From NCBI GenBank assembly GCA_004022145.1, contig RCNU01000004.1: DNA of 64,000 bases; one strand, 5' to 3'. Below are positions 1 to 64,000 of the stretch, one piece after another; within the stretch, counting starts at the first letter, position 1, and each line of letters starts with the position of its first letter. The notes beneath the pieces are model-generated. The model saw only the letters and a list, made by a program, of their open reading frames with translations, did not search any database and was not told the origin of the DNA. The translations under genes and the position numbers were made by a program. The DNA is from Paecilomyces variotii (Eukaryota).

Positions 1-1074
1 GCTCTCGTCTCCTTGGCGCTCCTTTTCTCGACTGAATACTCTCGTGACCCGATCACTAGCACCTGTGACGATGTCGCCAGTCTCCTGACAAGCAGCCACA
101 CTCCATACTGAAATGGCAGGGTGTGTGATCGTCTGGACACATTGTGTGCCGTTCCAGATTCTGACAGTTCGATCCTCGCCTGAGCTGACCAGTTCACCGG
201 TAGGCAGCGATGCCAAACAGTATATGAAACTTTCGTGTCCATGCAATTCACCTACTATCTGACCTTGCAAGGTGAACAGTCGGATTATGCCATCGTTGCT
301 AGCAGACGCAAATTGGGCGCCCGTGGGGTTGGACGAAGGAACCTTGCAGAGAGCTCTTATGACCTCGGGCGAGTCCTTGATGCTCCGTAGAAGCTTTCCA
401 GAGGTATTAAATACACGAATTATCTTGTCCGCGCATCCTAAATAGATGTAAGTAAGTTAAGCAGGGCGTAGACTGCTTCGCCGCCACGTACCGGTGATAA
501 CGGTGTCCTTATCGTAAGCTAGGACAGCCCAGACACTGCCCTGATGTCCCTCAAATACCACTTCAGCTTCCCAGTTACCAAGCCTCCATAGTCTTGCTGA
601 AGTATCCCAGCTTCCGCTCACAATCCAACCGCCCTCCGGGCAGACATCCAAGGCACAGACATTGTGAGCATGACCAAGTAGCATAGCATCCGCATTGTCT
701 CCAACGGCCTTTCCAGGTTGTTTGGCTTCTATTATAGTATCTTGTCCACCAGAGAAGATAAGTCCTTCCGGGAACTCGGGGGTGGGTGGATAGTACGCCA
801 GGGAGTTCCTGAAAGCCGATCCAGAAGAGGAGATGGTATAGTCATAGGCGGGGGGCGGGGTAGACACAAGCTTCCAGATACGAACTGTTGTATCGCGGGA
901 GGCAGACAAAACGACATTGGGGTTTGGAAATGCCACCGCGCGAACCTATATGGACAGTAATCGATCAGCATCCAACAGCCCTCAATCCCATCGCGAATAG
1001 TGTTATCGAGCAGGAGGGGCCCTTACATCATCGCTGTGGCCCTCTAGGGCCGCAGAGATCTTGAAGTCAGGCAT
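1..1074 (-). CDS. DOA1: Doa1/Ufd3/PLAA-family WD40 ubiquitin-binding protein (5' part; continues beyond the window's left edge)
   Basis: ATG at 1074 gives MPDFKISAALEGHSDD followed by GTAAGG. Downstream exons have WD repeats (SASRDTTVRIW, GHAHNVCALD, SGSWDTSARLW, GHQGSVWAVL) typical of the Doa1/PLAA N-terminus. Confidence 0.88.
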
Positions 1075-2367
1075 GCATAAAACGCTGCTCCAGCTTCTTG
1101 TATGACGAGGTATATGGGCCTGTAGGATAGACCCGGAGAAACAATAGCTAATGTAAGCTCGAAATCAGAAGAGAGCTTTGTCACCAAGTGATAACGCTTG
1201 CTGTCAACATGGACTGTACAGTAATCGGCCACTAAACGGACACCGCCTTAATGATCTAATCAATCACGTGGGCGGTGAGCTCTTCTAATCGCGTCTTTTA
1301 GAATCCATGAGGACATTCCATGATACTAATAATAATGTCAACTTAAGCTCCAAGTAGTGTAGTCGCATAAGATATGCATCCTAGATCATCAAATTTGACT
1401 TCAATATAACTATATACTCCCCGGGTATGAAACGACATTACGTTCCATGTTTCAAGGCCACTGAAACAGACCCATTATTCCACCCATGGTGTATTTTCGA
1501 CTCTCGATTCTACACCGTCGTTTGGCATATTCTCCCAGCGTTTTGCGAAAACCAGGACTGGAGCAAATCCGATATAGTTCATTATTACTCCGTACTCTAG
1601 CGCTCTTCACTGAATGTGGATCTCCATTGTGTGGAACGCCTGACCGCTGGAAATGGGCGGTGAGACAGTTTCGATGCGACGCGTTTCACGATGCTCGAGA
1701 TGCTGTATGGAATCGCGTAACATGCAAGTTTGAGTCGACAATTGCGGAGACATTCAAGGACAGAAATATAAGAGATTAGGAGGAGCAAGCCAAGTTGAGG
1801 TCGGCAAGCGCCTCAGCAAACCAGGATAATATGGTAATTATTATTATTATTGACGGGCGGACGACCAACTACAGAGCTCACGTGCAGTCGCACTGTTCCC
1901 CACACCGGCTAGTGTCAGGGATCGGACATTTTCTCCAACTCAAGCCACTTCGGGCTATCGAGTGCTGGCGATACTTCACTTCACCTTTCCTTGGACGTGC
2001 CCTGGACTTCTTCCGGGATTCGCAGGGCCGTTGAAAATACCGTTGATACTATTGAACTCCCCATTCCATCCATCAAGCTCCTCGTCCTCTCTCCACGACT
2101 TTCTCTTGAACGAATTGACACCTCTCCAACCCCGCTTACCTGTTATGATTTGATGAACCTGACGAATTTCCCTGTATTCTAAACATACATCAAAGACATC
2201 AAAAGTCTTGCGGCGTCAAAGGCTCCTTTTTTATCTAACGGAGGTCCCTTCTACGCTTATTTGTTGGGTGACTGATTGTTTGTTCCAATTTCGAAATCAT
2301 TAGCCGAGCGTTGCGGTCAGGGTCCATCAGCTTCGTGTTTCAGTGGATTTATCTCTAGTGGATCAAA

Positions 2368-3750
2368 ATGGCTTCAGGTAAGTATAGATGTAGATAAAGC
2401 TTTTCATTTTTTGACCCATTGGTTCTTCCTCATTTGTCGCCAGGCATGTCTTGCCAGGCATTTATCCGGAATTGACCCTTTCTTAAAACTAAGACTCTTA
2501 CAGACATCCCTAAGGTTGTTCCTTTGACTTGTCATGGACACTCGCGGCCCGTGCCTCATATTAGCTTTTCCTCTATAGTGGAAGATGACCAGTACTACCT
2601 TATCTCCGCATGCAAAGGTAAAAATTGGCCTTCCATATATCTCTATTCGGAGGCAAGAAATAACTGATGTCGCCAATAGACAACAATCCTATGCTCCGGG
2701 ATGGCATAACTGGAGACTGGTATTTTCAAGTTATTCGTATCTAATACAACGTGTGATACTTACCTATTTCTTAGGATTGGCACTTTCATGGGTCACAAGG
2801 GTGCTGTATGGCAGGCCCGCCTATCAGCAGATGCTACTATTGCAGCCACTGCCGCAGCTGACTTTTCAGCGTATGTTCCCTCCTGTCTGCTCTGGAGACA
2901 GATCCTCAGCTAACTTGCTTGAATAGCAAGGTGTGGGACACCCACACGGGTGAATGTCTGCATACACTGCAGCACTCGCACATTGTCCGCGCCGTGGCCT
3001 TCCCCATTCAACTGAACCCGCAGGTCGTTGCCACTGGTGGTGCAGAGAAGAAGCTTCGTATTTTCGACCTAACAAGGAGTGAAACTAGCAACGCTTCATC
3101 TCCCACATCCCCTAATGCCAATGGAGCGGGATCTGGCTCGACAAGCTATGAGATTGGCGCAGGTGTCCACGCTGGCACGATCAAATCTATTGTCTGGAAC
3201 CAGGATTACAACATCCTAACGACCGCTGCTGAGGACCGAAAGATCAGATGGTGGGATCTTCGTTCACGGCATCCAGTCGTAGAGTACGCTGTTGAGGGTA
3301 CAATTGGCACCTGCGAGCTCAACAGCCTAGCAACTTCGCCCAATGACCCAGGAATTTTGAGCGTCGCCGCAGGAAAGAGTGTCTACTTCTTCGACGGTGC
3401 CAGTCCAGGCCGTCTACTCAAGAAGATCGACTTCAAATACGAAGTGGCCAGTGTCGCTGTAAACAACGAGACTGGTCGATTCGTCACCGGTGCCGGCGAT
3501 GACACCTGGGCGCGTGTGTACGATCTTCACACTGACGAGGAACTTGGTATGTAATAACCAGCACATATATAATCCATCTTCATCTCGAACTGTGAGACTA
3601 ATAAATAATTCAGAGGTCCAAAAGGGTCACCACGGCCCCATCTGGTCCATCAGTTACTCCCCAGACGGCAAGCTCTACGGAACCGGAAGCGAAGACGGAA
3701 CCATCAAGCTATGGAAAGCCTGCAGAGAACCCTACGGATTATGGCGATAG
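2368..3750 (+). CDS. STRAP/UNRIP-like WD40 protein (serine-threonine kinase receptor-associated protein family), multi-exon
   Basis: ATGGCTTCAG|gtaagt at 2368. Exons encode [30 protein letters not shown] and [31 protein letters not shown]. Stop TAG at 3748-3750. Confidence 0.85.
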
Positions 3751-3832
3751 AGAGAGAGAGAGAGAGAGAGAGAATCATCTCTGATTCCCATAGGGAATCC
3801 CCCCCCCCCAAAAAAAAAAACAATTTTTTTTT
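3749..3832 (+). repeat. Simple-sequence cluster: (GA)n, then C-run, A-run and T-run in the 3' UTR
   Basis: Visible directly: gagagagag..., cccccccccc aaaaaaaaaa, ttttttttt. Confidence 0.9.
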
Positions 3833-4658
3833 CCTTACCCGACCTCATCACCATTTCGGTAGCATTGTACGGAGTACACACACACACACACCCTCTCTCT
3901 CCTTTTCCTGTCTACAATTATATGCCTTCCTTTCTTCAAAATATCCTCGCTTCATTTTTTTTTTCTTTTCCGGGTCTAGTTTATTATTTTCTTTTTCTTT
4001 TTCTCGCTTTTCATATTATATCCCATTGCTTGCAAGTAATTAATTAATATGGATTGTTGAAATGGGACTAGGGGAAATGCACATGCATAAACATTGTATT
4101 TTTTTATGGTCATTATTTTCCTTCTTCTTCTTCTTTATTAGTTAGAATAGCTCGTTGAGCAAATTACTTTACACCACTTCGCTGATAGATTATTCGAAAA
4201 GTTCTTGTCTCTCCGATTTCCATATTTGTCTATAGTAATTCTATGTTGTAGTAGTTATTACGCGAATACATGATTGGAACAGGTGTAGAGCAGAATTATA
4301 TTTCTTGCATTCTCTATCGGTCATAGTAAAGTACAGTTAAATAACCCCAGCCGACTGGAACAAATAGATGGACATAACATTCTAGTGATAATAAATCGCA
4401 GCATCAAAAGAGGAGAGGGGTTTGCAATTTGCCCGGTGGGATGTTGCAAGCAACCATTCTGGAACATAGTTCCAGCTACTGGTGATAATGACAATAAAGA
4501 GAGAAGCCTGTCCGTTTATATGGGGAAATGAAAATCAAGAAAAGAGTATTCTTCCATTTTTATCATACTCTTCCGCAGAGCCAACTCTGCTTGGTACGAA
4601 GAAATTGCCAGGAGCCCTGAGTAGAAATATAAAGATAAGAGTTCCATCATGCACCCGT

Positions 4659-6307
4659 TCACTCGATCATGTCAATATCGTCATCACCAGCAGCGGCCGT
4701 AGAAGCAGGCGCGACTTGAGGCGCCTCGTCAGGAACAGTCTCTTTGTCGGCCGTTCCGGCTCCCGCGTTGGCAGTTCCCCAGTAGTCGTCCATTTCCTGG
4801 TCAAGCTCCTCCTGAGTCTTGCGCGGCCGCGCGTTAGTGGTCCGACGGTTCGAGCTGTTGTTCCTTTCGTCCCGCCTCTGGCCTGGTCGTCGTCCGCTGC
4901 CGTTCCTACGCTCCGGGGAACGTTGACCGGGGACGTACCGGTCGATGTGGTCTGGGGGAGGCTTGGAGACATCACTACGTCGAACCCTTCCACCACCGCC
5001 ACCACGGCGACGGCGACGAGATCCACCATCGGCACCCTCGCTTTCGGGACTCAGGCTGCGGTCGTCTCTGTCTCTGGGCCGTTCCACACGGTCGAACAGA
5101 CTTCCCTTCGGTCTCTCGACATTGTCAAAAGGATTGCGTCTGCTTCCTCCAGCAGGTAGCAGAGTTAGCCGGATAGGCTGGCCCTTCGCGTTTGCGCCGT
5201 CGAACTCCCGGATCGCAGTCCTAGCATCACTGAGACGGTTGTAGGTGACAAAGGCGACGCCTTCCGAGCGACCGGCGCGGTCGTATCTAAGAGAGAGATC
5301 GGACACTGGTCCTATGCGCGTAAACAGATCCTATTTGGAGAAATTCCGTTGTCAGGACACTTTCCATCTCGCATGACATGATTCCACTCACCTCCAGGTC
5401 CTCTTCTGTCAGATCGTAATGAAGGTTCTCGACGCGAATCTTAGCACCTGTAGGGGCACTGCACTAGCTTAGTACGGCTGTAAGGACCAATATCCGATCA
5501 GGATAAGTTGAACATACTGGTCAGGTTCGGGGGAGTAGCGATCACCACGACGGGGTCGAGGTCCGCGGGCCGGACGAGCTGATAACAACAAAACGACTGG
5601 TAAGAAAGGCGTGACGTCTGGCAGGTCAATCAATCAATCGAAAAACGCACTGTCTCTGTCATCTTCAAACTTGTCGTGGACCCAATCACTGCGCCAATAT
5701 CTTTCCATCAGCGAAACCGAACCCTCAAACCCGCACTCCTGTATCTTTAAGACACCACTTACCGATCCAAATCAACACGCTCTTCTCTATAGGACTGTTG
5801 CGATTCCAAGAACAGGACAAGGTCAGCTGAGGGTCAATCTAGGTATTTTCAATGGCAACGAGTTCCATCTTGGTCTTTTCTTCAATTCTTGCGGAAAAAG
5901 GAACATCGTCGGCGGTAGTCTGCCTCTGGAAGTCTCGACTACGCAACCAGCGGACGCTCTGCTTTTTGGAAATAGGCGACATTACGACGCGATAAGAGGA
6001 AGAGGAGGGCGGACCTAAAAAAAAAAAAACAAATACCGGAATAAGCAATGTCCACAGTGCGAGCGCTCAGCAAAGGGGCTGGAAGGGTACCTTTTTCACG
6101 CCGTCGCGAGGATGATTATTGCCGCGACGTCCACGGCCACGACCACCGCGATTTTGTCTCTGCTACATCACCATCCCATCAGTATACACATGAATAGAAA
6201 CCACAAAACACCTCCGACCACTTCGACAGTGGACAATGGAGGCGCGGAAATCAGCAAGGTGGCCTTACAGGGCGTTCCGCAATGATCTCATCTAGACTGC
6301 GGTCCAT
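4659..6307 (-). CDS. ALYREF/Yra1/THOC4-like mRNA export adaptor (RRM with N- and C-terminal UAP56-binding motifs), multi-exon
   Basis: Exon 1 from ATG 6307 encodes MDRSLDEIIAERP. Also an RGG-rich exon, a WVHDKFED motif, an RRM (VENLHYDLTEEDL...YDRAGRSEGVAFVTY...FDGANAKGQPI) and C-terminal KTQEELDQEMDDYW. Confidence 0.82.
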
Positions 6308-7030
6308 CTTTGCTGGTCGAAAATTGGGTATAAAGCGTACACAAGAAAGAGTCGAATTCAATTCAGGAGAAAAAAAAAGTACACCAATCAGTTCACCACC
6401 AGAAGAGATGATTAGATATAGTGGCTTGAGGGGAAAGAGGATGCGCTAGCAGAGGTGTGTCAAGTATTCTCGCAAAAACCGGTCAGAGCTACCCCGGACG
6501 CTGCTGCGGCTGCGTTAAACATGATCTCCCCTGCGCGCGAATCACGTGATGACAACGAGCCGGCAATGAACAACTGCAGTAAGGAGTAAGGAGTAACAAA
6601 CTATCAAAAGTTTATGGAACAATGATAAGAACGATATGAATAAAAGAGAGTAAATTCCAATTATAGGACTATCCTCTCCCTATTACCATATTTTGGGCAT
6701 TTCCCCCGATCAGGCCCCTCCAAGTCAACTATTCAGCCCGTATGGTATGCAAAGAGCCAAAAACGCTACCTAGTTATGTACAAAACACAATGACTGTGGG
6801 GATATAAGACTACTGGAGAACAGAACTCGATGACCTTTCTGTTGGTCAAATGAAGGACTGCTACCGCCTACCGCGTAACAAATGGACTGCGGCTACTCCT
6901 TAACCACTAAGGAATTCAAAAGAGGAGACATAACCCCCTTCGTCAGCTCCAAACACCAGTAGCAATAACCGCAATATAGCGGTGCATCAAGCACTAAAGA
7001 AAGAAAAAATGGGGGTGTCGAGGGGCTGGT

Positions 7031-9278
7031 TCAGTGGTCTCCATTGGCGGAGTACTGATCACCATCGTCACTTTCACCTTCATCTTCACCGTCATTTCCT
7101 ACATCCATCATCTTCTCCATGAAACTGATATAGTCGTATTTCGGAATATCGCGATCTTCGAGCAAATCCGGGCCTTCGTGCTTTGGCATGGTCTCCAGCA
7201 GATTCTCGATAAGTTCATCTGGAATAAGGGAGTGACGGAGATCAAGTTCAGTAACATACGGCTGGGAAAGACGTCAGTCGATCAATGCGCACAAAATGAA
7301 AGATTCCAACAAGAGGAGTAGACAAAAAGGGAAACATACCTTCCCATCGGCCACTTCCCGGAAACTCTGGAAGACCTGCTCTGCTGTGTTCTGATCCTCT
7401 GTCACGCTAACCATGAAGCGGATAAATTGCTCGAAGCTGACGCCAGCGTTTGATGCCAATCTGTCAGCACCGCATGTCTCCACGAATACCTCATGCATCT
7501 CATCCTCATCATACACAAGGCCGAGACTGGCAAGTGCGGCGGAGAATTCGATTTCATGCAGCGTGTTCGAAGAGTCACGATCGAAATGTCTGAATACCGA
7601 TTCGAACTCTTCGAGTTGTATCGGTGTCAAGTTGGTCATATTACGGGCCACCATCTGATTCTCCAGGAAAGCGAGTTTCTTTGAGACACTCGACTTAACC
7701 AGGCTCAGTTCGTAGGACAGCTCGTCTAGAGTATATGTAGTGTAATCGTTCTCCTCGATGTTCGCCTCTACACATTGCTCTTCCAAATCGGCAATGGTAT
7801 CTAGGAATGCATCAAGAGGAGGTAGGTTGCTATTCAGGCGTTGCACGTGGGCCAATTGATCCTCCACGTCACCTTCAAGTCCAGAGATAGCGAGGGATAG
7901 CGTCTTCAAGGTCAATGCAAAATCGTTGGCCTTATCAGCAAATGAGCGACGAAGGGCATTCTTGATATCGCGAATGGTCTCGTTGATGAGTTGGCTGCGC
8001 GCCTGCTCGTCCCTTGTCAACTCCTCCCACTCTTGATCAAGGACCTCGGGCCTCAGCGCCGCAGGAGGATTGTAGGGTCGCAATCGGTAGGTACTAAGTT
8101 TCGTCTTGATATTACCCAGCAGGGCAGCAAGGTCCGACTTCTCCGCAACCCACCTTCTCTTCTGGTTCTTCTTGTAGATGGTAAATTGGGTGGCTTGTTC
8201 CTTGGCATCTGCGTATGTTCCTTCGAAAGAGGAGTCGCGCCACTCATCACGCTGGGCCTTGATTTGACGCAGCAACTCCTTCATCCTTCGCTCATACGAG
8301 TTCTGCATCTCCCACGCGCCCTGCATGTTGGTGACGAACTTCTCCACTCGTCTTCCGGCATTCTCCACACGCTCAAGCTGGGAGAAAGCATGGAACCAGT
8401 AGGCAATGTAAGTCATGAGCGATCGCTCATCAGGCTTCGCAACGTCGCAGACATCCTCCACATCCAGCAGGTCGGGAATGCCAATCTCGTTGGTGGCGAT
8501 GTCGAAGGCCAACTTCATGTTACCGCGGTGGTCGTTCTTGTCCAGGGCATCGAAGTCGATAAGATCGGGACGATGGATATCCAGCAGAGCGCAGAAAGCC
8601 AGACCGTCATTCCAGCTCGTGGAGAAGTCTCGAACCTCCACCTCGGGATAGCATGCTGTCTTTCTCTGACACCACAATAACAGACCCTCCTTCGCGGTCA
8701 TACCCTCCTCATTGATATCGCTAATGGTAAACCTCAAAATGAGGGTCCATATTAAACCCAGGATGATCTTTCTGTTTCCATCTACAATATCCTCGGCACC
8801 GATATTCGTCATCTGGATCCCCCTCCCCTTGATGAAATCCAAACTCTTGTTGACATTTTCGAACTTCTGCACCCGCAGCTTCGGTTTGGATGCATATCGC
8901 CCGAGCGACTCGCCGCCGAGGATTTCGAGGAGGTGGATAAGGATGACCTGCAGGATGGGTTAGTCTCCGTTCGATGATAGAGTAGCTAGACAAGCCGCGA
9001 CGACGCATCTAGTGCGAGTGAGGGAGGGAGAGGGGAGCTCACGCCATCGGAAAGATCATGCACGAGGTCTTCGATCGCTACCTTCCGAATCAAGAGTTTG
9101 TTGTTCAGCCTACGGGGAATAATATCAAAGGTCTAGTCAGCTTCTTGGCCATTTCGAGATGAGGGAAAGGAGATGGCGCATCGAGACAGCATGGGAAGAG
9201 CACGAGAGATAAAGAAACCGACCATTTTGTGAAGGTCTTCTGCTGCACATTAATCCACTGCTTCTCAACCACCAACAT
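7031..9278 (-). CDS. Alpha-actinin (2 CH domains, spectrin repeats, EF hands)
   Basis: ATG 9278 gives MLVVEKQWINVQQKTFTKW. CH-domain motifs IGAEDIVDGNRKIILGLIWTLILRF, AKEGLLLWCQRKT and FSTSWNDGLAFCALL. EF-hand FRHFDRDSSNTL. Final exon ends with TGA at 7031. Confidence 0.95.
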
Positions 9279-10889
9279 AGTGGCAGCGGCCCGTCATCAA
9301 GGGCCTTCGGACCAGACGTTGGATTACTTTGAGATTTGCTCTCAATAGCCTGGCGTAGAGCGGGTAAGATCTTCAGGCTTCGAATTCCGGAGAGGTGAAA
9401 TTCGGCCCTGTATTCTTTTTTAGCCTCAGCGACGGTCGGTCGGGGGTGTTCAGATCGTTAGCGGTAGGGAGCTCGACCGTCAGGGGTGGGGAGCGATTGG
9501 GTAGTCTAGAGTTGCGATGGCTTGTCAACAAAGTCGCCAGCCGCCTCCACAGCAACCGACTCGACTGTCCTGCAACAAACTGCTCTTCCCACGGGTGGTT
9601 TTTGTTGCTTAAATACGGAAGTTGATAGTTAATGACAATGTCTGTTTATCTCCCTTGTCACAGATCTATATCAGGGGTCCCTGGGTTATCGATCGTGTTT
9701 CTGAAGGTCGATTGCAGGGCCGGACCGGCGTCTTCTCTTATTTGCCGTGCGCGTTTCAATTGACACGTTCTCAGCCCTCCACTTCTGAGGCTTGACTGGA
9801 ACCAGCAACGCTCTGGAGTCTGGACTGTCCTGCGCTAATGACAGTATCTATCTAGACTAAATAGCGATGCCAAATCTGATCAGGGATACGATGCACCAAA
9901 CAGAGCATCCATTGTTCTCCTCTCGAGTCCTGAATAATTTTCTCCTACCAAGGGTCTCCAGGTCCAGTTGCTCAGCCATTCATCTCCGGGATTTTGGAGC
10001 GGCTCATGCTGGACTCCCATCAGCGTTCTTCCCTGCTGGAGTCTGAGGACGCAGTCGACGATCCAGCAATACTATATCGATTTTCTACGATCTATAGATA
10101 GAAAGATAGGGACCGTGTTCTTCCTCTCGGGCCATCCGGAGAGTTTCCACGCTCTAATGATTCTAGCCTGTGGGCCTCGACGTGTCCGCTTTACTCTTTC
10201 AGATATATATTATTGATGTGTGAGGCTGCAACTCCGGTCGGAATTACTGGTAGTTACGGCTTAAACTACAGTAACAGCCACAACATCCTACCACAGGGAT
10301 ACTCTAAGCGCCGGACGGGGATTAATCTTATAGTGGACTTTCAGCGATGGAACTAGAAGAAGGTGCCTTGTTCTAACCGCCGTTGCGGTCGTGCAGCAAC
10401 CATTCAGGGGTCGAAGGGCCTCATTTTCTCTAAAGCGTATGGAAGCACACATAACTCATGTGGATAAGATCCGTTTTGCTGATGGTAAGCTTGGGCGCTA
10501 CGAGTCTCCATGAACGGCGTCAAGTGAGACAGTTACGAGGATATGCAGTAGTAGATAGAACCTGAAGACATATCGGCAGCGCGATCGGAGCGATCGCAGT
10601 GCCTGGTGGTTAAGTCGCAGCTCGGGGCGGGATGATATCACTGCTTCGGTCCCCTCTCATAGTGGGGTAACCCGATCATTCGGAAGACAGACTATCCACC
10701 AAATCTTTCGCTCGCCTGAATCACGTCAATCGCCATCCTCGGAGACGCAATCGCTCAAGACTGAATTTTCTCGCTTCCAGGATCGAAAGGATCGCATTCG
10801 TGTGTACGCAATACTTCGACTCTCCTCGCGCCCGCTTTCAAACCACTGACTGAAAAGTCACAGGCAGTCTGAACCTTGGAACGCCCATC

Positions 10890-11813
10890 ATGTCCGTGAA
10901 ATACGCCATCACCGACCTTGTTTCTCTCCCAAACTCAAACGTCAAAATCCCTCGACTCGGGTTTGGTGTCTACCGTGCTCACGATGATAAATGCCTCAAA
11001 GCCGCCCAGACTGCCCTGAAGGTCGGCTACCGTCACATCGACACTGCGCAATTCTACCAGAATGAACGCGAGGTAGGCGAGGCTCTACGCCAATCGGGTC
11101 TGCCGCGCAGCGAAGTCTTTATCACAACCAAAATTATGAGTCCTGGCGGTTCGCCTGAGGCGACGTATGAGAAGATCTTGGAAAGCGTAGAAAAGATCGG
11201 GGGCAAAGATGGATACGTCGATTTGTTCCTGATCCACAGCAGCAGCTCTGGCGCGGCTGGCCGCAAGGAGTTATGGCAAGCGCTGGAGAGACTGCTGGAG
11301 GAAGGGAAAACTAGGAGTATTGGAGTGAGCAACTATGGAGTGAAGCACATTGAGGAGATGAAGGCCTACGCTAAGGTCTGGCCACCCCATGTGAACCAGC
11401 TCGAGGTGAGTTTCCCTATGGCTCGATATTCGCGACTAGTTATCAGGACAGTCCAGTTAACCAATGGATCCGTGCAGCTTCATCCGTGGTCCCAGCAACG
11501 CGTTATCGTGGACTACTGCAAGAAGCATGGGATTGTCGTCGAGGCTTATTCACCGCTGGTGCGGAATTACAAGGCCAACGACCCAACGTTAGTAGGACTA
11601 GCGCAAAAATACGGCAAAACGACAGCGCAGATCTTGGTCCGCTATTCCATACAGAAGGAATGGGTTCCCCTTCCGAAGAGCGAGGACCCTGCACGCATCG
11701 CCGCCAATGCTGATGTCTTTGATTTCGAGATCAGTGCAGACGATATGGCCGTGCTAGACGGACTGGACCAGGGAAGCGCCGGTGCGATCGTGGAAGCCGT
11801 CGCCAATGAATGA
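10890..11813 (+). CDS. Aldo-keto reductase (one 72-nt intron, 11406-11477)
   Basis: GFGVY, GYRHIDTAQFYQNE, FITTK, DLFLIHS, SIGVSNY, NQLELHPW, AYSPL and PLPKS motifs. Confidence 0.95.
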   Translation: MSVKYAITDLVSLPNSNVKIPRLGFGVYRAHDDKCLKAAQTALKVGYRHIDTAQFYQNEREVGEALRQSGLPRSEVFITTKIMSPGGSPEATYEKILESVEKIGGKDGYVDLFLIHSSSSGAAGRKELWQALERLLEEGKTRSIGVSNYGVKHIEEMKAYAKVWPPHVNQLEVSFPMARYSRLVIRTVQLTNGSVQLHPWSQQRVIVDYCKKHGIVVEAYSPLVRNYKANDPTLVGLAQKYGKTTAQILVRYSIQKEWVPLPKSEDPARIAANADVFDFEISADDMAVLDGLDQGSAGAIVEAVANE

Positions 11814-11947
11814 TTGGCTTATACGGGCACCGTAGACGTGATAATCGTTTAGCTGGGTCAATGTTTTAATACCACTTACTTCTTTCTATACGGCGCAAGG
11901 AACATTGGTTGTCTTGTTTTGTGGTAGTTACCGTAGAAGGGATTACT

Positions 11948-13599
11948 TCAGTAATCCGGTCTCTGCATGAGAAATGCGTTTACAGACTGGAGAGTCGACC
12001 TTGAAGGGTTCACATCATGTTTAGACGTGACAATCCATGCGAGACGTTGCCTGATGAATTGTTTGTCCATGTACTGCTGTGACTGAAGCCCAACAAACTG
12101 TCCTTTCCTGGTGGTCAGCAGTGCACAATATTGGGTCGAGCTTGCGCAATTGCTCACCATCGTCGTTGTAGAATAAGCACAATATTGCCAGCAATGCTCC
12201 CGCGGAGAGGTCCTTTCCGGTTTCACAGGTGACTAGTAAGGACTGCGCTGGATTCGAGAGCAGCGTGGTATTGACAAAAGTCTTTACCTGGTCGAGTGAC
12301 TTTCGTAGATCACGGCTACCTAGCTTTGCGGAACCACAGCCAAGGTTTAATCTCTTCGCGTTGCCTTCAGATGCCTGCGGACTGGCATTGCAGTCTATCA
12401 CCAGGTCATACCCATCACTGTCGGTGGAGAGGCTACTTGTTCTGCTGATATAGAGATTCTGCGTCGGGGCAACGCGTATAGCCTGGTGGTCGGTCTTTTG
12501 TGAGCGCTGTTTCGCCATGAGCTCCTGAATGCGGTCGGGCAACTCCTCCTCGTCCGTAGCCAATAGGGCAGATTTGTTTTCCCAGAAGACGGGCGGTGTC
12601 AATCCGTGAGCCCAGCTTTCGCTATCATCGCCTGCGCCCTGGATGTATCCACCCTCGGACATTTCGGCGCCATGCACCCGTTTGGATGCGGAGCACAGGA
12701 CAAAAAGATTGTATCCATCTCCCTTGTGAAGATCAGCCGGGTACAGGTAACTTCGGTTTGCCCAGGCTATCTTGATGGGCCTGCCGAGACTCTCTCTCAG
12801 AGCTTCTATGTCCAACTTGAGTGCCTATTGTTCTCATACAATGAGTGTCTATTCTTGGGATCTTCAGATCTGATGATGGAGTCATTAGTACCTTGAGTGC
12901 CTGGACGAAGCCATCAATTCTCCGCTCAATCTGGCTTTCCTCGGACGGGCCTAGATAGTCCGGGGGAAACTGGACCGCATGATAGGCGGTTTGCGAGGGA
13001 AATAGAGCCCTGTTCATTACCGCGCACCATATCGGAACAGTCTTGGAGAGCGCGTCGGGCATCACTGCACATTCATCTGGTCAACGAGGATCTTTCCCAA
13101 ATCGGCAAGAACTGCAAGGAACGTTCTCGTTCCACGAACACGTACATTTTCCCCGGCGGGTTGAGTCGACAATAATGCAACTGGGTGTAACAATATTCAG
13201 TTAGTCTCTTTCTGTTACGGACAAGCGGAATGGGGCCTGATATTATTATTATTCCTACCCTCCATGGTCCCGTGCAACGGGGAGGATCTGAAGGTTTAAT
13301 CGGCGGAAGCTGAAGTCCCATTGGCCCGTGTGACCGTCCGTGCTCTTGAAGTATGCACTTCCAGCCTTCGAGTCCGGAGGAATATACCAGCTGCCGCACC
13401 GCTCGTTCGCGATAAGGGGCAGATCATAGTGGTCGACAACCTCATGGACAAATCGCGCGTCCGCCTCGATGGAACGAAGCCTATTGGACACCGAAAGGGC
13501 CGATCGCCGTAGAGACGCAAGAGTCTGGGAGAGCGATTGCTCTGCAGATGGAAAGTGGAGAGACGACAGGGACACCGGGTAAGGGTCGGAAGTTCCCAT
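11948..13599 (-). CDS. RIT1: Initiator tRNA A64-2'-O-ribosylphosphate transferase, multi-exon
   Basis: NRLRSIEAD, ANERCGSWY, AYFKSTDGHTGQWDFSFRRLNL, PDALSKTVPIWCAVMNR, YIQGAGDDSESWAHGLTP, CETGKDLS and NPSRSTLQSVN motifs. Confidence 0.93.
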
Positions 13600-13647
13600 T
13601 ATCGTTGCACTCCGTGGAGCGCTTGGCGTTTCGCTGCAAAGGGGTGT

Positions 13648-13684
13648 GTCGTAGTCGTAGTCGTAGTCGTAGTCGTACTCGTAC
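13648..13684 (+). repeat. (GTAGTC)n hexanucleotide microsatellite upstream of RIT1
   Basis: gtcgtagtcgtagtcgtagtcgtagtcgtactcgta. Confidence 0.85.
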
Positions 13685-14705
13685 GCCGTAGAAACATAGA
13701 AACTGCCGGAATCACGGCCAGTGCGCACCGGGAACGAATAGGAAGGCGGTCAGGTCTGCAACCACAGGCGGGCGTCGGAGTACAGATGACCGCGGCACAC
13801 AGGGACAGCGCGGGGCAGCAGTAGTATGGGAGGGGGGCTAGGAGAGCAGAGAGTCCGCGTGAGGCTGTCCCTCGACTGAGAGAGAGTGATTTGGCCGGTT
13901 GGGTCAGGTCAGGCAGGGAGACAGGCACGTCAGTCAGAGGGAGAGGAAAGGAGAGCGCGCACGGGAGGAAATCAAGGACGTCGATAGGATTTTGACGTCC
14001 TGGTCCAGTTTTTTTTTTTTTTTTTTTGTTCCTTTTCGTAGTTTCTGCACTCAAGGCACGGTCTGCTATGGGTGGAGCACAATGATCCTCAAAGACTCAG
14101 AGAGACGCGCCAGTCAGCGTCTCCTCTTGTTTGGCGGGTTTAGCGCTGCCACGGTAACTAGAAAAGAGCCACTGTATCAGTTGTATGCCAGTACATAGTG
14201 TATGTCTATGGTAGGGTCAGCCCCGATTGCCGATGCATCCCGACCGTCCTGGGGCGGAGCCAGTAGCCGACGTCATACTCCTTGCACCTCAAGCCTCTCG
14301 AGCGTCACTGTTCCCGCTATTGCCCGCTATTGTGATGCTTACCGGCCCCTCTCTCTCTCCAGGGTGAAATCAGCCATCAATCGCTAAACAGGTTGGCTCT
14401 CTCTCTCTGGGTCTCGTCATGGTCGTTGTTCAAATCTGGCAGGCTCAGCGCTCTTTCCCCATTTACTTAAGGACAGTATTGCCCTTCCCTCTTTCCTGAA
14501 TTATCCGGATTGCCATCACTTCCACTTCACGACTCAACGCCACTTCCAAGTCTCGTACTTGTCTTCCATCCAATCCTCCTTCAACTTCTGATCCAAATTA
14601 AATCAACTTCAGGACAAAAACCACTCGACACAGTCTATACCAGTACTCTCTTGGAAGACTCCACCAACCACATCTCATCCATCTCTCATCTCCATATCAG
14701 CCATC

Positions 14706-15509
14706 ATGCCTAAGGTAACCATCCCCTGTCCGACTGTCGTCCTGAGTGTCTGGGACCCACTCCGTTAACCCATTGTCTTCATGTAGATCAACCAGATCTT
14801 GCTGGACTGCGATAACACCCTCGTCCTCTCTGAGGAGCTGGCGTTCGAGGCGTGTGCAGACATCGCAAATGAAATCCTTGCCAAGCGTCAGATCACGGAT
14901 CGCTACACGGGCGAGCAGCTCATCCAGGACTTCGTTGGACAGAACTTCCGCGGCATGATGATCTCGCTTCAAGCCAAATACAAGTTCGAAATGCCTAAGG
15001 AGGAGTTTGAGCACTACGTCAAGGAGGAGGAGAACCAGGTCATTGCCAAGCTGGAAGCTAAGGCCCAGCCTTGCATTGGCGTGAACGAGGAACTGGAGAG
15101 GATCCATCGGGAGGGCAAGTACCGCATGGCAGTCGTCTCTTCATCCGCTCTCCGCCGCGTGCAAGCCTCGATCAAGAAGGTCGGCCAGGACAAGTTCTTC
15201 GACCCGACCCATGTCTTCAGCGCTGCCTCATCGCTCCCCAAGCCCACCTCGAAGCCAGACCCTGCCATCTACCTGCACGCTATGGAGAGACTGGGCGTTA
15301 AGCCTGAGCAGTGCGTCGCTGTCGAAGACAGCAAGAGTGGCGCCCTCAGTGCTATCCGTGCAGGTATTCCAGTCATTGCCTACGTTGGCAGCTACCACGG
15401 CGACCAGAAGAGGGCCGAGATGGCCAAGCAGCTGTCCGATCTTGGCGCCAAAGTGGTGATGAAGGATTGGACGGAGTTCCAGTCTTGCCTAGCGCAGATC
15501 GAGGCTTGA
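14706..15509 (+). CDS. HAD-superfamily hydrolase (phosphatase/phosphomutase-like); micro-exon ATGCCTAAG then an intron to 14787
   Basis: HAD motif I LLDCDNTLV, motif II VVSSS, motif III KPDPAIY, motif IV VAVEDSKSG. Confidence 0.92.
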
Positions 15510-17978
15510 CTAGATGGCAGATCACTTCCACTAGCTTCCCTCTGATTCCTCCCCACCTTCAACCAATCAATTTACGACCTCAAAGCGCAATGATCGTTAC
15601 GAATCGACGACGAGCGCAGCATATGTAGCCCTTCTGCGTTTTTTCCAGCTGATTCGACGGAGCGGGCTCTCTATTAGCATCATGATTTTCCCTTCTGGGT
15701 GTGATATTATTACGACTATTTCCGGTGGAGGCACCAAAAGGACTTCACACACACACACAGCCGCCTCGGGGCTATGGTTCCCAGGAACGTCGGGCGGTTA
15801 ATTTTTCACAAGTTCTCGTTCCCCATGATCCTAGACGGGTCATCAGTTACTAGGTAGACATTTTAGTTACCTCAAATAGCTTTACAAAAAAATCAGAATA
15901 AAAATTTTTAGAAGGATCACCCAAAGAGATGAATTGAACAGTACATTAGAAGTCACTTTAAGGCCGGATAGGCTCCACAAAAGATTTGCGCCGAACATCT
16001 CACCGACCGGCGACCGCTGTGTATGGGTCAAGGCTAAACTAAAGAGGAAAATAAGCTACGCATCGTCGCCCGTTAGGAAAAAAAAAAGCAAATAGGACTT
16101 TATAACCGACCTCCCAGACCCCTCTTCTATAGCACTTACAAATAAAACGATAAGAACGAATTTCAATACATTTCTGCGGAGCTTACGTATGCCTAAATCC
16201 ACATACACCAACAGGAATACGTTCTTAATCACTATCTATGTCTTCGCAGAAGTATCATAGCACAGTCTCAGCGAGTTGGCGCATGAATTTTTTCCCCCTT
16301 TACCTCGGGACGATTTTCGGTGTGTAACATGTAGTGAAATGAAATAAAATGAAATAAAATGGATACTTGTTGACTCCACTTTATGTGGAAAAGAGGGGAG
16401 TTAGTTAACTATGTATGGTATGTACCTACTGACTCTAATGGAAGTAATCCGTATCCACCTTTAACATACTGGTTAATCCGAGGTTAGTAGTACATAATAA
16501 GTATGGCCAACTTTACTAAAGTACTAGAGTAACTAGAGTAGAGTAACGTACAATGTTTACTTGGTTAACTATGGGCATAGATAAATAACAATCAGCCTTT
16601 GCTTTGGGGTGTTGCATATTGGACTATGTAGTATCGTACTCTAGTGGGATTCGGGGCCGTTCCATGATCTATTACTTTACTTTACTATAGTTTAGTTTCC
16701 TGTACTGTGCTGTAGTAATGCATGCGCATTTGAAATGCGAGTTCCGGGTTTTTTTTTTAGACTAAGTAGTTCGAGGAAGAAGGGGGTATCTATCTTGTCT
16801 TATATTACTCTGCTAACCAGTTAGTTATCTATCTATCTAACTTAACTGCATGCTTGCAATTCTGCCAGTTAGGATAGTTACCTAGGTAGTAAATACCACT
16901 TCCTGGGATTCGGAAAGCCCCGGAAACAAGTTTCTGTTGTATTATTTCTCCGAAAATGCCAGAGCTTAGTCTAATACTTACCTACCTAAGGTAGTAGTAT
17001 CCTGCATGTACGTGGGTACGCGGGTATGCATGGGTTGGTCATATGCACGCTGAAATGAGACTTAGAACAGGGACAAAGCGCGGGGTATCTAGTAGTGATT
17101 ATTATTACTTAGGTAGTAGGTAGGAAGGTAGGTAAGGTAAGTAGGTAGCGGAGCCGAGCGTCTGATGCTGTAACGTGCATATGATAGTTATAGTACGGGT
17201 TTGGTGGTGTCTTTTGAGTTTTGGGCTTTTCGAGCAGGTGATCGTTGAGGGTGGAAGGGAGAGGATGTTAAAATGGTTGTTTTCACAATTCAGAACAGAT
17301 GAGGGAGGGTTTTGAAGGTTAGTGAAGATGTATAATTCGCTTCTTGAGATGAGATTTGTTGTTTCGTTTTTATCTATTTGTTAGTATGCTCTCTGGCGAT
17401 TAAACATTACTGCCGCTCCGTTTTAAGTGTTTAGTTTCTGTCTGCCAGGTTGTTTATAGGACTCAATGTTCCAAGACGGGGTCGCGACGAGAAGCGCCAT
17501 CTCAATACCCTGGAAATAAAGAAGAAACACTACCTCATAATGCCAATACGGCTATCGGGTATCAGTGTCTAAGTGATGAACAGCATAATTCGCGTTGCCG
17601 GAGTGCTATTTGGGCCAGATATGTGCGTGATGAAGGGTATCCCTAAGAAGCTAGGTGACTTGACCTGGGTTGCAAGGCAAATTTCGCAAGAATCATATTT
17701 CTGATATGGAGATTTATGCCTGGAGGGGAATCGGTCGCGGGATGAGCGGAGATAAGATTAGGGTACTAAACCCTGAACTTGCGATGAGGTCACTGCTGCC
17801 GGCCGGAGCCCCTCACCGATTCAGTATCAATCAGTCTTATCGTTGGAACAATCCAGTGTCACATTCAATATTGCTCACTCCCAGTTTCAGACCACAAGCT
17901 TCCATTAGATATCTATCTCTCTCCATTAACCTCTTCCCTGAGTGCTGTTTCTTCTCTGCCTTTCTGCTTCCGGGAAAT

Positions 17979-19257
17979 ATGTCTGCTCCTTCTAGACAGG
18001 AGAGCGCCTCGAAGCTCATCTCGCGAGAACCATTGGTACGGGATATCGCGTAGCCATACTTTGGCGGGTTCCTTTCTTCTTTGTCGGCTGGATTGTCCAG
18101 TCGGATTTTGTTTACTTATCTTTGTTAAATCATCCATCCCATTTGGGATGTTGCTGGAATATTATATACGTCTCTGAGCTGACCAGAATGTCGGACCGTA
18201 GGATCCTGCTGAGGCCAAATGGATAAGGTTGGTCAAATGCACCTACACTGATCCGCTAGGAGTACAGCGGATATGGGAATCGGCCGAGCGACAGGTGAGT
18301 TCATAACTAGATTGTCCTTCTGATATTCTTGCTACAGTTTGAAGTCTTCCTGTCGTGTCATTCCCTGTAATTATTTTCATATGTTGCTCAGATAAATGCA
18401 AGGTGGATGGTGTTGATCCGCGTGGTTGATGCCCTATTGGGAACGGGAGATGTTTGCGTGGAGTTTTGTTGCAACTACTTAAGAGTTCTTCTCATCAAAG
18501 CGATGTGGGATGTTTATCGAGACTCTATTTGAGCCACCGTCTTCGGTTAAAACCCCAACTGCCATGACACAACCATCATTTCGTGTCCTTTTGCCAACGA
18601 AGCTCACATATAAGGACCTTGCTTGGCCTGAGTGCTAGGGACAATCGAGTATGGATCATGAAAATAGTTGATTCATTTGCTGACGTGACGTCTTCCTCAA
18701 CAGTCGCGCCCAAAGAACGCGCTCATTGACGCCGTAGGAATTGTTGCACTCCTCCAGAAGGACACCGGTCCCGAATTGCTCCTACAGAAACAATACAGAG
18801 CCCCGCTTGATAAAGTCACTATCGAGGTTCCCGCCGGCCTCTTAGATGAGGGCGAAACGGCTGAGGAATGCGCCGTGCGCGAGCTAAGAGAAGAGACTGG
18901 ATACGTCGGAGTCGCCGAGAAGACAAGTACCATTCTGTATAATGGTATGTACTCGAATGTGCTTCGACATAGCAACATTGTAATCGTTTGTAAATCCTGA
19001 TATCCGACTCAACAGATCCCGGATTCTGCAACACAAATGAAAATCTGGTCCACGTCCGCGTCGATATGTCTCTACCCGAGAACCAGAACCCAGAGCCGCA
19101 GCTCGAAGACAACGAGTTCATTGAGTGTTTTACCGTGCCGGTGAACAATTTGTTCGAGGAGATTAAAAAGCTCGACAAACAGGGCTATGCAATCGATGGT
19201 CGAGTCGGCTTACTAGCTGAAGGAATCGAGCTCGCGAAAAGGCTGGGTCTGCGGTAA
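17979..19257 (+). CDS. YSA1: ADP-ribose pyrophosphatase (Ysa1/NUDT5-type Nudix hydrolase), 4 exons
   Basis: Exons 17979-18035, 18202-18294 (AKWIRLVKCTYTDPLGVQRIWESAER), 18704-~18944 (QYRAPLDKVTIEVPAGLLDEGETAEECAVRELREETGY, the Nudix box) and a last exon DPGFCNTN...LEDNEFIE. Confidence 0.88.
18369..18669 (+). ncRNA. Candidate structured intronic RNA element in YSA1 intron 2
   Basis: Nested complementary segments: 18369-80/18658-69, 18387-91/18628-32, 18398-404/18616-22 and 18406-11/18572-77, plus inner hairpins. Family not identified. Confidence 0.45.
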
Positions 19258-19536
19258 GAAGAGAGAAAGGATTTTGTAGGCCGTGTTCGCTTTCCTTTTT
19301 TATCATGATACCTTGCGCACATGTTGGATAGTAGACATAGAGGGGATCCTGTTATGATTATACATCTCTCGTTCCTGGAAATTTACTCACTCTCCACTTC
19401 TCAATCGCTCAGTGAGCAAGCAGTCCGCATCGTCACGGATTCATAGTTTTTGTCCCGCTATAGATACAGGGTCCTCTCCGAATCGAGATAGAGTTGAGTG
19501 TGAAAATATGCTCTGGACCTGCCGTGTTTCAGACCG

Positions 19537-20516
19537 TCACAAGCGTCCTTCCCGCTTCAAACCATTATAGAGGGCCCAAGCAGCTAAACTCTTGCCATCC
19601 CTTACGCACTCCTTCCACAGCTGCTCCAGGGGAACAACTTTCAGGGTGATCTTTTCTCCATGTGACCTCAAGCCAGTCAGGCGACCCTGCAACCCATCTA
19701 TATCCTTCCGCGGCATGCGTTTCTGGCATAGAAAAAGCGGTATGAACTCATCACTTCCTCCGGGCGATGGGTACATGCCCTTTTGCAGTTCCTCGCCGTC
19801 TGCCTGCTGTGGTAGCAATCCAAGCGCTAGCGATGTCATGTCGATAAGCTCATTCTGCGGAATTTTGAGCCCAGTCTCCTCCTCGATCTCCTTTGCAGCA
19901 CCGCCGGCGAAGGTACCACTGTCGTCGAGCATTCCAGCGGGAATTTCAGAGAATGCGAGAGACCCCGCTGGTATACGGGGCTGAATGGTCAAGATGACAC
20001 GCTTTCCATCTTCGGAGGACTCGGGTATATCGCCAGGTTGGAGGACGAGCTGGAATGAGGGGAATGTCCGGATTAGGAAATAAGCTCGCCAAGTGGAAAC
20101 ACTCCTGTGAAACTTACCAGCATACCGACACTGCCGCCTCGCAAGAACACACTGCCTGGAAGTGTTTCACCCTGATCGTTGGAGACTTCGGCTTTGAGTT
20201 TCAGGAATCCTAGCCGGCCACCTTTGAAATAATCCACCGCTTGAATGTCGACTTTCCGTAGCACATAGGGCGCCGCGTGAAACTCATGATGTTCGTTCTG
20301 TTGTCTCGTCAAAGAGCGCTGTAAGGTTGAGAACCAGATGTTAAAAGCTGGGAATGCCAGTAATTGTTCTTTTGAGAGATCGGCTGTAGAGTTGACGGTG
20401 ACTGGAGCATCGCGCTCTGTCTGGATCGTGAAGCTTGTCATCATTCGTCGTGCCGTCAGTGACGGGATAACGCTTGGTTTCAAATGGCGAGCGGTCAACC
20501 ACAACCTCGAACGCAT
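19537..20516 (-). CDS. Nudix hydrolase, NUDX14-like (ADP-sugar pyrophosphatase type), one intron near 20052-20118
   Basis: LPGSVFLRGGSVGML, TIQPRIPAGSLAFSEIPAGMLDDSGTFAGGAAKEIEEETGL, YPSPGGSDEFI and GEKITLKVVPL. Confidence 0.88.
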
Positions 20517-21746
20517 GAATGTGGAGAAACGATTCGGTGTATTTCATGTCCTCGAGCAGTGGCTGTGTCTGGCACGAGTGCTTTAAGCAACGTCGCTATC
20601 GGTTAACTCCTATTAAGTTATCGCATCATGTTCATGGATGAGAGCAACAAGGTAAAGCTCTCTCTTGGCAGAGCCTACTAACCTAAGTACGGCGGATGAC
20701 GTCGGTGCACAACGCGGGCGGAAACAATCACCTAAACTTTCGAACTATTATATGACCGGCGATGTTGCAGTCCAGGTCCGGATGAGAGTCGCACTGATAA
20801 GGAGGAATTCAGCCGTGCAGGGAGGGAGAATCGACCGCGAGAGAACCACGGATTCGTTCCAGCCCGTACTTTTACAGTACAGTACTTACTTACTTAGCGG
20901 ACTCGCGGGAGTCCGGATCTCTCGAGTCGATCTATGCGATGCCCGTATCATATCACATCCACCGTCCTCCGTAATAATAATCCAGACATAGCGCATGCTG
21001 TAGCTGATCGGCTCCGTTTCCCCTCATCCTGCGGGGTCAGGCGTTCGGTTCGCGAGACCATGCTACAATTTCGGGAGCTCTCAGCAGGCGCCACAACTGG
21101 GATCTAGCCTTGAACGACGCAGCGACGAGGTACTCTTGGGACGGACTCCGTTCCGTCCGCGTGGCGGGCCTGTTTTTAGCTAAGAAGAGCCCTGGAGCAA
21201 GATGTCCTGGTACTCCAGCTGGCACAGCTTGCGTGCAAACGTTGTTCGGACGTCAGCCCGTCGTCCGCTTGCTTCGTGGCCGGCCAGCACGTTGTGCCAA
21301 AAGCCCTGCCATCGCAGACTCGAATCCTCCAGTCGAAGTGGCATCAAGAGAAAGACCTTAGCTTTGGAGGTAGACCGTCGATGGTGGTAGTAGTAACGCT
21401 GCCAGTCTCGATCGTCCATCTCGCTGGGAACGAACTGATCAGGTCGTGCGGTCATCACTCCACCTGAATCCGGACCACCAGGGCTTATATGTGACTCTCG
21501 CCGTGGTCATTCCCATGAAGACCACTTGAGCCTCAGGTGACCTTGGATTGATCTATTCTCATATACTGGGCTGCTTACTGACACATGGTTGAAGGGTCTT
21601 GTCGCATGCTTGTGAGTACTCCCGTAACATCGAGGCGGAACCAACACACACACACGCAGGGCTGAGTATCGGGGACTGCAGTCCAACAACAAAAGACAGA
21701 CCGTTTCCCTCGACGTTCTGACTTTTGATTAACTCCACAGCGAAAC

Positions 21747-23953
21747 ATGTCCACTTGGACCTCCCTCCCAACTACCTCTTGCGTGCATAAATACGCTTCT
21801 GGGTGCTTGCTCCCAACCCAGTCTATCTGCTGCTTCTGTGCCGACTACTGCAGCAGCTCCTCTGCGCCTGGCTATCTGCCAATCCTCGACGAGAGAACTA
21901 GAACCGCGTATAACTCGACGCGCTACGCCAAATATTGCTGGAAGTGTCAGGGTCAGTATTTGCAACCGTACTAACACCGACACGATTCCTTGGTTTCTGC
22001 GTCTCCACGTTCGTTGGCCCCCCTACTGTTTCCTATATTGCTATTCACCAATTCAGTAAATACGATTTTTCTTTCTTTGTCTGTACAAGGCTCGATAGCT
22101 CCTTTCTGTACACTTAACACTTGTGTGCACTCGCTTATCAACCATTCATTTCTAGAATACTGGGGCGCCCGACACGCCTCGCAGTTCCGTCCAGCTTCTC
22201 TAGCGACTTCAAATCTTACAGCGAACTTGCCAGAGATTCATTCGCGCAGCTTGCATTCTGATCCTAGATCGCAAGCTGCTGCCTTCGCGGGTTCAGGAAT
22301 TCCTTCTGTTCCTGGCGGGTCCCAGAGGTCTCTCTATCCCCGTTGCAATAATATAACGGCTCTCAGAGAAGAACTCCAAGCCATCAATACTGGAATTGCC
22401 AGAGCTCTCTGCAGTCTGCAAGATCTTGGGAGCCAGCTGTCCTCTTACCGGTCCTTACAGAGCGTCCAAGGCATCATGCCCTCAGCCAACATGGAGACAG
22501 TTCAGCCTGCCGGCTTGAACAACACTGATCCGCAGATATCTACAGAGCAAAATGCGTACAATACAGAGATGTGGAACCAGGCCCATAATACTGCTCATCG
22601 AACTTCAATCAGTACTGCGCCCTCTGAAACGCCTAACAATGCTGAAGGTCCGGTCTCTAGCTCCTCCGCTTAGATCTCATTTCCATTGAATGTGTTATAT
22701 TAACTGTGCAGTAGAAACCCAAAATGGGAATGCGCCCAGAGTTATGGCGCCTTTCTGGACTGGCGTGAATGGCCCATCTCCCGCCCCAGTTTCGCAGCAG
22801 TCAACTACTACATCAACTTCTGCGGGCCCCGGGACCGAATCTGGCAATAATGAGACTCCAACTCACGGTGCATCTACTCACGAATGGCGTCCAGCCGTAG
22901 CGAATAGCTGGGCGGAATATAACCGTATTGAAACCCACAGACGCTCACAGGCACAAACCGCTACCCAAGTACTGGGAGTGCCGACGCTGTATGCTAACAA
23001 CCATCAAGCCTACCAACATATGGCGGGAACCTTGCAGCAACTAGGCCCTCATTTTGTGCCTCCAGGATATTCACTCGTTCCGCAAGCTTCGTTCGGATAC
23101 GCATCTCCAGCCGAGACACAACATGCATCGAGTTATAGACTGCCCCCTCTTGCCTATCCCCGCGCAAATCCACATGTGGCCCTTCCACGTCCGGAAATAT
23201 CCAGCTCTGTCGCTCAGCAGCGAGGGCATGAAAGTCAATCCTCTGATGGAAATATCACAATCGGATCCGGAGCAAACCCACCACAGAATCTGAACAGTCG
23301 TCGGCGTGCAAGGCGCCCGGATGATCCAGGATTCCAGCACTCGAGACGTCCCTCCCCTCCGCAATATGAGGGAATTGCAACACAGCCGACAAACGCACAG
23401 TTCGCTGAGATGCCAGGTCCAGTTCCAGTTCCAGCCGCTGGAACTTACGTGTCCTATCCGGCACTCACTGCACGCCAACACGCTTTGATAACGCGGCAGA
23501 TACAAATGAACAGTGTTCTGCGCGCTATGCGCCCTGAGGATGTCGAAGCTCTGCGAATGTATGAAGAGGGTATTGCTCGAGGCAGGCGCTTTCATACGGC
23601 ACACACTGCTGCCGAGGAGCCTCCTTCGAAGGGCCTGGACAACCAGAATGACGGGAGACCAGAACCTAAAGAAGCGGAGGAGATGAATGTGAGCTTGGAA
23701 TGCAAAGTTTGTCTGAGTCAACTCGTAGATACAGTCTTGATTCCCTGTGGTCATGCTGTTCTCTGTCGTTGGTGTGCAAACCAACACATGCCATCGAGCA
23801 GAGCCGACCATACACGTCCCAAAAAGCCCGCGGCATGTCCAATGTGTCGGAAGCCCGTGAAACAGAAGGTGAGTATTCCCGATACTGAATGTACGTGTAC
23901 GGTTGGGTCAGATTATCCTGACATCGATCTAGTTCCGAATCTACCTATCTTGA
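21747..23953 (+). CDS. C-terminal C3HC4 RING-finger protein (putative E3 ligase) with a Cys/His-rich N-terminal exon
   Basis: RING CKVCLSQLVDTVLIPCGHAVLCRWC...CPMCRKPV. Terminal micro-exon 23933-23953 (FRIYLS*). First exon 21747-~21951 (CVHKY...CCFCAD...YCWKCQ) splices in frame to EYWGARH at ~22155. Confidence 0.8.
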
Positions 23954-26383
23954 TCAATCAGCGGTCGTTGACCAAGATCTATCGACAGTGCACAAGGAAA
24001 CTTAGAATCCATCAGCAGTCCCTTTCTCATCCTTGTTTTTTTCTATGCATTCGCATTTTCTTTAGGCTTGCATAGCATGGCGTTACTGGTGTTCCACGGT
24101 TCATGCTCTACTATCCATTACCAGATAAGGTGCATCAATGCCCGAGTCTACTTTGCACATGGTTTCTTTTCGTCCACTAGACGACATCGAATAATAGCAC
24201 CGGCGCTCCCTTCTCCAAGTTCTTTCTTTAGCACAGCGGCAGCTTGCATCATCTCACGAACCCCCCAGGCTCATCTTCTCATTCTCTGTCAAAAAGGGCG
24301 TAAGTGTCCAATCTCACGGGCGCATGTGTCTCAATGGTTTTACAATCTCTCTTCTTCTTTTCTGCTTTATCGGAACAGTATTTCTATTTTTACGACTGTA
24401 CGGCCTCCTCATCAATTCCAATCCATTCCTTTCCAATTCACGTTTCCAACTTGCCTTCCCCCTAAGAAAAAATAAAAAGCAGAGATTGTTCGTCGTCTGC
24501 AGGTGAAAGACTCGTCAGAGATAATGCACTAATTCAGCCAATGCATCATCCTAACTGCAGTTAATCTCCCTGTTTCATCATACATGCTGCCTAAATCTGC
24601 TCAGATTGTCCCTAGCTAGATACTTGGTTAGCAATACACGTCCTTTGAACAGATTATCGTCTTTAGTTTATCACCCCGTATGGATGTATAGCATGGTCTA
24701 TACGTACCGATCATGTCCTGGTCCCTTAGTTTTAAAACGATGTCGAATATGCAGTGTAGCACTATGATCCTGCTGCAACACTACGGTCCAGCATAACATC
24801 GATGTCTCGTAAATTGTTGATTCCTCGACGACAATATACTCCTACTCAGGTCTTGCCCATATGAAGATTATTTACAGAAGGCCAGATGAGATAAGTAAAA
24901 GATAGATCGAGCTTCTGAATTAGCACCTTAGTCACCTGCTATAAGATGCCCTTTCTACTCGTTCCATATTACATGTAGGCTAATTCTTAGTTAGCACTAT
25001 ACACGGTTAAGTGTAAACAACAGTTTGATATTGGATATATTCTCCCATGAAGCAATCAAAACGTGATATATCCGGATATATTAGAATGAATAGAGTAATA
25101 TAGACTTCATAATCTCTTGTTTTGTGTACGACCACTTGCCGTTCACCGGATTTCCTTTTCGGGATGTTCTACCTAGACGCACTTGCGAGATATAGATACC
25201 TATAATGCTTCCCCGTCTACTTTTCAACATGATCTACCTACAGAATATATTTCAAGGTTGATTTACCACTCTTTGAAAGACGCAATTTTTGCAAATCATC
25301 CCTGAACTCCCGCGGTCTTGACTGCCTACGTGATCAGGCTGCAGCTGGAATGGCCTCATGACAAATGATGAGGTGGGATGATGAACAATATCTCTCGAAG
25401 GATCGCATGGATTCTAAAAAAGTCCGCTTAATCTTATTTCGGCTGACCGGGGGCGCTAGATTGGTGTCAGACGAGGTTTTGGGAGGCTCGAGGGTTGTCG
25501 GCAATGAGATATACCGCAGTGAAGATATAGCTATGGACTAGTGGTGGTGTTGAACAAGGTTTCTTGGAATCCGGAAATGAACGGAGATATCGTGATGGGG
25601 CTATAAGCCTTATCTATTCACTATGAGACAGCCTTATGTTGTGCGCCAAGTGTAAGTCTAGAGTACCCAAGTAGGCATGGATCGGATACAGTGCGCAACG
25701 CTCGTGTCAGCATGCCAACGTGGAGTGAATTTCCATGCATAATTCCTGCTTCGATGACATGTCAACAAAGGGAAGTTTCGGCAAGACCGTGTTCTAGAAC
25801 CTTGAGTGATATAGTAGATAAAAGGACCGATTGGAAATCAATAGTCTGACCCTCGGTGTATATGTCATATGTATACTGTAGGATCTGCTGCATCTGACTA
25901 TCTACAGTAATTATTACGAGATGCCACGAAACTAGAAACTCACTGAACACGAGAGAATCTGAACTTTCACGTCATAAAAGAGGCGTGGAGGTGCACATGG
26001 CGGGGGGGGGGGTTTGCATACATGCAGGCAGGTCATCCTGTAGGTAACCTCATCAGCCTGCACTAGGCCACAACTCTCGGAGCTTAGTTACCTACTTATA
26101 TGACAGATGAAACGTACGGATTTCTGAAGAAGGGTGGGGGCCCTTTCTTCAGCTGTTCCTGTCAGTGTTTAGCTTTCTTTGCGTTTACGTATGAGGCTAT
26201 CATTTCGAGGGCGAGCAGCAAGACCTGCAACTAGCCGTCAATATAGGAGGTCATGGGGAGGCTGGATCTCGCTGAGAGTGTGTAGGAACTGGTCAGCTGT
26301 GAATCTAACCGGCAATCCAATCCTCCAGGATCAGTTGCAAGGGGCTCCCGCAATTTTGTGGCTCGGTCATCTTGAAGATGTTA

Positions 26384-26820
26384 ACATAATTCCCTACCGA
26401 CCGGATCACCCGCCCAAGCGGATCAGTGCCGTATTACATACAAAATAGCCCTTTTTTAAACCAAAATATCTCAACAACCATATGTCTAGTATATATAATA
26501 CTTAATATATAGCTTTCTATAATAGTAAACTTTCATATATTAAGATTTTAGGCTCTAAAAATTGCTTATTATCCAGGTAATATAAATTACTATTGTAATT
26601 TTCATAATTATATTCTACTTAAGATATCTAAAGAATGGTAAGACTTAAGCAGATAAAATTAGATATATATAATCTTAATAATATATATTTTGTATATACC
26701 TATTCTGATAACCTTTGGATACTTGGTTGTTGAGATATTTTGGTTTAAAAAAGGGCTATTTTGTATGTGATACGGCACTGATCCGCTTGGGCGGGTGATC
26801 CGGTCGGTAGGGAATTACGT
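26384..26820. mobile_element. MITE-1: 437-bp non-autonomous pogo/Fot1 (Tc1-mariner) element, Vader-like
   Basis: 97-bp TIRs (26384-26480 and 26724-26820) with 2 mismatches, starting AC(G/A)TAATTCCC. TA at both flanks (26382-83, 26821-22). AT-rich non-coding core. Confidence 0.93.
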
Positions 26821-27475
26821 TATAACAAATTAAAGAGTCAATATCAGCATTTACCGCTTTCTGCATAGCGTCCGGCCTTATCCCTGGTCAGGTCAATTAT
26901 ACACCAATTATTATCTTATCATTGACCACCGAAGGAATCCTTATCTAATGACCTATGTATCGCCATTATTCTGGTTGCCTGCAGACCCAGGCCGCGGCCG
27001 CCTTATGTCTGCCCTAAATGTATGATTGGTATCACAGCAAGTGTGGTAATAGGTAACCCCGATCTTTCCCGCCGCCACTTTCATCATCTGGAAGAAAATC
27101 AAGATCGATTCTTATAAACGATGATATTATAGATCTGTTCCAGGAAATCGCCATGCTGTAGGCAACTGAAGAGACAAGAACTTGTATAAAACATATTAGA
27201 CATCCAGCTCCGACCAACTAGGAGTTCTCCTTTTCGGTCGAAGGCAAAACCCATTTCAAATATATCCTCTCTATAGCGGGAGGAAAGGTCCGCATTGAAC
27301 TAGGCAACCGCTAGTTGCCTAGTTGCGATAGACCTTCTCTTGAAGCGCTCTCTCCGGTAGGCTTAGAAAGCCCCACGTTTCCGAACTAAGACTAACTACT
27401 TGATTAACATAGGGTCCTGATCCTCATCCAATAAAAAAAAAGACCTGCACATTGTTATGTGTGTAACATACATTA

Positions 27476-27913
27476 ACGTATTTCCCAGCCGACCTGGCCA
27501 CCTGGGCGACCTGGCCAGTGCTGTATCACATACAAAATAGCCATTTTTTAAACCTGGATATCTCAACAAGCACAGATCTAACACATATGATATTTAAGAA
27601 ATAGCTTTTTAGAATCGTCCTTATATATATAGTAAAATTTCAGACTCTAAAAACTATTTTTTTCGCGATGTAATATAAATAGGTAGTGTAATTTTGGTAT
27701 TTATATTATTTAGAAGATACCTAGAGAATAAATAAGTTTAAATAATTAAAATTCAGCCTGTATATTTTAAATATCATAAACTTTATATATACCCTCGTTG
27801 ATAATCTTTAGATACGTGGTTGTTAAGATATCCAGGTTTAAAAAATGGCTATTTTGTATGTGATACGGCACTGGCCAGGTCGCCCGGGTGGCCAGGTCGT
27901 CTGGGAAATACGT
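27476..27913. mobile_element. MITE-2: 438-bp non-autonomous pogo/Fot1 element, sibling family of MITE-1
   Basis: TIRs of about 95-105 bp starting ACGTATTTCCCAG. TA at 27474-75 and 27914-15. Core is colinear and homologous with MITE-1. Confidence 0.93.
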
Positions 27914-29030
27914 TAGTTCGCATGGATTATTGCATGGATTGAATCAGGGTGAAACTGGTATCACCCGCATTATTACGATCTGGGCCGCATCAGGTCCCCG
28001 CAGGTCGCCGAACAGGCGACCCTGTTGACAGCTGTATATAGCTCATATAATCGGTTGAATCTCTTTATCTTTTCAAGGCATATAATACTGAATGCGGCCA
28101 AGCGCATCCGATTTTCAGCCGATAGGTAGTCTTGCTACATAACTACAGACAGGTGTCATTATTGAGTTGGCCGGGCGTAATCGATTCACTTATCTGATTG
28201 CGCCATTGTTAATGATCAGTGACGGAAGAAGGCAGAGGTTCTGCTCATTAAATGCTCATATCCATGTTGAGATCAATGGCTAATAGAAAGACTTGGTGTT
28301 TTCAGAGTTTTTACTCTGCCGCCACCCATCCAATTGCCGCGTCGATGTAATTCCGCGTGTTGGTAGATAATAGGATAATAGAGAAAGCCAATGGCGAATC
28401 TGTAACAGGCAAACATGGACGGGAGAAGATAAAAATAGAAGGCTAGCTATGAAACCTAGATTATCCTTCCATAACTCATCATGTAGTGAAGCACCCCCTC
28501 TTTTAAAAGAAATGCGCCCCGAGCGCAGACTACGGGCTATAAGAGGCATTGTTAGTCTTGATAAAACAGGAAGGTGATTAAGATCCATCATTATATTGAA
28601 GCCTATAGTTCTATGATCATCATTCCAGCCTTCCCTCGTCCCTCAAGTAAGGGGCGTCCGATAGGTAGATGCCTTTACCAAGGCTATCAGGCTACAATTT
28701 ATCAGCTGTTGGATCGATATCCCTTACTTCCTGTGTTTTCAGCTGTACTTTGAAGCAATTTGCCTCCCTTCCTCATCTCAGACGTCAGTTGGTGACGAAG
28801 TATGATACGTCTGTATGTTCAGATACTTGTATCGTATTTCATTTCGTTTTTTCCAATTTCTGATCAAGGCAAGGCAGGTCAAGCAAGCATAGGGCGTAGT
28901 CACAATAAAATACGTTACAATGAGTTAGAGAGCCTGACTGGTTTGTGGTCCGAAAGTTGAGTAAAGGTGTGGAAGATATTTCTGGGAGCACAAATCACGT
29001 CATAAGCTGACCTTCCTCAGGACTTGGAAG

Positions 29031-29079
29031 CTTCTATGCTTCTAGAAAACTTCTATGCTTCTAGAAAACTTCTAGAAAA
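29031..29079 (+). repeat. Short tandem repeat, 19-bp unit CTTCTATGCTTCTAGAAAA x2 plus a partial copy
   Basis: cttctatgcttctagaaaa cttctatgcttctagaaaa cttctagaaaa. Confidence 0.8.
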
Positions 29080-32000
29080 TCATTCACCATCTAGGCAGCA
29101 GCTGGAAAAGCGAAGAAAAGAAACTCCATAATGTACATTCGACAAGCAGTACCAAGTTTAAGGTATGTCATAGAGCGCGTGCAACAGTCATGACAAGTAC
29201 GAGGTATATACTCCCAGAGAAAGTCCACAGCTGCATTAAATACATATCTAGAAAAAAAGAACAAAGAAAGAGATAAACTGACGTTCAGCCAGTCAGATGC
29301 GGCCCTACTCCGTACTTTTGGCCGCGGCTAGACTCGGCTAAAGTACCTGCATATAGTACCATGCGTGATACAGGGGCACGCAGATCCGGGGTATTTAGAT
29401 AGTGGAGGTAAAAAGCCATCTTTTTGTCTGACGTCAACCAAAATGAGGACATTTACAAGATTCAAAAGCTATTACTCAACCCTATACAGCTCATGGTACA
29501 GTTTTACCATCCGTCGGAGTCCGTGTCCTCAAGCTCATGTAACCTAATGATCATAGTATCAGTCTGCTGTAGCCTAATTGTCACTGTATCGTTCTGCAAG
29601 GAACAGTGGTGTCGTACGAGTGCATTGGAACATTTTATTGCCCTGATATGGCTAGCTAACTTCACTTGGATCAGATCTGTGATCCCGCTGCTTATCCGAT
29701 ATCAGTGTCGTACAAGGCTACAGTAGTGGGTTAGTACTTATTCCCCTATGAGTGCACACCGCTTTGTGTTGGCTGAGCAACGAAGCTAAGTCACAAAGAA
29801 CTGCGTTCAATGCTCTTGACATCGAAAGCTCCATTCCATCTTATAACGCTCTTTGTAAGTAAGTCAATGGCGGTATTCCTCGGGGAAACTTCTTGGGCCT
29901 CATCGAGGTATGTTGTTGATGATGGGCTTGCTGAGGAAGATCGTTCGACTCTTCGGAAGGGACAATATAGTTAATGTCGGAGTCTACCTACAGGCAGACC
30001 TCTTGTCGGGTTTCTCCCACGCCTTCTAGCTCCACCAACAGAGCTAAATACGCTGAGCTAGTTGCTAAAGAATTTCAAGCTCAGCGAGCTTCGCTTCAGA
30101 TATAATCCAACAATAATCAGTATAGGAAACTCTGTATCCCTAGTTAGTTATGTTCGTGTACTTAGATACTCGGATCACTATAACTAAAGACAGACGCATG
30201 TTTTCAGGAGAGCTCTCCTCTCTCAAGCTGCTTCCCCGGGACATGCATCCCCAGCCCACTGGATCTGAGGGCATTCTAAGCCAAACGTACTTGATTTCTC
30301 ATTGCCGCATGATAAGTCGCTCTGATATTATCGAGAAGTTGGATAGTCTATGGCGATCAAATTATATGCCGATAATCCATAACGGCGTAAAAGAATATCT
30401 TGACCCATGTCAGGTGCACCTAGCTAAATACTGCATTAGCCAATAGCATGCTCCGTAACATGCTGGTTGTGATATAAGCATCTGAGCTTATTGCAAGCAC
30501 ATGGATAGCAATGTTTCATAACTATGTACCTGATCACAATGGAAATTATCATGTTCAATTTGTTTCGGATGAAACGCGCTCTCTCAACGAAAATAGACTA
30601 GGTTTGCTACGAAGGTGTCATATAGCCCTGAACCTTGAGAGACAGACTGTATACACAGTGGATAAATGCTCAAAAATTGAATGCGATTGATGAACGGCAC
30701 CTTTTCTCTCCTGTGGCAAAGACAGCGACCTATATTCTGACGTGGTCCCAGAAGAAACAAGAATCTTGTTGCTATTGGTCAAAGAGCAACGAACTCTTTT
30801 CTCCCGCAGCTTGGGACATACAAATTCGTATATTTATGTTTAAGTATAGTATCTGAATACTCCAAGTGACCATGGCGATTGGAGAAAGAACGCTTTTGCA
30901 ATATTAATGCCCCAATTGAAATTTCCGAGACCATGGCAGAAAGGGAATGTCAAACAATTGGTGCTCAGGCGCCAATCATACGTTGTTCCCTTGACCCGAG
31001 ATCCCTGTGCCTATCTATGCCACTCCTGATCTCGGGCAAGGTTGACACGTAAGTAGTATCAGTTAGGTCTCTAAACCGGTGACATATGGTTTCACTACCG
31101 TAGGAAGTAAGAGGTTGCCTGCAAGTGACAGGGCGATTCTGGCGTGAGACAGAAAAGCCTATCCAGTCTAGAGCAGCGCCGACTGACTTCACTAGCATGC
31201 ATTTTTCGTATGCAAGTCATTATTGTTGTTGCCTATGATCGTGTTCTTTTATGAAAGTAGGTTGGCTACGGCTCCCGGAATTCTTGGCCGCAAACCGGAG
31301 CATATGAGCCGGTTGGTCCACCTCGTATTGCGTTCAACTGGTTGCCGTAGCGCAATTGCTAAGTATAATAGCTCTCTGGGACCGGTGCCTAAAGGATGGA
31401 GAGTCATTTAATAAGTAGAGAGGCTGATCTCCGGTGCCTAGGTAATAGTCAGTCTCTTTTAAGCGTCAGTTCTAACTCCCCGGGCCGGGCTCCACTTAAG
31501 CTAGCTGCAAAAGCACCAACAATAAAATAGGCGACTGCATCGGCCTTTGAGAGGCGGTAGGGTAGATAAACCCCTAATGCTTATGACAGACCGTCTGGAC
31601 AGCTGGCGGACGCGAGGCGACAGGAATAATGCGGTGAATGAGGGCCTATTGCAAGAAGAGGCGGCGGAGATAGCCAAATCCGCGTTGTCTTTGGGCGATG
31701 GTCTCGTAATATATGTCGTTGCCTCGCCGGATCGCCATTAGTTCTCAGTTATCCTTGGAAACCTTCTCGTAAGGACTGACAATCGTCTACCGATAATCAG
31801 AATGACTAGTATAGCCTGGGCGTAGAAGGAATTGGGCCGTATTCACGCGCGTATCGTACACTGCTGTGTACACCGACGCAAGCCCGACAGTACTGCTAAC
31901 CGCAAATAAGGTGGTCATCCTCGGGCTATAGGCATTGCTGTGCTTCTCGTGTCAGTAACTATACCTCTTCGCTTATATCGTGTCTTGTTCATACCGGTCT

Positions 32001-33427
32001 CGTTCCAATGGTCTCTTAAGCATCCGCGCAAGGCTGGCACTGACAATAAGATACTGAGAAGTCTTGGAAACGGATGAGTGGGACAAGTGGAATGTATATG
32101 CGCATTGATCTTGATGAAAAGCGAGGTATAAAACACAGAAAATATACATGAACGGTACAAAGGAAGCCACCGGCCGAGCGCAGTGCAAATGATTCTATAT
32201 CGTCCATTCGCCCCAGGGACTCTGATCCCAGTCAATCATGCTGGCCATCTGGAAGGACTGGTAATGCGAAGCTGGATATAGCACACGAATCTCACGGATT
32301 TATCTTATGCTGACAGGTGACAGTGTGCGATCAGAAGGACAATATCTGTACAGGAACATATAGTTAGACAACCAGGCTTACTCTAGAACAAACGGGGTGT
32401 CAAACTCGAATAGGGTTAGATGAGTGTTGCAGAAGACATCACTCAAGTGAGAACAGCCACTTTTGAGATCTGTGAACCTCTTATAAGATTGGTGAGGCTA
32501 GGGCTCTATGCAACAGCCTACTACTACCGATGGCTGCATGTGACTCTATTAGTAGAAGTGGTAGCTACGCAGGGGCCCCCACTATGGGCTGAGTAAAGAA
32601 GGAGATAGACAGTCAGTTATAGTTAATTCGAATCTGCTATGTTGGTCATGAAGCTATATGACATCCGGATAGGAGACATTATTTCCGTGCACCTGGTTCT
32701 CATATAAAGCTGGGTAATGTGCACCGGGTGGCTGGGAGTTAAAAGACGCAGTTCAGTTAGCGAGCGGGATGATTCCATACACATGGTACTGGGAATTACC
32801 CCGCCCTTCAGGATAAATGAGCTTAAAGGATTATTGAATAGTTAACCAATACTACTGCTGCTGAATAAAAAAAAGTTATTGCAGAGTTATTAGCGATACA
32901 ATACATATATTTGTAAATGGAAGTCGACTGTAAATGAAATACCCGATCGAATTTTTGCAGAAGCTTTTATTACATACCATACCTAACGGGTAATTTAAAT
33001 GTCATATCCGAACAAAGACACTCCCTTCGATAACAATTTTTCGGTCGCAATGGTCCGCCTTGTCACAAGGCAGCTAGCCATGTCTCTACCATAGATGAAG
33101 CTACTCTAAGGGCTGGCACATATAACTACGTCCTGGCGTCCCAGAATTCATTTTGAAGCATTAAGTCTGCACGTTAAGAGGAAATTCCATTCTCTTCGGT
33201 AAGTCCAAGAAGTCCAAGCCCTCTGCACTCACTTTTCGGCTCCTTCGGTTCTTCTTGTCTGTCCTGCGATTCTACAGCCCGAAGTCGGCAATGAGACCAA
33301 TATGCTTACAGCGCTTCCCCCACCTGCGTCATATACTCTTATTTGGCCATATATGTTTCCTTGCTAGCTCATTTCTGGACTTCTACCTTCTCAGTTGCGT
33401 ATTGATCAATCACTGACGCGTAATCAG

Positions 33428-36041
33428 TGGCCAGTTTGGATGATGCAGTTACACTGGAAATGAATGAATCTATCAAACGAGCGCATCGAAAACAATTCTT
33501 AAGAAATCACCACAGATTCAGCAGTCCGTTTTCTGCGGGAGCTGAGTCAAACGCTGGAAAACAACCTATCCAGTAAGATCTGTCATATGTGTGCTCTGAC
33601 CAGAGATCTCTCTGTACTTTGTTCTGACGATTAGTACAGGCGATCATTCAGTAGCTCTCTATCCAAAGATGGCCATTCTAGTGTTTCCTCGACCAGTAAC
33701 TATCATGATGGTGTCCTCAGTCCAGCGGTCCCATTAGGGCGACCGAGATCTGCATACGCCTCACCAGACGCGCCTCGTTTGCAGGATCTTGATCTGCATG
33801 GAAGGAGTAGAAATCCTGCGGAACGCTCTTTCACCGCAAAGAAAGATCACAATTCGCGATCGCCTATCTCCAAGGCTAGAGTCCGGAGCGCATACGAGCG
33901 CCGGAAGAGGACAGCTACGTCTGAAGAACGTGGAAACGTAGGAAGCCCAGTGAGGATACGAAGGACAGTCTCTACTAAGGATCAGCCACGGAAACCGCAA
34001 GAATCGGGTAAATATGACCCCTACATGCGAGCGCGCAAAAATATCTCTTTCAAGAGGAATCCAAGCAAGCCTGACGATGAAAACTGATCTAGGGATGGCT
34101 ATAAATCCTTTAGACATGGATGATACCGGGGCTGTCTTGGCGGAAAACTGGCACGATGCTGCAACAAATGCAGTTTCCGCGAAAGCGCTGGATCGCTCCG
34201 GTAACACTCAGGCTGAGCATCATAATGTGACCAATAAATCTGAGCGAAGATTGTCAAATAGCTCAGCCAGTGGTATGTTTCTCCAACCGGAAACACACCC
34301 CATCACAGAGGATCAGTTGGTCAACGAGGTCCGCGGGATATATGCTGGATTGGTAATGGTTGAAAAGAAGTGCATGGAGATCGATAAACGGCAGTCTCAA
34401 TCACGGGATGCACTTGACGATCGTCAATGGCAAGCATTGATTGCTTTGCACCGCACGCTCTTGCATGAGCATCATGATTTCTTCTTAGCTTCCCAGCATC
34501 CCTCCGCAAGTCTGGGTCTGCGAAGATTAGCCGAGAGATATGCTATGCCAGCGCGCATGTGGCGCTATGGGATTCACTCATTTTTGGAGTTACTGCGGCA
34601 CGGGCTTCCTGATTCATTGGAACATATGCTGACCTTCATTTATATGGCATATTCTATGATGACACTCCTCCTCGAAAGTGTGCCAGCCTTCCAGGATACC
34701 TGGATAGAATGCCTCGGTGATCTAGCAAGATATCGAATGGCTGTGGAAGAAGTAGACATGCGGGATCGAGAAGTCTGGTCTGGTGTGGCACGGTATTGGT
34801 ACAATAAAGCTGCTGATAAGAATCCGGACGTGGGAAGGATACAACATCACCTCGCTGTGCTGGCGCGGCCAAATATCGTCCAGCAGCTCTTTTACTACAC
34901 GAAATCACTTGTCAGCGTACAGCCATTTCCTAGTGCTAAGGAGAGTATATTGCTGCTCTTCAACCCGCTTCTGGATCGTTCGAGGCCTGTCAGCGAGCGC
35001 TATCCAGCAGCCATTGCTGCATTCGTCAGTGCTCATGCCACATTGTTTGTCAACGGCTCGATCCAGCAGTTTATCGAATTATCAGACAAGTTCCTACACT
35101 TACTTGACAATTACATAGCCCGGAGCGGGACACTTTTCCGCGAGCATGGCGTACACGTGGTGTGCTCCAATTATGCGGCTATTCTAGAGTATGGTCAGAA
35201 GGATGCCATCATTCCAATTGAGTTTTCCCCTGAAAGGACGCAGCATCTGGATCAACAGGAAGTATACCAGTCGGCCCGAGAATTCTGGAAAGCCTCAAAC
35301 CATACAATGCCACGTGAGGCTCCTACCCTTCTCCGGGAAACTGCCTCAACAAAAGCAGACAGCGCATTCTCCAGTTCAGAAGAAATTCTCGCCCATGCAT
35401 CTTATCTATCGTTTTCAACGTTAGCGGTCATTCTTCAGCGTCTAGGTGACAAGAACGTGCTTCCAAGTGTCCACGTCTCACTAGCATTTTTATGGTGTTT
35501 TGCATTGAATCCCAGGGCCATGCTTCATATCCAGCAATACGTGCCTTGGGTACGTATTGCTAGCTTCCTCAATACATTAATTCGCTCCGATATCGACATG
35601 GAAAGAGTTGAGCACGAAGAATTCCCGCATCCTGAGCCTGGAATAGCTGCACAGTTACCTGAAGACTTCCTTATCCGTGGTCAAATGTGGAGCCAACTGT
35701 ACCATCCAAAAGGCTTCTTTAGCAGCTGTACCGGTGAAGATGAGGAACGTTCAATTGAATTCCCATCGATTATCGTTCCGCGAACGCATCGGTGCTTGTG
35801 GTTAGGAATGCGCATCGCGTCGGTAAGTGCTATGGCTTATCTATTCTACGTTCTCACTAACCCATATGGCTTTCAGCTCGAGTGCTGGATTACATATAAT
35901 CGTGAAACGAGGACCTTTGCGGCGACAGCATTCGCTTTCGACCTCGAGAACACAATGAGACAACCAAATATGATTGATCGGAAATCGAAAACTTTATCAC
36001 CAGATCCGAAAGACAGAGATACGAAGATGACGGACGTGTAG
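33428..36041 (+). CDS. Fungal Est1/SMG5-7-type TPR-like DNA/RNA-binding domain protein with a long disordered N-terminus (5' end uncertain)
   Basis: PETHPITEDQLVNEVRGIYAGLVMVEKKC, LHRTLLHEHHDFFLASQHPSAS, ECLGDLARYRM, GRIQHHLAVL and LPEDFLIRG motifs. Upstream exons 33428-33572 and 33640-34007 join through canonical introns (34008-34092 restores the frame). Probable last intron near 35823-35877. Confidence 0.8.
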
Positions 36042-36486
36042 TTGCTCAATGAGTAGTCATTCATATGCCCTTGATGACTAGGACAGCTCTATCAACCATG
36101 AAAGCGTCAGATAGAGGTACTGTATGTGTATGCTCCCGATATTCTCATCGTGCCTCAAAATTGCCTAACTTCAACGCAGAACATCTAGTTTGTCACAGCT
36201 AGAACTATACGCCTCGACTATCTATGTAAGGAGTCATGGTCTGATCAATTTACCCTGTATACCTTTTGGGATGTGACAGTTAACCATCAGATCGAACTCT
36301 TCTGAAACATATCGAACAGACATAGCACTGGACTCTATCCTTTTTTTTTTGTTTCTTAACTACGCACCACTCAATATTTAAAAGCATGAAAGACGCGCAT
36401 CCAACGGATCAAGAGAAACTGTGATAAATGAATAATCGTAGTAGAGCTTAAAATGCAGATATTTATAACGTGAAACATAACGCCCC

Positions 36487-38520
36487 CTATTCATCGAGAA
36501 GAAAAGGAAGATCTGCCGAAGGACTTATTTGCTCCTTGCAATTCTGAAAGCCAGCACCAACAAAGGCTGCATCTTCCTCAAAATATAGACAATCCCGGTA
36601 TGCTTTGGTGGCTAGATCTTCTTCTATCTGCAGCCTCCATTCCAAGAATTCTTTCATGAGCCTGCTCAGGTCTTGCGATGCACGGGTCAAAAGTCGCTTT
36701 ATTGGTTGAGACCCGCGTTTGAGTTCAGCGAGCAAGACATGGACAAGGTCCGTCCTTGTCGACAAGGGACATAAGCGAGCTGCAGCATGTCTTGCAAACT
36801 CTTCTCCACCGAGAACATCGATGAATCGGGAGTTTCTGATATGGTGGACTTCTTTTAGCATGCCACTCACCGAGTAAGCGGAGGTTCTTTCTGGAAGCGC
36901 TGATAATCCTGCATCTGTGATATACTCCTCAAGTTGCGAACATGCTTCTGCTGTTTGGAGCAAGAAGTTTTCGAGGCGCATGACCTCGTCGGATTTCTGT
37001 TCGATGTTGTATTTAGGGTTGGAGAACAGGTATTCGGCTGTCAGACTAGCATACATGCTAGTCCATTGTCTGGCTGTCCGGTCGAAGCTTATGCGGTCAC
37101 TTTTGAGCTGTAGTAGAATATCCTTTTCTACAACGTGCATTGGATCTTGAGATGGCTTTTTCAAGAGCTTCCAAATTGATACAATCCATAGCAGCAAGGT
37201 CTGGTCCGCGCACCAGGGACGATTCTGTGTAATAAGATCCAAGAGGCCAGGAACTGCCTCACCCGAAGTCTTCGAAATATTGGGATGGTATATTGCTGTT
37301 TCGAATTTCCATTGCGGTGGTTCCATTGGATATGTTCTAGGAATTTTGATTCGAATATAGAATATGCCGCCCTCGTATGGAGAGTTCACTGGGCCCTCAA
37401 CCACAGCTCTCCATTCGTATATATTATCTCCGATTGGCGCCATGGTGCATCCTCGATTCACATCAAGTGGGTTTATCGAAGAAAAGTTAAGCAGAAACCT
37501 TAGCTCCAGTCTCATCCTGCGTTCTAGACCGATACTTTGACGGTATGGCCGTAGATTTGCTAAGATGGCCTCGCAGTGCTTCGTATCTTCTTTCCGGATA
37601 TGTGAGATGAGATTACCGCAACCAATCCACAGTTCCCTGGAAGTTTCGTGTCTTCCACTTGAGAGGAATGGATTTAATTCAAGAGTATCCACCAGATATG
37701 TGTCAATGTATTCGTTGGTGTAATCTGAGCTGATCAAAGAGGGGTTGACAGTTGATAAGAAACTTCCTATGCCTTCCAAACCCTCTTCGTTGTAGATAGC
37801 CATGTAAGGCGAAATCGTAGCTCCATTATCCCCATCAGTCGGCCCATCATGAAAGGGTGAACTGCCTGTCTCGTCTTCAACCGTAGAGCACCGCTGGGTG
37901 GCAGAGTGGGTATCGTTCCTTTGATATACCACCGATATAGACTCGGAGATGTATTGATCCGAACAAGAGCTTATTTCCTCGTGAATAGGCTTTCTATGTT
38001 CCAATTTATAACGCATCTTTGAGAGACTCTCGAATCTGTCGTTCAAAAGCGTCATATCATTTATCAGAGCACGGAACTTCTCTCTGTCACGTACGACCCA
38101 ACGAATCCGATGCGGAAGAGTGTTTGTCCTGCGGCCTAGACGTCCGTATGTCATAGGCAGCATGCGGCCAGTACCTTTTGACCGCTTATCACCGGATAGA
38201 TCAAGTCTGTTTAGACTATATTGTTCCATGATCGAGGCGCCATCCGCAATCAGCCGCTCCATTCTTGTGAAAATTGTCTTGACAGATGGGTCTGCCTGCA
38301 AAGCTCGTATCATTTTTGCTTCTTTCTTGGGCCGCCGATAGTTGTTGTATACTTGCACCCATTGCATAAATCTGCCACGTTCAAGTTCGAAAAGATCTTG
38401 GATGGTTTTGTAATCCTCATCTCTGTTTCCAGCGTCGGAGACATAGTTTAAGAGGTCAATGATGGTTGAAACAAATCCTGCGAGGCCGACGATACTTAAT
38501 GTGAGACCCGCAGGATCCAT
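36487..38520 (-). CDS. HeLo-domain protein fused to a ubiquitin-conjugating (UBC/E2) fold lacking the catalytic Cys; intronless, 677 aa
   Basis: The N-terminus MDPAGLTLSIVGLAGFVSTIIDLLNYV...DYKTIQDLFELERGRFMQW...RIRWVVRDREKFRALINDMTLLNDRFESL fits the HET-S HeLo pattern. E2 motifs ERRMRLEL, DNIYEWRAVVEGPVNSPYEGGIF, IPRTYPMEPP, IYHPNI and FDRTARQWTSMYA. Confidence 0.82.
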   Translation of the reverse strand: MDPAGLTLSIVGLAGFVSTIIDLLNYVSDAGNRDEDYKTIQDLFELERGRFMQWVQVYNNYRRPKKEAKMIRALQADPSVKTIFTRMERLIADGASIMEQYSLNRLDLSGDKRSKGTGRMLPMTYGRLGRRTNTLPHRIRWVVRDREKFRALINDMTLLNDRFESLSKMRYKLEHRKPIHEEISSCSDQYISESISVVYQRNDTHSATQRCSTVEDETGSSPFHDGPTDGDNGATISPYMAIYNEEGLEGIGSFLSTVNPSLISSDYTNEYIDTYLVDTLELNPFLSSGRHETSRELWIGCGNLISHIRKEDTKHCEAILANLRPYRQSIGLERRMRLELRFLLNFSSINPLDVNRGCTMAPIGDNIYEWRAVVEGPVNSPYEGGIFYIRIKIPRTYPMEPPQWKFETAIYHPNISKTSGEAVPGLLDLITQNRPWCADQTLLLWIVSIWKLLKKPSQDPMHVVEKDILLQLKSDRISFDRTARQWTSMYASLTAEYLFSNPKYNIEQKSDEVMRLENFLLQTAEACSQLEEYITDAGLSALPERTSAYSVSGMLKEVHHIRNSRFIDVLGGEEFARHAAARLCPLSTRTDLVHVLLAELKRGSQPIKRLLTRASQDLSRLMKEFLEWRLQIEEDLATKAYRDCLYFEEDAAFVGAGFQNCKEQISPSADLPFLLDE

Positions 38521-39719
38521 TGCCACAACGAAAAAAACCAAGTACAGTATTCAGTAATTCACACAATATAGAATCTCTGAAGGCGACTGTCGTGATAAAA
38601 TGAAGTTACTTGACCGATACACCGAAACGACCTGTGTGCTGACCGCAAGGCCATGAACCACCTCAACATGGTGCACAGCCCCTCGCATCAGCCTTGTATG
38701 TTGGTGAGGCATGTCCAGCGCATCGTTTCGCTTTCTCGGCGATATGGTCTAATCGTTTGGATTCATTGGTGGATGAACTTGCGGCACAGTCGAATTAATA
38801 TAGACCGGGCGCTAAGCACAACATCGCGCTTTATGAATTTCCAGTAGGAATATATTGTATATGGAAAAGCGAAAAGAATATGTAGAGCCTTTCGATTTTG
38901 TATACGATTGTTAGGTTCTCCCATAGTATGTCAGGTGAAGTGCGATTATCTCGAGTCTGGTCATGTAAGAGTGCAGATGTTAGTAGATATATGAACCCTC
39001 GCGTAAATAGGTCTAAACTAGGTACTTAGCTTTCGCAGAATTATTCCTGTATGAATTTTCAATCTGATTCTGACTTTATCTTCAGTGTTTGGCGATCAGT
39101 ATTGCCCACTTTGTCCCATCCACACAACCGCGTAACTGTCTGACCCTGACGAGTCATCACTAATAAGCTCGAACTTCAAGAGGGCTAGTTAAAATTGAGC
39201 TTGTTCGATTCCTGTCGACAATCGAAATGAATACTTGAACTTCATTCATAGTTGGAGATCCACACGCTCAGTTTTATCCACTCTCGCCAGATCGGGAATG
39301 GTTTACGGACAGGAAGGTCCGTTTTGGGAAAAGCCGTTGCACTCTAAAGCGAGTCAGGACTATACCATTATTATTGCTAAGGGATAGCGAATGCTGTTGC
39401 TTCAGACCTAGATCCACACAGTCAATGTCGGCAGGATGATAAGTTCGAGAATAGTTTACGAGAGTGGCTATGCTATCAGGATTCGATTTCAAATGGCAAT
39501 CCGGGGCTTCAAAAGCCTTCATTTTCGCTCATCTGTACCATGGAGAAGACAATTCCTGTCGACATTACCCCCGTCAGTTGATCAGCATATGCTCTGGAAG
39601 AGATACATCACTTCTTTTGTTGGAAAAAATATTTCCGTACTCAGATCTGCTGTCGTCCGAGCCTCTGTGGCACTCCTCTCTTCATTAAAACGACCGACCA
39701 CAATAGGTATCATCCCATC

Positions 39720-40768
39720 ATGCCTCAAAAATTTCGAGAATATGCGTACGATCCATCGGCTGGCGCAGCTATTGTCGCCATAGTATGTTTCTGTTTAACA
39801 AGCGCTCTTCACACTTGGCAGCTTGCACGAACCCGCAGTTGGTCATTTATACCCCTGACGATAGGAGGATATTGTAAGTAGAAAACACTTGGCATCTGAT
39901 TCCGACCACAATCACCATAAGTTAACAACGACACCTTCGCTCGCACAGTGGAAATAATCGGATACGCCTGTCGACTCGTGGCATCTTACCAGAGTCCCAA
40001 TTTCACCAGATCTCCCTTCATCGTCGAAACGGTACTTATCCTGGTCGCTCCCGCTTTCTTCTCCGCCAGTATATACATGCTCCTTGGTCGAATTATACGG
40101 ATAGTAGACGGAGAGTCCAGGTCTATAATTAGTCGGAGATGGTTAACAAAGATTTTCGTTCTCGGCGATGTTATCTCATTGTTCCTGCAGGCTATAGGTA
40201 AGTAAATGTCTTCCCAAGAGTCTTAAAATTAAGAACAATCTAACATACAATCCTCTCCAAAACAGGCGGCGTATTAATCACCCAGAAAGACGCCGACAAG
40301 ATCGACCACGGCAAAAAGATCGTTGATGCCGGCTTGTTCACCCAAATTGCCTCCTTTGGCTTTTTCGTCGTCACGGCCACAGCGTTCCACATACGCCTTA
40401 CACTAAACCCCACCGCAGCATCTCTTACCAAGAATAACCCCTGGCGCAAACATCTCTACGCGCTTTACGTCACCAGTATCCTCATCTTGGTTCGATGTAT
40501 AGTGCGCGTCGTCGAGTATTTGCAAGGAGTGTCGGGTTATATCATGACGCATGAGGTCTTCATATATGTTTTTGATTTCCTTTTAATGTTCATCGTCATG
40601 GTGATCTTTAATATTATCCATCCCAGCGAGATCTATGCTATTTTGCGCGGCGGTGGGAAGGTGTCGAAGTATTGCCGGACGAAACAATATGATATTGCGA
40701 TGTTGGAGCGACGGGAGCTGGAAACGGTGGAAACAGGACAGGCTTGGGAAAGCAATGCTTTGCGATGA
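39720..40768 (+). CDS. RTA1-like (lipid-translocating exporter family) 7-TM protein, 3 exons
   Basis: ATG 39720 gives MPQKFREYAYDPSAGAA...IPLTIGGY then an intron. Also EIIGYACR, ILVAPAFFSASIYMLLGRII, TKIFVLGDVISLFLQ, LILVRCIVRVVEY and HEVFIYVFD. Confidence 0.9.
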
Positions 40769-43467
40769 AGAGGTCATGGACTGTATCAATATAATCCTCT
40801 TTCTGATATAAAAGGATATATTCCTTGGATTCATATATAGGGGAAAATGTCGATCAGCTAGCCAACATATCATCATACTGGGTATAATCTCCAACGAGTG
40901 AACGCTCCATTAATTGGCCACGTTGCTCCCTTTCTAGTTACATGTAATAATCTAGAAAGACCACCTTCTCTTGTAGTCTATCCTTTCTAAGCCGCTTTTC
41001 TCTTCATCTTTTATCCAACATAGGTACCTTTTGACGTCGAGTTTCTTCGCTTTTCTATCTATGTACATCGCTTGACCCTTTTCTTATATTTATTTAACCT
41101 TCAGAGTGCCCATCTTCCGCGTTCAATAACTATCTATCCACATCCTCTCGTATTACTTGCCTTTTCCACGTCTTAAGGCGGTCAAGAGGGAAACAAAAAA
41201 AAAAGAAAAAGAAAAGAAGCAATCGGAATATAACCCCGATGAAAACACCCCAGCAAAATCACTATAACCTATCGGTAAATATATCATATCAAATGAAAAA
41301 GAGATCCTCCGTGCCTGATAGATCACACACAGATCTATTAATCCACAAAACTCATAGACGTCCTGATTCGAGAATTTTATCTTCGACTTCTTCTTTTGAA
41401 CTTGCTATCTGCATGCAAGGGGGAAGGATTGCATTATGCATATCTAATCTATTCGTATCGGACCGATGTTGGTTTGGTATGATTCAATTTGATTGGACAA
41501 CCTGCGTGAGTCGGTGAGAAGGAGTTGATTATACTGGTCGGTGGGCGCGGGCACGGGCATTGAACTAATAGTACCTAACTAGCTCGCGTTTGTTACTTAT
41601 CTAGGTAGTTTTATTGAGGGTTGGGATGTGCTGTATAATGTAAGGTTTCGTGTTGGTGTGGGTTCTTATAATAGATTCTTTAGATAAGGGGAAGTCATAG
41701 TTTGGGGGCGGATTTGTTGATATTTATCTTTTATTTTTTATTTTTCTGTGTGTATTTCTCGTCGTGAGTGGCAGGGATTTATGTTGTAGCTGCATTTACT
41801 ACGTCTGTGCAGATCTTATATATCGAGAATAGGGAATCATGAAACCGTGTTCTGTGACATATTGATAGGGATTTGAGTTTGAAATTCTACTGCATGTCCG
41901 CTCTACAACCTTCCACTACCCGATTGTTGTTGAGCTAGGTTTCTTCACTGCTGCCAGGTGATCTGAGAGCCGAGGAGGCTGATATGTTCTGGAGCCTGCA
42001 GAGCGCCATTGATACCGCGACTGGTGCCACAGATTGTCTGCCTTGTGCGGGTAACGACTGCCTCGAAGGATGTATACATATGATATATCCATCCAGTCCT
42101 GAAACAATGATATGGGGATGGACCCTCCGCCTGACCTCACCCTCAGGTGTGCTAGGGTTAAACTGTGGCCAAAAAGGATCGTGCGGGCTGATGATTGCCT
42201 TGAACTGGACGATCTGGATACTGGGACTCGTTATGAAAGACGGAAAGCCCGAGATGCTTGAAAGCACCTGATCGGTTGCCTTCTCTGCACGCCGACTGTT
42301 CGACAAATATCATGTCATGATGCATCTACCCGGTGAGAGGATCAAGTCTCTTGACGCATCAACCCGAAGTTGCGTGACACGCCCCAGGGAGCCTGGGCGT
42401 CTCTCACAGGGAAGGTTCTGTCATACAGCGGCGTTTTCGACCTCGTCACATTGCTGTCTCGTACAGAACCGTCATTTCAGGAACACGATGGTCACGTAAG
42501 GGTCTGAAATACTCATATTTCAAATGAGAAATTTGCACTTGGGGGTTTGAGACGGCTCCCTGGCCATTGTTTCGATTGGGATCAGATGGTAATGGTGTAT
42601 GATATAATCGGCTGATATGATGATTCGATAGCAGAAGCCCACTCACTCGAGACCCAGGAATTCAATCATACCAAACGCAAGGATAGATATGCTTTAACCT
42701 ACTGTAGATAATAGCTTGCGGTGTTTAGCATCGCATTGAACATAAAGACTCGATGATATCTCATTAGGAACGTAGCAGAACGAGCTCACTAGGCCACCCT
42801 GGACGTGCATGGTACAGACACAAGACTGGTCGCTTGCGACAATGGCACTTCAGAGTCCGGTAGATAGAAGTCATCTCTGTTGTGAATGCTGGGATGTCGA
42901 TAAGTCATGTAAGTCAGGATCCAGATTCAAGATCAGCCCACTCAGTAAGTTCAGTGGCTCCCGTGACTAAATTTAGCTGCCGTGGAGACTGCTCAGCGAT
43001 GTTTCTTTCAAGTGCACCTCCTGAGGTCCAGAAGAGACAATCTTATCGATAATAATAAATATACTGACGCTGAGAAATGGATTATTCCATCCAAGACATG
43101 TTGTTACTCGAGATGTGGAACGGCTGGCAAGCTAGAACTGTTCCTGAATTCTCGGGACGTTGATAGTACTACTAGCTCCAGCTGGCCAACGCCAAGCCTC
43201 GTAAGCGTCCCGGATAAGGACAAGCTGGCGCTTTCGGCCTGCGATTTCATACAAAGATAGTTACAATAATTCCGAGCGAAGCGCTCTAACGCGCGTCTTT
43301 GTCTAATATTTTTATCAACTGTCTGCAGCCGGATGGTGGACATCTTCATCTCCATTATGCGCATGGCTGGTCCGGTGATTGGTTCCCTATCATCGAGCAA
43401 TTGAGCTCCTCCGGCTTCCCTTCGCGATTGTTGCAACTGCGCCGGCTGCGACACCGCATCATTGACA

Positions 43468-44810
43468 ATGGCGGAAACCTGGAGCAGCGTTTGCCTGCAC
43501 TGCGTCGACCTTGTCCGCAGCGCTCCCATTTATATTACACTTGGCAGTCTACTGGCGAGCACCGTGGGTGTGTTCGTACTGGTTAGTCTCTTACTGCGAG
43601 GTCTATCAATCCAGATGCTGACAAGAAGCAAATTAGCTCTACATCTTCCTCTATACCGTCGCTCCCGAACCTCGAAAACCGTTCCCAGAGGAGAAGAAAT
43701 ATAGGGCATTGGCCAAAGATGGATCGATTACGGGGCCTCAATCACTACCCTGCTGGCAGGATGCTTTGGACGCCGGACGCCGGAGCAAGATAGACGGTCT
43801 TGCCATGGAGAAGGCAGATCTGTTCATGTCGGTAGTGGTCCCTGCATATAACGAGGAAGAACGACTGGGAGGCATGCTGGAAGAAGCGGTGAATTTCCTG
43901 GAGCATAGTTATGGCGCGCTGGCCGAGCAGAATGGACGCTTGGCCCAAACGAAGGTCCGACAGCGCAAAGGCCAAACAAATGGACATGCAACCCAAGCCG
44001 GGCCAGTCAAGGGATGGGAGATATTAATCGTCTCTGACGGCTCGACGGACCGGACGGAGGAGACGGCGTTCGCGTTTGCGCGCGACCATCAACTTTCCCC
44101 GCATCCCAAGGGTTACGCCGGTCCCTGGACACCCCACCGTCATGAGGGCGTCCATATCCCCCCAGGTACCATCCGTGTGGTCTCTCTGACAAAAAATCGC
44201 GGAAAGGGCGGTGCAGTGACCCACGGGATGCGTCATGTCCGCGGGCAATACGTTGTCTTTGCTGATGCCGACGGAGCTAGCAAGTTCGATGACCTGGAGA
44301 AGCTGGTGACTGCTTGCCAGGATATCGAGGATGTGGAAGGACGTGCCGTTGCCGTTGGGTCGCGAGCACATATGGTCGGCAGTGAAGCTGTCGTCAAGGT
44401 ACGCTGAACCCCCTCAACTGCCGGCTGCCAGGCTTTTAAGACAGGAAGATCCTAACTAGCAGCAGCGCTCGAAGCTACGGAATTTCCTGATGCATTCTTT
44501 CCACTTGATCTTGTGGCTCCTTACCCCGCCCAAGACGGCCATGATCAAGGACACCCAATGCGGGTTCAAGCTGTTTTCCCGCGCGACACTGCCGTACATC
44601 ATCCCCTATATGCATTCAGAAGGCTGGATCTTCGACGTGGAGATGCTGATGCTTGCCGAATTCGCCAATATCCCCGTTGCGGAGGTCCCCGTGGGATGGC
44701 GCGAGGTCAAAGGCAGCAAGCTCAATGTGATCTGGGACAGTCTTGGGATGGCCTGGGGTCTGGCCGTGCTGCGGGCTGCATGGGGGTTGGGGGTGTATAG
44801 GACGACGTGA
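43468..44810 (+). CDS. ALG5: Dolichyl-phosphate beta-glucosyltransferase (GT2)
   Basis: N-terminal TM segment, SVVVPAYNEEERL, NRGKGGAVTHGM, FADADGASKF, GSRAHM, IKDTQCGFKLFSR and GWIFDVEML. Confidence 0.93.
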
Positions 44811-46137
44811 ATGATGATACATAAGTAGGGGATCATCATTTCCTAATCAAAAACAAATCAATGGGCACATGTTCAAGTAGACTGCAGATTCGTCTTTTCC
44901 CCGGGAAGATCGACGTCTTGTCGTCTGGGGAAGCTGTTTCAGACCCATTTCCCACCGCAGTATTCCCGTAACGGCGTAAACAGGCCCGGCCGCGGAATCC
45001 TCTTCATTCTCAGTCACTTTCTGTCTCAATTCTGGCGTAGTGCGTATTGACAAGATGCGGTGAGCGCGAATCCACCGTCCACCTGGCTGTCAAGGACAAT
45101 GAACTCCCGAGGCTTCCGGCATTACGCTGCATCCGGGACGTTCTACCTGCGTGGAAAGAGACCATTCGCCATGGAGGATGCTTATACTTTTTTTTGTTTC
45201 TTTCTCACGACACAAGGGGTTGTCAGAGTGTCGTAGTCATACGTATCACTGTTGATCCATGTTCAAGATCCAGATAGCGCGACAGACGCGACGGGTCTGA
45301 CCCGATCACAGCGGGCCGAAAGGGCTGGGCCGTTCCAAATGCCGATGACTTTGCGGCCTCGGCATTTTATTTTAGTTTTTTTCAGCAAAATTACGGTTTT
45401 TGGTCTTGATTATTTTCCCAACAGTGAACATTCCGTCCATGGAATGGTTCCCAACCCGAGGACCGGATATGAACCCGACGGAAGTGAGTAGAGCTTTTTT
45501 TTTTATACTCCCGGGAGGCGATGGGTCCCGGTGGAGTCCAGCCTTATAGTGTCTATGGCAAAAGATTGTACAGTACAATCTCTGTTGTTTCTGTTAATGT
45601 TGTCTCCGCTCAGCGCCATGGAAGTACTGTGATAATACTAGATCTAACTTATGTTTTATGACTTATCCGGCAGAGTTTTGATGCCAAACGGTGGATCATC
45701 CAGGGTGTCAGCTCAGCTCAGGGCTATGCAACTAATAATAGCTAACTAAATGGCTGGCCCGATGCATATTAATTATCTATCTATTGAAACTGGCTTTTGA
45801 AACTCTCGGCCAGCCCCCGGGAGGCAGACCACCGGGCCCGGCATACTCCGATCATCGCTACTTGTTCGCTGATCGGATGCTATGCCAATCAGTCCCTGAT
45901 GCGCCCCCCGAAAGTAGAAAAACTTTGCCTCTGCTCCCTTTTTCTCTGCTCTTCTCTTTTTTTGCTGCTTAATGATGTCGTGATTTTTAATATCCCAGAA
46001 ATAATATCCCCCCAAGGCAAAAGTAGCCGACTTGACTGTCTGTCCTGTTGGTTGGAGCTCGTGTGGGCTTGCTTGAGCTTAGCTGAGCTACTACTACTTC
46101 CATACTCATATATATATATACACTTTAATCGCCAAAC

Positions 46138-46872
46138 ATGATGAACCCTCTACCCATCCCAGAGCCTGGAGCTCGGGGTGCACCCTTGAAGAAGGCGAAT
46201 CTCCTACGACTACCCGCGGAGCTGCGTCTGAAGATCTACGAATATGCCCTGGCGGTCCCGAACGAGTATATGGACCAACCCTTGATTGTGGTCAATGATC
46301 GCGGCAATACCTTCACGTCGCGCGGCCGATATCGAGCGCTCAGCATGTGCCCCAGCTGGGTTGGAGAGGATGGCACTGCGCGCAAGCTGCTATCCGTCAA
46401 CCGACAGATCCACGACGAAGCGGAGGACCTCCTCTACTCGCGATACACCTTTTTCTTCCTCAATTCCTTCAACCTCGAGCGCGCCGGCGAGTTCCTCGAC
46501 ACCCTGAGCGCAACCGCGCGCAGTCGCATCCGCAGCGTCGGCTTCGAGATCTTCTTCTTCGTCCACACCCAGACCGGCGTACCGAAGCGGACACTGAGAC
46601 TATACGAGCAGGTTGGGCGCGAGATGATGAAGCGACTTCCGTCGTGGAAGAGTGTGGTCTTCTACCTGGATCCGCGGTTCTACTTCCCATCGGCCACGGT
46701 GGGTGGACGCGAACTCTCTGCGCGAGGTGTCCTCTACCTTGCAACAATCTTTGGAGCGATGGGCAAGGAAGTCCAGTTTCATCCTGTGCAGGCCATGCAT
46801 CGACATGTCCTCGAGGAAGCAGAGAGGATTGTGCGCAGAGGTAGTCGTTCACAGGACCGCCCATCTCTGTAA
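46138..46872 (+). CDS. Hypothetical fungal protein with an F-box-like N-terminal motif
   Basis: LLRLPAELRLKIYEYAL and LLSVNRQIHDEAEDLLYSRYTF motifs. 244-aa ORF with coding-like codon use. Confidence 0.72.
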   Translation: MMNPLPIPEPGARGAPLKKANLLRLPAELRLKIYEYALAVPNEYMDQPLIVVNDRGNTFTSRGRYRALSMCPSWVGEDGTARKLLSVNRQIHDEAEDLLYSRYTFFFLNSFNLERAGEFLDTLSATARSRIRSVGFEIFFFVHTQTGVPKRTLRLYEQVGREMMKRLPSWKSVVFYLDPRFYFPSATVGGRELSARGVLYLATIFGAMGKEVQFHPVQAMHRHVLEEAERIVRRGSRSQDRPSL

Positions 46873-48294
46873 GGGCCGCTTTCGCAGATCCTCATGTTAT
46901 TTACGACTACCACACATCCTCTCGGGTTCATCGCCAACCTCCCCACTCCCCCTCCCATCTCTTGAAAGACTGCTGCGCATTGCCAGAAACGACCTATGCG
47001 GGGATAATAATTACCTGCTATATCCTATCCTATACTATACCGACCGATAGCTAGGGAAAGCTATCGGGATGCATGATGACGTTGCGTTGGTTTCGGGTTG
47101 CATTCGGATTTTTGCGCGTTTACAAGGGTCCATTTATTCCACTCTGTCGGGCGATTTTATTTTTTCTTTCTGGAACGGATATTATATTATATTATATGAT
47201 TCTATTCTGTATTAGACGGATAGGGCGTTGTTTGTTTGTTTGGATGATGACTTGACGGAACCTAGAGATGTATGTAGTTAACTAATGTACTGTACGATAA
47301 TCAATAATGACTCAATATATATCCAATACCGATCTGTGTCTTCTGTTGCAAGTATAGATAGATGTGATGTAGCTTTGGCTAATGTCTGTCGCGCAGGAAT
47401 CAACGGCAGAGAAGAGCAAAAAGTTGTGCTGATCGAGCATCACAACCTTGCTCGTCGACGTCATCGGACTGAAGTCTCTCGTGTGATCGTCCAAAAGGAA
47501 TCGTTCGTCGCATCTTGTACTTAAATATCTATGGTATAATATGATATAACTACCTGCCAGTATGACCCTTCCCTTTGTTCACTTGTTTCCTATTTTCCTC
47601 GACTGGCTCCAGATTGTTGCGTTTTTGCATTCACTGAGCCGCTCATTCTCTACCTCGGCGGTTTGTGCCTGGGGAAAGGAAAAACAACTCCAAACCAGCG
47701 ATCTTCGGCCGTCAGCATCATTGGCCGTTAATTAAGTTAGTTAACATCGCCTTCACTCACTTCCCCGCACGGGGGGCGCCCGCTATCCGTCAACGGGGGG
47801 CTCCATCAGCCTGGGTTTGTCTGTTTGAAAAAGGCCCTTGTCCCCTGTTTGTTCCTCCGCTTACATTTGCAATAGCTATAGCCTTACAGAGAGAGAAACA
47901 CCAGAAAAAAATCGATATGCGATAGCCCTGAATACAGCTGTGCATCTTGCCTGCGATCGCTGAGTTGCTCGCCACTAGCAATCTAGTCGCCTCGTGCATG
48001 CGGACAGTGTGCTGGAAACGCCCCAAGCGAGACCCCATCGACCCTACTACGTGGTTCTTGTCCCCGCTGTGCTGTTGTAAGCCCAGCAGATCCCATCATA
48101 TTGTCCATTTTTACGCTGCGCCAATATCGAACACTATTCTCGTTGGGGGCTGGTTGAAAAAGGACCAGAGGTGCTCTGCTCCATCCCCATAAGACTTCGC
48201 GCACACCGCCCGATGCCAGCGATTTATCGTCCTAGCATTCCGGACTGCAGTGCAGCAGCAGCAGCGGCTCTATAGTGTGGACTCGCAGCTAAAA

Positions 48295-49542
48295 ATGAAG
48301 ACCGCAATGACAACCAAGAAGCTGAATGGACACGGAAGCCTCTACAAGGAGGTCCGGTTTTCACCGTCCACGACTCCGATCCCGATTCGTCGTACCCGGT
48401 CCGTACCTGCTGGCAGTCAGAGTGGCAGAGCCCCCGATGTGGACTTATACAGTCAGTTCCAAATATATGTCGACCAAGCGAGGGCGCTGCTCGATAAACA
48501 GAGGGCCAGCTTTGATCGCGAGAGGGAGACATTCGAGGAGGAGAGGAAATTATGGGATCGAGAGAGAGAATTGTTAAAGGCGCGAATCGCAGAGCTGGAA
48601 TCTGCCATACAAGGTCGAACGGACAGATTCAATAATGTCTCCGCCACCGCGTCTTTCACGTCCAGCGTCAAATGGAAGCAGGTCTCGTTTGCTTCTCAAG
48701 CACCCCATGTGGAACTGTCCAGAGATTACCACGTATGGGAGGGCTCCATCAAGTCGCCGAAGCCGACGAGAGTCTTCGCAGAGGAAAGCAAGAAACCAGA
48801 CCAGCTAGGACCAATCGAGGGGAACGGGATCGGAGCTGCACCGTCTCTGGATGCTGCCTTATCTCCTTTGTCTCGAGCTGCTGATGCATCTGCAGGGCCC
48901 AGTGTGTCGGTACCGATCGAGAAGCTCGACAGTACGCTGGATGGTATCACTCTCAAATCTACCGGTCTCCCACCAAATGTCGTTGCAAAAGTCATGACAC
49001 CACCATCTGCGTCACCCTCAGGAGGGTCGGGCTCTGATGACGCCGGTGCAGACACTCAACGCGCGAGTCCGGAGCGAAGAAAGAGCCTTATTCTCAATCT
49101 ATCTGAATTAGGACCTCCGGATGTGAATCTGAAGCGAGACGCCGGCCATACACCGATGGTCGTTCTCAAGACAGATCCAGACCCTCCTGATGAAGCGACC
49201 GATGAGACGACTTATGAGATAACTGATGAAAATCCCCTCGAACCAGTGACGACGCTACAACCAGCAGAGTGCTCCGATTCCTATTTCCCGGACGTCAAAG
49301 ACGTCACGGATGACCCGGCCCTGAAGGGCCCACTCTCCTTGCAAAACAATGAAAGTAAGGATAATAGTTTCCTCGAAGAACTCGACCAGAAACTTTTAGA
49401 CGAGGCAAGGAAACTGTTCTCTAACCGTCCAAGCATCTCAGAAGACGACGCAGAGTCCTCCACGCATGGTCAAGGCGAACCCGAGCCAGAACTGAAGTTG
49501 AGGAGCACCACCAACTTTGGCACGGCATTCGGAGCTTTCTAA
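48295..49542 (+). CDS. Hypothetical protein with an N-terminal coiled coil and low-complexity remainder
   Basis: Open frame over 400 codons. Coiled coil RASFDRERETFEEERKLWDRERELLKARIAELE. Conserved-looking DAGHTP, DDPALKGPLSL and TNFGTAFG motifs. Confidence 0.75.
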   Translation: MKTAMTTKKLNGHGSLYKEVRFSPSTTPIPIRRTRSVPAGSQSGRAPDVDLYSQFQIYVDQARALLDKQRASFDRERETFEEERKLWDRERELLKARIAELESAIQGRTDRFNNVSATASFTSSVKWKQVSFASQAPHVELSRDYHVWEGSIKSPKPTRVFAEESKKPDQLGPIEGNGIGAAPSLDAALSPLSRAADASAGPSVSVPIEKLDSTLDGITLKSTGLPPNVVAKVMTPPSASPSGGSGSDDAGADTQRASPERRKSLILNLSELGPPDVNLKRDAGHTPMVVLKTDPDPPDEATDETTYEITDENPLEPVTTLQPAECSDSYFPDVKDVTDDPALKGPLSLQNNESKDNSFLEELDQKLLDEARKLFSNRPSISEDDAESSTHGQGEPEPELKLRSTTNFGTAFGAF

Positions 49543-49862
49543 ATAAATGAATTGTAGAAGAAGAAAGGGTTCTGAATTGGATTCTGAACCTTTTTTTCTT
49601 TTTATGTCATTTTCATCACATTTATCTATCTATCTATCTACTGGCACATAAACCAACCTTCTTGGACCACAACTTTTTTTTTTTTCATTTCACTGACTAT
49701 GGGGTTGCTTTCCATTTACAACATGCGATGTTTTCTAAAAGATTTTGACAGATGGATGGATATTATTCTTCTGATGATCTTAGCATGATACCTGTTTTAT
49801 TTATGTATGTACCACGGCGGTAGTCCCAATACAACATTTCATTAAATAACGTTAAAATATTC

Positions 49863-49887
49863 GGGGGGGGGGGGGGGGGGGGGGGGG
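49863..49887 (+). repeat. G25 homopolymer between convergent genes
   Basis: 25 consecutive G. Confidence 0.9.
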
Positions 49888-50742
49888 AGATCTTACAGAA
49901 TAGAGAGTATCGCACTGCTAATTAATACTCAAGTGAAGTATAACATGAAATCTAAACTCGAAGCTTCAGAATTGCGATCTCAAACAATGCAGTCTTAGTT
50001 TATCGTAACTTATAACTAGATAGTTAAGCCTGTCGATTTGGGGGAACGCAACTCGTTTCTGCTCTTGGGATCCCTCCCTCCCGTTGTGGATGGAGAAAAT
50101 AAGAGTATCGCTTCTCTTTGGTAGTATTATTGATGATGACGATGACGATGATATTATGATGGACGCTCACATTAAGGTCGAAATCATGTCATAGTCATTG
50201 TCTATTCGTTATCTGCTTAAATCTGACTCCTCTCTCCCTTGCCTGGTCTCGAAAAGGTCGTCGTTCTTTTCAATCCATGTAACTATACTCTTCTGGGTGA
50301 AATTCAATTCAAATCTTCTTCCTTTGTGTATTCTTTTCTTCCGGTGCGATGCTTTAGACTCCTAAGGGGGAAAGAAAAAAAATATTACAAATTCACTATG
50401 TTTCGGCTATCTCTCGCATCTCTGGAAATAAGAGTACACTCGCCGCGCGCCTTGAAACGCCTATCATCTCGATCGTTATGTTCTAGATTATGACGGCTCT
50501 GGGTAAAAGTCAAAAGAAGAAACGACGCAACTGTTAAAGCGAAGAAACCTCGAGAACTCTTAAAGAATGTGTGTATCATGATCCCAAATCAGACAAATCC
50601 ATGTTGGGGGTCCTTCTACTTGCTTGCTTCTCCGCGTAGTCATGTGGACTGCGAACAGCGTGCTGGTGGCCCTGCATGAAATGCTCAGATTGCCGCCTCG
50701 AACTTGTTAAAATGGGTATTGTCAATCCCGAAGATTCCTCCA

Positions 50743-51924
50743 TCATACGCCCATCGTAAAGTCATGCTCGATGCCGGGCGTCACGCTGGCGATAAACTTG
50801 AGGAAGACAACAAGGTACTGGTCGACTCGGATGGCATTCTGCTGATCGTCGTCCTCGTGACCTTCGAGCACTTCCCACTCGTCACCACCGTTCCCGCCAG
50901 CAGCGGCGACACCAGCAGCATGACCGTCATTGGAAAGAGAGAGGCCCTTTGTGTCGTCCACTAGGCCCTCCAAGCCGCTATCTGCCTTGAGCTTTGACGC
51001 GTCTCCAGCGGACTGGGCCTCCTTAAGTTTCTGGCGGCGGATCCGGAGGGCGGCATCGGCACGATCGAGGAGAGTCTTCATGACGGAGGCGTGCTTGCAA
51101 GGGTGGACACTGGCCATCTTGACGCTACCTTCGAACCAGGGGAAGTCTTCGAGGGTGACGGTCTTGTCTTTGTAGTCACCGACAATGTCTTCCATCATCA
51201 AATGTGGAGGAAGAGGCTCGGAGGGCGAGAGGTAGCCCGATAGATAGAGTCGAGGAGTGCGATAGAAGTTGGAGTATGTGATGTAGAGAGTGTATGTTCG
51301 AAGAGGCCTGCATATTGGAGGTCGTTAGTAAAAACGGCCATATCAATCAGATAAAAAACGGATCTAGATGATGGGAATAGAGAGCTGCAGATATACTTAC
51401 GCAGTCGTGCTCGACTTGGCCGGCTCTCTGATAATAGCTTCCTCATCGTCATCCTCATCCTCCATATCCGGAATCTCCTCCTCTTCCTCCTCGCGCTCGC
51501 CCATATTTCCAGCCTCATCCACCGTCCGAACATCTCTCATCTTAGCTTCCTGACTGTCGGCAAGCTCCCTTCCTCCGCCAGTTCTCAACCAACCGTCCTC
51601 GTCACCGCCGGCTCCATCGCCCAACATATCCTTGATGATAACATCATCCTGACCGGCATCTCCCGCAAAGTTATCGTTTAGTCGGCGATGACACGGCACA
51701 CCGCGGGTGACAAGGAACTGCTTTCCAGGAGGCAGATAAGAGACGCGTTTGGCGGGAGTGGAGGCATCGGCCCAGGACCAGGACGGGAACTTGTAGACCA
51801 GATAGTCACCGGCCAGGACGAACTCCTCTGGCGTAATCTGACCAGTAGAGCGAAATGTGGATGTCCGTGAGACAGGCGCGAGGCGATCTCGCCAGGTGGA
51901 CAGCGTAGAGTGGAGGATGTTCAT
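50743..51924 (-). CDS. ATG3: Autophagy E2-like conjugating enzyme Atg3 (one intron near 51310-51400)
   Basis: [56 protein letters not shown], catalytic HPCKH and [26 protein letters not shown]. Confidence 0.96.
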
Positions 51925-52733
51925 ATCGACGTTGCTGCTCCCTGTTCTCCTTCGTCGATGCGGGGTACAGACGTTATGGGAACAGTCGATGGAAAGGTGT
52001 TCTTGTGCAAAGTAGCAGAGATGATACCAGGGATACCTGTCACTCGAGTTGTATGCGGACGACTGCGACCTCCCAGTAAGCAGGCAGTATAAAGCAACCG
52101 GAGAGTTGTGGCGGTTGCTCGATCACATTGGAGGACCTTCTGCCTGCACTTCGCGGGGATGACGGGGGGTTTCTTGGCGTCACCTGCCTGCGGTGGCTGA
52201 CTGAGGCTGTCACGCTCAACAGAATAATGATAATAATTAACTAAAATGATGGGATCCTTGGATTCGATTTACCAAAGGGACAGTTTTTGATAGGCAGACA
52301 TATCCTGATTCAATAGACGGCTTAGTACTATATTACATATCTGGCTCTAAAAGTCGCCACCATCCGGTCTGCATAACGTGCACATCTGTATGGTGAGTCA
52401 AGGCCGGTGTCTCTTATAAACTACAGCAGACCAGGAGTGTTATAAGCGCTATGGCATTCCCCTGTCTGTACGTGACCATGCATGTCAGGATTATGATCAC
52501 AGCAATGAAGCTGGACAAGTAGACTTCAATCCCAGTGCATGGTCGAGGTGTCCGTAGTCAACATATAAGTTGCAGCTGCTGGACTATTCTCTTGTCCTGC
52601 GCTTGTTGCACCATACGCACAATAGTCCGATACCGTCCGCTCGAAAGGCCTCGAGCAGCAGGATCATGATATGGCCCGTGCAGACAGCAGATACGTTACG
52701 AAGACGCACTGCGGTCCGCATCACGTCCGATGC

Positions 52734-53674
52734 TCATTCACCCTCCTCCAGCATCTTTCTCCGTTCCATCTCTGCTTCCACTTCATCGATCACCAGCGGG
52801 ATAGCTCGTGTCTTCCACTTCTCCCTTTCTGCCTTGGCGAAATTCACCATGCTACCCATACCCACCACCAGGAACCCGAGCTCTTCTCGATCAACATCAA
52901 AGACCTCCCACCATTCCCCATCGACCAACTTCACACCCGTCTCCCGAGCCGCAAGGTATATAGCTGCCACCGCTAAGGAATTCGGCTGGTGAGTTACATA
53001 GAGGAGCTGCGGCGACAGGAGAGCCGCATTAAGGTGCTCGAACACGCGCTTGGCCACGGCGGAAGACGATGTCCCCAGTGTCTGCAGATACGTCAGGGCG
53101 ATAGTGTGAGGCAGCGCGACGTGCGTGTTGAAGCCTAGTGTTCGAAGAATCGTCGACTCGATTCGCATCAAAACCAACCGCTCAGTCTGGTAGGTCCCTT
53201 CGGACAGGTAGTATGTATCCGGAGCAGGCTTCTTGGCCACACCTCTCGGGTTGACGAACCATAGTGGAGACGCGTCTGGGGATAGGAGGAAGGTGTAGAC
53301 ATTTAGAACGGAACGCGGAGACGTCGGCTGAAACGAGAGCTTTGCGCACAAGTAGAGAGAAGCCGCGGAGACATCCTGGCGGAAGTCGTGTCAGTCGATT
53401 TCATTCACGTATTCTCTGTAGCTTCACCACGCACCTTGGCAGCGTAAATCCGAAGACTACCGCCCTCAGGTCCGATCCAAAACCGCGTAAATGTGACTAT
53501 CGCCTGTGCGATGATGTCCTGCGACAGTCGCAACAGAATCCCGGCAGCTTGTGTCAGCAGCGCACCAGCATAACGGATGGAGGCCTCCAGATCCGACGGG
53601 ATGCCATCCAGTGAGGATGACGAGGTTGACAACTGAGCTGGAGTTGCTAAAGCATTGGACAAATGGTCCACCAT
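52734..53674 (-). CDS. Cyclin L-like (transcriptional cyclin family) protein
   Basis: ATG 53674 gives MVDHLSNALATPAQL. Also LTQAAGILLRLSQDIIAQAIVTFTRF, ESTILRTLGFNTHVALPH and PNSLAVAAIYLAARE...WWEVFD. Confidence 0.85.
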
Positions 53675-55051
53675 GCTGGGCCGACTGGGTCGCTGAGCGA
53701 AGCTGTCGCTATCCGTGTGCTGAAGGAATAATATGGTACAGTAAGTCACAGCCAGTGGAGCTGTCGGCAGAAGAAGCTCGCGGAGGTGTGGAACAACCCC
53801 AGGAATCCCATCCACGGTTCCATCACCAATGGAACAGGATGAATGTAACTAGATCCCATGGAGTCCTTCATTGTTCGAGAATAAGAAGTCATTAATACCC
53901 AGGGATGCTCAGCGGCTACGGCTGCTATAACTATCAGATTGCAGAGCAACAGACTTCGGACACAGGTTCCGTGGAAAGCCATCTACGCCCTCGTGGGCGT
54001 TCTCGACAATCCTCTCTCTCTCTCTCCATAGGAGGGCGTAATCCAGTTCTACTACCACCAATGCGGCAGTCTTTCAGTGGCAAGAGAAATTCAAAAAGCA
54101 ATTTCCCATCCAGATGACGCAGAGGATGTCGAGTCGCGTATATTGAGCCGATTGATCTCTGCCTATCATGGTGGATTATGAACATTCATTCAGCTTCGAG
54201 CATGACTGACAAGATCAAAATAGAAATGGATTCCATTTAATTGTTTCCTCCCTGCATGTTGAATGGCTCGCCCTTGAAACCGCCACATTGCTGTTCGCGG
54301 CTATCCAGCATTATTGGTCTCCAGCTGGGCTCGATCGCCGCGCGTGCGTGAGCGGTGGGGGATTGTTCAGCCACCGCCATTTTGGAAGCAATCCCCAACC
54401 TCGCGATATTAACTATTATTATTACACAGCCAAATAATACTAATAAAGGGTGCAGCCTCTAGACTACAGGGATTTGGAAATGTTCCGACCCTCGCATATT
54501 CTTACAGCACCTTCTGCATCAATAATAATACATATTACTGCATCTACTGCTGATTTACCGCTACATCTCTCTCTCATTATTGATCGTTAACTAACTAACT
54601 ACTAACTACCGCCTTGTCTCCAACTCCATCCGTCTTCGTTCCAGTCTTATCACGCGGCACGTGCACTCATCCGGCCTGCGACCGCGCCGTTTCACCCCTA
54701 AACGGACTGGAGACAGACAGCGTCTGCTATCGACATCTCTCCCGCCCGCCGTTATCCCCATCCCTATCCCCCCCTGATCGCCTCACGGGAAGAGGGCGGA
54801 CGAGTACTCCGTAATTCACCATCTGCTTGGTCCCTCACAGTTATCGCCGTTAGGCAGCTCGTTAAAGAAGCTGTCTGGAGCACGCTGATTAGCTGCTCAT
54901 CTGCGTTGGATCGGCATTCTTGGGCTTGAGCTACGTGGAAAACACAGGGCCGGGAACCCCCCGCCTGGGACGCCAAACGCGAACGGACAAACGACCATCC
55001 CTTATCCTCATTCCGTGCGAAGCTTGGCTTAGTCTGTTAGTTTCTCCATCA

Positions 55052-56563
55052 ATGCTCGAAAACGTCCAACCTCCTCCAGCCCAGATCCGTCACACTTCCA
55101 GTTCCTTCTTGACCGGATCCACGATTCGAGCGGTGCATGGAGACACTTCCTACCAGACCTACGATGACTTTCGGGACTCAGTACTGGCCCCTCCAGCTGC
55201 ATTGACAACTCAGAATCCCAAATCAATACCGTCCGGAGCGCTAGCAGAGCAGCCCGCTCCCTACCTATCTCATCATCGACGTGCGAACACGGAGGTGCTC
55301 ACTCGACAGTCTGTCCTGCTCGCTAATCAGAGCGTCGGTCAATCGAATTCATTCCAGGACCCCCGGCACAAAGACAACACATACTGCGAGAACTCGACCA
55401 AGAGGAAGCTCGAACTCGGTGGGAGAATCTTAGTGGACTGGTTTCAGGGGAAGTCCGACTCGGTCAACCTGGGAGTCTATATGTCCCCGCCAAAGCAGAC
55501 ATCTACGAACATGTCGTCCGATTTAGCCCAAGAGAAGGGCCATCTCCGCCAGCTGAGTGAATCAGCCCTCCCGATGAATCGTCTACACAGAATAAGTGCT
55601 CCTTCGCCCTTGAAGCAAGTCGCTTCGCCTGGTCGCTTTTCATTCTTCGGGTCGAAGAAGCAGGGAGACAAGACGCTAGTACTACCAGAACCGGCCGATG
55701 ATGAATTCCTGAATCTGGACATCAACGCCGCGCTCTTCCCTCCGCGTCTAAGCAACGGAGATCCTCAGGAGGCTCTCGAATGCCTCAAGGCAAACGCAGA
55801 AGATGTTCTCCGTCGACTGCAGGCAACCTACAAGGAACGCACGTTCGCGTTGCACCAGGTCCTGGCCCAGAAGATGGAGCAGGAGGAAGAGCTAGAAGAG
55901 GCCCGCACGCGGGTGCAACATACCAAGATTCAGCTAGACGATATGGCGGAGAGGGTCCTAGAGAAAGATAAGGCCCTGAAGACGGTAACAGAAGAGCTTG
56001 AACAGGAACGGGAAGCCCGGCAGAGGGAGGACGAGGCCCGCAGACGTTCGGTCTCCTTGAAGCCTTCAGATAACGAAGACGGCCTCAGCGATCTAGGTGC
56101 GGACTTGAGGACACCCAGACGACAGTCGAAACGGGCCTCCGCCGCAACGTTTGCTACCAGCGACTCGGGATTCGAATCGGGCGACGAGAGCACTGCAGAA
56201 AGCATCTTCTCCCGAGAGAACGAGTGCCTGAACTCTCCCGTGTCCACTTTCGCCTGCTCGTCTCCCAGCGCCTCTCAGATCACGCTGCCCATGTCTCTGA
56301 CAGCCGCTGTCCAAGCTCCTCCCAAGGAGGCCAAACCTCTCCCGGCTCCTCCCCGCACTTCGGCCTATGACCGGGTTATCACAGGCCTCGCGGGAGCGTT
56401 CACCGGAGGTAATAACTCGAAGTGCACCAACTGCCACGGCATCCCCTCGTCGGAAGCGTGGAGTGTCGTCGGTATTCTCAAAGAAGAAAACAAGGGATTG
56501 AAAGGGCGTATCGGTGAACTCGAGACTGTCATCGATGATTGCCTTAACCTTGTTGGCCCCTGA
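55052..56563 (+). CDS. Hypothetical coiled-coil protein
   Basis: About 500-codon ORF with a long heptad-rich segment, SDSGFESGDE, and a C-terminal CTNCHG...LKEENKGLKGRIGELE. Confidence 0.78.
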   Translation: MLENVQPPPAQIRHTSSSFLTGSTIRAVHGDTSYQTYDDFRDSVLAPPAALTTQNPKSIPSGALAEQPAPYLSHHRRANTEVLTRQSVLLANQSVGQSNSFQDPRHKDNTYCENSTKRKLELGGRILVDWFQGKSDSVNLGVYMSPPKQTSTNMSSDLAQEKGHLRQLSESALPMNRLHRISAPSPLKQVASPGRFSFFGSKKQGDKTLVLPEPADDEFLNLDINAALFPPRLSNGDPQEALECLKANAEDVLRRLQATYKERTFALHQVLAQKMEQEEELEEARTRVQHTKIQLDDMAERVLEKDKALKTVTEELEQEREARQREDEARRRSVSLKPSDNEDGLSDLGADLRTPRRQSKRASAATFATSDSGFESGDESTAESIFSRENECLNSPVSTFACSSPSASQITLPMSLTAAVQAPPKEAKPLPAPPRTSAYDRVITGLAGAFTGGNNSKCTNCHGIPSSEAWSVVGILKEENKGLKGRIGELETVIDDCLNLVGP

Positions 56564-57580
56564 GCAGTGACCGCTGTACATGCCTCTCTAGAAATCTCTG
56601 GGAGAGATTGTATGCACTGATACGTTTTGGTCGATGATACCTGCTTCTTGTATGATAGATTATACCAGGGGAAAACCGGCGTTGAATTGTGACCATTTGG
56701 AAGAGTCATTTGGCGTTTGAGAGACCTACTGCCGTCTCCTCATTCCTGCTGCTGGCAGGTGAATTCCCTTCGCGGACATATTTATTCTGAATCTCGTGTT
56801 TTATTCTGCACGTTTTTCTTTTCTTTCCTTTTTTTTTTCCGCCGCCATCTCATGCGAGAAATATACCACCGCTTGACATTCAACAAATACTGGAATTACA
56901 GAGATAGATTTACATGAAATGCATGTCGTTAATACAGTATGATTCTTCGATTATATATTTCTCGCTTCTCCATTCTCCCACTCAAGCTCCTCCAGGAGTC
57001 TTCATTGTAGGTCTATATAGTGATGGCTCCAGATCCAAGGTTGAGCGGGTAAGATCCGTGGTACTCCTCTTGAGGTCGCGTGTCTCCATTGTTTGCAGTT
57101 TGCCACATCCGATCGTGGTAGTTCGTTTTGGGTTTTCGGTCATATTTTGCTTGTAGTTAATGAATGACTAGGCCTCCACTCCTTATTCATCCATTCCTGT
57201 GAATCATCAAAGGATGCTTCCCTTATCGAAATAGGTCTTTCAAAGCCTCCTCTGCGCCCTTCTGCTGAACTTTCAGAAATATCATATTGGATCTATCTTC
57301 ACGCAAGGATGCATCTATGGGAAGCAGGATCTAAGGGAAATAGCAGAGAAGATTTGACTATTTCAAATGTTCAGCGATGGAAATTGAGTACTTATTCGAA
57401 AGGGCCCTGATTGCCCATGTGGACACGAAGACAGCACTGCTTGTCCTACCAGTGCTCGTGATGCAATTTCGATATTCCACGACGACGAACCAGAAAGAAG
57501 ATGTCTTTTCCTGAGGGATACGCAGATATAATACGATTCTATTCCAGATGCATCTAACACGGAACCATACCAGCAAAGGA

Positions 57581-58344
57581 GAGCTGTTTCGTTTGAACGA
57601 TGGTCGAGATATCCGTCTTCGTACCATGGAAGGGTCCCGTTCGAGCTTACACTTCCTAACAGCTAAGGCCCTCGATCCATCTATATATGGATGTGGGGTA
57701 ATGCAATAATATCTGTGAGATGATTCACAGCTAACTATCCTAAAACCGAACAGTGCCTCTATGCACCTAAATTCCCCAATGCCACAGAAGCTTATTCGCA
57801 GATTCGGCGGATCAACCAGATTTTATAGATTGCAAGATACAGCAAGAACTCGAATTATCACGAGATCTATATTTCGGTGATGGAGCTCAGAGACAAGTTC
57901 GTTCTCTTCTCCGGAATTTATGCAAGTTAGAGTATCAACAAGCCAACAAATGACATGTAGAGGAGGGCCGAATGCTACTTCCAACAGCACAAGGCAGTTA
58001 GTTATATGTCCCTCTGTTCTTATGTATTGGAGGATGCCAACTGCGGTAAGAATCAAAATCAATGTCTACGCTGTCCCAGCAGGTTCGTCAGGCGGAATGC
58101 AAATGCGAGGGAAAGTGAGGAAGAAACTGAACTTCCGGATGATCTCATTTTGGTTCATGGGTTTGGGGATGATTATTCACTTCCAGGCAAGGAAGGAGAT
58201 ATCAATGGATTGTAAGACTGCTACTCTTGGAATTATATGTGAAGATTATTGATGATGAACGCCAGGATTACCAACTTCCTTGAGAGAAAAGAGCAGCGTT
58301 TCGGCAAGAAAGAGTGGCTGAGGCAGCATCCCGAAACGACCTAA
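57581..58344 (+). pseudogene. Decayed Tse2-like ADP-ribosyltransferase toxin-domain gene
   Basis: Ordered fragments ELFRLNDGRDIRLR...KALDPSIY, PNSASMHLNSPMPQKLI, NVYAVPAG, ELPDDLILVHGFGDDYSL[frameshift]QARKEISMD and NARITNFLERKEQRFGKKEWLRQHPETT*. A splice acceptor appears mutated (gctaac...cctaa). Confidence 0.65.
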
Positions 58345-59112
58345 GCTGCATGAAGAAATGGTTCCTGGAAGAAATGTTGATTCTAAGAGTGATGATGATG
58401 TATAAACAGTATAATAGATTGTTTCAATTAGTATTATGCAGCGAGTCCGTCCATTCCTGTAGTCTAGAGCTACTGTATAAGCATAGACCCGTCACCCTCT
58501 ACGCCCATTACCCCTCCAGTTAGTGCCTTATGCGCCCCGTTAACGTGAAAAGACTGTGCCATCAGCGCCTACTCTAAGATCATAGATGGGACTCGATCTT
58601 CGGCAGTCATAGCGGTGTGCATCGCCGTTACAAAATGCGGTCAGGCACTGCTGCTATTCTTGCTCAGGGTGGCGGTGCAATTATCACCCAACAACGCCCC
58701 TTGACGCTCTCCACAATCCACATGCGCTTTCAGCCTTGGTCTACGATGCAATTCCCCCCTGCAGTGGACAAAGAAAGGTGCGACTGCGCCATGTGGTCTT
58801 TCAACTAACGCTCTGTCGTGTCGGGTCATCAAGCGAACGAATCACTGCCTTTTAAGACGCCTTATAGCCTCGCCTGTTGAAGGTATTCTGGAACAACGTT
58901 GCTGTGATCGGGTACCTAAGCTACAGAACAAATCCTTTCCCAAGATTTGAGAATATTAATTATTTCTTCGTATTTGACAAGTTCCCGTAGCAAGCTGCGT
59001 TGCTACATTTCCTTTTCCTTTTTCCCTTATCTACCAGTCTTTCTTGAACGCTCTTCCTGCTTGAGGACTGAAGTATTCTCATTCCTTGAGTTACTTCCCT
59101 TACTCACTACCT

Positions 59113-60435
59113 ATGCCCTACATCGCGAACACTCCGGAGTCGGCCCTCCCTCGCTCTGATTCCCTAAACCCTGCGACGACATGCAGAGGTCTGACATCTA
59201 ACGGTCGACCATGTCGACGGCCCTTGACTTCGTCTCCCGGCTCTTCTCCCGCGTCAACGCCGCCAAAACGCGTCGCTGCAACGGCGGGCCGGAATGGTAT
59301 TGATCCTACGGCCTTCTATTGCTGGCAACACAAAGACCAAGCCCAACTGGCTACGCCTAGTGCTATTGACGAAAAGAAGAATGGACGCGTCCAGCTGAAT
59401 CCAAGAAGTAGCATCGATACGTTGGTCGACAGGCTCGGCTTGTTGGAAGTTGACGAGGCCAAGATCAAAAAGCGATATACCAATCGACCTGGAAGTCACC
59501 CGTCGAAGATACATTCTAGCGGTCCACGTCCTCGCCCAATAACGTTCTGCTGTTTTGTGATTGGTGAGGAAGAGGAGGACCTACCAGCTTCGAAACCTCA
59601 TCCAAGGCCAGCAGAGACTCGACCAGCTTCTGCGAACCAGCGTCCACCGCGTGTATCAGCACCAAGCACGCCCCAAAGACCATCTTCCCGACCGTCTCCG
59701 TCGTCGTCGTCTTACCATACACCGCAGCGACCTCCCGGCTCGAGCGCCTCTAATGCGGGTTCACTGCTGGCGTTGATTCCTCCCAATATTCCAGCCCAGA
59801 CGGCGTCTGCATTACTAGCAGAGCTGGCCAAACCGATATCCGCAGCCGACGATGAAGGCTACATCTACATGTTCTGGGTGACGCCCTCGACCTCAGCCTC
59901 GAAGACTCCTCCATCACATGAGATTGCCTCTTCTCTTCTGCCATCGGGCAATAACCGACCACACAACAGTCGCAGCACGAGCGATGCCATTCGCACAGCA
60001 CAGCACATAAGTTCATCTAGTCGAAGCCCGAATGCAAAGACGGAAACGATCCGCTTGAAGATTGGCCGTGCGAACAACGTCCAGCGTCGTCTGAATGAGT
60101 GGACTAGACAATGTTCTCACAACCTGACTCTGATCCGCTACTATCCCTACACTCCATCTTCTGCGTCTCAATCACCCTCACCAGCGCGGTCATCCACAAG
60201 CCGGCAAGGAGCATCTCCCGGTCCGGTAGCCGGAAGAAAGGTCCCGCATGTGCATCGCGTGGAAAGACTGATCCACCTCGAATTGGCAGATAAACGAGTG
60301 AAAAATCTCGGACCTTGCGACCAATGCGGCAAGGAGCATCGGGAGTGGTTCGAAGTCGAAGCGCATAAGGACGCCTTGAAAGCTGTCGACGACTGTATCC
60401 GACGATGGGTTGGATGGGCGGAGAGTCGGGGTTGA
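59113..60435 (+). CDS. T5orf172/MUG113 (DUF1766, GIY-YIG-like) domain protein with an N-terminal Cys/His motif
   Basis: GYIYMF...LKIGRANNVQRRLNEWTRQC...HRVERLIHLEL...CDQCGKEHREWF. N-terminal CRGLTSNGRPCRR...FYCWQH. Confidence 0.85.
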   Translation: MPYIANTPESALPRSDSLNPATTCRGLTSNGRPCRRPLTSSPGSSPASTPPKRVAATAGRNGIDPTAFYCWQHKDQAQLATPSAIDEKKNGRVQLNPRSSIDTLVDRLGLLEVDEAKIKKRYTNRPGSHPSKIHSSGPRPRPITFCCFVIGEEEEDLPASKPHPRPAETRPASANQRPPRVSAPSTPQRPSSRPSPSSSSYHTPQRPPGSSASNAGSLLALIPPNIPAQTASALLAELAKPISAADDEGYIYMFWVTPSTSASKTPPSHEIASSLLPSGNNRPHNSRSTSDAIRTAQHISSSSRSPNAKTETIRLKIGRANNVQRRLNEWTRQCSHNLTLIRYYPYTPSSASQSPSPARSSTSRQGASPGPVAGRKVPHVHRVERLIHLELADKRVKNLGPCDQCGKEHREWFEVEAHKDALKAVDDCIRRWVGWAESRG

Positions 60436-61192
60436 GAAACCTTTTTCCTTTTTCTCACTTGCATCCATGCATCTGAAGGTGTTCTTGATCTCATCACATG
60501 TTCCGAGTTATTGCATTATCCAAGTGGAGTGCTGGACGCTCCATAGTTATATATGTAACTATATGCATGACATTTTACCCAAGTGGTGCCTTGCAGGAGT
60601 TGTGGGTTCACTAATACACGAGCATTCAATTAACTAACTACAAAATACACCAAGCAGTTACAATAAACGATTCAAAATCTTCAACATCATGTATATGCCA
60701 ATATTGAATTGTTTCAACTACCAGTAACTAACCTACAGTAAATCTATTTCCTCATCGTAGATTTGATCACACCGCCTGCGTCATACCGCGGGCAGAATAT
60801 CCGTGGCCCGCGCCTCCGGTTCCGGGATATAATCATCCCTTAAATCATTGCCCTGTTGTTTGTTGCCTCTTTCAGTCATATTTTTGTTTGCTTTTATCTC
60901 AGCGTTTTACAAGTTGAAGGCACGACCCTTGATTATTATCATTCCCCATCCCATCTCTACTTTGATGATAAGAGGGGGGTGGATTTTTCAATCCATATCA
61001 TTCTTATTATCATAAATAAAAATTCCCTCCCGTTGGCAAAGGTAAGTATCAAATCTTATACATGAACAGGACTGGGAATTCATTTCAGGACCTATTTATT
61101 CATTTGAATAACACAAAAAAAAAAGCTAACATACCTGCGCACGCACGCATAGTCCAGAAGAAAAAACAACTCATCCATCCATCAAGCCAGTC

Positions 61193-61777
61193 ATGGCAAC
61201 CTCCACCACCACCACCACCATCAATTCCCTCCTCACCACCATCTCCGAAACAACAACTCGCCTCCTCCCCTCTCCTCGCCGCGAGACCATAACCCGCTCC
61301 CTAAACGACTTCTACCTCACACATCCATTCCTCGCAACCTTCCTCGCCATCCAAATCCTCTTCTGCGCCATACCGCTCTTTCTCTTCGCGCTATTCGCAT
61401 CCGGCGTGTTTCTACTAAGTGTGGTTTCGGCGCTGATTGTCGCGGCGCTCGTGACGGGTCTTTGGGCAGCTGTGGCGCTATTGGTGCTCGTGCCGGTCGT
61501 GGTGGGTAGTGTGGTTTTTGCCACGGTGGTGTGGGCGTCGGTGTGGATGGGGGTGATGGTCTGGAGGTATTTTGGATGGGAGATGGGTGGGGGGGATAAT
61601 GACAGACGACAACAACAACAGGAGGGGGAGGGGGGATATGGGATGAGGAATGGGGGAATTGAGGAGGAGAAGAATGGTGTGATTGAGGAAAAGGAACAGA
61701 GTCTGGAGGAGAAGACGGAGGCGGAAAAGCAGGCGGATGAGTGTGATAGATTGGGTGGTGATGAGTTGGAGATGTAG
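61193..61777 (+). CDS. Small membrane protein, promethin/LDAF1-like (long hydrophobic hairpin)
   Basis: HPFLATFLAIQILFCAIPLFLFALF followed by about 60 uninterrupted hydrophobic residues and an acidic tail. Confidence 0.62.
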   Translation: MATSTTTTTINSLLTTISETTTRLLPSPRRETITRSLNDFYLTHPFLATFLAIQILFCAIPLFLFALFASGVFLLSVVSALIVAALVTGLWAAVALLVLVPVVVGSVVFATVVWASVWMGVMVWRYFGWEMGGGDNDRRQQQQEGEGGYGMRNGGIEEEKNGVIEEKEQSLEEKTEAEKQADECDRLGGDELEM

Positions 61778-62450
61778 ATGTAAGTAAGTAAGTAAGTATC
61801 TGGAGTTTGAGCCGGATGAAGGTCGTGCTATTACTATACTATACTCTAGGTCATGGACAGTCGAATTCCTTTTTTTTTCTCTTTTTGTTATACATAGATG
61901 TCGTTGTTGTGATTGTGATAATTTTAGACTAAATTTTACCATATGCGCGATCTTCTCATAGACATGGACATGGACGTATAGTAGTAGTTGATATGGATGT
62001 TTTGGTTGTTTCTGTTGTTCCTCTGGCCTCAGTTTGAATTAGCTTACTATCTAGGTCTATATTGGTCTGGAAATCAGAAGTATTGGCTTCTTTTTATATT
62101 TTTTATTGTTTTGAAAATGCTAGTTAGTAGTGATTTAACTGTAACCTGCCCTAGCGTCTCAGCTAGGTAATGTCTATATATGTACAGCCAAACAGCTCTT
62201 CCTGCCGTGCTATGAATCATATAAACAGTCCTCGTGCTTTTTGGGAACCAGAACCCGAACAGGAAAAGAGAAAGAGAGATATGCTATATGGGTGAACAGA
62301 CAGCGGGCCGTAGGAGAATGAACCGTGGTAGTAGCGGCGATCGTCTAAGAGGATGAGGGTAATGAAGAGAGCCTAGGCTAGGGTTGAAGGAGGAGGATAA
62401 GATGAGATGTAGGGAAAAAAAGGATAGCATCAATAGATTGATGGATGACT

Positions 62451-63515
62451 CTACCAGCCACGCTTGGCAAGCTTGTCAGCCTCGCTCATCTGGGAGACGT
62501 TAATGCCCACCATGGCCTCACCCAGACCCTCGCTGACACTGGCCAGCACCTTGGGGTCCTTGTAGTGAGTCACGGCCTGGACGATGGCCTTGGCGCGCTT
62601 CTTCGCGTCACCAGACTTGAAGATACCGGAGCCGACAAAGACACCGTCGCAGCCCAGCTGCATCATGAGAGCGGCATCTGCGGGAGTGGCAACACCACCG
62701 GCGGCAAAGTTGACGACGGGCAGACGGCCACGCTCAGCGGTCTCGCGGAGAAGCTCGTAGGAGACTCCCAGCTCGCGGGCATAGGCGCGCAGCTCGGGCT
62801 CGGGGTCGGCAGAGGAGGTGAGGATGGCGCGGGCGCGGGCAATGTCCGCGTTGACCTGGCGGATGTGCTTGACAGCCTCGACGACATCACCAGTACCGGC
62901 CTCACCCTTGGTGCGGATCATGGCAGCACCCTCAGAGATACGGCGGAGGGCCTCACCCAGGTTGCGGCAACCGCAGACGAAGGGAACCTTGAAGGTGGAC
63001 TTGGTGACGTGGTAGAGGTTATCAGCAGGCGTGAGGACTTCCGACTCGTCGATGTAGTCGACACCAATGGCCTCAAGGATCTAACGAGGGCACACCCGGT
63101 CAGTCTGAGGATGATTTCTGCGGTATCCGTATAGCCCGACTCACCTGGCACTCAACGAAGTGTCCGATACGAGCCTTGGCCATGACGGGGATGGTGACGG
63201 CGGCCATGATCTCCTTGATCATCGAGGGGTCCGACATACGGGCCACGCCTCCCTGGGCTCTGATATCGGCGGGGACTCTCTCGAGAGCCATGACGGCGGC
63301 AGCACCAGCCTCCTCAGCGATGCGGGCCTGTATAGGGAGAAAAGAGTCAGCCATCAGCCCAGATGACGTGAGTAAAGAGAAAAGGATTGGGATATACGAA
63401 CCTGCTCTGCGTTGACCACATCCATGATCACGCCTCCCTTCAACATCTGGGCAAGGCCAGCCTTGACGGTGAAGTCGTTGGTGCCATTGGTGGCGGAAGT
63501 CTGCGCAGAAGCCAT
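62451..63515 (-). CDS. PDX1: Pyridoxal 5'-phosphate synthase subunit Pdx1 (PyroA/Snz1), 3 exons
   Basis: [100 protein letters not shown] and LAKRGW*. Confidence 0.97.
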
Positions 63516-63608
63516 GATGGAAGTAGGAGATGGAATTCTGGATAGAGGAAGTCAAAGAAAAGAAAAAGAAAAAGGCGAAGGAAGAAAAAGCAGGAGCTGT
63601 ATGCGGCG

Positions 63609-63615
63609 TGAGTCA
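63609..63615. promoter_or_regulatory. Putative Gcn4/CpcA binding site TGAGTCA upstream of PDX1
   Basis: Perfect TGA(G/C)TCA about 95 bp upstream of the PDX1 ATG. Yeast SNZ1 is an established Gcn4 target. Confidence 0.45.
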
Positions 63616-64000
63616 CGGGAGGATGAAGTCTCGATAAGATGGCTTTTCCTAGTTCTATAACTAACTATTCTTCTTCCTTTCCCCTCCCCCGCGGAAAAAA
63701 AAAAGTAGGGCGTTGCGCCTCCCGGCGATCGGAGGCTGTATTTTCTGTGCCAGCCAATCACAGACTGCCGGTCTGACCCAAAGAGCACATCCCCTTCAGG
63801 AGACCCGCCGTTTGCAATTGAATATTACTGGATGTGGCAATCACGGCCGTATTTTTCACGGACAGCCGTTGATGGAGTCGTTTGGGTAAAAACACGCAAT
63901 TACTTGTTTAGGAACCCAAGTTTTGCCCGGCAAGTCGACAGCGTCAAATGGAAGAAACTAAAGGATGGCACAATCCAAAAGGTGACACAGCCCTCTGAGC

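Follow-up and report, generated by a model that had tools for sequence, protein, structure and literature searches.

The locus, its gene and its transcripts

In the window, the 64,000-nucleotide stretch of DNA from the common food-spoilage mould Paecilomyces variotii that was analysed here, positions 36487..38520 of the minus strand hold an intron-free coding sequence for 677 amino acids plus a stop codon (36487-36489). All the features described below lie on the same strand. The ORF opens at its first ATG and is intact throughout, and the product matches the NCBI entry 'hypothetical protein DTO027B9_2381 [Paecilomyces variotii]' at 100% identity from end to end, so that the intronless model agrees with the deposited annotation. 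Metatranscriptome contigs are collinear with the DNA over 36429-38456 and contain no splice joints within the coding sequence, while these same contigs do carry a GT..AG splice in the neighbouring gene. Poly-T loose ends on the RNA contigs fit a minus-strand polyadenylated RNA from this gene. The loose end before 36429, found in run X3 only and thus a weak indication, suggests a likely poly(A) site near that position and a probable 3' UTR at 36429..36486; gene stretches left uncovered in single RNA runs were not counted as missing transcript. The original prediction of an intronless 677-residue ORF was borne out by the ORF itself, the identical annotated protein and the unspliced RNA contigs, and its domain coordinates proved accurate to within a few residues.

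The gene is flanked by an EST1-like gene (34014-36041) and an RTA1-like gene (from 40244), both neighbours being of the housekeeping type. No NLR (NACHT, NB-ARC) or HET-domain gene was detected among the ORFs scanned in the 64-kb window, the scan covering ORFs of at least 120-150 amino acids, so that short exons could escape it. The nearest RING gene lies about 12 kb away, and no partner gene (NLR or E3) was found beside the HeLo-E2 gene.

Domains of the protein and the remodelled active-site loop

The N-terminal part of the protein (residues 5-188; 37957..38508) matches the Pfam HeLo profile PF14479 with an E-value of 7.6e-21 and 75.3 bits (cut-off 23.2), so the HeLo domain first proposed from the sequence does have its profile match. 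The alignment with the HET-s structure 2wvn is weak (E 0.038) and extends over residues 2-166, thus including the N-terminal hydrophobic helix (residues 4-27, GLTLSIVGLAGFVSTIIDLLNYV; 38440..38511), which is also helical in the predicted model. The model places HeLo helices at residues 4-59, 66-101 and 146-185, the pLDDT of the blocks within these helices ranging from 36 to 83 and lying mostly at 53-83, and the family-wide invariant W54 as well as the near-invariant L90, Y101, W141, D145 and F149 are all present. In HET-S-type fungal cell-death proteins the HeLo domain is the membrane-targeting, pore-forming module, and by analogy the domain may be toxic here as well.

The HeLo domain is followed by a poorly conserved linker (residues 199-298; 37627..37926) with pLDDT below 50, whose identity to the relatives P0003 and P0004 is only 30-35% compared with 61-85% in the domains. 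It leads into a helix (residues 292-322; 37555..37647) that precedes the UBC fold and is common to the whole HeLo-E2 family; its residues G302 and D312 hardly vary across alignment A1, and inside the clade the helix retains 60-65% identity.

Residues 331-492 (37045..37530) make up a UBC (E2) fold without a catalytic Cys, as judged from Pfam, PDB matches and Foldseek. The UQ_con profile (PF00179) covers residues 355-486 with an E-value of 1.5e-25 and 89.9 bits (cut-off 27). Among solved structures the best matches are E2s of the UbcH5/Ubc4 type, with E-values of about 1e-25 to 1e-26, and BLASTP gives 37% identity to Ubc4/5 over residues 358-491; the model of the E2 part superposes on UbcH5 structures with TM scores (target) of 0.84-0.90 and an rmsd of 2.1-2.9 A over ~159 columns. 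The HPN motif (H412-P413-N414; 37279..37287), invariant in alignment A2, is kept, and the active-site loop behind it (I415-L426; 37243..37278) is remodelled, being 4 residues longer than the canonical loop: there are 11 residues (S416-L426) and no Cys between HPNI and LDL, where UbcH5 has 7 residues. The Cys85 column is occupied by L426 in the HMMER alignment or by A422 in the BLASTP alignment, the catalytic Cys expected about 8 residues past HPN is absent, and the whole of residues 415-436 is free of Cys. The N114 column, like the loop, is altered relative to UbcH5; D428 and W436, the equivalents of D87 and W93, are kept. A loop of the same length and similar sequence is found in P0003, P0004 and the Thermoascus locus. 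The original prediction of a complete E2 fold, with HPN present, the catalytic Cys gone and a small insertion at the site, holds in each of these points. The central domain is best described as a pseudo-E2, which kept HPN and lost the catalytic Cys within a longer loop, with the ability to conjugate predicted to be lost.

UEV-type proteins such as Mms2/Uev1 and Tsg101 are likewise UBC folds minus the catalytic Cys, which bind but cannot conjugate. The UEV family (PF05743) is, however, not among the Pfam families listed for the window protein at E-values up to 1, and the E2 described here is fused to a death domain, so its likeness to the UEVs appears to be limited to the missing Cys only. HPN and a Ubc4/5-like sequence are retained, which argues for a young and independent Cys loss.

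The Cys nearest to the active-site loop is C437 (37210..37212), which stands right after the conserved Trp and falls in the column of UbcH5 S94. It is clade-specific: all four Cys-less lineages (the window protein P0001, P0003, P0004 and Thermoascus) keep it, whereas the Cys-bearing members have other residues at this position, both in alignment A1 and in the sequence strings compared around the Cys site. The S94 column we take to belong to the E3-binding S94-P95-A96 loop of UbcH5, far from the active site. C437 is the sole candidate for a thioester residue, and the scenario raised at the outset, another Cys such as that of RPWCAD in the active site, has low odds as far as the sequence can tell; to our knowledge there is no E2 with a relocated catalytic Cys.

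The C-terminal 185 residues (493-677; 36490..37044) form a clade-specific helical bundle, predicted by AF2 with a pLDDT of 69 and with helices spanning positions 19-157 of the modelled part; the helical C-terminal extension expected from the first inspection is thus predicted here too. RNSRFIDV.GGEEFAR and SADLPF are its invariant blocks. No Pfam match and no usable Atlas match were obtained for it. Assignment to a fold family was rejected, since the fold searches returned only generic helical-bundle matches that all fall inside the range of unrelated bundles: the best Z in the VIA-wide search was 12.5 (dynactin p150 helices), plant CC domains scored 7.3-9.8, and the MLKL 4HB, at Z 8.1-8.2, is within helical-bundle noise. 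Neither an amyloid motif nor PFD repeats were found in this tail, which is predicted to be helical and gave no Pfam or repeat matches. The full-length predicted model has a pLDDT of 60, that is, moderate confidence, and carries no domain-contact information.

The HeLo-E2 family, the loss of the Cys and the maintenance of the gene

The combination of HeLo and UQ_con was found in 30 of the 43 long matches scanned, and an Atlas cluster of HeLo+UQ_con proteins has 51 members from Ascomycota. A further profile search built from 24 HeLo-E2 proteins returned 16 proteins, 1 of them new, plain E2s crowding the candidates. Twenty-nine members reach the active site, namely the window protein and 28 of the 30 HeLo+UQ_con proteins, and HPNIxxxGxIC is kept in 26 of them; the motif of the Cys-bearing members reads HPNIxxxGxIC[LA]D. 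Outside the Paecilomyces/Thermoascus clade the Cys is present in every case (26/26), whereas it is absent in all three Paecilomyces-clade proteins, the window protein included, and the Thermoascus locus has a Cys-less loop equal in length to that of Paecilomyces. The idea of a dead E2 site in this family therefore stands for the Paecilomyces/Thermoascus clade and fails everywhere else.

Cys-bearing HeLo-E2s, for example Exophiala spinifera PV08_03353 and Cylindrodendrum hubeiense G7Z17_g2699, share with our protein the order of HeLo, linker, pre-UBC helix and UBC. They differ from it in keeping the Cys, in their unrelated C-terminal tails (the alignments end near residues 491-496) and in being devoid of the Ubc4/5-like features retained by the window E2, such as the Trp in YEWRA. 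The window protein aligns with the Cys-bearing P0025 in one collinear BLASTP alignment over residues 1-491 (E 9e-36), and single-stretch phmmer matches over residues 1-492 were obtained with P0035, P0053 and P0137. The E2 domain taken alone is 37-45% identical to plain Ubc4/5-type E2s and about 27-34% identical to other HeLo-E2s, and in an unconstrained quick tree the Cys-less clade stands separate from the other HeLo-E2 domains, as an independent fusion of HeLo with a Ubc4/5-type E2 would have it. A tree in which all HeLo-linked E2 domains are held together is nevertheless 13.45 lnL above the quick free tree (p-AU 0.81). Because this constrained tree is better and the P0025 alignment runs collinearly through the linker and the pre-UBC helix, the independent fusion is dispreferred. 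The HeLo-E2 architecture is Pezizomycotina-wide, with the Paecilomyces protein as a derived member, and the original prediction that an E2 had been integrated into this particular protein gives way to a fusion common to the family. The Cys was lost in one lineage-specific event, before the Paecilomyces/Thermoascus split; the Cys-less, equally long loop shared with Thermoascus indicates that it is old. RIP was rejected as an explanation for the missing Cys or a low GC content, the indices around the gene being ordinary (TpA/ApT 0.68).

In the literature searched we found no paper pairing HeLo with ubiquitin-conjugating or E2 terms, although supplementary tables of the NLR and HeLo surveys might list the architecture. 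One apparent match was discarded, as it came from the word 'Helotiales' in a work on PARP-Ubc fusions. The HeLo-E2 fusion as a family trait, with the loss of the Cys confined to one clade, is new here.

Variation within the species speaks for maintenance of the gene. Compared with another strain there are 20 SNPs, 17 synonymous and 3 non-synonymous (pN/pS about 0.05), a pattern pointing to purifying selection, and its persistence after the catalytic Cys had gone argues for a non-catalytic job of the E2 fold. The ORF, at 677-679 amino acids, is intact in all seven other full-length members of the 90% cluster, six of which differ from the window protein by 1-9 residues and one, P0170, by 61 residues clustered in the linker and the tail. 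Intact homologues also exist at 56-57% identity, and the pseudo-E2 is 72% identical to that of P0003 and 62% to that of P0004. The latter protein, labelled P. variotii No. 5, is 55-57% identical overall and mosaic, with 85% identity in HeLo and 37% in the C-terminal part. Polymorphism of the het type is thus low among most strains, yet a deeply divergent form bears the same species label.

Broken alleles occur as well. The W445 codon (TGG; 37186..37188) is the site of a natural premature stop in some P. variotii assemblies (P0172-P0175): L444 is the last residue of P0172 and P0174, and beyond the stop the protein continues, with the frame unchanged, as P0173 and P0175. In Thermoascus the copy is broken by a TGA at the K394-equivalent position and by two frame changes, and a relative in P. 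lecythidis is annotated at 315 amino acids with HeLo alone. The four Thermoascus loci compared (L001-L004) are identical across the gene with the same TGA in each, which makes their polymorphism uninformative as a test of relaxed constraint. Judging by the W445-stop allele and the broken Thermoascus copy, the gene is dispensable.

Possible function and alternatives

HeLo, the MLKL 4HB and plant CC domains are the common membrane-attacking executors of regulated death in fungi, animals and plants, and the control module attached to them (an amyloid motif, a pseudokinase or an NLR) differs between the systems and sets when the cell dies. We give a probability of about 0.45 to the reading that the intact and maintained three-part protein described here is an MLKL-like executor with a pseudo-E2 regulatory module, its mechanism being drawn by analogy. 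The pseudo-E2 and the helical bundle would hold HeLo inactive and act as the binding and regulatory end of the molecule, the Cys-less E2 only binding and not conjugating. Once the E2 surface binds a partner (an E3, ubiquitin or some other ligand), or once the protein oligomerises, the N-terminal helix would be released and could insert into membranes.

The available text of two sources supports the general scheme: a HeLo domain joined to a regulatory C-terminal module is a known pattern, with PFD, Pkc-like kinase, P-loop and Rho partners in Podospora anserina (PMC3689799), and activation of HeLo through a C-terminal conformational change has been described (PMC12881547). The P. anserina proteins with kinase, P-loop or Rho domains resemble ours in uniting HeLo with a signalling or enzymatic C-terminal domain, but UBC is not included in the partner list given in that part of the source (PMC3689799). 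With HET-S/HET-s of P. anserina our protein shares an N-terminal HeLo above the Pfam cut-off and the general logic of placing a death domain ahead of a regulatory C-terminus; the similarity to 2wvn is marginal, though, the tail consists of an E2 fold and a helical bundle instead of an amyloid repeat, and an adjacent NLR partner is absent among the scanned ORFs. The likeness to MLKL, which also has a membrane-attacking helical N-terminus, connecting helices and an enzyme fold without catalytic activity, does not go beyond the logic of the design, even if the available text of PMC12881547 links HeLo and the MLKL 4HB in evolution. The dead enzyme is an E2 here and a kinase in MLKL, and a trigger such as phosphorylation is unsupported. 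Against the executor count the tolerated truncations, the lack of an adjacent partner gene, the separation of the clade in the free tree, the closer identity of its E2 domain to plain Ubc4/5-type E2s and the moderate pLDDT of 60. The truncating alleles in particular would leave HeLo without its proposed brake, which implies that the freed HeLo is non-toxic alone, that the truncated transcripts are degraded or that the idea of a brake is mistaken.

The same alleles would suit a membrane-tethered, non-catalytic adaptor of the ubiquitin pathway, in which HeLo would serve for membrane association only and the pseudo-E2 would bind ubiquitin or an E2/E3 in the manner of the UEVs (Mms2, Uev1 or Tsg101 type), with no role in death. 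The E2 fold, well kept and constrained though Cys-less, with HPN, D428 and W436 retained, fits such an adaptor, as do the housekeeping-type neighbours. We consider it unlikely, because no UEV-family Pfam match was obtained, a core adaptor of the pathway would hardly be as dispensable and confined to one clade as this gene is, and the characterised HeLo domains are death or toxicity modules in the portions available of PMC12881547 and PMC3689799.

Dispensability and patchy retention, as often seen with immune genes, would be expected if the E2-like domain were an integrated decoy or guard that mimics E2s attacked by effectors of a competitor, a mycoparasite or a mycovirus, its modification or binding firing HeLo. 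The protein does join a death domain to a copy of a conserved host enzyme fold very close to Ubc4/5 (37% identity over residues 358-491; phmmer E ~1e-25), and the length of the remodelled loop is conserved in four lineages. Such a decoy is nevertheless rather improbable, for most family members keep the Cys, so that the dead state does not define the fusion, and the SNPs (17 synonymous to 3 non-synonymous) give no sign of diversifying selection.

The suggestion made at the outset that the protein acts in allorecognition fared worse. A heterokaryon-incompatibility determinant whose deeply divergent alleles persist within the species could account for the mosaic P0004 and for P0170, with its 61 differences, but six of the seven full-length cluster proteins lie within 1-9 residues of the window protein, pN/pS is about 0.05, P0004 could represent a paralogue or belong to another species of the complex, and an adjacent partner gene, an NLR or HET domain and an amyloid motif were all absent in our scans; we regard this role as very unlikely. 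Nor is there much to suggest a functionless relic, useless after the Cys loss and heading to pseudogenisation: the in-frame TGA and two frame changes of Thermoascus, the W445-stop allele and the HeLo-only relative in P. lecythidis would agree with it, but the seven other intact full-length cluster members, the intact homologues at 56-57% identity, the strong synonymous excess, domains far better conserved than the linker and the presence of the gene in RNA libraries make it a very poor candidate. Least probable of all is a residual enzyme whose thioester site has passed to C437 or to some other nucleophile of the new loop, since, although HPN is kept and C437 occurs exactly in the lineages without the canonical Cys and is conserved in all four, this residue falls in the UbcH5 S94 column and the loop and the N114 column have changed too.

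Returning to the executor with a pseudo-E2 module, a broader and for the present doubtful proposal sees in the HeLo-E2 proteins a hitherto undescribed kind of fungal cell-death switch, the pore-forming HeLo being gated by the state of the E2 fold. In the Cys-bearing majority this would happen by ubiquitin charging or E3 engagement, and in the Cys-less form of the Thermoascaceae by the binding of a ligand alone. An E2-fold control module across the whole family would add a new control principle and link ubiquitin signalling with cell death of this type. The Paecilomyces clade offers a natural experiment within the family, and the natural stop alleles are ready-made truncations. If the proposal were true, the ubiquitin system would be wired directly to a necroptosis-like membrane attack, and the Paecilomyces protein would be its 'MLKL version', with a pseudoenzyme regulator, brace-like helices and a C-terminal oligomerisation bundle of its own.

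Gene model, domains and active site

The ORF at 36487–38520 on the minus strand encodes a HeLo–E2 protein of 677 aa counted from the first ATG (P0001). It is identical across its full length to NCBI 'hypothetical protein DTO027B9_2381 [Paecilomyces variotii]', and the single-exon, intronless gene model therefore matches the deposited annotation. The 90%-identity cluster of the protein contains 12 sequences, mainly from other P. variotii strains. In one NCBI assembly a 156-aa product (P0020), starting at M336 and equal to residues 336–491 (window 37045–37515), is annotated as the E2 part alone; this could reflect an alternative gene model or else an internal start.

Two significant Pfam domains were found in P0001: HeLo (PF14479, residues 5–188, E 7.6e-21, 75.3 bits vs a cut-off of 23.2) and UQ_con (PF00179, residues 355–486, E 1.5e-25, 89.9 bits vs a cut-off of 27). 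These profiles assign the protein to the HeLo family and to the UBC fold family, but not to the UEV family. Among solved structures the E2 part matched UbcH5/Ubc4-type enzymes (E ~1e-25 to 1e-26), while the N-terminal 331 residues gave a weak match to HET-s (2wvn, E 0.038) spanning residues 2–166 with the N-terminal hydrophobic helix. In an AlphaFold model of moderate confidence (17 sequences, pLDDT 60), a helical HeLo region is followed by a low-confidence linker (residues 199–298), a long helix (292–322), E2 helix 1 (332–348), the E2 sheet and helices, and a helical tail. Superposition of the modelled E2 part on numerous UbcH5 structures gave target TM-scores between 0.84 and 0.90 and an rmsd of 2.1–2.9 Å over ~159 columns.

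The catalytic Cys, the defining feature of active E2s, is absent from this E2. With P0128, a UbcH5-numbered match having HPN at 75–77, as the ruler, UbcH5 H75-P76-N77 corresponds to H412-P413-N414, D87 to D428 and W93 to W436. The original prediction of a Cys-less site after HPN with a short insertion was right in every particular, the spacer between HPNI and LDL being 11 residues long (SKTSGEAVPGL, no Cys) vs 7 in UbcH5. The Cys85 column is occupied by L426 according to HMMER and by A422 according to BLASTP.

The C-terminal tail (residues 493–677) yielded no Pfam match and no usable ESM Atlas match. It can be aligned only within the Cys-less clade, alignments with other HeLo–E2 proteins ending near residues 491–496, and its invariant blocks (RNSRFIDV.GGEEFAR and the terminal SADLPF) are recognisable even in a broken Thermoascus copy. 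Modelled alone with three relatives, it forms a helical bundle (pLDDT 69). A fold search of all against representatives gave a best Z of 12.5, with plant CC domains at 7.3–9.8 and the MLKL 4HB at 8.1–8.2; by the search tool's own note such values are common among unrelated helical bundles, and the tail is assigned to no fold family. Oligomerisation or docking are guesses at its role.

The HeLo–E2 family and the loss of the catalytic cysteine

Two sequence searches followed by a Pfam scan of 43 long matches revealed, besides P0001, 30 proteins carrying both HeLo and UQ_con, with named sources in Exophiala, Cylindrodendrum, Podospora, Thermoascus and Paecilomyces. A cluster in the ESM Atlas contains 51 proteins of this kind, belonging to Ascomycota wherever the phylum is known. 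Two of the 30 (P0005 and P0017) stop short of the Cys column; HPN[IVF]xxxGxxC is present in 26 of the 28 that reach the site, and the two Cys-less ones, P0003 and P0004, are the nearest relatives of P0001. Fusion of HeLo to an E2 thus characterises the family as a whole, whereas the dead site does not. Pairwise comparison and a conserved helix point to common descent of the entire architecture: the Cys-bearing P0025 aligns with P0001 in one collinear BLASTP segment (residues 1–491, E 9e-36), and phmmer aligns residues 1–492 in single stretches with the database proteins P0035, P0053 and P0137. The helix preceding the UBC domain is kept across the family, with G302 and D312 nearly invariant.

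The E2-domain tree comprised 64 sequences (30 HeLo-linked, 4 other fusions and 30 plain E2s, the latter being the first 30 of 31 matches of 140–200 aa), the truncated P0005 and P0017 being excluded. Cys-bearing HeLo–E2s formed a well-supported clade (SH-aLRT 98), to which a quick free search did not join the Cys-less clade. A tree constrained to unite all HeLo-linked E2 domains was, however, better by 13.45 log-likelihood units (p-AU 0.81), and because of this higher likelihood a single origin of the architecture is the better-supported reading. The stem of the Cys-less clade is long (0.73 changes per site). Since its E2 domains are 37–45% identical to Ubc4/5 vs ~27–34% to other HeLo–E2s, an early-branching position or a replacement of the E2 domain may be considered as alternatives to that single-origin reading.

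Two side groups were noticed. Eight family proteins (P0008, P0009, P0011, P0013, P0014, P0018, P0015 and P0016) have ICADY at the catalytic Cys and an insertion of ~25–30 residues ahead of the conserved Trp, and form a clade with SH-aLRT 100; P0015 and P0016 lack a HeLo match by Pfam and are perhaps N-terminally truncated models. Two F-box + UQ_con fusions, P0012 and P0058, with the sites HPNISKHGDIGVN and HPNVSRHGDIGID and no Cys in the catalytic column, stand together in the tree and represent another type of pseudo-E2 fusion, unrelated to that of P0001.

A Thermoascus protein, whose cluster contains a protein named for T. aurantiacus, serves as the nearest outgroup. Its locus, read from metagenome contigs, is collinear with P0001 residues 1–535 in one frame, and its site (HPNISRRTGETVPVLLD...SWCPDET) has a Cys-less loop of the same length and the same Cys following the Trp, which places the loss of the catalytic Cys before the split of Paecilomyces and Thermoascus.

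Constraint, presence in RNA libraries and dispensability

Conservation, SNPs and RNA all indicate that the intact gene is functional. Identity of P0001 to P0003 and P0004, respectively, is 61% and 85% in the HeLo domain, 30% and 35% in the linker, 65% and 60% in the pre-UBC helix, 72% and 62% in the UBC domain, and 54% and 37% in the tail, so that the pseudo-E2 is among the best-kept regions; the remodelled active-site loop has a constant length in all four lineages. The divergence of P0004 is mosaic (HeLo 85%, tail 37%) and the trend in P0003 is opposite (HeLo 61%, UBC 72%), a pattern that may reflect exchange between diverged copies by recombination or gene conversion. Between the window and other-strain contigs (runs X5 and X6) the CDS carries 20 SNPs, 17 synonymous and 3 non-synonymous (D107G, L470R and V513A, the identical trio occurring in protein P0171), giving pN/pS ~0.05 for one other strain (457 synonymous and 1574 non-synonymous sites); the upstream 580 bases contain 15 SNPs plus indels.

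The stretch with the gene occurs in eight runs recorded as RNA. The RNA evidence consists of assembled contigs and not raw reads, and presence in an RNA library alone is no proof of transcription. In two cDNA metatranscriptomes contigs tile 36429–38456 without a splice, with poly-T loose ends at 36429, 37280 and 37688 whose orientation fits poly(A) priming on minus-strand RNA. In contigs of the same runs the convergent neighbour is spliced from 36121 to 36180 (GT..AG) and polyadenylated. Such poly(A)-type ends, together with splicing in the neighbour, make carry-over of DNA unlikely.

The Thermoascus copy (L001, 3995–6121) is broken: it has an in-frame TGA at the K394 equivalent, inside the E2 sheet, and its tail runs on in two other frames, which means two frame changes after the TGA; introns have no room there (68 nt vs 54 expected, 79 vs 72). 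Contigs L001–L004, of the set L001–L005, are identical across the gene and all four carry the TGA, and databases annotate only a 396–413-aa N-terminal product. Besides P0001 there are seven full-length P. variotii cluster members; six differ from it by 1–9 residues and P0170 differs at 61. In Logan assemblies a premature stop, located precisely at the W445 codon, divides the reading frame into the ORF pairs P0172+P0173 and P0174+P0175, the downstream part staying in the same frame, and a P. lecythidis relative is annotated at 315 aa, HeLo only. On these sequences the gene is therefore dispensable and has been truncated inside the E2 part more than once.

The gene lies tail to tail with an EST1-domain gene (34014–36041, plus strand) and is flanked on the other side by an RTA1-like gene (from 40244). 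A 58-nt GT..AG intron (36122–36179) lies in the EST1-domain gene 3' of the stop of its long ORF at 36041, and poly(A) ends of this gene lie near 36399 and 36475. With the HeLo–E2 transcript apparently ending near 36429, the 3' ends of the two genes may share a few tens of bases. Elsewhere in the window are a RING-finger gene (22690–24075), SNZ, Rit1, aldo-keto reductase and fimbrin-type genes, and a T5orf172/MUG113 (GIY-YIG-like family) ORF (59065–60432, plus strand). An Atg3-type E2-like enzyme (Autophagy_act_C, two ORF pieces, 50746–52122, minus strand), an ordinary housekeeping gene, lies 12 kb from the pseudo-E2 gene. RIP-type indices around the HeLo–E2 gene are ordinary. The only RIP-like 2-kb bin is 16001–18000 (GC 0.42, TpA/ApT 1.20, (CpA+TpG)/(ApC+GpT) 0.92). 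Nearly 10 kb at 24000–34000 have lower GC (0.40–0.46) without extreme indices, and the sole ORF of at least 120 aa there (28280–28642) has no Pfam match.

Possible mechanism and significance

According to PMC12881547 and PMC3689799, the extreme N-terminal helix of HeLo domains attacks the plasma membrane, and HeLo is activated when a C-terminal or partner module changes conformation. PFD, Pkc-like kinase, P-loop and Rho domains are among the partner modules described; the table passage on P. anserina HeLo proteins in PMC3689799 lists no UBC partner.

In P0001 the E2 fold would be the partner module, limited in the Cys-less clade to binding. By analogy with MLKL, the protein could form a switch in which connecting helices join a killer bundle to a dead enzyme that regulates it; this mechanism is wholly inferred. 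M399 in the F62 column and C437-A438-D439 in place of S94-P95-A96 may indicate an altered E3-type surface. Its simple form, in which the E2 part acts as a brake on HeLo, meets its main internal objection in the truncation alleles, whose tolerance argues either that HeLo is not constitutively lethal when set free or that the truncated messages go untranslated.

The rivals are ranked here by our odds. A membrane-tethered, non-catalytic adaptor is the least improbable, if still unlikely. The integrated decoy of the original prediction is harder to credit. We give less credence again to a het determinant: both defining features of HET-S/NWD2-type pairs are absent, the scan of window ORFs of at least 120–150 aa found no NACHT, NB-ARC, HET or amyloid-motif gene, and WD40 repeats (1–3551) lie 33 kb away. 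Equally low odds attach to a decaying relic, which the truncated copies favour and the constraint on the intact gene opposes. A re-wired active E2 is very improbable; C437, the sole Cys near the active site, falls in the S94 column, on a loop that we take to be part of the E3-binding face, outside the catalytic cleft.

The architecture is visible in public databases, under source names such as 'UBC core domain-containing protein' and 'prion-inhibition and propagation-domain-containing protein'. Full-text searches found no paper on it, though supplementary tables might mention it. In P0001 a control module of an undescribed type is attached to an executor domain that is itself known, in a lineage-specific pseudoenzyme form within its family. 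The observation is real and the HeLo–E2 family is worth an experiment, the 'dead E2' being restricted to a small clade whose members have in some cases lost the gene.
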